32,000 bases of DNA from Candidatus Methylomirabilis limnetica (lineage in GTDB: Bacteria > Methylomirabilota > Methylomirabilia > Methylomirabilales > Methylomirabilaceae). Below the pieces are notes generated by a model. It did no database searches, was not told the origin of the DNA, and was given only the letters and a program-made list of their open reading frames with translations. Within the stretch, counting starts at the first letter, position 1, and the number at the start of each line of letters is the position of its first letter. Shown piece after piece: positions 1-32,000 of this stretch. Made by a program: the position numbers and the translations under genes. The stretch covers positions 60,001 to 92,000 of the forward strand of contig NZ_NVQC01000017.1 of NCBI RefSeq assembly GCF_003044035.1, written 5' to 3'.

Positions 1-1441
1 CTGTGTAGCGGGGCAGCGGCTGCGTAAAGTGCTGGGCAGGGGTCACATCGAGCAACCGCAACTGTTCCCCAACCTCGAGAGGAGGTATCGCTAATTCGGC
101 CTCTTCCTCGACGGCCGTCTCTTCAGCCGTTTCGTCCTTGGCCTCCGCCGGCTTGGTCTCTGACGCCTCATCCTTCCCCTCGATGTAGACCTGCATGAAT
201 CCGGCGAACCGCTGGTGCCGACCGCTTGCCCGAAGCGTGAACCGCCCACCCTGGATCGTAACAGTGGTTACGTCGTAGAGAGCCGGCGGCATCTGAGACG
301 CAACGAAGCGGTTCCAGATCAGGCTGTAGAGGGCGAGTTGATCCTTCGTAAGAAACCTACGGAGCGATGCCGGATCCCGATAGACTGAGGTCGGGCGAAC
401 CGCTTCGTGGGCTTCCTGGGCGCCACGGCCGCTGCGGTAGACCGGGGGCCGCTCGGGCACAAACGCCTGACCGAACCGTTCGGAGATATAGCGGGCCGCC
501 TCGGCCTGGGCTTCTCCAGAGACGCGGACCGAGTCAGTCCGCATGTAGGTGATAAGACCAACGGCGCCCTCCTCTCCGATCTCGATCCCTTCGTAGAGTT
601 GTTGAGCGATCTGCATCGCCCGCTTAGCTGTGAAGCGAAGCTTTCGGACGGATTCCTGCTGCAGCTTACTGGTCGTAAACGGCGGGACCGGGTTGCGACG
701 CTTCTCTTTCCTGGTCAGGTCCGCTACCTGATAGCTGACAGATGATAGCTGATCGCTAACAGCGTCGGTCTCCTCCTGATTAGACAGGTTCACCCGTTCG
801 CCGTCGATCTTATGGAGCCTTGCCACGAACGGCGGGGGGGTACGGCCTGCCAGGGAGACATCGACCGACCAGTACTCGGCCTTGACGAACGCCCTGATCT
901 CTCGATCTCGATCAACGATGAGACGAAGGGCTACCGACTGAACTCGGCCGGCAGAAATGCCGCGCTTCACCTTGTCCCAGAGGATCGGACTAATCTGGTA
1001 GCCAACCAGACGATCCAGAATCCTTCTGGTCTGTTGGGCATCCACCAGCCGCTGGTCTATTATGGACGGATGATTGAACGCCTCCTGCACCGCGTGCTTC
1101 GTAATCTCGTTGAAGGTCACGCGGTGGACAGGTTTCTTGGTAGCGCCAAGCTCCTGCTTGAGATGCCAGCAGATAGCCTCTCCCTCCCGATCCGGATCGG
1201 CCGCAAGATAGATGGCGTCAGCCGTCTTGGCCGCCTTCTTCAGGGCCGATACGACCTTCTCTCTGCCCACAATGATCTCGTACTGCGGGGCGAAGTCGTG
1301 CTCTACGTCAACGCTCAGCGACTTAGCGGGCAGATCGCGGACATGGCCCATCGAGGCCGTCACGACGAACGCCTCCCCGAGATATTTACCGATCGTTTTG
1401 GCCTTTGCAGGCGACTCGACAATCACTAATGACTTAGGCAC
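1..1441 (-). CDS. topA: DNA topoisomerase I, N-terminal ~480 aa; the 3' end runs off the left edge of the window
   Basis: My own minus-strand translation from GTG 1441..1439 (AAGGAGG about 11 nt upstream) gives VPKSLVIVESPAKAKTIGKYLGEAFVVTASMGHVRDLP...AADPDREGEAICWH...RILDRLVGYQISPILW, the Toprim/TopA signature. It is missing from the ORF track because it is edge-truncated. dprA-topA adjacency is common. Confidence 0.9.
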   Translation of the reverse strand, partial: MPKSLVIVESPAKAKTIGKYLGEAFVVTASMGHVRDLPAKSLSVDVEHDFAPQYEIIVGREKVVSALKKAAKTADAIYLAADPDREGEAICWHLKQELGATKKPVHRVTFNEITKHAVQEAFNHPSIIDQRLVDAQQTRRILDRLVGYQISPILWDKVKRGISAGRVQSVALRLIVDRDREIRAFVKAEYWSVDVSLAGRTPPPFVARLHKIDGERVNLSNQEETDAVSDQLSSVSYQVADLTRKEKRRNPVPPFTTSKLQQESVRKLRFTAKRAMQIAQQLYEGIEIGEEGAVGLITYMRTDSVRVSGEAQAEAARYISERFGQAFVPERPPVYRSGRGAQEAHEAVRPTSVYRDPASLRRFLTKDQLALYSLIWNRFVASQMPPALYDVTTVTIQGGRFTLRASGRHQRFAGFMQVYIEGKDEASETKPAEAKDETAEETAVEEEAELAIPPLEVGEQLRLLDVTPAQHFTQPLPRYT

Positions 1442-1465
1442 GCTCTGTTGTTCCTCCTTAAAGAC

Positions 1466-1556
1466 TAGGGTAGAGGGTATAGGGTTTAGGGTAAAGGATT
1501 ACGTAGGCGCCCCCTATACCCTCTACCCTGTACCCTAGATCCTATACCCTAGACCC
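1466..1556. repeat. 7-nt-periodic imperfect inverted repeat: G-tract arm TAGGGTAGAGGGTATAGGGTTTAGGGTAAAGG, ~14-nt spacer, C-tract arm CCTATACCCTCTACCCTGTACCCTAGATCCTATACCCTAGACCCTG
   Basis: Read directly. Units are NAGGGTA / TACCCTN. It lies between the dprA stop and the topA Shine-Dalgarno, and its right arm overlaps the last codons of the annotated dprA ORF. Confidence 0.85.
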
Positions 1557-2696
1557 TGCCCCGTGCGGGGGCCTGAGCCGCTTCGCAAAACTTTTCCCTG
1601 GTAGCTCCTCAATCATGCCCTTCAGCATCAGTGACAGCAGCAGTGAGGCCATCTGTCCGGCCGGAAGCTGAGTCCGGCCGATCAGGTCATCGATCTGCAT
1701 GGGCCCGGCCTCCATGGCATCAATGATCAGGATCTCTTCCTGCGCAAGGGAACGGCTGACAGGGGTCGGATCTCGCACGACCTGCGATCCAGGAGTCATC
1801 TGTAGCTCAATCTCCTCCAAGATATCCTCCCAGCCTTCCGTCAGTTTCGCACCCGCCTTGATAAGCTGGTGGCACCCGCGACTGGATCGGGATGTAACCT
1901 GCCCGGGAACAGCGAAGACTTCACGCCCCTGCTCTAGCGCGTAGTTAGCCGTTATCATAGCCCCGCTCTTCAGTCCGGCTTCAATCACCACTATACCGCG
2001 CGCCAGACCGCTGATGATCCGGTTACGCTGCGGGAAGTGTCCAGGCTTGGGCGGCGTGAAGATGGGAAACTCGCTGATCAGGGCGCCCTGTTCGGCAATC
2101 TGGTCGGCGAGTTCTGCGTGCTCGGGGGGATAGGTCACCCCAAGTCCGCATCCCAACACCGCAATGGTCCGGCCGGCAGCGCGCAGCGCGCTACGATGCG
2201 CTGCCGCATCTATTCCACGGGCCATTCCGCTCACGATCGTCACCCCGCGCTCTGCGAGCTCCCCGCTGATTTGCTCGGCCATTGCGCTACCGTACTGGCT
2301 GGCCTGTCGGGAACCGACAATCGCGACAGCCACCCGATCTTCCGGTTCAATTGTGCCCCGCACATAGAGAATCGGCGGAGGGGAATGGATGGCTGCCAGC
2401 AGCTCAGGGTACCCCTCGTCACCGAACCGTATGAGGCCGAGACCTCGTGTCTCGATCACTCGCAGCTCCCGGTCAAGGGCATCCTGCCAGGGAAAGGAGA
2501 CGATTGCTCGCGCGACCTGCTGGCTGATACCTGGAACCTGCTCGAGCGCCCCGGCCTTTGCCCTGAGCACGGCCTCGGCTGACCCAAGCCCCTGCACCAA
2601 GCGGTAAAACGTCGCCGCACCAACCTCGGGGATCAGACCGAGCGCCAACCAGGCATCTCGCTCTGTAGGACGTCCGTCGGTATTAGCCACCATCAA
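1542..2696 (-). CDS. dprA: DNA processing / recombination mediator protein DprA (Smf)
   Basis: ORF-track protein has the DprA Rossmann-like core (VAIVGSRQASQYG, GMARGIDAAAHRSAL, VLGCGLGVTYPPEH, FPQRNRIISGL) and a C-terminal winged-helix region. The last ~7 codons lie inside the repeat, so the true stop context is uncertain. Confidence 0.9.
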   Translation of the reverse strand: MMVANTDGRPTERDAWLALGLIPEVGAATFYRLVQGLGSAEAVLRAKAGALEQVPGISQQVARAIVSFPWQDALDRELRVIETRGLGLIRFGDEGYPELLAAIHSPPPILYVRGTIEPEDRVAVAIVGSRQASQYGSAMAEQISGELAERGVTIVSGMARGIDAAAHRSALRAAGRTIAVLGCGLGVTYPPEHAELADQIAEQGALISEFPIFTPPKPGHFPQRNRIISGLARGIVVIEAGLKSGAMITANYALEQGREVFAVPGQVTSRSSRGCHQLIKAGAKLTEGWEDILEEIELQMTPGSQVVRDPTPVSRSLAQEEILIIDAMEAGPMQIDDLIGRTQLPAGQMASLLLSLMLKGMIEELPGKSFAKRLRPPHGAGSRV

Positions 2697-2718
2697 ATAC
2701 CCCCTCAGCGTATCAGCA

Positions 2719-2838
2719 CAGGGTGTAGGGTGAAGGGTGTAAGGATCACGATGGAGAGTTGAGGATCCAGGGTTGAGGAGGTAGTGATATTTCGGGGTTG
2801 CCTTGTCCTAATACCCTACACCCTATACCCTAACCCTG
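2719..2838. repeat. 7-nt-periodic inverted repeat of the same family: left CAGGGTGTAGGGTGAAGGGTGTAAGG, ~60-nt spacer, right CCTAATACCCTACACCCTATACCCTAACCCTG
   Basis: Read directly, in the gap between the carboxypeptidase stop (2878) and the dprA start (2696). Confidence 0.8.
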
Positions 2839-2877
2839 GGGTGAGTGGAACTGCAGGCCAACGGCGGAGAGGTAGCC

Positions 2878-3930
2878 TCAGCCCCCTTCGCCTCTTGGCG
2901 TATCGGTAGAACCCCCATCGGAAACCCCAAGGCTGGGCGCCCGCCCGCCGAGGGCGGCAAAACCATACTCCAGCAGCGCTGCGGCCTCGGCCCACCGACG
3001 GGAATCGTTGAGGAGAACAGTGATCAGTCGATGGTCGCCCCGCGTAGCCGACGCTACGAGACAGCGACCAGCCTGTTCGGTATAGCCGGTCTTGACGCCA
3101 TCCGCACCGGCAAACTGTCCGAGAAGCTGATTATGGGTTCGAATCACCATCCGCTTTACCACCTTTCCGTTCCGCCCCGTCAGGATAGCGAGATGAGCCT
3201 CCCGGGTCTGCACCATACGGGCGAATGTCGGATTACGCAACGCCTGGCGGGCGAGGATCGCCAAGTCATAGGCGGTCGAGTAGTGATCCGGGTTGTCAAG
3301 TCCGTGGGGATTCGTAAAATGTGTTCCCTCCATCCCGAGAGAGCCCGCCTTCGCATTCATCCGGGAGACAAACCCCTCTTCGCTCCCGCCGATATGTTCG
3401 GCCGCCGCCAACGCGGCATCGTTCGCAGATTTGATCAGAATCGCCCACAATAGGTCTCTGAGCGTGATCTGCTGGCCGCGTCTGAGCCCAAGTCCAGTCC
3501 CCGTGACGGCAGCCGCCCGCTCAGTGATGACCACCTTCTCGTCCAGTCGCCCCTCCTCCAGGATGAGGAGCGCCGTCATGATCTTTGTGGTGCTGGCCGG
3601 GGAACGCCGCTCCATGTGATGCCTGGCAAACAGGATCGCGCCTGTGTCGGCATCCATCAACAGCGCTGACGCTGCACTTAACTGCTCAGGATCGGCCAGA
3701 AACCAGCCGAGGTCAGAGGTAGCGCCCCACCGATCTGTCTGCCGTGTCGGTACAGACAGATTCGCGGTGAGACTTATCCGTGTGCGACGCACAGGCAGGC
3801 TCGAAGCCGATGGTAGGGCAAGATCTTCTCGACCCCTCGCAGGGCGCGAAGACCTCGCCCAAGCCGGCATACTGGCGGCAAAGAGGATACTCAACGCGAT
3901 GAGAGCGACCCACTTCTTCCCTCTTTCCAT
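2878..3930 (-). CDS. Serine-type D-alanyl-D-alanine carboxypeptidase (peptidase S11, PBP5/6-like) with signal peptide
   Basis: Contains SxxK (PASTTKIMT), SxN (KSANDAA) and KTG (VKTGYT) motifs. The N-terminal signal peptide is MERGKKWVALIALSILFAASMPAWA. Confidence 0.88.
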   Translation of the reverse strand: MERGKKWVALIALSILFAASMPAWARSSRPARGREDLALPSASSLPVRRTRISLTANLSVPTRQTDRWGATSDLGWFLADPEQLSAASALLMDADTGAILFARHHMERRSPASTTKIMTALLILEEGRLDEKVVITERAAAVTGTGLGLRRGQQITLRDLLWAILIKSANDAALAAAEHIGGSEEGFVSRMNAKAGSLGMEGTHFTNPHGLDNPDHYSTAYDLAILARQALRNPTFARMVQTREAHLAILTGRNGKVVKRMVIRTHNQLLGQFAGADGVKTGYTEQAGRCLVASATRGDHRLITVLLNDSRRWAEAAALLEYGFAALGGRAPSLGVSDGGSTDTPRGEGG

Positions 3931-3944
3931 GAGTTCCCCTTTAT

Positions 3945-4550
3945 CTACGACGTGCCGAACAGATCGGTTTCAACCAGTTGACAGAGGGCGTGCCCAAGCG
4001 TCGCGTGGACTTCCTGTATCCTGGGTGTTGATCGAGAGGGGACCACGAATGCATAATCTGCCAGCCCGGCGAGCTTTCCCCCATCCCCGCCGGCGAACGC
4101 AACTGTACAGAGCTGCATCTTGCCTGCCGTTTCTATCCCGCACACGACACTGGAGGACTGGCCGCTGGTACTGATCCCAATGGCAACATCGCCGGCAGAG
4201 CCCAAGGCTTCAACCTGGCGCGCAAAGACCTGAGCGTAGTCCCGATCATTACTGATGCTGGTCAGAACGGTGCCATCGGTCGTCAGAGCGATGGCAGGTA
4301 GCGCCGGCCGATCGAGCAGGAAACGGTTCACGAGCTCACCTGCAATATGCTGGGCGTCGGCCGCACTTCCGCCGTTTCCGAAGATCAAGATCTTCCTTCC
4401 GGCCCGCAGGGCCTTCGCAATGGCTACCGCCACACGGACCACCAGGTCCAGGTGGCCTTCCAGGAAGGCTAGCTTGAGCTCAGCGCTCTCACGGAATATC
4501 GCCTCGGCAATGCCCCGATGCGAATGAGAGGTTCCGGGTTCAAGGTTCAA
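3945..4550 (-). CDS. gmhA: Phosphoheptose isomerase (SIS domain; D-sedoheptulose-7-phosphate isomerase)
   Basis: ILIFGNGGSAADAQHIAGEL, ALTTDGTVLTSISND and GISTSGQSSSV match the GmhA family. The only canonical start is TTG 4550..4548, which lies inside the heptamer array and has no obvious Shine-Dalgarno, so the start is uncertain. Confidence 0.85.
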   Translation of the reverse strand: MNLEPGTSHSHRGIAEAIFRESAELKLAFLEGHLDLVVRVAVAIAKALRAGRKILIFGNGGSAADAQHIAGELVNRFLLDRPALPAIALTTDGTVLTSISNDRDYAQVFARQVEALGSAGDVAIGISTSGQSSSVVCGIETAGKMQLCTVAFAGGDGGKLAGLADYAFVVPSRSTPRIQEVHATLGHALCQLVETDLFGTS

Positions 4551-4572
4551 GGTTCAAGGTTCCGGGTTCAAG
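4529..4572. repeat. Direct tandem array of six 7-nt units: AGGTTCC GGGTTCA AGGTTCA AGGTTCA AGGTTCC GGGTTCA
   Basis: Read directly. It spans the gmhA start codon and the first ~7 codons (MNLEPGTS is encoded by the repeat). Confidence 0.9.
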
Positions 4573-4767
4573 ACTAAAAAGCCGTTCCATGTCCCAGGTG
4601 GCATCTCACACCTCACAGGTCCACAGCGTGGAACGCGAAACCTGGCGTTTGGAACTGACAACTGTGTCGCACCAATCCCAGCCTTATTTGAGGTACTACC
4701 TTATGGCGAGTTGAGTTGTCAAGGGAAAAGACGAAGCGTACCCACATCGGGGGTCTGCGGCTTCCGT

Positions 4768-5706
4768 TTATCCCTTGACCTTGGCCTTGACGGGAGCTTT
4801 CAGCTTGGATCGCTCCCACGTACGCCACTCATAGACAATGGGGGAGGCTACAAACCAGGAAGAGTAGGTGCCAACGCAGACACCGGCGATCAGTGCAAGT
4901 GAAAAATCGTGGAGCACCTCCCCACCTAGCATGAAGAGGGCTAGCAAGACCAGGAGGACTGTGAGCGACGTCACAATAGTTCGGCTCAAGACCTCATTGA
5001 TACTCATGTTGATGACGTCTCCCAGCGATTCTTTCCGTCGGCCTTGAAGATTCTCACGGATCCGGTCGAAGACCACTACGGTATCTGTCAGCGAATATCC
5101 GGCGAGGGTGAGCAACGCAGTGATGATGAGGAGGGTGATCTCCCCGTTCAACACATAAAAAAACCCTAGAACAGCCAGGACATCATGCAGGGTGGCGATG
5201 GCCGCCGCTATCCCGAACTTGAACTCGAAGCGCCAGGCAATATAGGCGATGATGCCGATCATGGAAAAGGCAATAGCCCACAGAGCAGCTTTTTGGAGGT
5301 CCTTTCCTATGGCTGGCCCGACCTCATTCGTCCCCTCCACCACGAACGGATTATCAGGTAACCCTTTCGAGAAGATGTCCTGCACCCGCTGGGCCATTCC
5401 GGCCTGACTACCCTCTGCCCGCTTCAAGCGAACCATGATGCGGTCCCCACCGGCGAACTGCTGGGGCTCACTATCCTTCAGGCCACTCTCTGCCAGCAGC
5501 GTTCTGACCCGACCAAGATCTACCGGCTTGCTGAACTTGAGCTGAACAGAGGTGCCGCCGGCGAAGTCAATTCCGAGATTAGCCGCGCCGCGCCCGATCT
5601 GAATGATCGAGACAATTCCGAGAAGGCACAGAACTGCCGAAACCGTGAACGCAGTCCTCCGCCAGGCAACGAAATCGACCTTTGTCTTACCGAGAATCTC
5701 CATCAT
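4768..5706 (-). CDS. secF: Protein translocase subunit SecF
   Basis: GIDFAGGTSVQ, multiple C-terminal TM segments and FDRIRE are typical of SecF. The ORF track starts at GTG 5724, but that codon and the next five lie inside the hairpin repeat. ATG 5706 (MMEILGK...) is more plausible. Confidence 0.9.
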   Translation of the reverse strand: MMEILGKTKVDFVAWRRTAFTVSAVLCLLGIVSIIQIGRGAANLGIDFAGGTSVQLKFSKPVDLGRVRTLLAESGLKDSEPQQFAGGDRIMVRLKRAEGSQAGMAQRVQDIFSKGLPDNPFVVEGTNEVGPAIGKDLQKAALWAIAFSMIGIIAYIAWRFEFKFGIAAAIATLHDVLAVLGFFYVLNGEITLLIITALLTLAGYSLTDTVVVFDRIRENLQGRRKESLGDVINMSINEVLSRTIVTSLTVLLVLLALFMLGGEVLHDFSLALIAGVCVGTYSSWFVASPIVYEWRTWERSKLKAPVKAKVKG

Positions 5707-5710
5707 GGCT

Positions 5711-5780
5711 AGTTCATAGTTCACAGTTCATAGTTCAGGGAGTTTCTAACCACGAACCCTTGAACTATGAACTGTGAACT
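5711..5780. repeat. 7-nt-periodic hairpin: AGTTCAT AGTTCAC AGTTCAT AGTTCAG GG, 16-nt loop, CCCTTGAACTATGAACTGTGAACT; ~22-bp stem with one bulge
   Basis: Read directly. The reverse complement of 5757..5780 equals 5718..5740 apart from one extra A. It fills the gap between the secD stop (5784) and the secF ATG (5706). Confidence 0.9.
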
Positions 5781-5783
5781 TCC

Positions 5784-7379
5784 TTAGATGCTAAGGGTTT
5801 TCAGGTTCCACCGCTGGGTCATCCAGTCGTAGACTACCCTGGTCCCCGTCAATGCCGTCACCAGGTTGAAAATTACCCCGAGGCTCAGGGTGACCGCGAA
5901 GCCTTTCACCGGCCCCGTCCCGAACAAAAACAACGCAAACGCGGTAATCAACGTCGTCACATGGGAGTCGATAATGGTGAGGAAGGCTTTGTCGTAGCCC
6001 CCGTCAATGGCCGACCGGACCCCCTTCCCCAATCGGAGTTCTTCACGGATCCGCTCCAGGATCAGCACGTTCGAGTCCACCGCCATCCCGATTCCAAGGA
6101 TGATGCCCGCAATGCCGGGGAGCGTCAGCGTGGCCCTGAGGCTGGCCAAGGCCCCCACCAGCCAGATGAGATTTAAGAGCAGCGCAAAGTTGGCGATGAC
6201 CCCGGACAACCTGTAGTAGACCGCCATGAAGACAATGACGAGGGCGCCGCCTAAAATCGCGGCCCGCATACCCTTTTCGATGGAGTCCTGGCCCAACGAT
6301 GGACCAACCGTCAGATTCGAAATGATGTTGACGGGCGCGGGAAGCGCGCCGGCACGCAGCACGATCGCCAGATCTCTGGCCTCCTCCATGGTGAAGCTAC
6401 CGGAGATCTGGGCCTTGCCGCCGGGGATCTTCTCCCTGATGACCGGCGCCGAATAGATGGTGTCATCCAGAACGATGGCCATGCGTCGGCCGACGTTGGC
6501 CGCCGTGGCCTCGCCAAAGAGGCGGGTACCCTCCCGATCAAATGCGATCGAGACCACCGGCTGATTGGTCTGGCCCTCGATCTGTACCTGAGCCGAGGTG
6601 AGCAGATCACCCGTCAGGACGGCTCGCTTCTGCACGACAAGGGGGGTTTTACTCACATTTTCCCCCTCCTCCGTACGGCGTATATAGAGAAGCTCGCCGC
6701 CCTCCGGGACCTTTCCCGCCACAGCCTCAGCAATATTGGCATCCTCCGCCACCATCTTAAACTCCAGAAGGGCGGTCTTGCCGATCAGATTGATCGCCCG
6801 CTGCGGCTCCTTGATGCCTGGAAGCTGGACTATGATCCGTCGGTCCCCTTCCTGTATGATGTGAGGCTCGGCCACGCCAAACTGATCGACGCGATTCCGG
6901 ATGGTTTCCAGGCTCTGTTGAATAGTGGATTCCTGGATCCGCTTTATTTCACTCGATGTAAGGCTCAGGCTGAGTTCAGCCGGATCAGCCCCGCCGGACT
7001 GTTGCAGGTTACTATAGCTCTTCAGGATACGGCGCAAGCCATCCATACCTTCCTTCGCCTGAAGCCTGATTCTGATACGGTCGATCCCCTCGCGGGTCAT
7101 CTGCTCGACTGCGATCTTTTCCTTCTCGATTTCCCGGCGCAATTCGGTAATCAGCCGGTCAACGGTGTTTTCTACTGCCTTCTCGGTGACAACCTCAAGG
7201 ACCAGGTGCATCCCCCCCTGTAGATCGAGCCCAAGATTGAGCCGTTCAGCCCGCGGAAGCAACGGAGGCAATAGCGAAGGGAGTGACGACCGGCCTGATA
7301 GCGTGGGAAAGAGATAGTAGCCGGCTATCACCGTCACCAGCAGAAGGGAGAAGATCTTCCATCTTACGGTTTTTTTCAT
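5784..7379 (-). CDS. secD: Protein translocase subunit SecD
   Basis: 531 aa with an N-terminal TM, a large periplasmic domain (LGLDLQGGMHLVLEV) and C-terminal 5-TM SecD/SecF-type region (ILERIREE). It sits immediately upstream of secF. Confidence 0.93.
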   Translation of the reverse strand: MKKTVRWKIFSLLLVTVIAGYYLFPTLSGRSSLPSLLPPLLPRAERLNLGLDLQGGMHLVLEVVTEKAVENTVDRLITELRREIEKEKIAVEQMTREGIDRIRIRLQAKEGMDGLRRILKSYSNLQQSGGADPAELSLSLTSSEIKRIQESTIQQSLETIRNRVDQFGVAEPHIIQEGDRRIIVQLPGIKEPQRAINLIGKTALLEFKMVAEDANIAEAVAGKVPEGGELLYIRRTEEGENVSKTPLVVQKRAVLTGDLLTSAQVQIEGQTNQPVVSIAFDREGTRLFGEATAANVGRRMAIVLDDTIYSAPVIREKIPGGKAQISGSFTMEEARDLAIVLRAGALPAPVNIISNLTVGPSLGQDSIEKGMRAAILGGALVIVFMAVYYRLSGVIANFALLLNLIWLVGALASLRATLTLPGIAGIILGIGMAVDSNVLILERIREELRLGKGVRSAIDGGYDKAFLTIIDSHVTTLITAFALFLFGTGPVKGFAVTLSLGVIFNLVTALTGTRVVYDWMTQRWNLKTLSI

Positions 7380-7487
7380 GATGCTTTACCCGTCTCTTCA
7401 AGGGGACGCGGTGCCTCGGGAAACTCAGACGGCAAAATATACGGAAAAGCTCGTAAAAAAGCAATGGGAAAGTTCAAAGAGGTCGGC

Positions 7488-8951
7488 TCAATCGCGCAGG
7501 ACGCGAATTTGCGGTTCATCCAATTCCAGGACCCCGTCGATCCTTGCGCCATGAGAGGCGAGCGAGCGCAGGTAGTCGATCGCCGAAGATCCCACCTCTT
7601 CGCCGGGCACAAGGACAGGCACGCCGGGGGGGTAGATGGTCACAATATCAGCGCTGGTTCGCCCCTTCGCCTTCGTCAGCGGCAGATATTCCGAGGGGGC
7701 AAAGAAGGCGTCCCGTGGAGACAGATGGAACTGTTGACCCAGTGGCGGAAGCAGGGAGGGGACGGCTCGCCGATCCCGGGGGCGGGTGCCGCGCCCCGCC
7801 AAGCTGTCCAGCGCCGCTACCAGTTGATCCAAGTCATCCCTTCTGTCCCCGATACTGACGATCACCAGGATATTACACAGATCGGCCATCTCCACCTGGA
7901 TGCCGAACTCGGTATTCAGGATGGCAGAGGCCTCGAACCCGCTGAGGCCGAGCCCCTTGACGCAGATGGTAAGTTTCGTCACATCCAGGAAGAAATCACT
8001 GCCGCGCAGATCAGCCTCGCTAAAACAGGACAGGCCAGAGATCCGATTGATGCGACATCTCGCGTCTTGCGCCAGATCGATCGCTTTGCCTAAGAGCTTC
8101 TCTCCTTCGGTCGCCATCTGCATTCTGGCCAGATCCAACGAGGCCATCAGAATGTAGGAGGGGCTGGTGCTCTGAAGGAGAAGTAACAGCTTCACAACCC
8201 TGGGGTAATCGATATCTCGACCTTTCAGGTGCAGCATGGAGGACTGGGTCATCCCCCCCAGGATCTTATGGGTGGACTGAACGCAGAGATCGGCTCCAGC
8301 GTCGAGCGCCGACGTGGGCAGCCCCTGGTGAAAATGGAGGTGGGGACCGTGGGCCTCATCCACCAGGACCAGGATTCCCCGGCGCTTGGCGAGGGAGACG
8401 ATGGCGCGCAAGTCTGCTGCCACCCCGTAGTAATTGGGGCTGGTGAGGGAGAGGACCTTCGCTTTTGGATACTGCGCCATAGCGCGTTCCACCCCTTCAA
8501 CCGTCACGTTTAACAGCATGCCCAAATCCTGATCGAAGGCCGGCAGGAAGAACCGCGGTGTCGCGCCGCTGAGGATAATCCCGGTCAAGATCGATTTATG
8601 GGCATTCCTTGCGATGAGAATCTCGTCCCCAGGACTGGCGGTAGACAGAATCATCGCATGGTTACCACCGGTGGTCCCGTTGATCAGGAAGAAGGAGTGA
8701 TCAGCTCCATACGCCTCGGCGGCCAACTCCTGGGCCTCCTTAATGACCCCCACCGGCCGTTGCAGGCAATCGACTTCATCAAGCGTTGTCAGGTCAATGG
8801 TAAAGATCTTAGGGCCGACGAACTTTCGAAAGCGCGTAGAGATACCCTTGCCGCTCTTGTGCCCCGGGGTATGGAACGAGATCTTTCGACTCTCCGCGAG
8901 GTTGACCATCGCGTCGAAGAGGGGCGTCTTGTACTGTCGCTCAGGAACCAT
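7488..8951 (-). CDS. Orn/Lys/Arg decarboxylase family PLP enzyme (B. subtilis SpeA/YaaO type), probable arginine or lysine decarboxylase
   Basis: FHTPGHKSGKG at the N-terminus and STHKILGGMTQSSMLH (PLP lysine) fit the family, and it follows speH-speE in a polyamine operon. ATG 8951 comes directly after TTG 8954. Confidence 0.82.
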   Translation of the reverse strand: MVPERQYKTPLFDAMVNLAESRKISFHTPGHKSGKGISTRFRKFVGPKIFTIDLTTLDEVDCLQRPVGVIKEAQELAAEAYGADHSFFLINGTTGGNHAMILSTASPGDEILIARNAHKSILTGIILSGATPRFFLPAFDQDLGMLLNVTVEGVERAMAQYPKAKVLSLTSPNYYGVAADLRAIVSLAKRRGILVLVDEAHGPHLHFHQGLPTSALDAGADLCVQSTHKILGGMTQSSMLHLKGRDIDYPRVVKLLLLLQSTSPSYILMASLDLARMQMATEGEKLLGKAIDLAQDARCRINRISGLSCFSEADLRGSDFFLDVTKLTICVKGLGLSGFEASAILNTEFGIQVEMADLCNILVIVSIGDRRDDLDQLVAALDSLAGRGTRPRDRRAVPSLLPPLGQQFHLSPRDAFFAPSEYLPLTKAKGRTSADIVTIYPPGVPVLVPGEEVGSSAIDYLRSLASHGARIDGVLELDEPQIRVLRD

Positions 8952-8962
8952 CAAGAGTAAGG

Positions 8963-9094
8963 CAGGGTGGAGGGTATAGGGTATAGGGAAGGAAAGCGGA
9001 AAGAATGAAGGGATGAGTCCCGGTGGAATAACTTCGATTCGTACTGATCTTGAATACTGGACCCTCCACTCTCAACCCTCTACCCTAGCCCCTG
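8963..9094. repeat. 7-nt-periodic inverted repeat of the GGGTA family: left CAGGGTGGAGGGTATAGGGTATAGGG, ~70-nt spacer, right ACCCTCCACTCTCAACCCTCTACCCTAGCCCCTG
   Basis: Read directly, between the speE stop (9100) and the decarboxylase start (8951). The left arm carries four GGG tracts with 4-nt loops. Confidence 0.8.
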
Positions 9095-9099
9095 GCTTT

Positions 9100-10017
9100 T
9101 TAGTGGAAGGTAAAGAGGGGGTGGTTGTCCTCGATGATCCGCTTCTCTTCCTCAAGGTGCCGGCGCACATACTTTGGGAGGAGAAAAGACATCTGATGCG
9201 TAGGACCATCGTAATATCGCAGGTCAGGCCCGATCCGTTCGGCGATGAGGCGATCGATAGTATCCGGTCCCAGCGCTCGTGGGTCAGGCCGCTTGGAGGC
9301 CACGGCGAATCCCCAGGGAAGGGCAAAGCTGGGGACGCTGGCCCAGTAGGGGGCCACTACGGGGAACGCGGTCCGCAAGGTCTCGTGGATGGCGGTAAAA
9401 CAGGCCAGGTTGGAGAGACTGACCGAACCCGCTTGCAGCGCGATGATCCCCTGATCCGTCAGGCATCGGTGCACGATTTGATAAAACTCCCGCGTAAAGA
9501 GGAGATATGCCGGGCCCTCTTCAACCGGCTCCGAGATGTCGATGATGATCACATCGAACCGCTCGTCTGTCTCCTCCAAGTATCGTCTGGCATCAAGGAA
9601 GCGGAGCTCGGTGCGCGGATCGTCGAAGGCGCCCCTGTGCCATTCGGGCAGCAACTCCTTACACCGGGTGACAACCTCCTCATCGATATCGACCATCAGG
9701 GCCCGCTCCACAGTGGGATGGCGGAGGACCTCCCGCAATGTGGCCCCTTCCCCGCCGCCCACGATAAATACCTTTTTGGGCGCGGGATGACTGAACATTG
9801 CCGGATGGACTAATGTCTCGTGGTAGATGAACTCATCGAGGATACTCGACTGAACCTTATCGTCAAGGATAAGGGCCTTCCCGTAGCTGCCAAGCTCCAT
9901 GATATCGAGAGATTGAAAGGGGGTCTGCGTGGAAAATAGGACTCGTCGAATCCCGTGCAGATGCCCCTCCTCAGGGCTCAAGGCTTCAATGAACCAGCGA
10001 GAGTTCTTGATCGGCAT
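9100..10017 (-). CDS. speE: Spermidine synthase / polyamine aminopropyltransferase
   Basis: VFIVGGGEGATLREVLRH, VDIDEEVV and DVIIIDISEP are the SpeE AdoMet-fold motifs. ATG 10017 has GGAGAAGG 6 nt upstream; the ORF track extends to GTG 10041. Confidence 0.9.
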   Translation of the reverse strand: MPIKNSRWFIEALSPEEGHLHGIRRVLFSTQTPFQSLDIMELGSYGKALILDDKVQSSILDEFIYHETLVHPAMFSHPAPKKVFIVGGGEGATLREVLRHPTVERALMVDIDEEVVTRCKELLPEWHRGAFDDPRTELRFLDARRYLEETDERFDVIIIDISEPVEEGPAYLLFTREFYQIVHRCLTDQGIIALQAGSVSLSNLACFTAIHETLRTAFPVVAPYWASVPSFALPWGFAVASKRPDPRALGPDTIDRLIAERIGPDLRYYDGPTHQMSFLLPKYVRRHLEEEKRIIEDNHPLFTFH

Positions 10018-10420
10018 CGACAGCCTTCTCCGTGGACGCACTCAATTTGTGGGCAAGCTTCCCGTGGTGACCGGGCATGATGCCCCGCCGCACCTCAACG
10101 ACCGACGGCTTTTTGCACTGAAGCCGGGTGGCGATGTACTCCACCGCCACATCGGGCTTAATGACATCTCCACAGGTGAAGATGTCAACCGCCGCATACC
10201 CATACTCGGGCCAGGTGTGGATAGAGATATGAGATTCAGCAATCACCACAACACCGCTCACACCGAAAGGATTGAACTCATGGAAGGAGGTATCAACGAT
10301 TGTAGCCTTGCAGGCGTTCGCCGCACAAACCAGGATCCCCTTGATAACATCGACTTTTTTCAGCAACTCTGGGCTACAACCGTGTAGCTCCACCAACAGG
10401 TGTTTCCCGAGTGCTTGCAA
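9986..10420 (-). CDS. speH: S-adenosylmethionine decarboxylase proenzyme (pyruvoyl-dependent, SpeH/SpeD class 1)
   Basis: GKHLLVELHGC...GVSGVVVIAESHISIHTWPEYGYAAVDIFTCG includes the ES self-cleavage site. TTG 10420 follows AAGGGGGG at a 7-nt spacing. The track start, GTG 10462, lacks a properly spaced Shine-Dalgarno. The 3' end overlaps the speE start by ~32 nt. Confidence 0.85.
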   Translation of the reverse strand: MQALGKHLLVELHGCSPELLKKVDVIKGILVCAANACKATIVDTSFHEFNPFGVSGVVVIAESHISIHTWPEYGYAAVDIFTCGDVIKPDVAVEYIATRLQCKKPSVVEVRRGIMPGHHGKLAHKLSASTEKAVDADQELSLVH

Positions 10421-10489
10421 CGATCTGCCCCCCTTCACGAAAGTTGATAATCGATGCCCCACCTCCGTGGTGCGTCATTGCTCAAGCGC

Positions 10490-10517
10490 GTTATACCGCG
10501 TTTCGACAAAATTGCAA
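10490..10517 (-). promoter_or_regulatory. Candidate sigma70-type promoter for the speH operon: TTGCAA, 16 nt, TATAAC on the minus strand
   Basis: Hexamers read by eye in the speH / aminotransferase divergent gap. There is no experimental or statistical support. Confidence 0.3.
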
Positions 10518-10548
10518 GCAAAAAATGGGGGTCCAACATAAATTCTGG

Positions 10549-10577
10549 TTGACACCCGGTTCTGTGTTGGGTAGAAA
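10549..10577 (+). promoter_or_regulatory. Candidate sigma70-type promoter: TTGACA, 17 nt, TAGAAA, facing the aminotransferase gene
   Basis: Perfect -35 hexamer, 17-nt spacer and 4/6 match at -10, ~150 nt upstream of the CDS. Found by eye only. Confidence 0.3.
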
Positions 10578-10726
10578 TAGGTCTGCTCTAGCTCGCTACC
10601 CCTGATCGATGGATCGTCGCTGATGGTCTACCCTATGGACTTCTCAGCGGCTGTGGACGGCCAACCTTCACGGTGAATCATCAACGTCTTCCTTGCCTTT
10701 GGTAGGTCTCATCTGGGGGAAAAGAT

Positions 10727-11854
10727 TTGAACGTGCCGCTCCTGGACCTTCGCGCGCAGTACCTCACGATCAAGGATGAGGTGCGTGCCGAATTAGATGC
10801 AGTCTACGAAAGTCAGCATTTCATCCTCGGCCCGAAGGTGGCTGCCCTGGAACAGGCGATCGCTCGTACCTGCGGAGCCACCTATGCCGTGGGGGTCTCA
10901 TCCGGTACCGATGCCCTCCTGATCGCCCTCATGGCACTCGGCCTCAGTACGGGCGACGAGGTCATCACCACTCCGTACACCTTCTTTGCGACTGCCGGCT
11001 CTATCGTCAGGGCTGGGGCGCGCCCGGTCTTCATCGACATCGACCCTACCAGCTTCAATCTGGAACCTTCTCAGGTGCAGGATCGGATCACACGTCGGAC
11101 CAAGGCACTCCTCCCCGTCCACCTGTTCGGCCGCTGCGCAGAGATGGAGCCACTCCGTACGCTGGCGGCGCAACACCACCTCGCCATCATCGAAGATGCC
11201 GCTCAGGCGATCGGCGCCCGGACGGCTGAGGGCGGGAAGGCAGGCGGAATGGGAACGCTCGGCTGCCTCTCTTTCTACCCGACAAAAAATCTGGGTGGAT
11301 TTGGCGATGGCGGCATGGTGCTGACCAGCGATCCGAGATTGGCAGAAATTCTCAGGAGCCTCAGGCAGCAGGGGAGCGAAAGTCTCTATGAGTATTCGAG
11401 GGTGGGTGGAAATTTCCGATTGGATGAGATTCAGGCTGCCGTCCTCCTGGTGAAACTCAGGCATCTCGAGGGGTGGGTCGAGGCCAGGCGCGCCCACGCC
11501 AACCGTTACAATGATGCGTTTCGGCGGCTCAATCTCGATTGTTCCGATGCGCTTACTCTACCCGACACGCCGAAGGCCGAGCATCACGTCTTCAATCAGT
11601 ATGTCGTCCGGACACGCCGACGGGATGAGCTCCACCGCTTCCTCGCGTCTCGGGGGATCGGTACGGCTGTCTACTACCCCAAGGCGCTTCACATGCAGGC
11701 ATGCCTCGCGTTCCTCGGGTATCGGGAGGGAGATTTCCCGGAGGCCGAGCGGGCCGCTCGCGAGACCCTGGCACTACCCGTCTACCCGGAGCTGACGGTT
11801 CAGATGCAAGACCGCGTCATTGAGGACATAGATACCTTCTTCAAGGGGCGATGA
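10727..11854 (+). CDS. DegT/DnrJ/EryC1/StrS family PLP-dependent sugar aminotransferase
   Basis: PLLDLRAQY at the N-terminus, GTDALLIAL, IIEDAAQAIGA and SFYPTKNLG (catalytic Lys) fit the family. The start is TTG 10727 or GTG 10733. Confidence 0.88.
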   Translation: MNVPLLDLRAQYLTIKDEVRAELDAVYESQHFILGPKVAALEQAIARTCGATYAVGVSSGTDALLIALMALGLSTGDEVITTPYTFFATAGSIVRAGARPVFIDIDPTSFNLEPSQVQDRITRRTKALLPVHLFGRCAEMEPLRTLAAQHHLAIIEDAAQAIGARTAEGGKAGGMGTLGCLSFYPTKNLGGFGDGGMVLTSDPRLAEILRSLRQQGSESLYEYSRVGGNFRLDEIQAAVLLVKLRHLEGWVEARRAHANRYNDAFRRLNLDCSDALTLPDTPKAEHHVFNQYVVRTRRRDELHRFLASRGIGTAVYYPKALHMQACLAFLGYREGDFPEAERAARETLALPVYPELTVQMQDRVIEDIDTFFKGR

Positions 11855-11952
11855 GCGCTGCCCGTATAGACATATAGTCCTGCTGGAAAAAGGAACGTCC
11901 CCCGCCTTCCCACCTGATGCACCGCCGCCTTTTGCAGATGCAAGGTAACTAC

Positions 11953-12054
11953 TTATTACTCAGAGCATAAAATAGCTTACCCCCCTTTCGTAAAGGGGGA
12001 AGTTGCTGGAGATGTTGTGCGAGAGTGCAATCTGTTTTATGCTCCTCGTAATAA
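11953..12054. repeat. Nested palindromic element: 20-nt outer arms (TTATTACTCAGAGCATAAAA / TTTTATGCTCCTCGTAATAA, 17/20 pairs) enclosing a GC hairpin, CCCCCTTT-cgt-AAAGGGGG
   Basis: Read directly. It is an AT-rich structured island inside a 530-nt non-coding gap. Confidence 0.75.
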
Positions 12055-12387
12055 TAGTGTCTGTCCCTATTTTCCCTTTTTAAGGTTGCCAGCGCCAGGG
12101 TGGATGTGATACATCTGATAAGAATTGCGCGTTAACGGCCAATGGCCGATCGGTCTTGGTGGCCTATATTGCCACAATGTGGTAGGTCTACGATTTAGTG
12201 TGCCTCCTACCCTTGGGGTGGTTATTCGTTCCAATGGCCGGAGAAACTCAGAAGGCTGGGTTTCGACTTCGCCCCTAACCCACTGACCCACTACTGAGCC
12301 CCTAATCATTTACGCAGGATTCAGGATGACATTTTGCTACATTTCTGATGCTGGATGTCAGTGGGCTGGTTGCTACGAGGGAGCTGA

Positions 12388-12801
12388 ATGGCGGAAGCGA
12401 TCCAATCCCTTGTCGCTTGCGTTTCTGGCATGCTATCTGACAGCAGCATCCATGGAAAGATCTACGAATATTCGGAATCCGGGCTCTACTTTGGCGTGCC
12501 GCTTATCAACCTCTTTGGGTGGGCAGTTGTGGGATTTGTGACAATCGCCCTCTTTCAACAGATCGATTCTACGCTGGCGGCAGAGCCGACCTTAGACCGA
12601 GGGGTGAAACTGATCGAGTGTGGCGTCATACTCTACTATCTGATTCTAGTCTTTAGCCGCTCGATGACCTTTGCCGTTGGCGAGTTGCTGTCTGGAATAA
12701 CCGGAGCCTTACTGTACATCCCAATCACTTGGATGGTCTTCATACGCTACTGGCAGTGGTCGGCAGCCCACAGGCGTGTCAGTCGTGGAGCGCTATTATG
12801 A
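12388..12801 (+). CDS. Small integral membrane protein; tentatively resembles the C-terminal half of the carotenoid-biosynthesis / CruF-like family (PF04240)
   Basis: Shine-Dalgarno GAGGGAG lies 4 nt upstream. The protein has 3-4 hydrophobic segments, and YFGVPLINLFGW matches the G-x-P-x-x-N-x-x-GW motif as I recall it for that family. Its stop overlaps the hpnH start (ATGA at 12798..12801). The functional call is weak. Confidence 0.55.
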   Translation: MAEAIQSLVACVSGMLSDSSIHGKIYEYSESGLYFGVPLINLFGWAVVGFVTIALFQQIDSTLAAEPTLDRGVKLIECGVILYYLILVFSRSMTFAVGELLSGITGALLYIPITWMVFIRYWQWSAAHRRVSRGALL

Positions 12802-13799
12802 GATTTCCGTTGCACATCACGACGGATATGCTCAAACACCAGATTCGCCACGGGCTCAAAGGGAACACTCGATATCCGTTCGTCCTCATGCTCGAACCGC
12901 TGTACACTTGCAACCTGGCCTGTCTAGGCTGCGCCGTTGAGCGGCACACCGGGAAAATCGAGGATCGGTTGACGCTTCAGGAGTGCCTGAAGGCGGCGGA
13001 TGACTCTGGCGCTCCGGTCGTTTCGATCTGCGGCGGGGAGCCCACCATCTACCCTGAACTGAAAGGGTTGGTGGAGGGGATGATTGCCCGCAAGCGACAC
13101 GTTTACCTGTGTACCAACGGGTTGATGCTTGATCGAACCGTCTACGGCCTGATCGCACCGCACAATCGGCTCACTATCAACATCCATCTGGATGGACTTA
13201 GGCGAACCCACGACCAGGTCTGCGATAGGGAAGGTGTCTTCGATAAGGCGCTCGACATGATCAAGGAAGGCAAGCGGCTCGGCTACCGGGTGACGACAAA
13301 TACGACGGTCTTCAAGGAGACCGATCTTGACGAGATCGAGGCGCTGTGCCGCCTGCTGCGAGAGCACCAGGTAGATGGGATGCTCCTCTCGCCTGGGTAT
13401 AGCTATGCCTCAGCCGAGTCTGATTTCTTCCTGGCTCGCGAGGAGATCCACCAAAAGTTCCAAAAGGTTCTCGAACTGTCGAAACAGTATCGACTTATCT
13501 CCACCCCGATGTTCCTCGAATTTGCGGCCGGCCTGCGCGAGTACCCTTGCTCCCCGTGGAGTACTGTCACCTTTACCCCCGAAGGTTGGAGGGGGCCCTG
13601 CTATCTCATCGGGGAGAAATACTTCCGGACGTTTGAGGAGTTCTGGCAAGGCATGGATTGGGACTACTGGGAGTCCCGCCAGGACCGGCGCTGTTACAAC
13701 TGCAAGATGCACTCCGGCTTCGAGGCTTCTGTCGTCCGCGGGCTCCGAAACAGCCCGAAAGACATGCTCAGGATGGCCATCTGGAACTTTTTGGAGTAA
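12798..13799 (+). CDS. hpnH: Radical SAM adenosyl-hopene transferase
   Basis: RYPFVLMLEPLYTCNLACLGC (CxxxCxxC) plus a length and C-terminus typical of HpnH, directly upstream of shc. The ATG 12798 start has GGAG 7 nt upstream; the track ORF begins earlier, at 12729. Confidence 0.88.
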   Translation: MRFPLHITTDMLKHQIRHGLKGNTRYPFVLMLEPLYTCNLACLGCAVERHTGKIEDRLTLQECLKAADDSGAPVVSICGGEPTIYPELKGLVEGMIARKRHVYLCTNGLMLDRTVYGLIAPHNRLTINIHLDGLRRTHDQVCDREGVFDKALDMIKEGKRLGYRVTTNTTVFKETDLDEIEALCRLLREHQVDGMLLSPGYSYASAESDFFLAREEIHQKFQKVLELSKQYRLISTPMFLEFAAGLREYPCSPWSTVTFTPEGWRGPCYLIGEKYFRTFEEFWQGMDWDYWESRQDRRCYNCKMHSGFEASVVRGLRNSPKDMLRMAIWNFLE

Positions 13800-13804
13800 G
13801 CGCT

Positions 13805-15793
13805 ATGCCGGTGCCATCTGAAAGAGATTGGCAAATTGAGATGATGAGGACCGACCCTCGGGCCGACAGGGGCCCGCTTGACGAGGCGATCGAACAGGCC
13901 CGGTCTCGGCTCCTGGCCATGCAAGATCCTGCAGGCTTCTGGGTGGCGGAGTTGGAGGCCGACTCCACACTCACCTCCGAGTACATCATGCTCCGCTACC
14001 TGCTCGGCAAGGTGGACAAGACCAAGCAGCGTAAGGCCGCAGCCTACCTACTCGACACGCAACTGCCCGATGGCGGCTGGAACCTCTATCATGGCGGGTC
14101 AAGCCACCTGAGCACCACGGTCAAGGCCTATTTTGCGCTCAAGCTCTGCGGCCACTCCAGTGAGGAGCCGTTCATGCGACGAGCCCGAGAGGTGATTCTT
14201 GAGCAGGGCGGCCTCACGCAGGCCAACGTCTTCACCAGGTTTGCTCTCGCCCTCTTTGGCCAGTTTGATTGGCACGACGTCCCGGCCATGCCCATCGAAC
14301 TGTTCCTCCTGCCCAAGCATTCGTTTTTCAATATGCATGAGATCTCCTACTGGTCCAGGACCGTGCTCACCCCTTTGATGATTATCTTTGCCCATAAGCC
14401 GGTGACACCGGTCCCGGCCGGGGCTGATCTCATGGAGCTTCGTGTGGAGCCCAGGCCGAAGCATGCCGACTGGTTTCCTGGAGATTCAAGGCTGTTTTCG
14501 AAGCGAAACCTTTTCCTGGCCGCCGACCGGCTGCTCCACTGGTATGAGTGGCGTCCAATCTCATTCCTCCGCCAGGCGGCAATGGAGCGGGCCACGGCTT
14601 GGATGCTTAGACGAATGGGGGAAGGCGGCCTTGGCGGGATCTATCCGGCAATGGCGAACTCGATCATCGCGCTTCGCTGTCTGGGCTATGAGGTCGAGCA
14701 CTCTTTGGTGGCCAGTGCCTTCAAGCAGATCGAAGCGCTTGAAGTAGAAGACGATCGTACCCTTCACGTGCAGCCATGTCTCTCCCCTATCTGGGATACC
14801 TGCCTGGCGGTGAATGCACTTGCCGCATCGGGACTCCCCGCCGACCACTCCACCCTGGTCAGCGCATGCGAATGGCTCCTCTCGAAACAGACCCGAAGCG
14901 TAGGGGATTGGAAGGTAAAGGCTCCGGACGCCGAGCCAGGCGGCTGGTACTTTCAGTTCGAAAACGAGTTTTACCCGGATGTCGACGACAGTGCGGTAGT
15001 GATGACCGCCCTGATTAAGACCATTCTCCCCAATCAGGCGGCGAAAGGTGCAGCGCTCGATCAGGCCCTCAGGTGGGTCCTCCCGATGCAGTCAAGTGAT
15101 GGAGGCTGGGCAGCATACGACAAAGATAACAACAAGCTGTTCCTGAACGAGCTCCTCGTCGCCGACCACAAGGCACTGCTCGATCCGTCCACGGCGGATC
15201 TGACCGGACGGATGATCGAGATGCTTGGCCACCTGGGTTGGACCCGCACAACCCCCGCGGCTCAGCGCGCTATCGCATTCCTCAAACGGGAGCAGGAGCC
15301 TGAAGGGTGCTGGTTTGGTCGATGGGGAGTCAATTACATCTACGGGACCTGGGCGGTTCTGGCGGGCCTTCAAGCCATCGGAGAGCCGATGGACCAGCCG
15401 TACATCCGGCGAGCCGTTGACTGGCTCGTCGACCACCAGAACCCCGACGGTGGATGGGGCGAATCGTGCCATTCTTACGAGGATCCACAAACAGCCGGCC
15501 AGGGCCCAAGTACCCCTTCGCAAACCGCCTGGGCGCTCTTGGGGCTCTTACACGCGGGCTGCGTACAGCATTCCGCGGTGAGAAACGGCATCGACTATCT
15601 CCTCCGGACCCAGTGCGCGGATGGCGGATGGGAGGAACAAGAATTCACCGGAACGGGATTCCCCCGCGTCTTTTATCTTCGGTATCATCTCTACCGTCTC
15701 TACTTTCCGCTCTGGGCCCTTTCCATGTATCGCACCCTTCTCCAGAAGGCCGCCTCCGGCCACAATGAAGACGGCGCGACCCTCTCGGGCTAG
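13805..15793 (+). CDS. shc: Squalene-hopene cyclase
   Basis: The catalytic DxDD motif is present (YPDVDDSAVV), with repeated QW motifs (DGGWG..., QxxDGGW) and LQDPAGFWVAELEADSTLTSEYI at the N-terminus. ATG 13805 has GGAG 8 nt upstream. Confidence 0.95.
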   Translation: MPVPSERDWQIEMMRTDPRADRGPLDEAIEQARSRLLAMQDPAGFWVAELEADSTLTSEYIMLRYLLGKVDKTKQRKAAAYLLDTQLPDGGWNLYHGGSSHLSTTVKAYFALKLCGHSSEEPFMRRAREVILEQGGLTQANVFTRFALALFGQFDWHDVPAMPIELFLLPKHSFFNMHEISYWSRTVLTPLMIIFAHKPVTPVPAGADLMELRVEPRPKHADWFPGDSRLFSKRNLFLAADRLLHWYEWRPISFLRQAAMERATAWMLRRMGEGGLGGIYPAMANSIIALRCLGYEVEHSLVASAFKQIEALEVEDDRTLHVQPCLSPIWDTCLAVNALAASGLPADHSTLVSACEWLLSKQTRSVGDWKVKAPDAEPGGWYFQFENEFYPDVDDSAVVMTALIKTILPNQAAKGAALDQALRWVLPMQSSDGGWAAYDKDNNKLFLNELLVADHKALLDPSTADLTGRMIEMLGHLGWTRTTPAAQRAIAFLKREQEPEGCWFGRWGVNYIYGTWAVLAGLQAIGEPMDQPYIRRAVDWLVDHQNPDGGWGESCHSYEDPQTAGQGPSTPSQTAWALLGLLHAGCVQHSAVRNGIDYLLRTQCADGGWEEQEFTGTGFPRVFYLRYHLYRLYFPLWALSMYRTLLQKAASGHNEDGATLSG

Positions 15794-16583
15794 CCGGGTC
15801 CGCGGCGCGCCACTCGCCATCTTCGTGGCGACTCAGGCAGAGTTGAGGCCCATCGCCACGGCCTTGCAGCCGCCTAGCCGATCAATATATCGATCGAACT
15901 CGATGATCCGGGTTGGGATAGAGGGCCGCGATCTCCTGCTGGCCAATACCGGAGTGGGACCGGACAACGCCGAAGCCGCTGCCCGCCACCTCTTTGAAGA
16001 GATGCCTGTCACCGCCGCCTTGTCGCTCGGAGTCGCAGGCGGACTGAGCCCTCAGTTACAGACAGGGGATCTGATTGTGGGAGACCGGGCGATCCTTCGC
16101 CGCGGCTCAGGACAGGTCTTGCACGGGGAGAAGGGATCGGGATCGCAGAGCTTCCCGTGCGATTCCGGCTTGCAGGAGGCGGCCATAACCGTTATCCGCC
16201 GATCGGGTAGTCGGTACTATCTCGGCCCAATCCTTACCGTCGATAGGATTGTTCGGACGGCAGAGGAGAAGTGCCTACTGGCGGCGGAGTCAGGTGCCGT
16301 GGCCCTGGATATGGAGAGCGCAGCCATCGCGTCTGCGGCCTTGGCGTATTCTGTCCCCTTCCTGGCTATTCGTGGCGTCCTCGATCCGGTCCATGAAGAT
16401 CTCGCGATCGACTTCGATCAGTTTCTCGGCATAGAGGGGGAACCAAATCTACCCCGATTGATGCGATATCTGATCGCACATCCGTTTACCCTTCCTCGCC
16501 TGATCGGACTGGGTATTCGGACCAAGGCGGTCTGCGCTCGTCTCGGTCGACTGCTGCATGAGCTCTCAACCACCCTCAGCTGA
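15765..16583 (+). CDS. hpnG: Hopanoid-associated nucleosidase/phosphorylase (PNP_UDP_1 family)
   Basis: LSLGVAGGL, ALDMESAAIA and FLAIRGVLD are MTA/SAH-nucleosidase-like motifs, and the gene sits immediately after shc. The start is uncertain; ATG 15765 overlaps the shc end by 29 nt. Confidence 0.8.
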   Translation: MKTARPSRASRVRGAPLAIFVATQAELRPIATALQPPSRSIYRSNSMIRVGIEGRDLLLANTGVGPDNAEAAARHLFEEMPVTAALSLGVAGGLSPQLQTGDLIVGDRAILRRGSGQVLHGEKGSGSQSFPCDSGLQEAAITVIRRSGSRYYLGPILTVDRIVRTAEEKCLLAAESGAVALDMESAAIASAALAYSVPFLAIRGVLDPVHEDLAIDFDQFLGIEGEPNLPRLMRYLIAHPFTLPRLIGLGIRTKAVCARLGRLLHELSTTLS

Positions 16584-16698
16584 GCCGTTGAGGTCCGTCC
16601 TCGTTCTGCAACGTCCTACCGATACAGGTAGGCTGCGGACGGCAGGGAGGCGAGTACCTGCATCCGTCCTTCGTGGCGCGCTTCTCCGGAGGTGTGTC

Positions 16699-17910
16699 TT
16701 GGATAGTCCCGATCTCTCGAAGTTGAGCATCGACCGAACTGCGGCCCGCATACCGCGCGCGCGCCGACGGCTGTGGCCTTGGGCGGTGGGCCTCGTCCTG
16801 TTGGTCGCTACGGCAGTACTCGGATTCTCCGGCGGCCTCGGCGGTTCTGTGACGGTGGAGACCGCCTCGGTCACGACCGCGTATCCGTCACAGGCGGTGA
16901 CCGTGCTGAACGCTACAGGCTACGTCGTCGCACAGCGCAAGGCCGCGGTGGCGTCAAAGGCGACGGGACGCCTCGAATGGCTCGGCGTGATGGAAGGTAG
17001 CCGCGTCAAGAAGGACGAGATCATCGCGCGGATTGAAAGCCGCGACGTCGCAGCGGGCCGCGAGCAGGCGGCGGCGAGCGTTAAGGTCGCCGAGGCGAAC
17101 CTCGAGCAGGCACAGGCCGAGCTGCGCGACGCCGAACGTAACTTGACGCGTTGGCGTGAGCTGTCCCAGAACAAGCTTATCAGCGAATTGGAGCTCGACA
17201 CCGCGATAGCGCGGGCCGACAAGGCGAGCGCGGCGGTGCGGTCGAGTGATGCCGCCATCGCGGTCGCTCGGGCGAACCTGAAGGTGGCGGACGTCTCGTT
17301 CGACCAGACACTGATCCGCGCGCCGTTCAACGGGGTAGTGCTCACCAAGAACGCGAACGTCGGCGACAATATCACCCCGTTCTCGAGCGCTGTCGATACC
17401 AAGGGCGCGGTTCTAACCATGGCCGATATGTCGACGCTCGAAGTAGAGGCGGACGTGGCGGAGTCCTCGCTCAGCCGGATCAAGGTCAACCAGCCGTGTG
17501 AGATTCAGCTCGACGCCGTGCCCGACACACGCTTTGCCGGCATGGTGAACCGCATCGTTCCGACCATCGATCGCGCGAAGGCGACGGTGATGGTAAAGAT
17601 CGGATTCGTGGACCGCGACGCGCGCCTACTGCCCGACATGAGTGCCAAGGTCGCGTTCCTCGAGCGCGAGGTCGCACCGGCCGATCGGAAGCCGGTCACC
17701 GCCGTCCCGAGGCAGGCGATCGTCGAGCGCGACGGCGCGAAGGTCGTCTTTGTCCTGAAAGACGGCAGGGCGATACGCACCAAGATCGAGACCGGCCGCG
17801 CGCTCGGTGATCTGGTCGAGGTGAGCGGCGTCCCGGCAGGGGAGAAGGTCGTCCTCAAGCCCCTCGATAAGCTCGCCGACGGGACGCGCATCAAGATGAA
17901 CAAGAAGTGA
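16699..17910 (+). CDS. Efflux transporter periplasmic adaptor (membrane fusion protein, HlyD/MacA-like)
   Basis: It has an N-terminal TM (WAVGLVLLVATAVLGF), a long coiled-coil hairpin (AEANLEQAQAELRDAERNL...) and LIRAPFNGVV beta-barrel motifs. TTG 16699 follows GGAGG at 6 nt; the track ORF starts at ATG 16558, inside hpnG. Confidence 0.88.
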   Translation: MDSPDLSKLSIDRTAARIPRARRRLWPWAVGLVLLVATAVLGFSGGLGGSVTVETASVTTAYPSQAVTVLNATGYVVAQRKAAVASKATGRLEWLGVMEGSRVKKDEIIARIESRDVAAGREQAAASVKVAEANLEQAQAELRDAERNLTRWRELSQNKLISELELDTAIARADKASAAVRSSDAAIAVARANLKVADVSFDQTLIRAPFNGVVLTKNANVGDNITPFSSAVDTKGAVLTMADMSTLEVEADVAESSLSRIKVNQPCEIQLDAVPDTRFAGMVNRIVPTIDRAKATVMVKIGFVDRDARLLPDMSAKVAFLEREVAPADRKPVTAVPRQAIVERDGAKVVFVLKDGRAIRTKIETGRALGDLVEVSGVPAGEKVVLKPLDKLADGTRIKMNKK

Positions 17911-17929
17911 CGGCGAGAGGCGATCGATA

Positions 17930-18652
17930 GTGCAGGAGACCGTCGCTCCGCTGCCACTGATCGACATCCGCAACGTCGCGAAGTCCTACTGGCGCGGCGG
18001 ACAGATCGTACCGGTGTTGACCGACATCACCCTCGAGGTGCACGCGGGCGACTTCCTAGGCCTGATGGGCCCATCGGGCTCGGGCAAGTCGACACTGCTC
18101 AATCTGATCGCCGGTATCGACAAGCCCGACGCCGGACAGATCCTCTTCGACGGCGTCGACATCACCCGGCTGTCGGAGACCGCGCTCGCAGACTGGCGCG
18201 CGGGCACGGTCGGCTTCATCTTCCAGTTCTACAACCTGATACCGGTCCTGACAGCCTTCGAGAACGTCGAACTGCCGCTCACGCTGACGCGCCTCACCCG
18301 CCGCGAGCGGCGCGAGCACGTGGAAGCGGCGCTCGCGCTCGTCGGTCTGTCGGATCGTATGCCGCACTATCCATCGGAGCTCTCCGGTGGGCAGCAGCAG
18401 CGTGTCGCAATCGCGCGCGCGATCATTACCGACCCGCGGCTGATCGTAGCCGACGAGCCGACCGGCGACCTCGACCGCCACTCGGCCGAGGAGGTGCTCA
18501 AACTCATGGACCGCCTGAGCACCGACCTCGGCAAGACGATCGTGATGGTCACGCACGACCGGCGCGCCGCAGACCAGGCCCATGCGATCATGTATCTCGA
18601 CAAGGGCGAGCTGTCGACGGCGGTCGATGTACACGAGCAGTCGCTGAGGTGA
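17930..18652 (+). CDS. ABC transporter ATP-binding protein (LolD / MacB-NBD type)
   Basis: Walker [10 protein letters not shown], signature [14 protein letters not shown] and Walker [12 protein letters not shown] are all present. Confidence 0.93.
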
Positions 18653-18659
18653 TCGCCCG

Positions 18660-19817
18660 GTGCAGTTCCTGAAGCTCATCCTCCGCAACGCGCTGCGCCA
18701 CAGGCTGCGCACTGCGCTCACGCTGCTCGGGCTGGTCGTGGCGATCCTGTCGTTCGGGCTGCTGCAGACGATCGTGAGCGCGTGGTACGCCGGCGCGGAG
18801 GGCGCGGCGCCGACGCGGCTCGTAACGCGCAACGCGATCTCGCTCGTCTTCGCGCTACCGCTCAGCTATCGCGACCAGATCCGCGCCGTCGACGGCGTAC
18901 GCTCCGTCTCGCATGCGACTTGGTTCGCCGGCATCTATCAGGACCCCAAGAACTTCTTCCCGCAGTTCGCCATCGAACCGCGCACCTATTTGGCCATGTA
19001 CCCTGAGTACCTCGTAGCGCCGCAGGAGTTCGCCGCCTTTCTGCGCGACCGCAAGGGCGCCGTCATCGGTCGCAAGCTCGCCGGCACATACCACCTCAAG
19101 GTCGGAGACGTGCTGCCGCTGCGCGGGACGATCTATCCCGGCACCTGGGAGTTTACGGTGCGCACCATCTACGACGGTGTCGATGCGAAGACCGATACCT
19201 CGCAGATGTTCTTCCACTGGGAGTATCTCACCGAGACGATGAAGAAGCGCTCCCGCAGTCACGCCGATCAAGTCGGCGTCTATGTCGTCGACGTCGCGGA
19301 TGCCGACCGCGTGGCCGAAGTGAGCTACGCAATCGATGCGCTGTTCAAAAACTCGCTCGCCGAGACGCTGACCGAAACCGAGCGCGCGTTTCAGATCGGC
19401 TTCGTCAAGCAGACCGAGGCGCTTGTCGTCGCGATCCAGATCGTATCCTACATCGTAATCGTCATCATCCTCGCGGTGATGGCGAACACAATGGCGATGA
19501 CCGCCCGTGAGCGGCTCGGCGAGTACGCGACGCTCAAAGTCCTCGGGTTCTCACCCGTCTACATCGCGGCGCTCATCCTCGGCGAATCGGTCGCGATCGC
19601 CGCGATCGGAGCGGCAATAGGCATCGCGCTGACGTTCCCGGTAAGCGACTGGTTCGCAGCGCAGGTGGGCACACTGTTCCCAGTGTTCAAGGTGAGCGGC
19701 CAGACCGTTATGCTGCAGGTCCTCTGCGCGCTCGGAGTCGGCGTCGTTGCGGCGATTGTGCCAGGGCGGCGGGCGGCGACGGTAAAGATAGCGGAGGGGC
19801 TACGCGCGATCCGGTGA
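18660..19817 (+). CDS. ABC transporter permease, FtsX/MacB-type (periplasmic domain plus FtsX 4-TM fold)
   Basis: It has an N-terminal TM, a ~200-aa extracytoplasmic domain and a C-terminal FtsX-like region ([15 protein letters not shown]). Confidence 0.88.
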
Positions 19818-19833
19818 TCGCGGAGGCGCACCC

Positions 19834-21000
19834 ATGCCGATTCCCATTGCGTATAGTGTACGTAACCTCTGGGCTCGTAAGTTTACCACCGCGCTTACCG
19901 CGGGTGGGATGGCGCTCGTCGTCTTTGTATTCACCGCAGTGATGATGCTCGATGCCGGACTCAAGAAAACGCTCGTGGCGACCGGACAGCCCAACAACAT
20001 CCTTGTCACGCGCCGCTCCTCCGGCACCGAGATTCAGAGCGGGGTCGCGCGCACGCAGGCGGCGATCATAGAGAGCCAGCCCGAGATCGCGATCGGTCCC
20101 GGCGGGGTGCGGATGGCGTCGAAGGAGGTGGTCGTGCTGATTACGCAGCCGAAGCGCAACACCGGGGTGCCGACCAACGTGACTGTGCGCGGGGTGGGCT
20201 TGCAGGGTCTCACCCTTCGCCCACAGATCCGGGTGATCTCCGGGCGGATGTTTCGGCCGGACAGCGCCGAGATCGCGGTAGGCAGGAGCATCGCCGAGCG
20301 CTTCAACGGCACGGGTATCGGTGAACGGCTGCGCTTTGGGGGCCGCGACTGGACGGTGGTCGGCGTATTCGACGCCGGCGGATCGGCGTTCGACTCCGAG
20401 GTGTGGGGCGACGGCGAGCAGATGATCCAGGCGTTCCGACGGACGGCGTTCTCGTCGGTCGCCGCACGCCTCGCTGACCCGTCGCGGTTCGACGCGCTGA
20501 AGCCGCGCCTCGAGTCCGACCCGCGGCTCACGCTCGACGTAAAGCGCGAGCAGACCTTCTACGAAGAGCAGTCGCAGGCTATGTCGAACTTCATCAGCTA
20601 CCTCGGACTGACCCTTTCGGTCATCTTCTCGGTCGGCGCGATGATCGGCGCAATGATCACCATGTACGCTGCGGTGGCTACCCGCACGTCGGAGATCGGC
20701 GTACTGCGCGCGCTCGGGTTTCGGCGCGGCTCGATCCTTGTCGCGTTCCTCGTGGAGGCGCTCTTCCTCGGCCTCGCCGGATGGGTGGTAGGGCTGGCGC
20801 TCGCCTCGGCGATGCAACTCGTACAGATCTCGACGATGAACTGGCAATCGTTCTCGGAGCTCGCGTTCCGGTTCGCGCTTACGCCGGAGATCGTCTGGAA
20901 GTCGCTCGTATTCGCGCTCGCGATGGGACTGGCGGGCGGGTTCCTGCCCGCAGTTCGCGCAGCGCGCTTAAAGATCGTGGATGCGCTAAGGGCAGCTTAG
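19834..21000 (+). CDS. Second ABC transporter permease, FtsX/MacB-type
   Basis: The architecture matches the preceding gene, with RTSEIGVLRALGFRR in the FtsX region. GGAGG lies 8 nt upstream of the ATG. Confidence 0.88.
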   Translation: MPIPIAYSVRNLWARKFTTALTAGGMALVVFVFTAVMMLDAGLKKTLVATGQPNNILVTRRSSGTEIQSGVARTQAAIIESQPEIAIGPGGVRMASKEVVVLITQPKRNTGVPTNVTVRGVGLQGLTLRPQIRVISGRMFRPDSAEIAVGRSIAERFNGTGIGERLRFGGRDWTVVGVFDAGGSAFDSEVWGDGEQMIQAFRRTAFSSVAARLADPSRFDALKPRLESDPRLTLDVKREQTFYEEQSQAMSNFISYLGLTLSVIFSVGAMIGAMITMYAAVATRTSEIGVLRALGFRRGSILVAFLVEALFLGLAGWVVGLALASAMQLVQISTMNWQSFSELAFRFALTPEIVWKSLVFALAMGLAGGFLPAVRAARLKIVDALRAA

Positions 21001-21214
21001 AGCAAGAGCTGCGCTCACACCAGATGGTCCGTCCCGAAGGCGGGGTCGTTGGTCTGGGGACGTTCGCCCAAGACTCACCGTGTCAGGTTGCCCGATCCCT
21101 CCAGGATAATCATTCCGCTCCATTTTTCTGTTGACCCTCGCATGCTTTTTCTGTTAGCTTCTTGTGCGCTTCCCGGTACAATGGCCATTCGATCTGCAAT
21201 CTGTCGAGGTCAGG

Positions 21215-21793
21215 ATGTCAGAATCGGCTCATCAGCACTGGACACGAAGATCCTTCCTGAAAGCTTCTCTCGCTTCCGCCCTCTTGCTAGTCGGCAAGCC
21301 GGCGTGGGCGCAGGACTTGGCCGTCCCACCGGTCCCGGAGGGGAAAGAGGGGAAACTCTCCCTGTATAATACTCACAACCACGAGCGGCTGGAGGTCGCC
21401 TATCGGGACTCATCCGGCCAATATGACCCGGACGCATTGAGCGCCATTGACCATCTTCTTCGCTGCCATTATGCGAATCGGTCGACCAAGATGGATGTTC
21501 GGGTGATTGAGTTTTTGAATGCGCTGGATAAGCGATTGGGAGGGGACAACGAAATCCACGTCATATCGGGTTTCAGGTCGCCTGAGTATAATCGACTGCT
21601 GGCAAGAAAAGGGAGGCGGGGGGTGGCAAGACATAGCCTCCATCTGTCTGGTAGGGCCATAGATCTCCGCATCCCAGGGGTTAGCCCAAATGTGATCAAG
21701 AAGGCTGCGCTCGATATGAGATATGGTGGAGTGGGTTATTATCCCCGCAGGGGTTTTGTCCACCTGGATTCTGGGACATTCAGGCACTGGTAA
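21215..21793 (+). CDS. mepK: Tat-exported DUF882 / peptidase M15A family murein endopeptidase (YcbK/MepK-like)
   Basis: It has a twin-arginine signal (TRRSFLKASLASALLL...AWA) and the motifs SGFRSPEYN, HSLHLSGRAIDL and GFVHLD. I prefer ATG 21215 over the track start at 21164. Confidence 0.85.
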   Translation: MSESAHQHWTRRSFLKASLASALLLVGKPAWAQDLAVPPVPEGKEGKLSLYNTHNHERLEVAYRDSSGQYDPDALSAIDHLLRCHYANRSTKMDVRVIEFLNALDKRLGGDNEIHVISGFRSPEYNRLLARKGRRGVARHSLHLSGRAIDLRIPGVSPNVIKKAALDMRYGGVGYYPRRGFVHLDSGTFRHW

Positions 21794-21924
21794 GCCGCCG
21801 GTGTCGTTGGCGCACCTCCGTTGTAGTCTGTTTTCTCCTGTTCTCTGCACCCGATGATCTCTGGAGCGCAAGCTCCTCCGCACCCCCTGCCCGCTGTGCC
21901 ATTCGGTACCCCAGTGATGCCAAG

Positions 21925-22665
21925 GTGGAATGGGAGTGCCAACGTCTGCGTGCCCGCGAGACGCTGGAAACCCTGTTCGGGAACCGGTGGGTGGATGTGG
22001 CCCGATTCAACCGGATCGACCGGCGCCATGCCTATCCCGGCATCTCTCTGAAGGTCCCCAAGCGTCTTGAAGACGTGATAGGCTTCACGCCGATGCCTCA
22101 GGAGTACCCCTTAGCAGCCAGCGAAGCCAAGTTTATCCTGATCGATCTCGCGGAGCAGTTCCTTGGAGCATATGAATATGGTCGGCTGTCGTTTTCGGCG
22201 CCAATTGCCACAGGCGATAAAAGTAACGAGACCCCGGCAGGCGAATTTACAATTACCGCAGCCCACCGGCGCCACCATTCATCCCTCTATACCATCGAGA
22301 AGACCAACATCCCGTATCCGATGAACTACGCCCTTCGATTCCATGTCAACAAGAAAGGCGTCGCTTTCTGGATTCATGGGCGTGATGTTCCCGGATATCC
22401 AGCCTCGCACGGCTGCATCGGACTATACGACGAACCGATGCAGAAAAAGCACTATGGATTCCCCCGCGAACCGATCCTTGAGGATGCCAGAACCCTCTAC
22501 ACATGGGTGCTGGCGCCTCTACCCGAGGATGAGAAGTATCGGCTCCTGGACAATGGGCCACGGATGCTGATTATCGGCCGAGCGCCGATTCCGCTGCGAC
22601 GATCAAACCAGGACGGCGCACGCGTCCGGCCCGCCCCTCGAATCGCTCCCGAAACGATGCATTGA
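21925..22665 (+). CDS. L,D-transpeptidase (YkuD domain) with an N-terminal LysM-like segment
   Basis: The active site is HGRDVPGYPASHGCIGL, and ITAAHRRHHSSLY is typical of the YkuD fold. After GTG 21925 there is no signal peptide. The in-frame upstream stretch is hydrophobic (VVVCFLLFSAP) but has no canonical start, so the 5' end is uncertain. Confidence 0.8.
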   Translation: MEWECQRLRARETLETLFGNRWVDVARFNRIDRRHAYPGISLKVPKRLEDVIGFTPMPQEYPLAASEAKFILIDLAEQFLGAYEYGRLSFSAPIATGDKSNETPAGEFTITAAHRRHHSSLYTIEKTNIPYPMNYALRFHVNKKGVAFWIHGRDVPGYPASHGCIGLYDEPMQKKHYGFPREPILEDARTLYTWVLAPLPEDEKYRLLDNGPRMLIIGRAPIPLRRSNQDGARVRPAPRIAPETMH

Positions 22666-22723
22666 GAGGGAGCTTTATCGCTGCGCCCACCGGATCAGGG
22701 GAGCCTCTCACAGCCTGGCTAGC

Positions 22724-22872
22724 GTAGTGTTTCATAAATTCATCAACATTCCGTTCGTGGTGAGCCTGTCTAACCATGAGCGTAACACGTTGAAAAAGCT
22801 CGCCCTTCGACCCTTTGGCAGGCTCAGGGCCTAGGGTGAACGGCCCATGTAACCGTATTTATGAAACACTAC
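22724..22872. mobile_element. MITE/REP-like palindromic element with perfect 16-bp terminal inverted repeats (GTAGTGTTTCATAAAT ... ATTTATGAAACACTAC)
   Basis: The TIRs at 22724..22739 and 22857..22872 were read directly. The interior holds a second imperfect palindrome (CCGTTCGTGGTGAGCCTG ... CAGGCTCAGGGCCTAGGGTGAACGG). Its spurious translations (FVVSLSNHE; MVRQAHHERN on the other strand) resemble a repeat family seen in many genomes. Confidence 0.65.
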
Positions 22873-23176
22873 ACTAATATACTGCCCGGTAGTCCTATGA
22901 CGCACGATCCACCGTCCCTTATTTCCTGTCGATCACGCTTTCACCACAGAAGAGAGCACTACCCATGCATGACAACTCTACTCTTGCAACCAGGGGGTAT
23001 GTTGAATTTGAACAACGAGTCTGCTAAGCTGAGAGCAATAAAGATGGGGAGCGTTATGGCCGAATGCGGGAAGGTTCTACTAAACGCTCCCGCGTTTACC
23101 GTTACTAATATAAGGAACGTATCTGAGTTTGCCGAACGGGTAACGGATCAGGGCTACAGCATTACAGGGGGATACG

Positions 23177-24664
23177 ATGCGTAATGGACGGTTTAACACC
23201 AGAACTTTGATAGCAGTGGCAGCGTCCTGCTTGATTCTTGGAGTACTTATCACGGCCTCTTTGAATCTAGTCCCGATCTCAAAGGCCACGACTGCGGGGT
23301 TTTGGACGGAACAACGAGAGAGCAGGGCGCTTAGTTCGAGTCAGACCTCAGATGGGAAGCTCTGGGTTCGGTTGGCGAAGGAGCTGACTCCCGCTGTGGT
23401 GAATATCAGCACCACTCAGGTGGTCAAGGGAAGGGGCATCTCTCCTCGCGGCCCTTTCGGTGAAGACGATCCATCCAACGAGTTCTTTAAACGGTACTTC
23501 GGTGAGAGTCCCCGGCAATTCAAGGCGACCAGCCTTGGATCCGGATTCATTATTAACAAAGACGGCTACATTCTGACGAATAACCACGTGGTCGAGAACG
23601 CCACGGACATTACCGTGAAGCTGGGTGACGGCCGAGAGTTCAAGGCGAAGCTGATCGGGAGGGATCCAAAGACTGATATCGCCCTCATCAAAATCGAGGT
23701 CTCCAGCCTGCCCGTGATCCCGTTTGGTGACTCGGATAAACTGGAGGTAGGCGAGCCGGTCATGGCGATTGGCAATCCATTCGGCCTGAGCCAGACGGTC
23801 ACCACCGGTATCGTCAGCGCCAAAGGCCGGTTCATTGGCGAAGGCCCGTATGACAACTTTATCCAGACCGATGCCTCTATTAATCGGGGCAACAGCGGCG
23901 GCCCACTGATCAACACCAACGGTGAGGCGGTGGGAGTCAACACCGCCATACTCAGCCCAACAGGCGGTTCGATCGGGATCGGCTTTGCGATTCCTATCGC
24001 TATGATTAAGGAGGTTCTGCCGCAGCTCAAAGAGAGGGGGCAAGTCACCAGGGGGTGGCTTGGCGTGGCGATTCAACCGATTACCCCGGAGCTAGGCAAG
24101 AGATTCTCCCTCAAGCAGGCGAATGGCGCCCTGGTGTCGGATGTTATGGAGGGATCACCAGCCGAACACGCCGGGGTCAAACCAGGGGACGTCATTGTGG
24201 AGTTTGATGGCAAGAACGTCAAGTCCTCTACCGATCTGCCCCACATCGTCGCCAGTACCCCGGTGGGGAAAGATGTCGCTATGAAAGTCATCCGCGACGG
24301 GGCCGAACTCACGCTGCGGATCAAGGTTGGCGAGCTTAAAGAGGAGCAGATGGCGGCCATTACGCCGTCCTCTCCGAAAACGAAGCTGGGAATCGATATT
24401 CAGGAACTCAATCCGGCACTCTCCCGTAAGTTTGGAATTAAGGGTGAAAAAGGCGTTGTGGTCACAGAGGTTGAACCTGAGAGCCCCGGTGATGCGGCCG
24501 GGTTACAACCAGGAGATCTGATCCTGGAGATCAACCGTGTAAAGGTGACGACAGTGAACCAGGTCAAGCGGATTTTGGAGAAAACTAAGCCAGACGAGCC
24601 GACGCTACTTCTGATCAAGCGGGACGGTGGGACGCGGTATGTGGTGATCGGGGCCGACGGGTAG
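23177..24664 (+). CDS. htrA: Periplasmic serine endoprotease, DegP/HtrA (Do) family, two PDZ domains
   Basis: The catalytic triad context is present (TNNHVV, DIALIK, GNSGGPL), with a signal/anchor segment and two PDZ repeats (GALVSDV...GDVIVEF and GVVVTEV...GDLILEI). Confidence 0.93.
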   Translation: MRNGRFNTRTLIAVAASCLILGVLITASLNLVPISKATTAGFWTEQRESRALSSSQTSDGKLWVRLAKELTPAVVNISTTQVVKGRGISPRGPFGEDDPSNEFFKRYFGESPRQFKATSLGSGFIINKDGYILTNNHVVENATDITVKLGDGREFKAKLIGRDPKTDIALIKIEVSSLPVIPFGDSDKLEVGEPVMAIGNPFGLSQTVTTGIVSAKGRFIGEGPYDNFIQTDASINRGNSGGPLINTNGEAVGVNTAILSPTGGSIGIGFAIPIAMIKEVLPQLKERGQVTRGWLGVAIQPITPELGKRFSLKQANGALVSDVMEGSPAEHAGVKPGDVIVEFDGKNVKSSTDLPHIVASTPVGKDVAMKVIRDGAELTLRIKVGELKEEQMAAITPSSPKTKLGIDIQELNPALSRKFGIKGEKGVVVTEVEPESPGDAAGLQPGDLILEINRVKVTTVNQVKRILEKTKPDEPTLLLIKRDGGTRYVVIGADG

Positions 24665-24679
24665 GTGGGTTGGGCGGTT

Positions 24680-25321
24680 ATGAGTCTCCGCGTGAACGAG
24701 ATCTTCTACAGCATCCAGGGGGAATCGACCTATGCCGGTCGGCCGTGTGTCTTTGTCCGCCTGACCGGGTGTAACCTGCGGTGCCGGTGGTGCGATACGG
24801 CCTACGCTTTCCACGAGGGCGAGTCGCGCTCGGTAGAGCAGGCACTGGAACAGGTACGGTCCTATAAGTGCCCATTGGTCGAGATCACTGGGGGGGAGCC
24901 GTTGTTGCAGGAAGATGTGTATCCTCTAATCAGTCGCTTGCTCCTTGAGGAATACGAAGTCCTGATCGAAACAGGGGGGAGCCTCAGCGTTGATCGCCTC
25001 GATCCCAGGGTGGTCAAGATCCTGGACCTTAAGGCCCCGGGGAGCGAGATGGACCCTCACAACAATTTTGATAACCTCCGGTATCTCGACAGGAAGGACC
25101 AGATCAAATTCGTCGTCGCGGATCGCCGGGACTACGAGTGGGCGAAGCAAGTGATGGCGGAGCATACCCTGGCCGAAAAGGTCCAGGTTCTCTTCTCCCC
25201 GGTGTTCGGCGAGTTACATCCTGGCGAGCTGGCGGAATGGCTCTTGGCTGATCGACTTGCCGCCAGACTCCAGATTCAACTTCATAAGTACCTTTGGGAG
25301 CCAAGTCGGCGGGGAGTGTAG
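24680..25321 (+). CDS. queE: 7-carboxy-7-deazaguanine synthase (radical SAM)
   Basis: [36 protein letters not shown] is the QueE N-terminal signature. I chose ATG 24680 over GTG 24665. Confidence 0.9.
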
Positions 25322-26055
25322 TGAACCTGTCTGCGTGCAACGTACAGGCAGGCAAGCGTGCTGTCGTCCTGCTGAGCGGTGGACTCGACTCCGCAACAGC
25401 AGCCGCAATGGCAAAGGCCGAGGGGTATGCGCTTCATGCCCTCACCTTTCGCTACGGCCAGCGTCACGCGCGCGAGGTGGAGAGCGCGAAGAAGATCGCA
25501 GCCGCCCTTGGTGTCGTCCGGCACCTGATCCTTAAGCTTGATCTTCGGCAGATTGGCGGTTCAGCCCTGACCGCTGACATCCCGGTGCCAAAGGGCCGCG
25601 GGCTGGAGGAGATTGAGGCCGGCATCCCCGTCACCTACGTCCCTGCCCGTAACACCATCTTTCTCTCCCATGCGCTGGCTTGGGCGGAGGTGATCGGCTC
25701 TAAAGACATCGTGCTCGGGGTCAACGCGATCGACTATAGCGGGTACCCGGATTGTCGGCCGGAATACATCGCGGCCTTCGAGCAGATGGCGAACCTGGCG
25801 ACGCAGGCCGGCGTTGAAGGCGGATCCAGGCTGACCATCCATACCCCGCTGATCCACTTTACCAAGGCCGAGATCGTCCGGCGAGGCGCTGCCCTTGGGG
25901 TAGATTTCGCGCTAACCTGGAGTTGCTACGACCCGACCCCGGATGGGCGGCCCTGTCGCGCCTGTGACAGTTGCATCCTGCGGGAGAAAGGCTTCGCCGA
26001 AGCCGGCCTCCTGGACCCTGGCCCTACTGCCTCTAAGCTGCCTTTTGAGCGGTAG
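25321..26055 (+). CDS. queC: 7-cyano-7-deazaguanine (preQ0) synthase
   Basis: [14 protein letters not shown] (PP-loop) and a C-terminal Zn-binding Cys cluster (CYDP...[10 protein letters not shown]). GTG 25321 overlaps the queE TAG by 1 nt; the alternative start is TTG 25294. Confidence 0.9.
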
Positions 26056-26175
26056 TCCTCCTGGATTCATCGGTCTCCGTCCAAGCGATCGCTCATCCCA
26101 AGGACAGCGACAGGAGGGCCTGCTATTCACCATCCGGCTCATAGCATCCACCGTCTCCAAACAGATAGGGAAAAG

Positions 26176-26199
26176 AGTGGTGACCCGTTCGGGACTCGA
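26176..26199 (-). repeat. Orphan 24-nt copy of the 3' end of tRNA-Lys (AGTGGTGACCCGTTCGGGACTCGA on the plus strand); att-like distal repeat
   Basis: Perfect match to 29649..29672 in the same orientation, read directly. Confidence 0.85.
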
Positions 26200-26200
26200 T

Positions 26201-26953
26201 CTAAATATTTGGTGCTCCGGCACCTCGATCTGACGATCCCCTTCTCGGGGAAGGTGGCGGCATAACCGATCCACCAGGCACCCGTCGAGGCTGTAGCCTC
26301 GCGACGGTCTTCTGCATCGTCTCCAGCCAACAACAGGCAAAGTGGACATTCCTCAAACGCTCGGCTTCCTCAGGCACCCAACTTATAATGACCTCATCTT
26401 CAATTAGCCTCGTGCAGATTACGGGGGTGTCATCTCCGTTCACGGAGATGACGACGGTGCGCGTGGCCTGCGACAAGCGGAGCAGCTCGAGCGCCGACTC
26501 CGGAACGACGAGGCAAAGCGACACGCCCGCTGCGTGGCAACCTAGCATGAATCCGTGCGCGGGGTTGCCGGCGGAACAGACCAGCAACGGCGCGCGATCG
26601 TTCGCCGGTAGCGACAGATACCGGGCCAGCGTGACTTGTGCCTCGAACTCCTTGAAGGAACGCGACGTGCGCCGCCATAATCCAAGCCGCGCCGCCTATC
26701 CGACGCTGCGATAGCAACAGGACCGTCCCAATTCACCTTCGAGCAGGACAGAGTCGATCGGCAGTCAGTCGCGGTACGGAAAGATTCTCGACAGCGAAGT
26801 CTCGATGGAGAGCTTCGTGGACGAGTAAAACGCCTCCAATAAAGCGGGGCCGTGTTCGCGTTCGCAGCACAGTTGGAAGCCAGCGTCTGCAAACTCAGCG
26901 TCACACTCTGGATGCAGACATTTAAGACGATACGCCGCCACGCTACGGAGCAC
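26201..26953 (-). pseudogene. Threonine-synthase-like PLP (PALP fold) gene, decayed: in-frame TGA (26765..26767) and TAG (26696..26698), 3' end truncated at the att-like repeat
   Basis: A single minus-strand frame reads VLRSVAAYRLKCLHPECDAEF...QLCCEREHGPALLEAFY (ThrC-type zinc-ribbon N-terminus) ...PYRD*LPIDSVLLEGELGRSCCYRSVG*AARLG...LLVCSAGNPAHGFMLGCHAAGVSLCLVVPES...WLETMQKTVA. Compare the ThrC motifs SAGN and (E)GQKT. The position where the S-F-K-D-R PLP lysine is expected reads S-C-C-Y-R. Confidence 0.6.
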
Positions 26954-28253
26954 CTTCCAGTGCCGCCGTAGGAACCGGCACCACTTCGGCTTCGAGCAGG
27001 AATTCATTCAGTTTCAACAACGGGTCGTATGACGCTACGAAATACGCCAGCAGAAACGACTCGCCGAACCGTTGCTTCGTCCGCTCGATCGTCTCCACCA
27101 TCGTGAGCGATTCGACACTGAGAAGTTGTCCCGGCTTCAACCCCGACGAAAGGCGCCGCATCATTTCCTCCGGTGCCATCCCGCGAAGATATTTCGCAAC
27201 CGGCGGCCGAAGGAACACGCCGTCGCTCAATCCGGCAATTTCTTCGGACACCGAGCGATGATAGTCCTCCTCACGGTTGCCAACAGAACTGGCCACCCCC
27301 ACGAGATACCGGCACCCGAGCGCCTCTTGAACCCGACGGATCATCGGCGCTTCGAGCCGGTAGGCGTCGGGGTTCTTGCAGTGCAACAGCAACACGTAAT
27401 GACCTCGGAACCGGGCCAGGATGAAGCGACCGACAGGATAATCCCGATAGTCGCGTTCGTACTCGCGCAACACAGTGAGTTGCGCTTGGCGCGGCACTGG
27501 AAACGTGTCGCTGATTCCCTCAATGGCCGCAAGCGCCGCGAGGGCGTTGGCGATGTTGTAGCGTTGGTGTCCGCCGAACGTCATCGGCATTTCCGTTGCT
27601 GGCAGCAGGCGCCCCTCCCTCGCGTCATCTTTGCGCCACAACCAGCCGTCGCGCAGAAACCAGCCCCGGTCGAACTCATTCTCGCGTCCCGCGACGGTAA
27701 AGAAGATGGGACTGGCGCGACTCACCATCGTCATCGCCGCGACGCGCGGATCGTCCGCATTCAACACCACTGCGCCTGACGGATGGGTGCGACGGGCAAT
27801 CTCAGACTTGGCCTCCGCCATCTGGTCGAGCGTCCACACTCCTTCCAAGCCGAGATGATCCGCCAACACATTGGTCACAACTCCGACCCGGCACGTTGAG
27901 AAGCCAGGCCCGTAACAAAGCATCCCGCCGCGCCCCACTTCGGCGACAACCACTTGCAACCCCGGACAGTGCAGCGCCCGCCAAATTCCACGGTGACCGG
28001 CACGATCACCAACAGCAACGCGAACGCCGTTTTGGTACACGCCGTAGGTGGTGCACGTTCCAACCTTGTAGCCAGCGGCACGCAGCATCCGGTCAATGAG
28101 GTGAACCGTCGTGGTTTTCCCATTGGTACCGGTAACCGCGATGACGGGCGCGCGTCGCACCCATACACCCGTCCGCACAACATACCGGGCTTCGAATCGC
28201 AGCTTCCAGTGATGCAACCGGGCGCGCACTTGATGGAGAATGTTCCTATCCAT
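26943..28253 (-). CDS. Standalone Mur-ligase-family protein resembling the C-terminal (Mur-ligase) half of cyanophycin synthetase
   Basis: VIAVTGTNGKTTTVHLIDRMLRAAGYKVG (P-loop), VVAEVGRGGML, VVTNVLADHLG and VLNADDPRVAAM are present. ATG 28253 (MDRNILHQ...) is the first Met ahead of the ligase core, but the open frame continues upstream to 28499. Confidence 0.75.
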   Translation of the reverse strand: MDRNILHQVRARLHHWKLRFEARYVVRTGVWVRRAPVIAVTGTNGKTTTVHLIDRMLRAAGYKVGTCTTYGVYQNGVRVAVGDRAGHRGIWRALHCPGLQVVVAEVGRGGMLCYGPGFSTCRVGVVTNVLADHLGLEGVWTLDQMAEAKSEIARRTHPSGAVVLNADDPRVAAMTMVSRASPIFFTVAGRENEFDRGWFLRDGWLWRKDDAREGRLLPATEMPMTFGGHQRYNIANALAALAAIEGISDTFPVPRQAQLTVLREYERDYRDYPVGRFILARFRGHYVLLLHCKNPDAYRLEAPMIRRVQEALGCRYLVGVASSVGNREEDYHRSVSEEIAGLSDGVFLRPPVAKYLRGMAPEEMMRRLSSGLKPGQLLSVESLTMVETIERTKQRFGESFLLAYFVASYDPLLKLNEFLLEAEVVPVPTAALEGAP

Positions 28254-28442
28254 GCTCAGGGTTTTATGTAATGGGCCAAGACGGCGGAGTTGTGTCCACG
28301 CGACCGCGGCTAGCGCAACGACAATGAGCGTGCCGACGCCACCCACCACGACCGAGAACATTGCGCCGCCCCACACCACCACGATGCCGGACTCGAACGC
28401 ACCGAGTTTGTTGGAGGTCGTGATGAAGACACTGTTGACGGC
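28254..28442 (-). pseudogene. Remnant of the last TM helix / C-terminus of an MFS transporter, fused in frame to the Mur-ligase ORF
   Basis: AVNSVFITTSNKLGAFESGIVVVWGGAMFSVVVGGVGTLIVVALAAVAWTQLRRL matches the characteristic C-terminal (SN-x-LG-x-FESG ... GG-x-GT ... LRR) end of one MFS subfamily, as I recall it. There is no upstream MFS body; the frame is cut at ~28500. Confidence 0.5.
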
Positions 28443-28513
28443 GGACGCGTCCACGCATCGCGTCGGGCGGGAGCGCTTGCACGAGCGTGTGACGGACAAC
28501 GACGCTGCTCTAA

Positions 28514-28915
28514 CGGGTTTACGCGATAACCAGTTCTGGCGGGAGGCGGGTCTGGGCCGGCTATGGGGCCGTCTCGGCGGCCAAGGCAGCTCTGGAGTCG
28601 CATATCCGGCAGCTCGCGATGGAGCTGGCCCCCATAGGGATTACGGCGAACGCTATCCGCGCAGGGGTCACCGATACTCCAGCGCTCCGGAAGATCCCAG
28701 GAAGCCAGGGGATCGTAGAAACTGCGATGCGGCTCAATCCCTCCGGCCGCCTCACCACGCCCGAAGACATTGCCGAAATCCTCGTCACCTTGAGCCGCCC
28801 CGAGACCTACTGGATGACAGGTAACGTGATCGGGGTGGATGGGGGCGAGGATGTCGTAGCGTTCTTTATCTCCCCTGCAACGGCGGCAGGCACGGAAAGG
28901 CCGACGCCCGCTTGA
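28514..28915 (+). pseudogene. 5'-truncated enoyl-[ACP] reductase (FabL/FabI-like SDR), C-terminal ~133 aa only
   Basis: My translation from just after TAA 28511 reads RVYAITSSGGRRVWAGYGAVSAAKAALESHIRQLAMELAPIGITANAIRAGVTDTPALRKIPG...MTGNVIGVDGG. It has the Y-x6-K catalytic pair, but the whole Rossmann N-terminus (GxxxGxG) is absent. Confidence 0.65.
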
Positions 28916-29066
28916 TGAGGGATGCATGGGCCTCGTTGTGGGTAAAAGAGGATGTCAACCACGGGACTCGGCAGGTCAGGTACTGCGAGAGAGGCTCACG
29001 CATGAGGTTAACTGCAAAAAGTCGGGTTAAACCTATGCGCCGGGTGCGCGGCACAGCTCCGTTTGA

Positions 29067-29216
29067 TCAGCCACGGCTTGCTTGCCCGCCACCAGCCTGG
29101 CGACGGAATCGCCCCAGAGATACCGGCTGCCCTGCCGTGATATCTCTCAGCGGCTTGTGCCTCGTCAGCATTGGTTTCGTGTACGGCTGCTTTGGAGCCA
29201 GCGTGAAATCCTTCGT
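29067..29216 (-). CDS. Small ORF A (49 codons), paralog of ORF B; its start position is ACG where ORF B has ATG, so it may be inactive
   Basis: My translation is (T/M)KDFTLAPKQPYTKPMLTRHKPLRDITAGQPVSLGRFRRQAGGGQASRG*. TAAGGAG lies 7 nt upstream of the ACG. It is below the size cutoff of the ORF track. Confidence 0.35.
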   Translation of the reverse strand, partial: TKDFTLAPKQPYTKPMLTRHKPLRDITAGQPVSLGRFRRQAGGGQASRG

Positions 29217-29275
29217 TGGCTCACTCCTTAGATTTTAAGTTTACGATAGCGAGGGCTATGCCGTCTCGGTAAGCA

Positions 29276-29404
29276 TCAGTCTACTGACGGAGATATCTGC
29301 TGAGCCGTGATGTCCCGTAGCGGCTTGTGCTTCGTGAGTGTTGGCTTCGTGTACGGCTGCTTCGAGTCGGTCTCACGGACGTTCTGTTCCTGGACTTCCT
29401 TCAT
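29276..29404 (-). CDS. Small ORF B (42 aa), RiPP-precursor-like peptide
   Basis: GAAGGAG lies 7 nt upstream of ATG 29404..29402. My translation is MKEVQEQNVRETDSKQPYTKPTLTKHKPLRDITAQQISPSVD*. It shares an 18/20-identical central block with ORF A, while both flanks differ. Confidence 0.5.
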   Translation of the reverse strand: MKEVQEQNVRETDSKQPYTKPTLTKHKPLRDITAQQISPSVD

Positions 29405-29650
29405 GATTTTTCTCCTTCGCAGAGTCGTTTGTTGCAGTGACGATCACCAATGCGCATTCCGAACTTCCCACCACCGCAGGCAGGGAGGTAGGGGCGGATG
29501 TAGCACTCCTCGGGCAGGATCGGCTCCCGATAGCACTAGAAGTTTAATAGAAAAATCAAAATACTATGGTTCACCATATCCTCTAAAATCGAAGGGGTCA
29601 AGGAAGTTTTTCAGGGTGTGTTGGTAGCAATGAAAGGCATTAGAATGAAG

Positions 29651-29726
29651 TGGTGACCCGTTCGGGACTCGAACCCGAGACTCCCTGCTTAAAAGGCAGG
29701 AGCTCTGCCAACTGAGCTAACGGGTC
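29651..29726 (-). tRNA. tRNA-Lys (anticodon UUU), 76 nt with encoded CCA
   Basis: The reverse complement is GACCCGTTAGCTCAGTTGGCAGAGCTCCTGCCTTTTAAGCAGGGAGTCTCGGGTTCGAGTCCCGAACGGGTCACCA. It folds by hand into a cloverleaf with a 7-bp acceptor stem, D arm, anticodon stem CCTGC/GCAGG with loop CTTTTAA, 5-nt variable loop and a T arm with GGTTCGAGTCC. Confidence 0.93.
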
Positions 29727-29766
29727 GTCATGCAGAAGGCTATAGTCGCGACGTTGCAGAGGAAGC

Positions 29767-31077
29767 TTAGCGTGCCAGTCCCCACTGCCGCAAAGCCGGC
29801 GTCGAGCGAAGGATCGTCTGGTCCCGTCGGGGCCCTGTGGAGATGAGCCCTGCCTTGACCCCTGTCAGCCCCTCAATCCGCTCGATATAGGCCCGGCAGT
29901 GGGCCGGTAGACGCTTGTATGAGGTGATGCCGACAATGCTCTCGTTCCAGCCTGGCACCTCTTCATAGATCGGCTCACACGCCTTCAGGAGACCGGTCTC
30001 GTTCGGAAATTCTCGAAGGATCGCGCCGTTACATCGGTAGCTCGTGCAGATCCGGATCGAGTCACAGGCATCAAGGACATCTAGCTTCATGAGGGCGAGG
30101 GCCGATAGGCCGTTGATCCTGGCGCTGTACCTGACGGCAACGGCATCGAACCAGCCGCAGCGCCTCGGCCGCCCCGTTGTGGCCCCAAACTCCTGCCCAC
30201 GTGTCTGCAGCATCTGACCGATCGCATCCGTAAGCTCCGTCGGCATCGGACCCTCGCCGACGCGCGTCGTATAGGCCTTGGTTACGCCCAGGACGCCGTC
30301 GATCACTAACGGACTCACCCCGGTCCCGGTACAGGCGCCTCCGGCCGTGGCGCTCGATGAGGTGACGTAGGGGTAGGTCCCGAGATCGACGTCCAGGAGG
30401 GTCCCCTGCGCCCCCTCAAACAGGACGCTCTTCCCGGTTTTGATCAGATCGTAAATGATAAGGGAGCTGTCCACCACGAAGCCGCGAACGCGCTCGAACT
30501 GTTCAAGTTGCTCCGCCGCCATCTTTTCGCAATCCAGCTCCGCCAGCTCCTGATGCTGTGGGAACTGGGCGCGCTTCTCTTCAAGGTTACTGCGGAGGCG
30601 CTCCCTGAAGAGGTCGCGGTCGGTCAGATCGCCAACCCGGATCCCTGTCCTCGCCATCTTATCGATATAGGCTGGACCAATCCCGCGTCTAGTGGTCCCG
30701 ATCTGCCGACCCTCTCGGAGCCGTTCCAGCTCGGCGTCCAGGATCTTATGGTAGGGAAGCACCAGATGCGCGTTCTTACTGATAAAGAAGTTCTCCTCGA
30801 TCTTCACGTGCAGCTTTCTGAGCTGATCCATTTCCTGGATAAGGGCGGTCAGGTCAATCACCACGCCGTTCCCCAGGATGCAGACCTTCCCCTTCCTCAG
30901 TACGCCCGACGGGACCAGGTGCAGGACTATCTTCTCCTCCTCCACCACGACCGTATGGCCCGCGTTGGTCCCACCCTGGTACCGGGCCACCGCATCAAAA
31001 TACTCTGAGAGGAGATCAACAATCTTCCCCTTCCCTTCGTCGCCCCACTGCGTGCCGACAACAATTACATTGGCCAT
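29767..31077 (-). CDS. purA: Adenylosuccinate synthetase
   Basis: MANVIVVGTQWGDEGKGKIVDLL (P-loop), GGTNAGHTV, TTRRGIGPAY and GTTGRPRRCGWFD are PurA signatures. ATG 31077 is preferred over the track start at 31107. Confidence 0.95.
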   Translation of the reverse strand: MANVIVVGTQWGDEGKGKIVDLLSEYFDAVARYQGGTNAGHTVVVEEEKIVLHLVPSGVLRKGKVCILGNGVVIDLTALIQEMDQLRKLHVKIEENFFISKNAHLVLPYHKILDAELERLREGRQIGTTRRGIGPAYIDKMARTGIRVGDLTDRDLFRERLRSNLEEKRAQFPQHQELAELDCEKMAAEQLEQFERVRGFVVDSSLIIYDLIKTGKSVLFEGAQGTLLDVDLGTYPYVTSSSATAGGACTGTGVSPLVIDGVLGVTKAYTTRVGEGPMPTELTDAIGQMLQTRGQEFGATTGRPRRCGWFDAVAVRYSARINGLSALALMKLDVLDACDSIRICTSYRCNGAILREFPNETGLLKACEPIYEEVPGWNESIVGITSYKRLPAHCRAYIERIEGLTGVKAGLISTGPRRDQTILRSTPALRQWGLAR

Positions 31078-32000
31078 CGCCGTTCTCCACGTTCGACCTC
31101 GCCGCAAAATCGCTCAACCGGGACCCGCTCCTCAGCCCCAGAGTCAAGGTCCCTGACGAGCAACTCGTCCTGAGGCAGATGAGGTAAGCCCAGCACGATC
31201 GCTCGGCTGATCCCGGACGCTACCGCATAGTCAAATGAACCTTCCAGATCCCGCTTGATGATGTCTCTCGCCGCCGAGTAGCCCTGTTCCCGCAGAAGCC
31301 GAGCAATGCGAAGGGCGTGGCGCTTATCGGGGTTAAAGTCGATAATCAGAAACTTCTGGCTCGTCACGAGGGGAGGCCGATCCTCGGCAGCGACAGCCTC
31401 CAGGACCTTATCCAGATCGAAGGCAAAGCCGGTAGCGGGGCAGGGATACCCGAACCCACCGATCAGGTCGTCGTATCGGCCGCCGCGTGAGATCTCAGAG
31501 CCCAGGCCCTGAGCAAATGCCGCAAAGGTCACGCCAGTGTGGTACTCGAAGGCCCTCGCTTCGCCAAGATCGATGATCACCTGATCCGCCAAACCGTACT
31601 GCTCCAGGACTTCATAAACCTGGGTGAGGTTTCTCAGGGCCTCCTGTGAACGCCGGTTGGGCGCCAGGTCCTGCGCACGAGCCAGAACCTCTTTCCCGCC
31701 ATAGAGTGTTGGTAGGTCCAGCACAGCCTGCTTGGACTTATCGTCCGCATCCAGACCTTGCAGGAGCAGCTCAAGCTCGAGGGTATCTTTCCTGTTGATG
31801 GCCGAAACAAGCGCTCGGCGTCGATCGGGCTCGAGATCCAGGGCATCGACGAGCCCCCGCACGTACTCGATCTGGCCGACATCAATCTGAAAGCGCTGCA
31901 GGCCGAGGGCCCGGCAGCCCTCCACCACCATCGCCACCATCTCGGCATCGGCCTCCGGCCGCTCCAGCCCAATCAGCTCCACGCCAAGCTGGACACACTC
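31065..32000 (-). CDS. hisZ: ATP phosphoribosyltransferase regulatory subunit (HisRS-like), C-terminal ~310 aa; the 5' end lies beyond the right edge
   Basis: IDLGEARAFEYHTGVTFAAF and GGRYDDLIGGFG are class II aaRS-like HisZ motifs. hisZ-purA adjacency is common. The frame is still open at the window end, and the stop overlaps the purA start by 13 nt. Confidence 0.85.
   Translation of the reverse strand, partial: ECVQLGVELIGLERPEADAEMVAMVVEGCRALGLQRFQIDVGQIEYVRGLVDALDLEPDRRRALVSAINRKDTLELELLLQGLDADDKSKQAVLDLPTLYGGKEVLARAQDLAPNRRSQEALRNLTQVYEVLEQYGLADQVIIDLGEARAFEYHTGVTFAAFAQGLGSEISRGGRYDDLIGGFGYPCPATGFAFDLDKVLEAVAAEDRPPLVTSQKFLIIDFNPDKRHALRIARLLREQGYSAARDIIKRDLEGSFDYAVASGISRAIVLGLPHLPQDELLVRDLDSGAEERVPVERFCGEVERGERRWPM

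Follow-up and report, generated by a model that had tools for sequence, protein, structure and literature searches.

The closest described relatives of the elements analysed herein are the G-rich heptameric simple-sequence repeats (SSRs) of Xanthomonas and Nostoc (Rehm et al., 2015; PLoS One 10:e0144275, PMC4692102). In Xanthomonas the unit is GGGAATC, more broadly (GGGANTN)n, with array counts of 186 and 183; in Nostoc it is GGGGA(C/T)T. Every unit contains a G3–4 tract, and an array has two or more units. In both hosts the heptamers are over-represented between aligned ORFs, the G-rich repeats lying on the coding strand up to 50 bp after a stop codon or on the non-coding strand up to 50 bp before a start codon (PMC4692102). 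Convergent plus/minus pairs of arrays constitute inverted repeats, 70 such pairs being present in Xcc, and arrays of four units are preferred in both genera (PMC4692102). By CD spectroscopy, the repeats were found to form K+-dependent G-quadruplexes (G4) and i-motifs in vitro; a competition between stem-loop and G4 was proposed by the authors for the Xanthomonas repeats, and both strands were found to be transcribed (PMC4692102). Furthermore, a comparison of Xcc with Xac revealed that 83% of the repeat positions are conserved while their lengths vary, and among related species their sequences vary as well. No function was identified, no link to gene function emerged, and no association with IS elements or transposons was detected (PMC4692102).

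A second group of heptamers carries the unit TAACTGA and was described as direct repeats upstream of start codons in marine Beggiatoaceae, cyanobacteria and Bacteroidetes, with one inverted case among 170 sets (MacGregor, 2015; PMC4679880). According to the summary of Mrazek (2007) given in that paper, heptanucleotides are the most abundant class of long SSRs and possibly originate from polymerase slippage (PMC4679880). The TAACTGA repeats and the STRR heptamers of Calothrix are likewise intergenic tandem heptamers, with 2–6 units, an orientation bias and a scattered phylogeny. The TAACTGA repeats differ from the hairpins described below in being almost always direct and in not being G-rich.

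Two further systems show a partial likeness. The REP/BIME sequences of enterobacteria are also intergenic, often intra-operon, hairpin-forming repeats. REP hairpins can stabilise the upstream mRNA and modulate downstream expression. Each REP is a copy of a single conserved imperfect palindrome, about 35 nt long, that RAYT transposases mobilise; the arms considered herein, in contrast, consist of 7-mers in variable number and enclose unrelated spacers. At head-to-head telomere fusions, for instance (TTAGGG)n-(CCCTAA)m at human 2q13, a G-rich array is followed by its complement. The resemblance to the present elements is confined to strand polarity and topology, their units being 7 nt long and heterogeneous, and we know of no evidence for end-addition or fusion of such repeats in bacteria.

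Architecture and placement of the heptamer hairpins

The stretch of DNA under analysis, referred to as the window, comprises 32 kb of the genome of Candidatus Methylomirabilis limnetica, a methane-oxidising bacterium of phylum NC10, as identified by exact protein matches. Gene identities were obtained from Pfam and from gene calls on identical public contigs, and define a minus-strand gene array that reads, in transcription order, speE, Orn/Lys/Arg decarboxylase, secD, secF, a SIS-domain gene, an S11 D-Ala-D-Ala carboxypeptidase gene, dprA and topA. Three junctions of this array hold AGGGT hairpins (1466–1557, 2719–2838 and 8963–9094), all of them where a preceding sequence-only reading had placed paired heptamer arms. 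Motif excess, TRF and arm complementarity each recovered the arms, and the gene calls corroborated the claim that the loci are intergenic within one co-directional array. On the plus strand, every AGGGT locus consists of four to five NNAGGGT units, a spacer, and four to seven ACCCTNN units. Across the three loci the unit is (T/G/A)AGGGT(A/T/C), that is, GGGTNNA; the formula NAGGGTR given earlier is inexact, as one unit reads TAGGGTT.

With at most one mismatch allowed, the motif AGGGTNNAGGGT has 24 matches in the window, about 16 times chance: dinucleotide shuffles contain 1.48 ± 1.15, and not one of 100 such shuffles reached 24 matches. All except two of these matches (22/24) fall inside the three loci, the remaining pair (13044 and 22826) being lone single matches. 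Period-7 arrays were detected by TRF on both arms, which are 76–89% complementary over 25–27 nt and, as had been pointed out, can pair in several registers. The window contains eight heptamer arrays, all within its first 10 kb. Motif and array scans found heptamer arrays to be absent from the other 22 kb, including the second half, which had already been described as free of them.

Locus 1 occupies the dprA-topA junction. Its plus-strand G-rich arm (1466–1499) is made of the units TAGGGTA, GAGGGTA, TAGGGTT and TAGGGTA plus a degenerate AAGGAT unit, and becomes the 3' C-rich arm of the mRNA, which has the sense of the minus strand. A loop follows at 1500–1510, and then a plus-strand C-rich arm (1511–1557) of six to seven ACCCTNN units that corresponds to the 5' G-rich arm in the mRNA. 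The arms pair between 1465–1491 and 1512–1538 (27 nt, 89%), with a perfect core of 18 nt. The dprA stop codon TAG (1542–1544) and the last dprA codons lie inside the plus-strand C-rich arm. On the opposite side, 6 nt separate the end of the hairpin from the topA Shine-Dalgarno sequence AAGGAGG (1453–1459, minus strand), which precedes the topA start codon GTG (1441–1439, minus strand). Both the overlap with dprA and the proximity to this ribosome-binding site had been recognised beforehand.

Locus 2 separates the carboxypeptidase gene from dprA. Its plus-strand G-rich arm (2719–2746) has three to four units with just three G3 tracts and lies upstream of dprA, stopping 26 nt short of the ATG (2693). 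The plus-strand C-rich arm (2811–2838) has four units, one of them with a 1-nt deletion, and lies 37–40 nt downstream of the carboxypeptidase stop codon (2878–2880); pairing extends over 26 nt at 85% (2720–2745 with 2806–2831). Locus 3, between speE and the decarboxylase gene, combines a plus-strand G-rich arm of four units (8963–8991), ending 12 nt upstream of the decarboxylase ATG (8951), with a plus-strand C-rich arm of five units, two of them degenerate (9060–9098), which begins 1–6 nt past the spermidine synthase stop codon (9100–9102). Here, 25 nt pair at 76% (8964–8988 with 9062–9086). The spacers measure about 12–18 nt at locus 1, 66–71 nt at locus 2 and 71 nt at locus 3, in good agreement with the range of 14–70 nt reported before.

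A fourth hairpin, of the same design as the AGGGT hairpins and devoid of G-tracts, fills the secD-secF gap (5709–5781) between the secD stop codon (5784–5786) and the secF ATG (5706). It consists of (TAGTTCA)4, a 21-nt loop and (TGAACTN)3, its units being AGTTCAN and NTGAACT. All four hairpins sit between co-directional minus-strand genes. The gene array has five gaps longer than 50 nt, of which one is free of repeats and the other four are filled by the hairpins. They lie 0–40 nt from the upstream stop codon and 4–26 nt from the downstream start codon. In mRNA sense, the distance from stop codon to G-rich arm is 0, 37–40 and 1–6 nt at loci 1, 2 and 3, respectively, and that from C-rich arm to start codon is 23, 26 and 12 nt. 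At the window loci the G-rich strand, read 5' to 3', always leads away from the flanking gene towards the interior of the gap, so that the order G-rich arm, spacer, C-rich arm is obtained on either strand.

The AGGGT elements are convergent heptameric SSR pairs of the kind described by Rehm et al. and display all the positional and architectural hallmarks of that class. In common with it, they are built from tandem 7-nt units with G3 tracts, about four per arm, they lie in gaps between aligned ORFs, no more than 50 bp away from the stop and the start codon, and pair convergently, and they combine conserved positions with varying unit number. The suggestion that they did not belong to a described repeat family is thus superseded, the class having been published in 2015 (PMC4692102). 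What is new is the unit, GGGTNNA (AGGGTNN) instead of GGGAATC or GGGGAYT, and the host phylum NC10. A further difference is that AGTTCAN, which is not G-rich, builds a like hairpin in the same operon. Quadruplex formation was shown in vitro for the Rehm repeats, whereas that of the window arms is a model prediction, and the Rehm class numbers about 100–200 arrays per genome, whereas the count of eight arrays covers 32 kb. Literature searches with AGGGTNN unit strings (TAGGGTATAGGGTA, AGGGTTCAGGGTTC and others) returned unrelated primer sequences only, and searches for AGGGTNN repeats or for repeats in Methylomirabilis yielded nothing relevant.

Other element classes were considered and set aside. 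An intrinsic (Rho-independent) terminator was rejected, as the terminator scan gave no match at the four hairpins and no T run follows their stems. In the window, only a tRNA passed the gathering score of the Rfam covariance models, with no such match at the hairpins; at E ≤ 1, Rfam returned miRNA-precursor look-alikes alone (24–27 bits, against thresholds of 90–100). A REP/BIME assignment was dismissed on account of arms made of tandem 7-mers in variable number, spacers unrelated between loci and the lack of a conserved palindrome of about 35 nt. Typical cyanobacterial (HIP1) DNA was likewise discarded, with GCGATCGC present only three times in the window. A stop-in-all-frames role, in which TAG units would end any reading frame within three units, was rejected as a general rule, since neither strand of GGGAATC arrays contains a stop codon.

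Folding and quadruplex potential of the arms

Strong hairpins are predicted at all three AGGGT loci on both strands, with minimum free energies between -47 and -60 kcal/mol, in line with the fold proposed in the sequence-only reading. As RNA, the sense and antisense strands reach -49.8 and -50.1 kcal/mol at locus 1, -47.5 and -60.2 kcal/mol at locus 2, and -47.2 and -51.1 kcal/mol at locus 3, while the secD-secF hairpin reaches -37.1 and -40.3 kcal/mol. The fold of locus 1 RNA (-49.8 kcal/mol) corresponds to z = -3.3 and was equalled in none of 200 dinucleotide shuffles; folded as DNA, the same locus gives -21.4 kcal/mol (z = -3.2). In the junction folds, the topA Shine-Dalgarno sequence and start codon are predicted to be mostly unpaired and to lie outside the hairpin. 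Neither strand is favoured by fold strength, and the four hairpins carry no G.U signature that would single out a function at the RNA level. Since sense and antisense fold equally well, the strand-of-function test does not discriminate.

Each G-rich arm had been described as a G3-N4-G3-N4-G3-N4-G3 motif. This holds for most arms: four of the six have at least four G3 tracts with 3–4 nt loops, and four of the six, taken in isolation, give a modelled three-tetrad G4 of -8 to -13 kcal/mol, the other two giving none. It does not hold for the plus-strand arm of locus 2, which has three G3 tracts, or for the sense arm of locus 3, in which the series is interrupted. The likeness to plant telomeres, also raised before, comes down to one incidental GGGTTTAGGG. 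When both arms are present, no G4 appears in the minimum-free-energy structure of any of the four hairpins on either strand, even with G4 folding allowed. In the model, the predicted ground state is a long bulged hairpin, much more stable than any G4.

Turnover in orthologous gaps and the order of the arms

A metagenome scan with DprA provided five close or moderately close NC10 relatives (L125–L129), five distant DprA homologues being left out, and a genome scan added a further relative (L064). The DprA proteins of these relatives are 73–95% identical to that of the window, and the sequence of the relatives covers about 70 kb. Four Logan contigs (L001–L004) are 100% identical to the window and so carry no strain variation. 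Among the NC10 loci, 23 arrays of period 7 were found, against none for each of the periods 8–11.

The comparison of orthologous gaps, which had been suggested as a check, gave a divided outcome. It bore out the dprA-topA element, for which a hairpin with 4–12 units per arm is present in the window, L125, L126 and L064 (76–95% DprA identity), with the loop of locus 1 kept in the three orthologues. In the same gap, L127 has a single arm of six units and L129 has 1.5 units, and the remaining gaps are in part empty or occupied by something else. At the speE-decarboxylase junction, hairpins with orthologous arms are found in the window, L125 and L126. The hairpin centre of L125 cannot be aligned with that of the window, and in L126 two hairpins lie in tandem. 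At the secD-secF junction, the window has its AGTTCAN hairpin and the sister genome L125 carries an AGGGT hairpin. The gap is occupied in L126 by an unrelated palindromic repeat element of 133 nt, and in L128 it is reduced to 18 nt with no element in it. The carboxypeptidase-dprA hairpin is present in the window only. Position thus persists, yet turnover is fast, with changes in unit number and with gain, loss or replacement of an arm or a whole element among relatives.

No spacer sequence is common to non-orthologous hairpins, and set against the empty gap of L128, the filled gaps show neither a target-site duplication nor a sharp conserved terminus. With unrelated spacers and no duplications, the elements are unlike copies of a single mobile unit, and a MITE was rejected for the same two reasons. 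The 133-nt palindromic element in gaps of L126, on the other hand, shows that mobile elements do target such sites.

Beyond NC10, a scan for four AGGGTNN units with one genome per species identified at least 120 loci; the source genome is not among the matches listed. Those listed come from Acidobacteriota, Planctomycetota, Bacteroidota, Chloroflexota, Cyanobacteriota, Myxococcota, Desulfobacterota, Elusimicrobiota, Patescibacteria, NC10 and others. Among the same matches, a G-rich and a C-rich array lie within 300 nt of each other at 23 loci from more than 10 phyla. Together with the three window loci, all 26 of these AGGGT pairs have the G-rich arm first and the C-rich arm second, the reverse order being found in none; this order reads alike on both strands. 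A unit-agnostic search of a sequence sample from more than 10 phyla gave 33 heptamer pairs, in 32 of which the first arm has more G than C. The sole exception is the TAGTTCA hairpin of the window, which is nearly skew-free. Among pairs with units other than AGGGT, the G-richer arm comes first in 11 of 12, including units without a G3 run from other phyla (GATGTAC, AAATTGA, CAGAGTC and GGTTTTC).

Single arrays, which constitute the majority outside the window among the matches listed, show a related bias: the 5' side of the G-rich strand is nearer to an ORF in 43 cases against 21 (p = 0.008), with a median ORF distance of 28 against 132 nt, both figures resting on crude ORF calls. At some loci (L107), the unit variants of one arm recur in mirrored order in the other, and the NN positions of paired arms are only partly complementary. 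The G-first arm order is near-invariant and independent of G4 capacity. It could stem from a biased generating mechanism.

To the heptamer-pair class, the window adds a new unit (AGGGTNN), a new phylum (NC10) and evidence of turnover, in that the same gap may be empty or filled by a G-rich or a non-G-rich heptamer hairpin in close relatives. The arm-order rule is widened to 32 of 33 sampled pairs from more than 10 phyla, including units unable to form quadruplexes. Taken together, these additions make arm polarity and self-folding, more than G-quadruplex chemistry, the features that call for attention.

Origin and possible role of the elements

The explanation that we favour, and consider somewhat probable, is that slippage-made repeats are tolerated as self-folding intercistronic spacers with a modulatory, REP-like effect. 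Arrays would arise and change by replication slippage and would be transcribed within the polycistronic operon mRNA. A self-complementary pair would then form a compact spacer that folds on itself, and the arrays would persist, as mildly useful sequences, for that reason. The base of the hairpin would hold the upstream stop codon close to the downstream ribosome-binding site. The arm that is C-rich and G-poor would be synthesised last and paired at once, and would never be exposed as Rho-loading RNA, for which its composition would otherwise be ideal, while the RNA ahead of the start codon would be C-rich and not G-rich. Transcribed in this way, the elements would form hairpins in vivo and may influence mRNA stability or coupling. 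In the manner of REP hairpins, they may act as a barrier to 3'-to-5' decay and exert some gating of downstream initiation, and by this analogy a role in translational coupling, processing or 3' stabilisation is plausible. At any single locus, the element would be dispensable. The constraints imposed by Rho and ribosomes are, in our interpretation, a possible source of the arm order; if the polarity does reflect them, the elements would offer a natural read-out of the sequence that is tolerated at cistron junctions.

The strongest competitor, though in our judgement rather unlikely, holds that the arrays are neutral by-products, the debris of slippage and template switching, whose arm order and anchoring at gene ends come from a generation bias and not from selection on RNA. 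Genomes whose proteins are more than 90% identical show rapid gain, loss and replacement, as illustrated by the empty 18-nt gap of L128 and the one-armed or absent elements of L127 and L129. Such high turnover, like the one-armed variants and the empty gaps in orthologous positions, would be expected just as well if the elements had no function at all. The partial complementarity at the NN positions, the equal folding of both strands and the missing gene-function link in Rehm et al. (PMC4692102) point in the same direction. Against this, an arm order kept in 32 of 33 pairs across units and phyla, together with the placement at stop and start codons, demands a strong filter of some kind. In addition, the dprA-topA element holds its position over 76–95% DprA identity, and Xcc and Xac share 83% of their repeat positions (PMC4692102).

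In a further proposal, the arms act as a G4/i-motif switch: a G4 that depends on K+, formed either in the DNA or in the nascent RNA, would compete with the hairpin, and the junction would thereby be controlled at the level of transcription, translation or processing. The competition itself is a legitimate idea, stated alike for the Xanthomonas repeats (PMC4692102), and the Xanthomonas and Nostoc repeats, which favour four units, do form G4 and i-motif in vitro (PMC4692102). In four of the six window arms, the G3 tracts and loops would suit such a fold, and the G-rich arm, always made first, could fold before its partner exists. As a core property, however, G4 capacity fails to account for the AGTTCAN units, which lack G-tracts and build a like architecture in the same operon and even in the orthologous gap that holds an AGGGT hairpin in L125. 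Neither does it account for the G-first heptamer hairpins of other phyla, which lack G3 runs and keep the arm order. Locus 2, with three tracts in its plus-strand arm, and locus 3, with an interrupted sense arm, weaken the case further. In the model the hairpins (-47 to -60 kcal/mol) are about 35–40 kcal/mol more stable than the G4 (-8 to -13 kcal/mol). A regulatory switch is accordingly regarded as distinctly improbable; quadruplex folding of an arm is possible, but does not define or maintain the element.

It is very doubtful that a pan-bacterial class of convergent heptamers owes its polarity to an active polar process, whether templated 3' addition with head-to-head joining or strand-specific fold-back synthesis, instead of slippage and selection. 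The specific form of this idea, a telomerase-like or reverse-transcriptase-like addition of G-rich heptamers at the 3' ends of breaks or stalled ends followed by head-to-head joining, is highly improbable. By analogy with telomere-telomere fusion, the polarity is just what two G-strand 3' extensions would produce on meeting, and at the speE-decarboxylase junction the orthologous centres of the window and L125 are unalignable while the arms are conserved. The unit types nevertheless differ between neighbouring loci (AGGGTNN, AGTTCAN and AGGTTCA), which a single template explains poorly, and the mirrored order of unit variants (L107) fits inverted duplication or selection better.

Equally remote is a MITE- or REP-like mobile element with the heptamer arrays as terminal inverted repeats bound by a transposase. 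A constant arm order and insertions in different gaps would then be expected, in keeping with the inverted topology, with the presence/absence polymorphism and the different elements in one gap among close relatives, and with the genuinely repeated 133-nt palindromic element that occupies such gaps in L126. The idea is contradicted by unrelated non-orthologous spacers, by the absence of target-site duplications and sharp termini relative to the empty L128 gap, by unit numbers that vary continuously (4–12) as slippage would give, by the one-armed majority among the matches listed elsewhere, and by the lack of IS or transposon association in Rehm et al. (PMC4692102).

Lastly, the window carries a one-armed heptamer array at 4529–4572, with six units of the types AGGTTCA and GGGTTCA or GGGTTCC, G-rich on the non-coding strand. 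It overlaps the start of the SIS-domain gene and extends just upstream of it, and resembles in this respect the TAACTGA repeats, which often end a few nucleotides before a start codon. Its orientation follows the rule seen in the paired elements, the RNA just before the start codon being C-rich. Both this array and the secD-secF hairpin (5709–5781) had been overlooked in the sequence-only reading.

Elements occupying the secD–secF and speE–decarboxylase gaps

The entire secD–secF gap (window 5709–5781) is occupied by a tandem-heptamer hairpin built from TAGTTCA and TGAACTN units, with the same architecture as the AGGGT hairpins. The orthologous gaps in NC10 relatives are filled differently. 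An AGGGT hairpin is found in L125, an unrelated palindromic element in L126, and in L128 the gap is 18 nt long and empty of any element. L126 carries this palindrome-rich element (~133 nt) twice, with 99% identity between the copies (L126 1–95 and 3514–3646), one located in the secD–secF gap and the other inserted beside the heptamer hairpin between speE and the decarboxylase gene. It has the appearance of a true small mobile element targeting the same gaps as the heptamer hairpins. In addition, the speE–decarboxylase gap of L126 carries two heptamer hairpins in tandem (160–335), arranged as C-arm, 9 nt, G-arm, spacer and C-arm, showing that the hairpin element has been duplicated locally.

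Conserved non-coding blocks and the start of the SIS-domain gene

On the minus strand, the secF–SIS gap contains a CTTTTCCCTTGACAACTC...TA(A/T)(G/A)GTAGTACCTC block (window ~4690–4725), which is also found in L125–L129 and is kept in all of these relatives, even at 73% DprA identity. This block looks like a TTGACA/TATAGT-type promoter, a candidate for driving the operon made up, in order, of the SIS-domain gene, the carboxypeptidase gene, dprA and topA. The decarboxylase gene and secD are separated by a 108-nt gap (7380–7487) that is free of repeats and differs hardly at all between the window, L125 and L126; such conservation is unusually high for non-coding DNA, and the gap may represent a leader or regulatory element. 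In L127, secF and the SIS-domain gene are separated by a 5.9-kb insertion (L127 937–6862) in which several small cysteine-rich, secreted-looking ORFs and toxin–antitoxin-like genes were read from the raw sequence.

Six AGGTTCA/GGGTTCC units form a one-armed array (window 4529–4572) that overlaps the SIS-domain gene at its annotated start. The array has shorter counterparts in L125 and L128, which leaves the actual start codon and 5′ UTR of this gene in doubt.

AGGGT arrays in other genomes

Among the matches listed from the AGGGTNN-unit scan, many arrays lie exactly at contig ends (in L097, L111, L007, L038, L089 and L119, the last with arrays at both ends). These are probably repeat-caused assembly break points, so array counts in draft genomes are likely to be too low. 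A 16-unit AGGGTNN array is located on chromosome II of Aliivibrio fischeri ES114 (L036 5668–5777), a well-studied and cultivable host that could provide an experimental handle on this unit type.

Other sequence features of the window

The whole window contains 34 copies of CGATCG, where base composition predicts ~10. The octamer HIP1 of cyanobacteria, GCGATCGC, is present just three times. A bias linked to restriction-modification or methylation may lie behind this pattern. Within the topA coding region, an imperfect period-7 stretch (728–757; CTGATAG, CTGACAG, ATGATAG, CTGATCG) has a TRF score of 39 with 78% matches.

Follow-up and report, generated by a model that had tools for sequence, protein, structure and literature searches.

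Stable palindromes are well known within bacterial polycistronic transcripts, as exemplified by the REP sequences of Escherichia coli and the Correia elements of Neisseria, which can alter mRNA stability or processing, Correia elements being cut by RNase III. Tandem heptamer repeats have been noted since about 1990 as the STRR sequences of heterocystous cyanobacteria, and to our knowledge no function or origin has become accepted over decades for these arrays or for those of Xanthomonas, Geobacter and Beggiatoaceae. Convergent heptamers with the unit GGGAATC in Xanthomonas and GGGGAYT in Nostoc were described by Rehm et al. (2015, PMC4692102), with 70–75 cases per Xanthomonas genome in which facing arrays can form a stem-loop, and with fast turnover between species (PMC4692102). 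The TAACTGA repeat, which Beggiatoaceae share with cyanobacteria, forms arrays immediately 5′ of start codons in Beggiatoaceae, frequently leaving no identifiable Shine-Dalgarno (SD) sequence in between (PMC4679880), and Geobacter metallireducens carries heptanucleotide elements of four or five copies, some of them paired (PMC2700814). Replication slippage has been proposed for heptamer arrays by Mrázek and co-workers (summarised in PMC4679880). A different type of hairpin is found in phage T4 genes 38 and 25, where a structure between the SD sequence and the AUG brings the two closer together, from 22 to 5 nt in gene 38 and from 27 to 11 nt in gene 25. The latter hairpin originated within a clade and occupies the junction between cistrons 26 and 25 (PMC3014915, which cites Nivinskas 1999 and Malys & Nivinskas 2009).

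The locus described here, the spacer between secD and secF of Candidatus Methylomirabilis limnetica, shares features with both systems. It lies within a 32,000-nt stretch of DNA that was analysed as a whole (the window, to whose first letter all plain positions refer), on the minus strand, which is the mRNA sense:

5784..7379, minus strand: secD coding sequence, 531 aa, assigned from Pfam matches (SecDF_P1_head, SecD_1st, SecD_SecF_C) and the ORF list
5786-5784, minus strand: secD stop codon TAA, read from the sequence
5783-5781, minus strand: GGA between the secD stop and the 5′ arm, read from the sequence
5781..5785, minus strand: SD-like box AAGGA, running from within the secD stop codon up to the foot of the 5′ arm, from the duplex with the 16S 3′ end
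5757..5780, minus strand: 5′ arm, AGTTCAC AGTTCAT AGTTCAA GGG, 24 nt, from sequence and fold
5741..5756, minus strand: 16-nt loop TTCGTGGTTAGAAACT, degenerate heptamers, partly self-paired, from the fold
5718..5740, minus strand: 3′ arm, CCC TGAACTA TGAACTG TGAACT, 23 nt, from sequence and fold
5707..5717, minus strand: unpaired 11-nt tail ATGAACT AGCC, leading from the stem to the secF ATG and lacking an SD, read from the sequence
5717-5711, minus strand: fourth heptamer ATGAACT, an extra unpaired unit, read from the sequence
5710-5707, minus strand: AGCC between the last unit and the secF ATG, read from the sequence
4768..5706, minus strand: secF coding sequence, 312 aa, with its ATG at 5706-5704, assigned from Pfam matches (SecD_SecF_C, Sec_GG), start by alignment

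The stem consists of 20 Watson-Crick pairs, a bulged A and then three G-C pairs, so that all 23 pairs are Watson-Crick, and the two arms are exact inverted copies of each other, including the order of the unit variants. A preliminary description of this DNA had placed the repeat correctly, beginning 3 nt past the secD stop and ending 4 nt before the secF ATG, although it is the repeat that ends there, the stem itself ending 11 nt before the ATG; the near-perfect hairpin that it reported is present, with the pairing given above in place of its count of 22 bp. Its statement that the units hold no G tracts is correct except for the GGG/CCC clamp that tops the stem, and the stability that it attributed to the stem lies far beyond chance, since the predicted RNA fold of 111 nt has an energy of −44.4 kcal/mol compared to −23.1 ± 3.5 kcal/mol for dinucleotide shuffles (z = −6.2), with none of 200 shuffles reaching the same value. 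The hairpin region also folds strongly as DNA (−23.1 kcal/mol, z = −8.6).

The start of secF was fixed by alignment, because all relatives open with M(M/I)EILGK and the sequence 5′ of this codon is unrelated among them. The same description had held that ORF callers are misled into starting secF inside the repeat; the public SecF protein record, however, has 312 aa and begins at the ATG, and only a naive longest-ORF rule picks the GTG within the repeat. The hairpin is presumably co-transcribed with secD and secF. Ahead of secF, window positions 5704-5731 read ATG AAC TGT GAA CTA TGA, with an overlapping ATG AAC TAG and then CC ATG, a chain of mini reading frames that is probably incidental to the ATGAACT unit sequence. 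At the other end of the gene, the secF stop codon is spanned by a 20-nt inverted repeat, GTCAAGGGAAAAGACGAAGC / GCTTCCGTTTATCCCTTGAC (window 4718-4779), without a U-tract.

With three and four units facing each other across a 16-nt loop, the spacer hairpin falls within the class of paired heptamer repeats (arrays of three or more tandem 7-nt units opposite their reverse complement, no more than ~150 nt away), and it is one of many such hairpins in Candidatus Methylomirabilis genomes, where they are abundant. The 2.55-Mb genome contains 218 arrays of period 7, compared to 5–42 for periods 4–12, and a looser cut-off yielded 405 arrays and 97 inverted pairs, with 70 pairs having at most 150 nt between their arms. 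Three successive GTTCANN units occur 55 times in the genome, against no match for a reversed control, and are present in 19 of 19 genomes of the genus, in 12 of 12 of a second genus and in the one genome of a third. These counts bear out the earlier suggestion that the spacer shares its architecture, tandem heptamers plus their inverted copy, with the GGGTR loci, and place it in a class that extends through the genome and the lineage. The main unit families of the genome are AGGCTGA, GTTTCGR, GTTCANN and GGGTNNN; (AGGGTTC)n and (GTTCAGG)n differ from each other in phase only. The element is thus ordinary for this genome, a known repeat class in a new phylum with a new twist.

Several other members of the class were observed in this genome, which is labelled G000 below (other G labels denote genomes and L labels metagenome contigs). 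In about 30 elements, AGGCTGA arrays face TCAGCCT arrays across a constant distance of ~84 nt, often flanked by ACTACTCAGGT / ACCTGAGTAGT; this family is MITE-like in its constant arm spacing and may qualify as a MITE. Inverted AGGCTGA / AGCCTTC arrays ~9 kb apart (G000 C36:50708-50736 and C36:59899-59925) flank the 16S rRNA 3′-end region, which may be due to chance, the unit being common.

G000 C2:26075-26198, C8:7471-7590, C11:337714-337837 and C22:12999-13125: examples of the AGGCTGA/TCAGCCT element

Like Xanthomonas and Nostoc repeats, the secD-secF element is made of tandem 7-nt units in arrays that face each other, there mostly of about four copies and mostly between co-directional genes (PMC4692102), but its unit has no G tract, hence no quadruplex, and its hairpin separates an SD box from a start codon. 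As in Beggiatoaceae and Geobacter, a heptamer array lies directly upstream of a start codon with no SD in between; the arrays of Beggiatoaceae, cyanobacteria, Geobacter and the STRR sequences are, however, mostly direct repeats of one fixed unit, whereas inverted pairs and many unit types are found here. With REP/BIME elements and hairpin MITEs it shares a stable palindrome within a polycistronic transcript, but differs from them in lacking a shared consensus, a second copy of the loop and any link to a Y1 transposase that we could find, and in having arms made of tandem heptamers.

A number of known element types were considered and rejected. An intrinsic terminator does not fit, since the stem is followed by AUGAACUAGCCAUG with no U-tract and a terminator scan was negative at the junction; a promoter scan of the spacer likewise found none. 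A search against Rfam 15 returned only plant miRNA-precursor models, at 20–25 bits against cut-offs of 90–100. The preliminary description had allowed that relatives might reveal a known REP-type repeat; hairpins do occur at the same place in relatives, but a REP/RAYT element was rejected because a shared consensus is lacking and the matches at other places in the genome are confined to the arms, the loop being unique, and a MITE copy because the core and loop occur once in the genome and no border duplication is seen relative to the empty allele of contig L068. Five Y1 transposase frames (PF01797) are present, four of them within 8 kb and one with an internal stop (G000 C37:90973-98685 and C1:75694-76026), and no heptamer arrays were found near them.

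Long stems of inverted heptamer arrays inside transcription units are also a feature of cassettes carrying PF05635 genes (S23p / Avd-like, the protein type of 23S rRNA intervening sequences). Each of the six genes of this four-helix-bundle family in the genome, including one that lies between atpA and atpG, has inverted heptamer arrays on either side, which raises the question of whether the secD-secF hairpin originated as the empty shell of such a cassette. The hairpin differs from these cassettes in carrying neither a gene nor a remnant of one: blastn and tblastn of the junction spacers found no trace of a PF05635 gene, none of the ~120 sampled junction alleles is long enough to hold the gene, and none of the six cassettes uses GTTCA units. 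An origin of this kind, which would concern only how the hairpin arose, is therefore very improbable.

We compared the secD-secF junction in 44 genomes of the order and 71 metagenome contigs, with the genus taken as SecF identity of at least 81%. A heptamer hairpin is present in 29 of the 31 genus-level junctions, with spacers of 69–210 nt, so that a stem at this position, which had been called unexpected for a normally tightly coupled gene pair, is the rule in the genus. The junction alleles fall into the following classes:

GGGTNNN hairpin: 13 of 31
GTTCANN hairpin, the class of this genome: 11 of 31
NNNTCAG hairpin: 4 of 31
GATYNNG hairpin: 1 of 31
unrelated 133-nt insert (L073): 1 of 31
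empty spacer (L068): 1 of 31

The empty allele (contig Ga0315281_10056730, locus ~880-900) has an 18-nt spacer, TGA GAGGAACGACGATTTAAG ATG, and belongs to one of the closest relatives found, with 94% SecF identity and nucleotide flanks that are ~93–97% identical. Two other relatives of 94% SecF identity carry different sequences at the same place, a GGGT hairpin in L072 and an unrelated multi-hairpin insert of 133 nt in L073. In more distant relatives, within the order and beyond it, the spacer measures 0–31 nt and the secD stop carries GAGG or AAGG, whereas one more distant genus mixes heptamer hairpins (GGAARCT, GGCAATY) with G+C-rich hairpins at the junction. One genus with 34–203 GTTCA arrays per genome nevertheless has a short, heptamer-free junction, which indicates that junction occupancy does not merely reflect repeat load. 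Additionally, an A+T-rich contig of 58% SecF identity (L131, Ga0209342_10020290) has a GTGAGAC heptamer hairpin in its spacer, followed by a normal GGAGGT box.

When 3.9-kb loci of 13 species were compared, arrays recurred only at the secD-secF junction and at the gmhA start, apart from one species with one extra short array; both are thus persistent heptamer sites, and the secD-secF element differs from the Xanthomonas and Nostoc repeats in occupying one orthologous junction throughout a genus. The gmhA start is a second such site that is expanded in this genome: a (GAACCTT)n array is present here (window 4529-4572), and two units only (TGGAACC or TGGAATC twice) were seen in 6 of 12 relatives. 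Several MAG contigs end at or near the secD-secF junction (G013:C47, G015:C55, G004:C82, G017:C71, and L075, L082 and L084), as expected if the repeat hairpin breaks assemblies.

The unit classes are discordant with the SecDF tree, and homology between the classes was not detected, the longest shared words being at most 9 nt, approximately as expected by chance, so that in-situ drift of the units is indistinguishable from replacement. Recombination hitch-hiking was rejected, because no grouping by allele class was seen among the coding flanks of 150 nt and the ratio of near to far divergence is 1.01 in both groups; nor was a long tract of identity found around the spacer in the profile of G000 against L069. 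An exact-pattern search for strain variants in metagenomes returned no matches. Replication slippage and template switching at quasi-palindromes are established processes, and the arms would have been generated by slippage within arrays together with template switching between the quasi-palindromic arms. The exact inverted arms, a C-to-G change that is repeated in two units of one arm in G006, and the different unit numbers of the orthologous alleles G031 and L072 all fit such an origin.

One explanation would be that the hairpin is tolerated junk without any effect, a neutral or selfish product of slippage and template switching at a permissive site, with secF translation starting independently of an SD or loosely coupled. 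The absence of the hairpin from so close a relative as L068, the GGGT hairpin of L072 and the unrelated insert of L073 at the same place, and the discordance of the unit classes with the tree are all in line with this explanation, as are the presence of the same repeats at ~70 other places in the genome, some of them inside genes, and the decay of the ortholog in G006, which has two mismatches and two wobbles and folds at −29 compared to −38 kcal/mol.

The pattern of conservation differs between classes. Among pairs of GTTCA alleles, spacer identity exceeds secF third-position identity in 15 of 15 comparisons (means of 0.80 and 0.60), and in 6 of 6 comparisons between the long GTTCA alleles, although allele classes were defined by unit type, which makes within-class similarity partly circular, and the compared sequences are related, which makes the pair counts non-independent. 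The spacers of G000 and L069 differ at 8 of 77 nt, with only 2 differences in the 50 nt of loop, 3′ arm and tail, when 0.47 of their secF four-fold sites differ (P about 1e-8); those of G000 and G006 have ~15 differences in 74 nt, with 0.28 of the four-fold sites differing; and L069 and L085 reach a spacer identity of 0.99 with a third-position identity of 0.68. The loop is identical in L069, has one change in L085 and 2 of 16 positions changed in G006, and the 11-nt tail is identical in L069 and L085. By contrast, three close pairs of GGGT alleles have spacer identities of 0.61–0.72 with third positions at 0.87–0.92. Since non-orthologous GTTCA hairpins of the genome reach only 0.47–0.65 identity to the junction spacer, and alleles of different classes a mean of 0.50, the GGGT alleles are at noise level and change faster than synonymous sites. 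The GTTCA-class spacer is thus conserved above third codon positions and the GGGT alleles are hypervariable, a class-specific conservation at one junction that sets the locus further apart from Xanthomonas and Nostoc.

Within the stem, 90.6% of cells are paired across six GTTCA alleles, with three pairs changed on both sides, and the only perfect stem among the six is that of this genome. That GGGT alleles outpace synonymous sites is again what tolerated junk would predict, but the conservation of GTTCA spacers, including the unique loop and tail, far above third and four-fold sites is left unexplained by it, and so is a perfect stem here after a divergence expected to affect about a quarter of the pairs. 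We consider this explanation unlikely, without dismissing it.

A second explanation, with which the conserved stem agrees, is an RNA processing or stability element. T7 intercistronic RNase III sites, Neisseria Correia elements and the stems of 23S rRNA intervening sequences behave as RNase III substrates, and cleavage of the secD-secF stem could split the messages or free the secF start and thereby set the ratio of the two products. At 20 bp plus 3 bp the stem reaches the approximately two helical turns needed (~20 bp or more); the rnc gene is present in the genome (C5:2665-3051), hairpins of the same build enclose the 23S-IVS-type four-helix-bundle gene, and the lack of a U-tract speaks against a terminator. 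Processing would, however, leave the conservation of loop and tail and the position of the SD-like box unaccounted for, the empty allele shows that it is not needed in a close relative, and cleavage would give secF a short 5′-monophosphate leader without an SD. We regard an RNase III processing or stability element as improbable.

We also examined the geometry of the ribosome-binding site. The 3′ end of the 16S rRNA is the usual GGATCACCT(CC), and SD motifs are found upstream of 33% of genes compared to a background of 14%, even with crude start positions. The 11 nt between the stem and the secF ATG hold no SD (+0.4 kcal/mol), in agreement with the earlier remark that secF has no free SD; secF need not lack an SD altogether, however, given the SD-like AAGGA at 5785-5781, right against the 5′ base of the stem, whose duplex with the 16S 3′ end is worth −5.1 to −5.7 kcal/mol. 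Along the linear sequence, AAGGA lies 74 nt from the AUG, and folding out the 63-nt hairpin leaves 11 nt. An SD and an AUG that are too far apart, with a stable hairpin restoring a distance of 5–11 nt, is the arrangement of the T4-type split site, and as in T4 gene 25 the hairpin is intercistronic, with a folded distance of 11 nt (PMC3014915). The T4 hairpins are short and non-repetitive, in contrast to the secD-secF stem of 23 pairs, which is made of heptamers and belongs to a genome-wide class; moreover, function was demonstrated for T4 genes 38 and 25, whereas at secD-secF it is proposed from sequence.

The same geometry recurs in other alleles. An SD-like box of −4.2 kcal/mol or better lies within the stop codon and the next 12 nt in 29 of 30 hairpin alleles, and in 21 of the 30, that of this genome among them, the last 20 nt ahead of the start contain no SD that reaches −4 kcal/mol. 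Reading from the sequences, the 14 GTTCA and TCAG alleles all have the box immediately next to the foot of the 5′ arm, with the AUG 4–11 nt from the 3′ base, and at 11 nt in G000, G006, L069, L085, G001 and G012. The empty L068 has its sole SD box at the stop, 13 nt from the ATG. Among the GGGT alleles, approximately one in two has a GAGGT or GGAG box of its own 3′ of the hairpin, ahead of the start.

Based on these observations we tentatively propose, as the most economical reading although one that falls short of being probable, that secF has a split ribosome-binding site with the hairpin looped out between AAGGA and the AUG. Ancestrally, the secF SD box would have been located at the secD stop codon, 6–14 nt before the secF start, as suggested by the 0–31-nt spacers of relatives with GAGG or AAGG at the stop and by the single box of L068. 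A heptamer hairpin would then have been placed, or have grown, between the stop-codon box and the start, and the folded 63-nt stem-loop would loop out so that box and AUG are again 11 nt apart. With no other SD for secF, folding of the hairpin would have become necessary and come under purifying selection, which would have kept the GTTCA-class allele almost unchanged and its stem paired, and alleles with an SD 3′ of the hairpin would have stayed free to vary. We infer from sequence comparison that ribosomes may use the upstream box across the folded hairpin, and that selection for this use, and not another cause, may underlie the conservation.

Some of the evidence counts against a split site. 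Approximately 30% of random 15-mers of the genome match the anti-SD as strongly, and the strength of the upstream box is the same whether a downstream SD is absent (−6.55 kcal/mol) or present (−6.53 kcal/mol). The ensemble predicted for the free mRNA has AAGGA base-paired to the secD end for the most part (unpaired probability 0.11), and in L074 and L081 a CCUUCU tail offers the box a pairing partner. When accessibility was modelled, both for a ribosome placed on the stop codon of secD and for none, the fourth 3′ unit permitted a slipped register. Once the width of a helix is added, the 11 nt reach the upper part of the range of SD-AUG distances that work. About half of the other hairpins in the genome that sit tight against a start have an SD-like box, which we estimate is not significant.

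Strand preference also weighs against the split site. Across the genome, it is more often the antisense than the sense strand of a heptamer hairpin that gives the better fold (42 versus 18, p = 1e-4), so that the class as a whole gives no sign of selection for mRNA structure. The excess is driven by hairpins that pair GGGTTTC units in the 5′ arm to GAAACTC units in the 3′ arm, which have one G-U pair per unit and therefore fold well on one strand only, this strand being antisense to the containing reading frame in every case inspected.

G000 C2:52120-52187, C7:29163-29263, C11:248684-248771 and C13:11233-11311: examples of GGGTTTC/GAAACTC hairpins

This asymmetry, which points away from the mRNA, would be compatible with a site acting at the level of DNA, where the arrays would be recognised by a protein specific for their sequence, or would adopt a cruciform or a single-strand hairpin structure that serves replication, recombination or transcription pausing. 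The marked stability of the DNA hairpin agrees with such a role, as does the occurrence of the cores TCAG/CTGA, GTTCA and GGGT across phyla, for example in the Geobacter MTYCTGA (PMC2700814) and Beggiatoaceae TAACTGA (PMC4679880) repeats. On the other hand, no candidate binding protein is known, the units are wholly different between alleles of the same junction, and changes in the GTTCA class lean towards G-U in the mRNA sense, with 12 G-U compared to 6 A-C cells among the junction alleles, although this difference is not significant. We therefore regard a DNA-level site as highly improbable.

If secF does have a split ribosome-binding site, its history might be one of constructive neutral evolution, in which heptamer hairpins can enter translationally coupled gene junctions since a self-folding insert is geometrically invisible to the ribosome, the insert, once between an SD box and its start codon, makes its own folding indispensable, and former junk is locked in by purifying selection; hairpin stability could then also tune the SecD:SecF ratio. 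We consider this scenario somewhat doubtful; if true, the secD-secF junction would be a natural allelic series of empty, free-to-vary (with their own SD) and locked-in states. Our literature search, whose coverage was incomplete, retrieved no paper on unit-swapping alleles at one junction, nor on a repeat hairpin within a split ribosome-binding site.

The noteworthy parts of this locus are therefore the allelic series at the junction and its class-specific conservation. It represents a rare orthologous repeat site with several states, namely empty, hypervariable with a separate SD in about half of the alleles, and conserved with no other SD, and this contrast makes the function of the repeat directly testable. 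Should the split site fail, the locus would stand as a well-documented hot spot of fast repeat turnover; if it holds, it would account for the ability of palindromic repeats to establish themselves at junctions of tightly coupled operon genes while leaving these functional, and would extend a phage T4 mechanism to cellular operons.

Follow-up and report, generated by a model that had tools for sequence, protein, structure and literature searches.

The window analysed here is the whole 32,000-nucleotide stretch from Candidatus Methylomirabilis limnetica, a methane oxidiser. On its minus strand it contains a tRNA-Lys(UUU) gene with an encoded CCA (29651-29726), recovered by ARAGORN and by the Rfam tRNA model (69.6 bits); an identical tRNA-Lys adjoins purA in six sister Methylomirabilis contigs. 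The sequence AGTGGTGACCCGTTCGGGACTCGA has exactly two copies in the window, which lie in direct orientation. The proximal copy (29649-29672, plus strand) corresponds to the last 22 nt of the tRNA gene plus 2 nt and, given the position and strand of this gene, spans part of the T loop, the 3' strand of the T stem, the 3' acceptor strand, the discriminator, the CCA and the 2 nt beyond. The distal copy (26176-26199, plus strand) is a displaced fragment of the tRNA 3' end located 120 nt downstream of queC. No 24-mer repeat is expected by chance according to 100 dinucleotide-preserving shuffles, and no third copy was found in the window allowing up to three mismatches; the perfect repeat reported by the initial annotation is therefore confirmed at both coordinates. 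An intact tRNA gene together with a displaced 3' copy is the signature used for mapping tRNA-gene islands (PMC4383910), and our data support that the 3.45 kb between the copies (26200-29648) form a discrete unit, where the tRNA gene would be the integration target on the attL side and the distal copy would mark the attR side.

From the tRNA gene towards queC, the segment begins with a 116-nt junction stretch (29533-29648) that shows no recognised feature by sequence, GC profile or Pfam scan. It had been described as AT-rich, but it shows merely a modest dip, to about 0.52 GC, and its single promoter-like match (minus strand, 29601-29573) is not above chance. The next feature, on the minus strand, is the 3' stub of a radical-SAM/SPASM peptide maturase (29401-29532), identified by tblastn, whose 44 codons show 64-68% identity to the C-termini of two rSAM/SPASM proteins of contig L121 (E 1e-15 to 1e-16), with 80% DNA identity over 239 nt. 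The stop codon of this stub overlaps the ATG of mini-ORF A (29276-29404, minus strand; WP_275666218.1), an intact gene encoding a 42-residue precursor peptide with the leader KQPYTKPTLTKHKPLRDITA(G). Mini-ORF B (29067-29216, minus strand) is a paralogue of A (profile E 2e-20), and both share a 66-nt repeat (29127-29192 and 29297-29362) with 82% identity, in agreement with the duplication noted initially. Mini-ORF B shows an intact AAGGAG upstream and an ACG at the start-codon position, and is probably a pseudogene. Furthermore, the plus strand carries a 5'-truncated, enoyl-ACP-reductase-like SDR fragment (approximately 28517-28915) that matches positions 125-234 of the 236 in Pfam adh_short_C2; its previous description as a headless FabL fragment is right in truncation and strand, although the name FabL is over-specific.

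The only large intact gene of the segment encodes a Mur-ligase-family protein of 436 residues (26943-28253, minus strand, from the ATG at 28253; Pfam Mur_ligase_M, E 9e-21), which is 100% identical to the M. limnetica protein PTL36149.1 and is full length in relation to its homologues (66-81% identity). Its best NCBIfam match is cyanophycin synthetase, CphA (TIGR02068), although the resemblance is limited to the Mur-ligase-like C-terminal half (positions 478-816 of the model; score of 228 bits, cut-off 850), and the entire N-terminal ATP-grasp half is missing. In contrast to CphA, the homologues are stand-alone proteins of 425-440 residues, whose genes adjoin MFS_3 or ATP-grasp_3, HpnH/SHC or RiPP-type genes. 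In frame with the Mur-ligase ORF we found a 3' remnant of an MFS_3 transporter of about 84 codons (28254-28506, minus strand). It gave weak tblastn matches to annotated MFS transporters, and shows 73% identity to the last 60 residues (345-404) of a 406-aa MFS_3 protein encoded directly upstream of a Mur-ligase homologue in contig L111, where positions 5730-7274 are collinear with 28506-26962 of the window; the in-frame fusion reported previously is thus corroborated. The pair shows 74-79% nucleotide identity to Verrucomicrobia-type contigs with the same MFS_3-Mur ligase order, which points to a foreign affinity. The Mur ligase is followed by a pseudogene of a cysteate-synthase/ThrC-like PLP enzyme (26432-26942, minus strand), of which only the N-terminal 40-45% is left (PALP profile positions 33-111 of 295). 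Its translation confirmed the two in-frame stops in a single reading frame, but the supposed cut exactly at the distal repeat was not observed, because homology stops at about 26432-26457, some 230 nt short of it. The remaining 232 nt up to the distal copy (26200-26431) are a non-coding arm without matches to Rfam families and without significant structure (fold z-score -1.97).

The segment cannot be distinguished from its surroundings by composition, contrary to the initial impression for the Mur-ligase/ThrC part: its GC content is 0.596 versus 0.594 in the window, its tetranucleotide correlation (0.80) falls among the values of other 3.4-kb intervals, and the GC3 of the Mur ligase is 0.70 versus 0.67-0.76 in neighbouring genes. 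Composition therefore gives the segment no foreign mark. In addition, the rSAM stub and peptide genes look derived from Methylomirabilis-type genes, as probably does the SDR tail. The view of the segment as foreign and eroded stands for its largely truncated or inactivated genes and the lack of an integrase; it fails on composition and on the part of Methylomirabilis type. In agreement with the lack of an integrase noted before, a six-frame Pfam scan of 26150-29700 gave no integrase, recombinase or transposase domain, and none was found in the larger ORFs of the remaining window. The search for an intact integrase-bearing island at this tRNA, which had been proposed as a check, was negative in all seven alleles of the site (the M. 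limnetica islet and six others), so that site-specific integration at tRNA-Lys may be proposed from geometry and analogy only.

The other proposed check, for relatives with queC directly adjoining tRNA-Lys, was positive. Three independent metagenome contigs, L005 (ENA ERZ27280245), L006 (SRR35119656) and L110 (ERR3856785), show an empty site with queC joined to tRNA-Lys via one repeat copy, and the junction falls exactly at the repeat in all three datasets. L110 shows two mismatches over 3022 nt of flank and then jumps from 26199 to 29649. At least two haplotype backgrounds have the empty site, and one of these matches the occupied strain at 99.93% identity. The occupied allele recurs with 100% identity in L003, L004, L108 and L109, and across the island in L002, while L001 differs from the window by 12 SNPs in total, all clustered at 28588-28941. 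Natural populations are polymorphic for the presence of the segment, with break points exactly at the two 24-bp copies; it is therefore a segregating indel with precise bounds. Since an outgroup also has the occupied state, precise loss is a simpler reading of the empty sites within M. limnetica than an ancestral condition. Separately, L002 appears as a recombinant haplotype, which could be an assembly switch between co-occurring strains. All these sequences are metagenome assemblies, where haplotype switching may occur if identity is longer than k, but a chance repeat or assembly artefact is extremely improbable: besides the shuffling result, both alleles come from different samples and different assemblers (SPAdes-type NODE contigs, MEGAHIT k141 and Logan), and the k-mer sizes used exceed the length of the repeat, so that each junction must be spanned by k-mers with unique flank on both sides.

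The same site carries other cargo in sister Methylomirabilis lineages. L102 and L105 contain dus-tex-aph, with the apparently housekeeping-type dus and tex beginning about 35 nt after the tRNA, whereas L100 and L101 contain ParE/PIN/Phd/CopG toxin-antitoxin genes and IS fragments. All four show degenerate counterparts of the distal repeat (5/24 mismatches in L102), which in L102 and L105 adjoin queC. Despite the different cargo, the entire arm is common to L102 with about 90% identity, 240 nt next to the repeat being shared there, and its first 62-85 nt are common to L100 and L101. The tRNA-Lys site is thus an old, repeatedly reused hot spot whose cargo turned over between fixed ends, and the distal repeat is older than the present cargo. 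Consequently, of the attL/attR footprint originally described, the discrete bounded unit and its empty sites hold, but it was not the present cargo's insertion that produced the repeat pair, because L102 and L105 carry the degenerate fragment and L102 shares the arm beside dus-tex-aph. The perfect distal repeat here, against the mismatches in L102 and the arm at about 90%, hints that recombination or gene conversion at the repeat is more recent than plain common descent would imply.

These alleles also bear on whether any integration took place. The distal 24-mer could be the remains of an old tandem or nearby tRNA-Lys duplicate, the interval a fast-evolving region and the empty alleles deletions. 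L105 keeps beside queC a longer tRNA-Lys remnant extending to the anticodon loop, which would be explained equally well by two or more integration events, by an old tRNA duplication or by a single T-loop crossover; the position of dus and tex between the copies and the lack of integrase and compositional signal also favour duplication. We nevertheless regard it as improbable, since in L104, L008 and L103 the intact tRNA is directly followed by sequence homologous to that after the distal repeat of M. limnetica, as predicted by the attB model, which fits insertional displacement. Furthermore, dus-tex-aph is itself a mobile or acquired module, found after tRNA-Gln in an M. limnetica-type contig and with a Tex 84-87% identical to that of Rhodocyclales, and the toxin-antitoxin genes and IS elements of the other alleles are classic island cargo.

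We consider it probable that a non-autonomous islet, now a remnant, occupies 26200-29648 at the tRNA-Lys(UUU) 3' end, in a decayed and reused slot. A tyrosine-integrase element would have recombined within the tRNA gene's block from the T loop to the 3' end, rebuilding the tRNA and leaving the displaced 24-nt fragment beside what had been the downstream flank, towards queC. Later the slot would have been reused and eroded by successive insertions, deletions and gene-fragment capture, so that two genes are intact, a putative Mur-ligase-type amide ligase and a small peptide gene, five others are truncated or dead and no recombinase is left; erosion is documented by the rSAM stub, mini-ORF B, the SDR and MFS tails and the PLP pseudogene. 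The islet encodes nothing able to move itself. Its loss or exchange between strains would most likely follow one of three routes: the repeat copies could recombine with each other (in a RecA-dependent way or by slippage), an integrase could act in trans, or the conserved flanks queC and purA could undergo homologous recombination.

An active cis-mobilizable element, with functional attL/attR, whose excision and re-integration would depend on a tyrosine integrase from another part of the genome or from a visiting element, appears unlikely. The conserved 60-240-nt arm would then be a putative binding region for the recombinase or accessory proteins, common to a family of integrase-less tRNA-Lys cassettes. 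The 24/24 repeat identity versus the degenerate sister copies, the precise empty sites on different backgrounds, the arm conserved in four islets with differing cargo and the lack of an own integrase in every allele speak for it, and elements with attL and attR but without integration and transfer genes are an established concept (PMC6323972). However, viral contigs did not contain the tRNA 3' end, no integrase emerged as a candidate, the arm shows neither significant structure nor a known family, and loss through the 24-bp repeats or flank recombination explains the same data. The metagenome contig collection likewise yielded no attP-type circular junction, but this test is weak, since circles that are rare seldom appear in assemblies.

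Among known systems, the remnant islet resembles the tDNA islands mapped by Islander (Hudson, Lau and Williams 2015, PMC4383910) in the intact tRNA gene and direct-orientation displaced 3' fragment at its ends, its strain-variable presence with a precise empty site, and the alternative islands at the same tRNA in related genomes. It differs in the lack of the integrase gene that Islander demands, and in its small size, cargo mostly of gene fragments and unremarkable composition. CIMEs are defined in ICEberg 2.0 (PMC6323972) as cis-mobilizable elements from decayed ICEs or IMEs. Like them, the islet has intact att-type flanking repeats, no integration or transfer genes and presence/absence between close strains; unlike them, defined by a known cognate ICE/integrase mobilising by accretion, no partner, tandem array or circular form was found for it. 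Known CIME examples are mainly from Firmicutes, and none is known from the NC10 phylum. Its precise absence from some near-identical strains makes the islet a real but ordinary decayed genomic island, an integrase-less tRNA islet that is CIME-like.

Mini-ORF A has 10 homologues among 1.84 billion representative proteins, and their gene clusters include a PqqD-type chaperone, a B2 protease and an HprK-like kinase, all found with the peptide in one cluster of the M. oxyfera genome; the B2 protein beside them passes the NCBIfam cut-off for lasso peptide biosynthesis B2 protein. Three further contexts connect the peptide family with the Mur-ligase family: L114, L118/L120 and the Mur-ligase-PqqD fusion P0015. 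The lasso leader motif is YxxPxLx3Gx5Tx, and the leader here has its spacing, with K where the motif has G. Unlike lasso clusters, the peptide clusters seen contain no Asn-synthetase-type cyclase, the cores have just 6-11 residues without a conserved acidic residue at position 7-9, and the partners of the peptides are radical-SAM/SPASM and Mur-ligase or ATP-grasp genes; the window itself holds only peptides, maturase stub and Mur ligase. A retained functional cassette, in which peptide A and the Mur-ligase-type enzyme would feed into a lasso-like RiPP system encoded elsewhere in the genome (PqqD, B2 protease, rSAM/SPASM, HprK-like kinase) or tailor its product, would be compatible with the favoured account of the boundaries. 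These linkages, the full-length Mur ligase and the 100% conservation of the island among several samples favour it, but we think it doubtful: the cassette is dispensable, given the empty alleles of near-identical strains, mini-ORF B lost its start codon, the adjacent maturase is down to a stub, and neither the upstream gene nor the promoter region of the Mur ligase itself is left. A more novel point than the islet is that the peptides, like the Mur ligase, belong to a cyclase-less RiPP system of lasso-like type.

The window contains the 24-mer AGTGGTGACCCGTTCGGGACTCGA exactly twice, in direct orientation: the copies at 26176-26199 and 29649-29672 are identical at 24/24 nt and lie 3473 nt apart. 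No third copy with three or fewer mismatches was found in the window, and chance alone would give none. According to ARAGORN and Rfam, a tRNA-Lys(UUU) gene lies at 29651-29726 on the minus strand, and in the sense of this tRNA the repeat reads TCGAGTCCCGAACGGGTCACCA followed by CT. It includes the 3' portion of the T loop, the 3' strands of the T stem and of the acceptor stem, the discriminator, the encoded CCA and two further bases; the distal copy is located downstream of queC (25321-26055; Pfam QueC, E 5e-77), 120 nt away. The exact copies and the placement of the tRNA bear out to the base the direct repeat of the tRNA-Lys 3' end described in the initial annotation. An intact tRNA gene with a displaced 3' fragment, in direct orientation and downstream of the tRNA, is also the arrangement of the tDNA islands collected in Islander (Hudson, Lau and Williams 2015, PMC4383910). 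Rfam reported no match besides the tRNA over 25900-29800, and a search of viral contigs gave no match to the tRNA 3' end.

Public assemblies looked up with the PurA and QueC of the window yielded contigs of both occupied and empty states. The occupied allele is 100% identical to the window in contigs L003, L004, L108 and L109, and 99.4-99.9% identical in L001 and L002. The empty allele was recovered in three independent datasets, with the junction at the repeat, as in the empty attB that Islander expects in relatives and as the initial annotation had proposed to look for. Contig L005 (ENA ERZ27280245) aligns to 32000-29649 of the window, then to 26199-25353, with a single 24-nt copy in common; L006 (SRR35119656) shows the tRNA and the repeat followed by CTTTTC, which is the queC-side flank; and L110 (ERR3856785) shows 99.93% identity over 23178-26199, with 2 mismatches among 3022 nt, before resuming at 29649-29737. 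Because the repeat is shorter than the k-mer sizes of the assemblers, the junction k-mers include unique flank, and an assembly artefact is therefore unlikely. At least two haplotype backgrounds carry the empty allele; SNPs in the flanks fall at 25520-26172 and 31368-31980. Contig L002 combines the 'B' haplotype of queC and hisZ with the 'A'-type spacer and islet, a mosaic that could reflect real transfer by recombination in the flanks or an assembly switch; it was set aside as proof of such transfer, given that identical stretches longer than k permit assembly switching.

The interval between the repeats comprises 3449 nt (26200-29648). Next to the tRNA, 116 mildly AT-rich nucleotides (29648-29533) are followed by the 3'-terminal 44 codons of a radical-SAM/SPASM maturase gene (29532-29401, minus strand), with 64-68% amino acid identity to contig L121. 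The stop codon of this stub overlaps the ATG of mini-ORF A (29404-29276, minus), which is intact and encodes 42 amino acids; mini-ORF B (29216-29067, minus) is its paralogue, in line with the duplication reported earlier, and shows an ACG start codon behind an intact AAGGAG. On the opposite strand lies the headless fragment already recognised there, now assigned to the last ~110-130 codons of an SDR gene (28517-28915, plus; adh_short_C2 positions 125-234 of 236). It abuts, within ~10 nt, the equally headless last ~84 codons of an MFS_3 transporter gene (28506-28254, minus), and a single deletion across a divergent promoter would leave such a pair. The MFS remnant is in frame with an intact Mur-ligase-family gene of 436 codons (28253-26943, minus), as the fusion in the initial annotation implied. 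Next comes the N-terminal 40-45% of a cysteate-synthase/ThrC-like PLP pseudogene (26942-26432, minus) and, up to the distal repeat, a non-coding stretch of 232 nt (26431-26200), hereafter the arm. The two in-frame stops of the ThrC-like gene were found as previously stated; its supposed truncation exactly at the distal repeat was not, since homology stops ~230 nt short of it in the alignment to protein P0121/contig L099. All 12 differences between the window and contig L001 cluster at 28588-28941, in or just after the SDR fragment, with the rest of the 12.2 kb identical; such clustering suggests that a full-length SDR paralogue, closely related and located elsewhere in the genome, took part in gene conversion or caused assembly cross-talk.

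Neither a six-frame Pfam scan of 26150-29700 nor an ORF scan detected a remnant of an integrase (including Phage_integrase), recombinase or transposase, which upholds the earlier statement that no integrase is present, and the remaining large ORFs of the window do not encode any such enzyme either. The islet thus differs from Islander islands, which hold a tyrosine integrase gene inside the interval, and resembles cis-mobilizable elements (CIMEs; ICEberg 2.0, PMC6323972), which have lost the genes for integration, excision and transfer. Scans for promoters and terminators gave matches at chance level. The fold of the arm is marginally better than that of shuffled sequences (z = -1.97), and with this value and no Rfam match its reading as a structured RNA or tRNA-like element was dropped. 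A profile search with the arm found one copy per islet, and no tandem repeat copies appeared in this search or in the repeat search of the window; an integron-like or multi-cassette reading was rejected for lack of a tandem cassette array by the arm profile.

The compositional argument of the initial annotation, that by eye the Mur-ligase/ThrC part is richer in GCG/CGC than queC and purA, did not hold up: GC content, tetranucleotides, GC3 and GCG/CGC density all fail to separate the islet from the window. Its GC content is 0.596 versus 0.594 for the window, its tetranucleotide correlation of 0.80 falls inside the range of the window, and the GC3 of the Mur-ligase gene is 0.70 versus 0.67-0.76 in neighbouring genes. 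The sole clear compositional outlier of the window (GC ~0.65, tetranucleotide L1 distance 0.42) is a 4.5-kb segment at 16606-21113 encoding HlyD, an ABC ATPase and two FtsX/MacB-type permeases. This segment is missing from the otherwise collinear sister contig L102 and is probably a second, separate acquisition.

An exact-match scan of metagenome contigs for the tRNA-Lys gene gave six sister Methylomirabilis contigs, with purA genes 86-95% identical. The linkage of purA and tRNA-Lys was observed in 6/6, and the sequence after the tRNA is different in each. In L102 and L105, a dus-tex-aph module of 4.9 kb follows the tRNA and precedes queC, which is adjoined by a degenerate tRNA fragment in both. 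The fragment has 5/24 mismatches in L102; the remnant in L105 is longer, extends as far as the anticodon loop and lacks 13 nt internally. Furthermore, L102 shares the whole arm (window 26200-26441) at ~90% identity. The cargo of L100 and L101 consists of ParE-like, PIN, Phd and CopG toxin-antitoxin genes and IS fragments, and both end in a degenerate tRNA fragment together with the initial 62-85 nt of the arm. Contigs L104, L008 and L103 show an intact tRNA followed by a flank homologous to the M. limnetica sequence beyond the distal repeat (CTCTTYTYCCTATCTG...), a continuity such as would be expected of an unoccupied attB. No integrase was seen in the sister alleles L100-L105 and L008 at the tRNA-Lys site.

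The dus-tex-aph module (L105 5816-10715; L102 6834-11777; L106 2108-7067) lies directly after tRNA-Lys in the two sister lineages, and after tRNA-Gln(CTG), between greA and ychF, in an M. limnetica-type contig. The Tex protein of the module shares 84-87% identity with that of Rhodocyclales (Betaproteobacteria), which implies that these apparently housekeeping genes moved between phyla. The dus gene of L105 begins 35 nt after the tRNA, and the ~480 nt between tRNA-Lys and dus in L102 (11777-12260) are missing in L105, a further small indel at the hot spot.

Because an outgroup with different genes shares the distal fragment and the arm, these two predate the present cargo. Therefore, the repeat pair was not created by inserting the present 3.2 kb, and the empty alleles nested in M. 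limnetica would most simply be precise losses. We had taken the empty site as the ancestral state and revised this on finding the repeat and arm in the outgroup L102. Of the earlier interpretation, the decayed, integrase-less tRNA islet stands, whereas the creation of the repeat by the present cargo does not, and the segment is foreign only in part, some of the cargo being of Methylomirabilis type. Loss could follow one of three routes: an integrase acting in trans, recombination or slippage involving the two 24-bp copies, or homologous exchange of flanking sequence. Compared with the five mismatches seen in L102, the 24/24 identity of the repeats here is a hint of a more recent event at this place. 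The identical core repeats and the conserved arm adjoining the distal copy would also suit a CIME that is still active; the exact circular (attP-type) junction, which excision by a cognate ICE or integrase would produce, is absent from metagenome contigs, although this is a weak test, and we regard such activity as unlikely. Origin of the repeat by duplication of the tRNA appears highly improbable. The islet is probably a passive, non-autonomous remnant. Searches of the literature gave no paper that treats islands of M. limnetica.

The Mur-ligase ORF has a counterpart of 100% identity among the proteins of Candidatus Methylomirabilis limnetica. It is annotated as 503-518 residues (26943-28499, minus) by gene callers and NCBI because of the in-frame MFS remnant upstream. 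Most likely, translation truly starts at the ATG at 28253, which gives 436 residues, in keeping with all homologues. Unlike cyanophycin synthetases, which join an N-terminal ATP-grasp to a C-terminal Mur-ligase-like domain and score above the family cut-off, it matches TIGR02068 at positions 478-816 only, with 228 bits versus a cut-off of 850, and is therefore not a CphA. The closest homologues, 66-81% identical, are stand-alone proteins of 425-440 residues, one set being from a Verrucomicrobia MAG, and their genes adjoin an MFS_3 gene in the order of the window (L111) or an ATP-grasp_3 gene. Genes for HpnH and squalene-hopene cyclase are often nearby: homologues of 78-81% identity stand beside ATP-grasp_3/MFS_3, HpnH (radical SAM with DUF3463) and squalene-hopene cyclase in L011 (8001-13535), L015 (8001-11579) and L111 (4761-10636). 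The hpnH-shc-hpnG cluster of the window itself (12729-16583) is ~10 kb from the islet, a proximity that could be fortuitous or reflect a connection with hopanoids.

The mini-ORFs are not noise. When 1.84 billion representative proteins were searched with phmmer, ten small homologues emerged, each with a conserved leader. The family comprises peptides of 34-65 residues in which a hypervariable tail, 6-11 residues long, follows this leader (..KQPYTKPTLTKHKPLRDITAG), encoded at window 29067-29404 (minus), L114 2530-2661, L115 10001-10123, L118 8001-8111 and L121 8062-10198. The homologue of M. oxyfera lies between, on one side, a PqqD chaperone and a protein above the 'lasso peptide biosynthesis B2' cut-off and, on the other, an HprK-related kinase. 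In L121, four peptides alternate with rSAM/SPASM genes; in L114, a Mur-ligase gene (72% identical) precedes the peptide gene; and the cluster of L118 and L120 also contains an ATP-grasp gene and a Mur-ligase gene 34% identical to that of the window. Mur-ligase relatives near peptides are located at L114 911-2227, L118 5324-6454 and L120 2934-4304, together with protein P0015, a Mur-ligase-PqqD fusion; NTP_transf_5 is sometimes present in the peptide clusters.

Lasso precursors have a leader YxxPxLx3Gx5Tx and a core with a ring-forming Asp/Glu at position 7-9. The mini-ORF peptides fit the spacing of the leader, with K replacing G, and their cores are too short and variable; in NCBIfam, no lasso-leader model matches and no model covers the mini-ORFs. 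No lasso cyclase of the Asn-synthetase type was seen in the window or in any related cluster, the sole match of this type in the window being QueC. Genes for B1 (PqqD) and B2 (transglutaminase-type protease) are absent from the window and adjoin the homologous peptides in L115, L118 and L121. Peptides and clusters look like an undescribed lasso-like RiPP system, of which the window has only the peptides, the Mur ligase and the stub of the maturase; that the islet carries fragments of such a cyclase-less system is put forward as a lead, not a result. Literature searches turned up no work linking a RiPP, a Mur ligase and a precursor peptide, and none on a protein named ScmC. A broader scheme, in which the tRNA-Lys site hosts small integrase-less cassettes with conserved arms of ~60-240 nt next to the displaced tRNA fragment, exchanged by a recombinase in trans, and the M. 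limnetica cassette is still mobile and carries parts of a cyclase-less lasso-like RiPP system whose stand-alone Mur ligase replaces the cyclase on short leader-guided peptides, seems very unlikely as a whole.

The class of islet is well known, and this is a textbook case of it: the usual tRNA-linked hot spot of gene flux is present in an uncultured methanotroph of the NC10 phylum that is known through metagenomes alone. Such a site can be resolved to single nucleotides, and natural populations yielded both alleles. Some 3.4 kb of the M. limnetica reference is thereby marked as strain-variable, and annotated 'genes' such as the 518-aa fusion ORF and the 98-aa SDR ORF are flagged as fragments. 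The cargo is the more useful lead, with families of peptides and stand-alone Mur ligases that recur with a lasso-type chaperone and protease and without a cyclase, an association that could point to undescribed peptide-modification chemistry.

Follow-up and report, generated by a model that had tools for sequence, protein, structure and literature searches.

The closest published family to the peptides described here is that of the linear polyphosphorylated peptides (LPPs) of Bacillota, in which LppK polyphosphorylates Ser3 in a pathway that has no cyclase (Popov et al., Nat Commun 2026, PMC13381572). Serine is also modified in phosphorylated lasso peptide systems, where BsfK phosphorylates core Ser3 in a B1-dependent manner (PMC10368454), and PsmK and PsmN phosphorylate and then glycosylate serine (PMC9266682). 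Two mini-genes in a 32,000-nt stretch of the Candidatus Methylomirabilis limnetica genome (the window) are stray precursor copies, one intact (ORF B) and one dead (ORF A). As a whole, the data are likely explained by paralogous RiPP precursors of a cyclase-less pathway, with the window holding a mosaic locus in which ORF B is live and ORF A is dead.

A repeat search of the window returned a two-copy direct repeat (82% identity, spacing 170), which covers the leader blocks of both ORFs (Table 1). The repeat and its register had been reported in the earlier note and are borne out, with the length corrected from 61 to 66 nt; a recount also agrees with the reported 18/20 identity of the 20-residue block shared by ORF A and ORF B. 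The sequence of ORF B, with its ATG and Shine-Dalgarno, is identical to that quoted earlier, and matches WP_275666218.1 of Ca. Methylomirabilis limnetica exactly. This 42-aa gene is currently annotated as "hypothetical protein". The same Shine-Dalgarno/ATG layout is found in what we term the main cluster (L004), which lies on a different contig from the same assembly (ERZ4201064; coverage 400 versus 392).

ORF A is a pseudogene, with its start codon changed from ATG to ACG, two leader residues altered (Thr-13 to Met, Lys-10 to Arg), and its tail fused to an NTP_transf_5 gene remnant that supplies the final 9 codons and the stop. The frame runs from ACG (29216-29214) to TGA (29069-29067), in agreement with the sequence quoted earlier, and is shut on the 5' side by TAA (29237-29235). 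Direct reading of the frame revealed no ATG, GTG or TTG ahead of the Met at 29171. The main-cluster counterpart, MKDVTPTPKQPYTKPTLTKHKPLRDITAANPSIT, keeps ATG at the position of the ACG, which supports the previous suggestion of a dead copy, and the ORF A sequence is the same in three independent assemblies. The core of ORF A starts with GQPVSL, and a precursor of M. lanthanidiphila ends in GTPVSLK followed by a stop. The Gly at core position 1, once taken as a lasso hint, is uninformative on that point; the long tail of ORF A is a deletion artefact.

Table 1. Features of the precursor locus and its surroundings, in window coordinates.
Feature	Position	Strand	Remarks
Stand-alone Mur-ligase protein, cyanophycin-synthetase M-domain-like, downstream of the mosaic	26943..28499	-	likely start ATG 28253
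Segment paralogous to L004 12647-13257	28513..29096	-	612-column alignment, 92% identity including a 28-nt gap
Truncated SDR/enoyl-ACP-reductase-like gene, C-terminal 98 codons, pseudogene fragment	28619..28915	+
ORF A, decayed precursor gene	29067..29216	-	ACG where the start codon belongs
Unique 35-nt junction encoding the ORF A core GQPVSLGRFRRQ	29097..29131	-
Repeat copy 1, ORF A leader block	29127..29192		66 nt; repeat search
Segment paralogous to L004 9860-10298	29132..29542	-	79% identity, dS ~0.4-0.5
ORF B, intact precursor gene, 42 aa	29276..29404	-	exact WP_275666218.1 match
ORF B stop	29278-29276	-
ORF B core QQISPSVD	29302-29279	-
ORF B leader, codons 1-34	29404-29303	-
Repeat copy 2, ORF B leader block	29297..29362		66 nt; repeat search
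Radical SAM/SPASM remnant, last 44 codons (CYREPILPEECYIRPYLPACGGGKFGMRIGDRHCNKRLCEGEKS and stop)	29401..29535	-	dN/dS 0.41
ORF B Shine-Dalgarno GAAGGAG, 7 nt 5' of ATG	29412..29418	-	direct reading
Promoter-like TTGACC-17-TATGGT, upstream of radical-SAM stub and ORF B	29573..29601	-	consensus match only
tRNA-Lys(UUU), upstream neighbour of the mosaic	29651..29726	-

The window locus is a mosaic of cluster fragments, consisting of a radical-SAM 3' stub, ORF B, ORF A, an NTP_transf_5 stub and half of an SDR gene, which fits the earlier description of ORF A and ORF B as orphans in a decayed island. As had been stated, the window holds no RRE, B2 leader peptidase or lasso cyclase, the sole Asn_synthase match being QueC, and a motif scan of the whole window gave zero further precursors. 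The stop codon of the radical-SAM stub overlaps the ATG of ORF B (ATGA), and the intact cluster has the same arrangement. One promoter-like site was found, compared with 0.2 expected.

Two segments of the mosaic are paralogous to the main cluster. The upstream segment spans the radical-SAM 3' end, precursor 1, the spacer and the precursor 2 leader, and the downstream segment holds the NTP_transf_5 3' stub, intergenic DNA and the 3' half of the SDR gene. At the junction, the HprK-like kinase gene and most of the NTP_transf_5 gene are absent relative to the main cluster. The truncated SDR matches PF13561 at profile positions 159-234 of 236 only, and L004 carries a full 289-aa SDR gene. Comparison with L004 gave a dS of ~0.01 over the 98 SDR codons, compared with 0.4-0.5 for the upstream segment. 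A history of a single duplication and a single deletion is too simple and was rejected because of this ~30-fold difference; the mosaic would need two events or gene conversion. A 14-nt repeat (28505-28518 versus the 5' part of the tRNA-Lys) was considered as an insertion scar, and is probably due to chance. A decayed radical-SAM stub is also present at a second orphan precursor locus, which belongs to another Methylomirabilis genome.

Genes of the kinds named for a neighbourhood check in the earlier note, such as RRE/PqqD and radical SAM, are present outside the window, in the main cluster. Its gene order is PqqD, B2, radical SAM/SPASM, precursor 1, precursor 2, HprK-like kinase, NTP_transf_5, SDR, SnoaL, ABM and two ABC exporters. 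The PqqD-type RRE matches PF05402 at 65.9 bits, and its best match among solved structures is the lasso protein TbiB1 (E 2e-7). The B2 protein is intact (NF033537, 56.3 bits versus a cutoff of 33); an apparent disruption in L004 was a gene-calling artefact due to a GTG start, and the DNA is identical in L005 and L006. The kinase matches Hpr_kinase_C/ScmC, contains the Walker motif GLSGSGKST, and matches TIGR04352 (E 7e-22) at 77.9 bits, under the curated NCBIfam cutoff of 200. NTP_transf_5 matches PF14907 at 186.8 bits, and both ABC exporters match MsbA-related models. The best model for the radical SAM/SPASM protein is mycofactocin maturase, at 148.7 bits versus a cutoff of 265. Precursor 2 of this cluster has no NCBI accession in the collection searched.

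The same cluster is present with five precursors in M. lanthanidiphila and with three in a JGI metagenome contig (L001), and one cluster variant contains a GT2 glycosyltransferase gene in place of the radical SAM gene. Nitrospira L024 and contigs L022 and L023 contain PqqD, the ScmC/HprK-like kinase and NTP_transf_5, as well as B2 and an ABC protein where the contig extends far enough; precursors were detected in L023 and L024 only. The radical SAM/SPASM gene adjoins the precursors in the Methylomirabilis main clusters, and is accessory, since L017 and L022-L024 lack it and none was seen on the short contig L085. As a tracer of the family beyond Methylomirabilis it was rejected, its distant homologs (39-44% identity) sitting in unrelated contexts.

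Homologs of the 20-residue block, which the earlier note had suggested looking for, do exist: a first search of public data yielded 47 homologous mini-proteins, and 63 precursors with a near-invariant PYTKPTLTKHKPLRDITA leader were assembled in total. These carry 60 distinct cores of 4-13 aa (median 7), in keeping with the claimed conserved leader and hypervariable core. Counted from an assumed cleavage after Thr-Ala, Ser occurs at core position 3-5 in 58/60 cores, and at position 4 in 42/60. The precursors of L023 and L024 have the leader SYVQPxLxKHELLRDITA and Ser3 in the core. A predicted RiPP family is present in Methylomirabilis (phylum NC10), with longer-core forms in Nitrospira and two metagenome contigs. 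A scan of a genome collection with the precursor alignment returned four loci, each from Methylomirabilota or probably mis-binned; it used the TKHKPLRD pattern alone, and is uninformative on distant relatives. Pfam and NCBIfam searches with the two peptides gave nothing over threshold.

The repeat itself could in principle be a structured RNA or DNA repeat element conserved only as nucleotides, with incidental ORFs, a reading favored by nothing but the existence of the repeat. Among 18 distinct DNA versions of the leader block, third codon positions take 1104 of the 1349 pairwise nucleotide differences (82%), and codon differences are synonymous in 1055 cases versus 164 non-synonymous (6.4 to 1). 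Judged from these codon comparisons, purifying selection acts on the leader. At least 60 homologs preserve the reading frame, start and ribosome-binding site, neither strand of the repeat folds significantly better than shuffled sequence (z -0.8 to +0.55), and Rfam contains zero family matches. Nucleotide-only conservation, which the earlier note had named as a way to refute the precursors, is contradicted by these results, and its probability is close to nil.

By direct counting, Tyr-17, Pro-14, Leu-12 and Thr-2 occur in the leaders of ORF A, ORF B and the 63 family members, and the previously noted lasso-leader spacing is an exact fit to the published motif (PMC10368454). True lasso precursors with a cyclase outside the window would account for this B1 motif spacing, and for the presence of the RRE (B1) and B2 homologs with precursors in the main cluster, though not in the window. 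They would also account for sub-threshold matches to the lasso precursor models NF033521 (E 0.15) and NF033528 (26/54 members, best E 0.017), the best score being 12.2 bits versus a cutoff of 19. However, no Asn-synthetase-like lasso cyclase was found in the main cluster and seven related clusters, including sequenced flanks of up to 10 kb (cyclase-free clusters listed: L001, L004, L014, L017, L022-L024), and a cyclase elsewhere in the genome, beyond the 10 kb inspected on either side of the main clusters, is unlikely. The cores are 4-13 aa long, none with a length of at least 13 aa has Asp/Glu at positions 7-9, and the Nitrospira-type cores (L023, L024) are entirely without Asp/Glu. The lasso reading is already contradicted by this analysis, and we regard it as very improbable. 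The earlier note had also offered a different, undescribed class. Its non-lasso part stands (no cyclase, short cores), but the peptides amount to a variant of the LPP type, which has a kinase and no cyclase, so that the class is not wholly undescribed (PMC13381572).

We then considered whether the whole mosaic, including ORF B, is a non-functional remnant in which ORF B has not yet been hit by a disabling mutation. The neighbours of ORF B are all broken (the radical-SAM stub, ORF A, the NTP_transf_5 stub and the half SDR gene), the window has no modifying enzyme, and the core and stop of ORF B come from deletions into DNA that is intergenic in the main cluster. Against this, the 34-codon leader of ORF B has only 5 non-synonymous changes despite a dS of ~0.49, and Tyr-17 to Ala-1 is unchanged, compared with two changes there in ORF A. 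Measured against the main-cluster paralogs, dN/dS rises from 0.13 in the leader of ORF B to 0.28 in that of ORF A and 0.41 in the radical-SAM stub, values that are only suggestive because 5-13 substitutions underlie each. The ribosome-binding site, spacing and ATG of ORF B are intact, and its new core has Ser at position 4, as in most of the family cores. We consider a wholly dead locus rather unlikely. With ribosome-binding site, ATG and consensus leader all preserved, ORF B is probably still expressed, and its peptide probably matured in trans by the enzymes of the intact cluster.

Adjacent to the mosaic lies a Mur-ligase-like gene, which may be functionally tied to ORF B. The two could form a small module in which the ligase would attach an amino acid or amine to a core carboxylate. 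The C-terminal Asp of the ORF B core would be an example of an acceptor. A Mur ligase gene of the main cluster is immediately preceded by two further precursors (leader AYERPILRRVGWLRDVTA; cores QASIDTIE and NGSTDT). On L085, an unrelated metagenome contig, three precursors of this type surround an ortholog of that ligase (64% identity), and the contig also encodes an HprK-like kinase and a 2OG-Fe(II) oxygenase. However, the window ligase is only 30-32% identical to the precursor-associated Mur ligases of L004 and L085. Its nearest relatives (38-44%) are proteins of 570-590 aa with cyanophycin-synthetase-like N and M domains and no precursor nearby. In addition, pseudogene fragments stand between the window ligase and ORF B, and the M. 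lanthanidiphila cluster has no Mur ligase. When metagenomes were scanned with the Mur-ligase alignment, 79 of the 80 loci proved to be generic genes of the cyanophycin-synthetase-like kind with no precursors, L085 alone being informative. Such a module is improbable on balance.

For the cyclase-less pathway, we hypothesize that the leader (Tyr-17 xx Pro-14 x Leu-12 ... Thr-2 Ala-1) is bound by the discrete PqqD-type, lasso-B1-like recognition protein, which would hand the peptide to the HprK-like kinase for phosphorylation of the conserved Ser at core position 3-5. The phosphoserine may then be decorated by the NTP_transf_5 enzyme, or in one variant by the GT2 glycosyltransferase. The lasso-type B2 cysteine protease would cleave after Thr-Ala, and the very short linear product of 4-13 residues would be exported by the MsbA-like ABC pumps. 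In Methylomirabilis, the radical SAM/SPASM enzyme would make one more modification. The product would not be a lasso, because a macrolactam cyclase plays no part in the proposed pathway. Ser is mostly at core position 4 in this family, versus position 3 in the characterised systems.

More tentatively, and with somewhat less than even confidence, we propose that the Methylomirabilis and Nitrospira clusters represent an undescribed, B2-dependent, cyclase-less branch making ultrashort (4-13 residue) phospho- or glyco-serine products. These would be tailored in NC10 by the radical SAM enzyme and, in some cases, by a ligase resembling cyanophycin synthetase, with precursors spread by partial cluster duplication and matured in trans, ORF B being live. 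If so, each strain would have a small, fast-changing peptide repertoire, linear analogues of phosphorylated lasso peptides would reach beyond Bacillota to Methylomirabilota and Nitrospirota, and the recognition-plus-kinase logic would also be compatible with an ordinary lasso B2 protease. The family would be a clear case of lasso machinery whose cyclase was lost or never present. Its cores rank among the shortest for any leader-dependent peptide, and there is no obvious precedent for a radical SAM enzyme that works on cores of 4-13 residues lacking Cys. The hosts are hard-to-culture nitrite-dependent methane oxidisers and Nitrospira-type bacteria, in which secreted peptide signals and antagonists are essentially unexplored.

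Comparison with the LPPs shows that the absence of a cyclase is common to both, as is, if cleavage here falls after Thr-Ala as assumed, a Ser just past the cleavage site. The LPP gene set without cyclase (discrete RRE, HprK-like kinase, NTP transferase, MsbA-like exporter) is present in the main cluster, not in the window. When the LPP leader YxxPxVLxHQxIxFETxxS is set against YTKPTLTKHKPLRDITAxxxS, the two agree at Tyr, Pro, His and Thr, and Leu is displaced by one column. In place of the LPP-defining SipW-like signal peptidase LppS, the family here has a lasso-type B2 protease of the transglutaminase fold, and no gene for a SipW-like signal peptidase I was found in any cluster examined. Ser is mostly at core position 4, with position 3 in the Nitrospira-type L023 and L024, compared with Ser3 of the LPPs. 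The Methylomirabilis cores are 4-13 aa, compared with 35-200 aa for whole LPP precursors, and radical SAM/SPASM, Mur-ligase and 2OG-oxygenase genes are extra here. The hosts are Methylomirabilota and Nitrospirota, whereas LPPs are described as restricted to Bacillota (PMC13381572).

Phosphorylated lasso peptides (paeninodin, pseudomycoidin and Bsf; PMC9266682, PMC10368454) share with the family the B1, B2, kinase, N and D genes, and the Tyr-17, Pro-14, Leu-12 (and Thr-2) leader motif; in the Bsf subfamily the kinase acts on core Ser3, aided by B1 (PMC10368454). Unlike them, the family has no macrolactam cyclase, and its cores are too short for a ring and tail and have no Asp/Glu acceptor. It follows that the product would be linear or closed into a ring by some other chemistry.

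Among the HPr-rel-A/SynChlorMet cassettes (TIGR04352, TIGR04249, TIGR04248; PF27840 ScmC), the TIGR04352 and ScmC models match the kinase, and ScmD weakly matches the RRE. Every score is under the curated cutoff, and those families are computational; searches of the non-subscription literature found neither published chemistry for them nor a paper on the present cluster type. Core marks of radical SAM/SPASM RiPPs (Cys, a C-terminal Val-Tyr, a Glu...Tyr pair) are absent from all cores.

The prochlorosin ProcA precursor genes are scattered, with one ProcM serving them. The window locus and L020/L021 resemble this arrangement, in that precursors with a conserved leader and hypervariable core are encoded at a distance from a single enzyme set. 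They differ from it in their enzymology, and in that the stray copies bear the scars of partial cluster duplication.

The earlier note had described two paralogous, minus-strand mini-genes resembling RiPP precursors, and re-reading of both sequences, their repeat and their start positions (ATG in ORF B, ACG in ORF A) showed the description to be accurate. The ORF B product has exactly the sequence of WP_275666218.1, annotated as a hypothetical protein in Candidatus Methylomirabilis limnetica, and the window matches contigs of that organism at 99.9-100% identity. The Shine-Dalgarno sequence of ORF B, GAAGGAG, lies 7 nt 5' of the ATG. The ORF A frame is shut upstream by a TAA at 29237-29235, and reading on from this codon we found no ATG, GTG or TTG ahead of the internal Met. 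A single promoter-like site, versus 0.2 expected, weakly suggests a promoter. An inverted repeat flanks tRNA-Lys on both sides, with one of its arms overlapping the -35 hexamer of the promoter-like site.

Coordinates of features in the window and in other fetched loci
Feature	Position	Strand	Description
Hopanoid gene set	12729-16583	plus	
HpnH-like	12729-13799	plus	radical SAM protein with DUF3463
Squalene-hopene cyclase	13658-15793	plus	
HpnG-like	15621-16583	plus	PNP_UDP_1 phosphorylase
Cys-rich ORF	26765-27007	minus	80 aa (…YRLKCLHPECDAEFADAGFQLCCEREHGPALLEAFY…), overlaps Mur-ligase ORF 3' end; no Pfam match
Mur-ligase ORF	26943-28499	minus	stand-alone, 518 aa, resembles cyanophycin-synthetase M domain
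Mur-ligase ORF codons 1-82	28254-28499	minus	resemble membrane segment (…GIVVVWGGAMFSVVVGGVGTLIVVALAAVAW…)
14-nt direct repeat	28505-28518 / 29712-29725		86% identical
Segment paralogous to L004 12647-13257	29096-28513		92% identity including 28-nt gap; dS 0.013; NTP_transf_5 3' stub, spacer, SDR gene 3' half
Segment paralogous to L004 9860-10298	29542-29132		79% identity; dS 0.37-0.49; last 44 radical SAM codons, precursor 1, spacer, precursor 2 leader
ORF A	29216..29067	minus	reads TKDFTLAPKQPYTKPMLTRHKPLRDITAGQPVSLGRFRRQAGGGQASRG
ORF B	29404..29276	minus	encodes MKEVQEQNVRETDSKQPYTKPTLTKHKPLRDITAQQISPSVD
66-nt direct repeat (repeat search of window)	29127-29192 / 29297-29362		82% identical
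Promoter-like site	29601-29573	minus	
14-nt inverted repeat	29593-29606 / 29850-29863		93% complementary
L014 gene	11690-12913	minus	PAP2 / vanadium-chloroperoxidase-like, within M. lanthanidiphila five-precursor array
L020 flanking proteins	8774-9451 and 10201-11523		225 aa and 440 aa; no Pfam match
L085, metagenome contig	1-4472		three Gly-8-type precursors, HprK-like kinase, 2OG-Fe(II) oxygenase, Mur ligase in 4.5 kb

A protein search yielded 47 mini-proteins, 32-64 aa in length, in each of which the block PYTKPTLTKHKPLRDITA is nearly invariant and precedes a short tail that is unrelated between members. Among 18 distinct DNA versions of the leader block, drawn from the fetched loci, third codon positions hold 1104 of the 1349 pairwise differences, and of the codon differences 1055 are synonymous against 164 that are non-synonymous. 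RNA folding of the repeat did not rise above shuffled sequence on either strand (z -0.8 to +0.55), and the sole match in an Rfam search was the neighbouring tRNA. The codon-position pattern, folding and Rfam results thus argue against conservation at the nucleotide level only, the reading that the earlier note had set against its own. Numbered backwards from the last residue of the block, the leader residues include Ala-1, Thr-2, Leu-12, Pro-14 and Tyr-17. [quoted passage not shown] ORF B equals the consensus from Tyr-17 to Ala-1.

Within the 32,000-nt window no RRE, leader peptidase (B2) or cyclase was found, as first reported. The remaining genes are housekeeping genes: dprA, D-Ala-D-Ala carboxypeptidase, secDF, polyamine and hopanoid genes, a MacAB-type pump, degP, queE, queC, purA and hisZ. 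A homologous precursor, WP_275666205.1, lies in the main cluster, L004, which shares the assembly of the window (ERZ4201064) but occupies a different contig (coverage 400 versus 392). First in the gene order of this cluster are two precursors (46 and 44 aa) of a second subfamily, AYERPILRRVGWLRDVTA, which adjoins the main cluster. Next come a Mur ligase that is similar to the M domain of cyanophycin synthetase, a PqqD-type RRE, a lasso B2 (Transglut_core3; NF033537 at 56 bits, cutoff 33), a radical SAM/SPASM protein, precursor 1, precursor 2, an HprK-like kinase (ScmC), NTP_transf_5, SDR and SnoaL on the opposite strand, and finally ABM and two MsbA-like ABC exporters. B2 is intact, though absent from the gene caller's output, and the best relative of solved structure for the RRE is the lasso protein TbiB1.

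L004-type clusters were also found in M. lanthanidiphila (L014; five precursors, no Mur ligase) and on a JGI metagenome contig (L001; three precursors). L017, from a MAG labelled Patescibacteria, lacks the radical SAM gene, and a GT2 glycosyltransferase replaces NTP_transf_5. PqqD, ScmC and NTP_transf_5 occur in L024 (Nitrospira) and on two contigs, L022 and L023. L022 and L023 also contain B2 and an ABC protein; the L024 contig stops at NTP_transf_5. Among these three, precursors were found in L023 (MKKESYVQPALAKHELLRDITA followed by KKSGYTGGG...) and L024 (MKAQQKESYVQPVLVKHELLRDITA followed by TRSGYGNGH...). No Asn-synthetase-like cyclase was present in L004, L014, L001, L017, L022, L023 or L024, over sequenced flanks of up to 10 kb. 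The L017 contig (DATMXF010000215.1), a Methylomirabilis-type cluster binned as Patescibacteria, and P0071, a 75%-identical radical SAM protein labelled Anaerolineales, are probably mis-binned. Type II secretion/pseudopilin genes adjoin L004 (1-5708) and L014 (1-8767), each the main cluster of a different Methylomirabilis species, and L020 (6267-8709), an orphan precursor locus in a third genome, whereas genes for the linear polyphosphorylated peptides (LPPs) of Bacillota are co-located with capsule loci (PMC13381572).

BLAST comparison of the window with L004 gave two paralogous segments; the window lacks the kinase gene and the greater part of NTP_transf_5 that would lie between them. Both mini-genes sit among gene fragments, consistent with their earlier description as orphans in a decayed stretch. 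ORF B retains its ribosome-binding site, ATG and an ATGA overlap with the radical-SAM stub. The L004 counterpart of ORF A, precursor 2 (MKDVTPTPKQPYTKPTLTKHKPLRDITAANPSIT), has an ATG and the same ribosome-binding site, whereas in ORF A the ATG has become ACG. Its substitutions Thr-13 to Met and Lys-10 to Arg were unseen in other precursors from the fetched loci. The ORF A core begins GQPVSL, resembling the GTPVSLK-stop end of an M. lanthanidiphila precursor, and then reads through the deletion junction, the NTP_transf_5 stub giving the last nine codons and the stop. The same sequence appears in three independent assemblies, which rules out sequencing error. ORF A is a pseudogene, the dead copy that had been suspected.

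Between the window and L004, dS and dN/dS were 0.49 and 0.13 for the ORF B leader, 0.37 and 0.28 for the ORF A leader, 0.38 and 0.41 for the radical-SAM stub, and 0.013 and 1.4 for the SDR fragment. By dN/dS ORF B may be the most constrained piece, which is only suggestive given the small substitution counts. Synonymous divergence from L004 differs ~30-fold between the two segments, ruling out one duplication plus one deletion as the origin of this mosaic; this difference points to two separate events or gene conversion. At L020/L021, an orphan locus in a different Methylomirabilis genome, the precursor is likewise directly preceded by a decayed 3' stub of the radical-SAM gene, so a unit of "radical-SAM 3' end plus precursor" has been dispersed more than once. 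The 14-nt direct repeat has one copy at the mosaic inner edge and the other in tRNA-Lys, within its 5' part; an insertion scar is a possible origin, chance the likelier one.

In L004 the Mur ligase is grouped with two precursors as one unit, and in L085 three precursors surround a ligase 64% identical to that of L004, a kinase and 2OG oxygenase also being present (L085 gene content is bounded by the contig ends, and an RRE/B2 region may lie beyond). A functional link between ORF B and the adjacent window ligase is nevertheless improbable, as the latter is only 30-32% identical to the L004 and L085 ligases and its closest relatives, which possess a cyanophycin-synthetase-like N domain, lack neighbouring precursors. 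Codons 1-82 of the window ORF are missing in all aligned relatives and probably derive from a further gene fragment that became joined in frame, which makes the ATG at 28253 the likely true start. The overlapping Cys-rich ORF could be a piece of a larger gene with an N-terminal zinc ribbon.

Assuming cleavage after Thr-Ala, 63 compiled precursors gave 60 distinct cores, which, beside the near-invariant block, bears out the proposed conserved leader and hypervariable core. Cores are 4-13 aa long (median 7), ORF A (21 aa) being the sole exception. Ser occupies position 3-5 in 58/60 cores, and position 4, the usual one, in 42/60, as in the ORF B core, QQISPSVD. Cys is absent from all 60, Asp/Glu at positions 7-9 from every core of at least 13 aa, and the Nitrospira-type cores (L023, L024) lack any acidic residue. 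These lengths and missing acceptors would exclude a lasso fold, and the conserved Ser is the obvious candidate modification site.

Kinase and NTP-transferase have been characterised as a pair in lasso systems, where PadeK, ThcoK and PsmK carry out (poly)phosphorylation of a Ser and PsmN puts a hexose on the phosphoserine (PMC9266682); the target of BsfK, a kinase that requires B1, is Ser3 of the core (PMC10368454). The LPPs, a cyclase-less family described in 2026, have a SipW-like leader peptidase and the leader consensus YxxPxVLxHQxIxFETxxS (PMC13381572), with which the present leader aligns at Tyr, Pro, His and Thr, Leu being off by one column. On these precedents and this alignment, we propose that the RRE would bind the leader, the kinase phosphorylate the Ser at core position 3-5, NTP_transf_5 or GT2 decorate the phosphoserine, B2 cut after Thr-Ala and the ABC pumps carry the product out of the cell. 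Particular lineages would have the radical SAM protein, the Mur ligase and the 2OG oxygenase as additions to this scheme.

The window locus is a real, partly decayed satellite of a cyclase-less, B2-dependent system. We found no published account of such a form, or of these peptides, in the open-access literature. RRE-Finder recovered thousands of uncharacterised lasso-like RREs that lack the leader peptidase and cyclase a lasso pathway requires, as well as about 300, likewise uncharacterised, adjoining radical SAM enzymes (PMC7470986). Two defining features of the lasso class, the cyclase and a suitable core, are missing here, as is the SipW-like peptidase that defines LPPs in the strict sense. 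Judged from gene content, the system would work much like the phosphorylated lasso pathway minus its cyclase, and like the LPPs minus their SipW-like peptidase.
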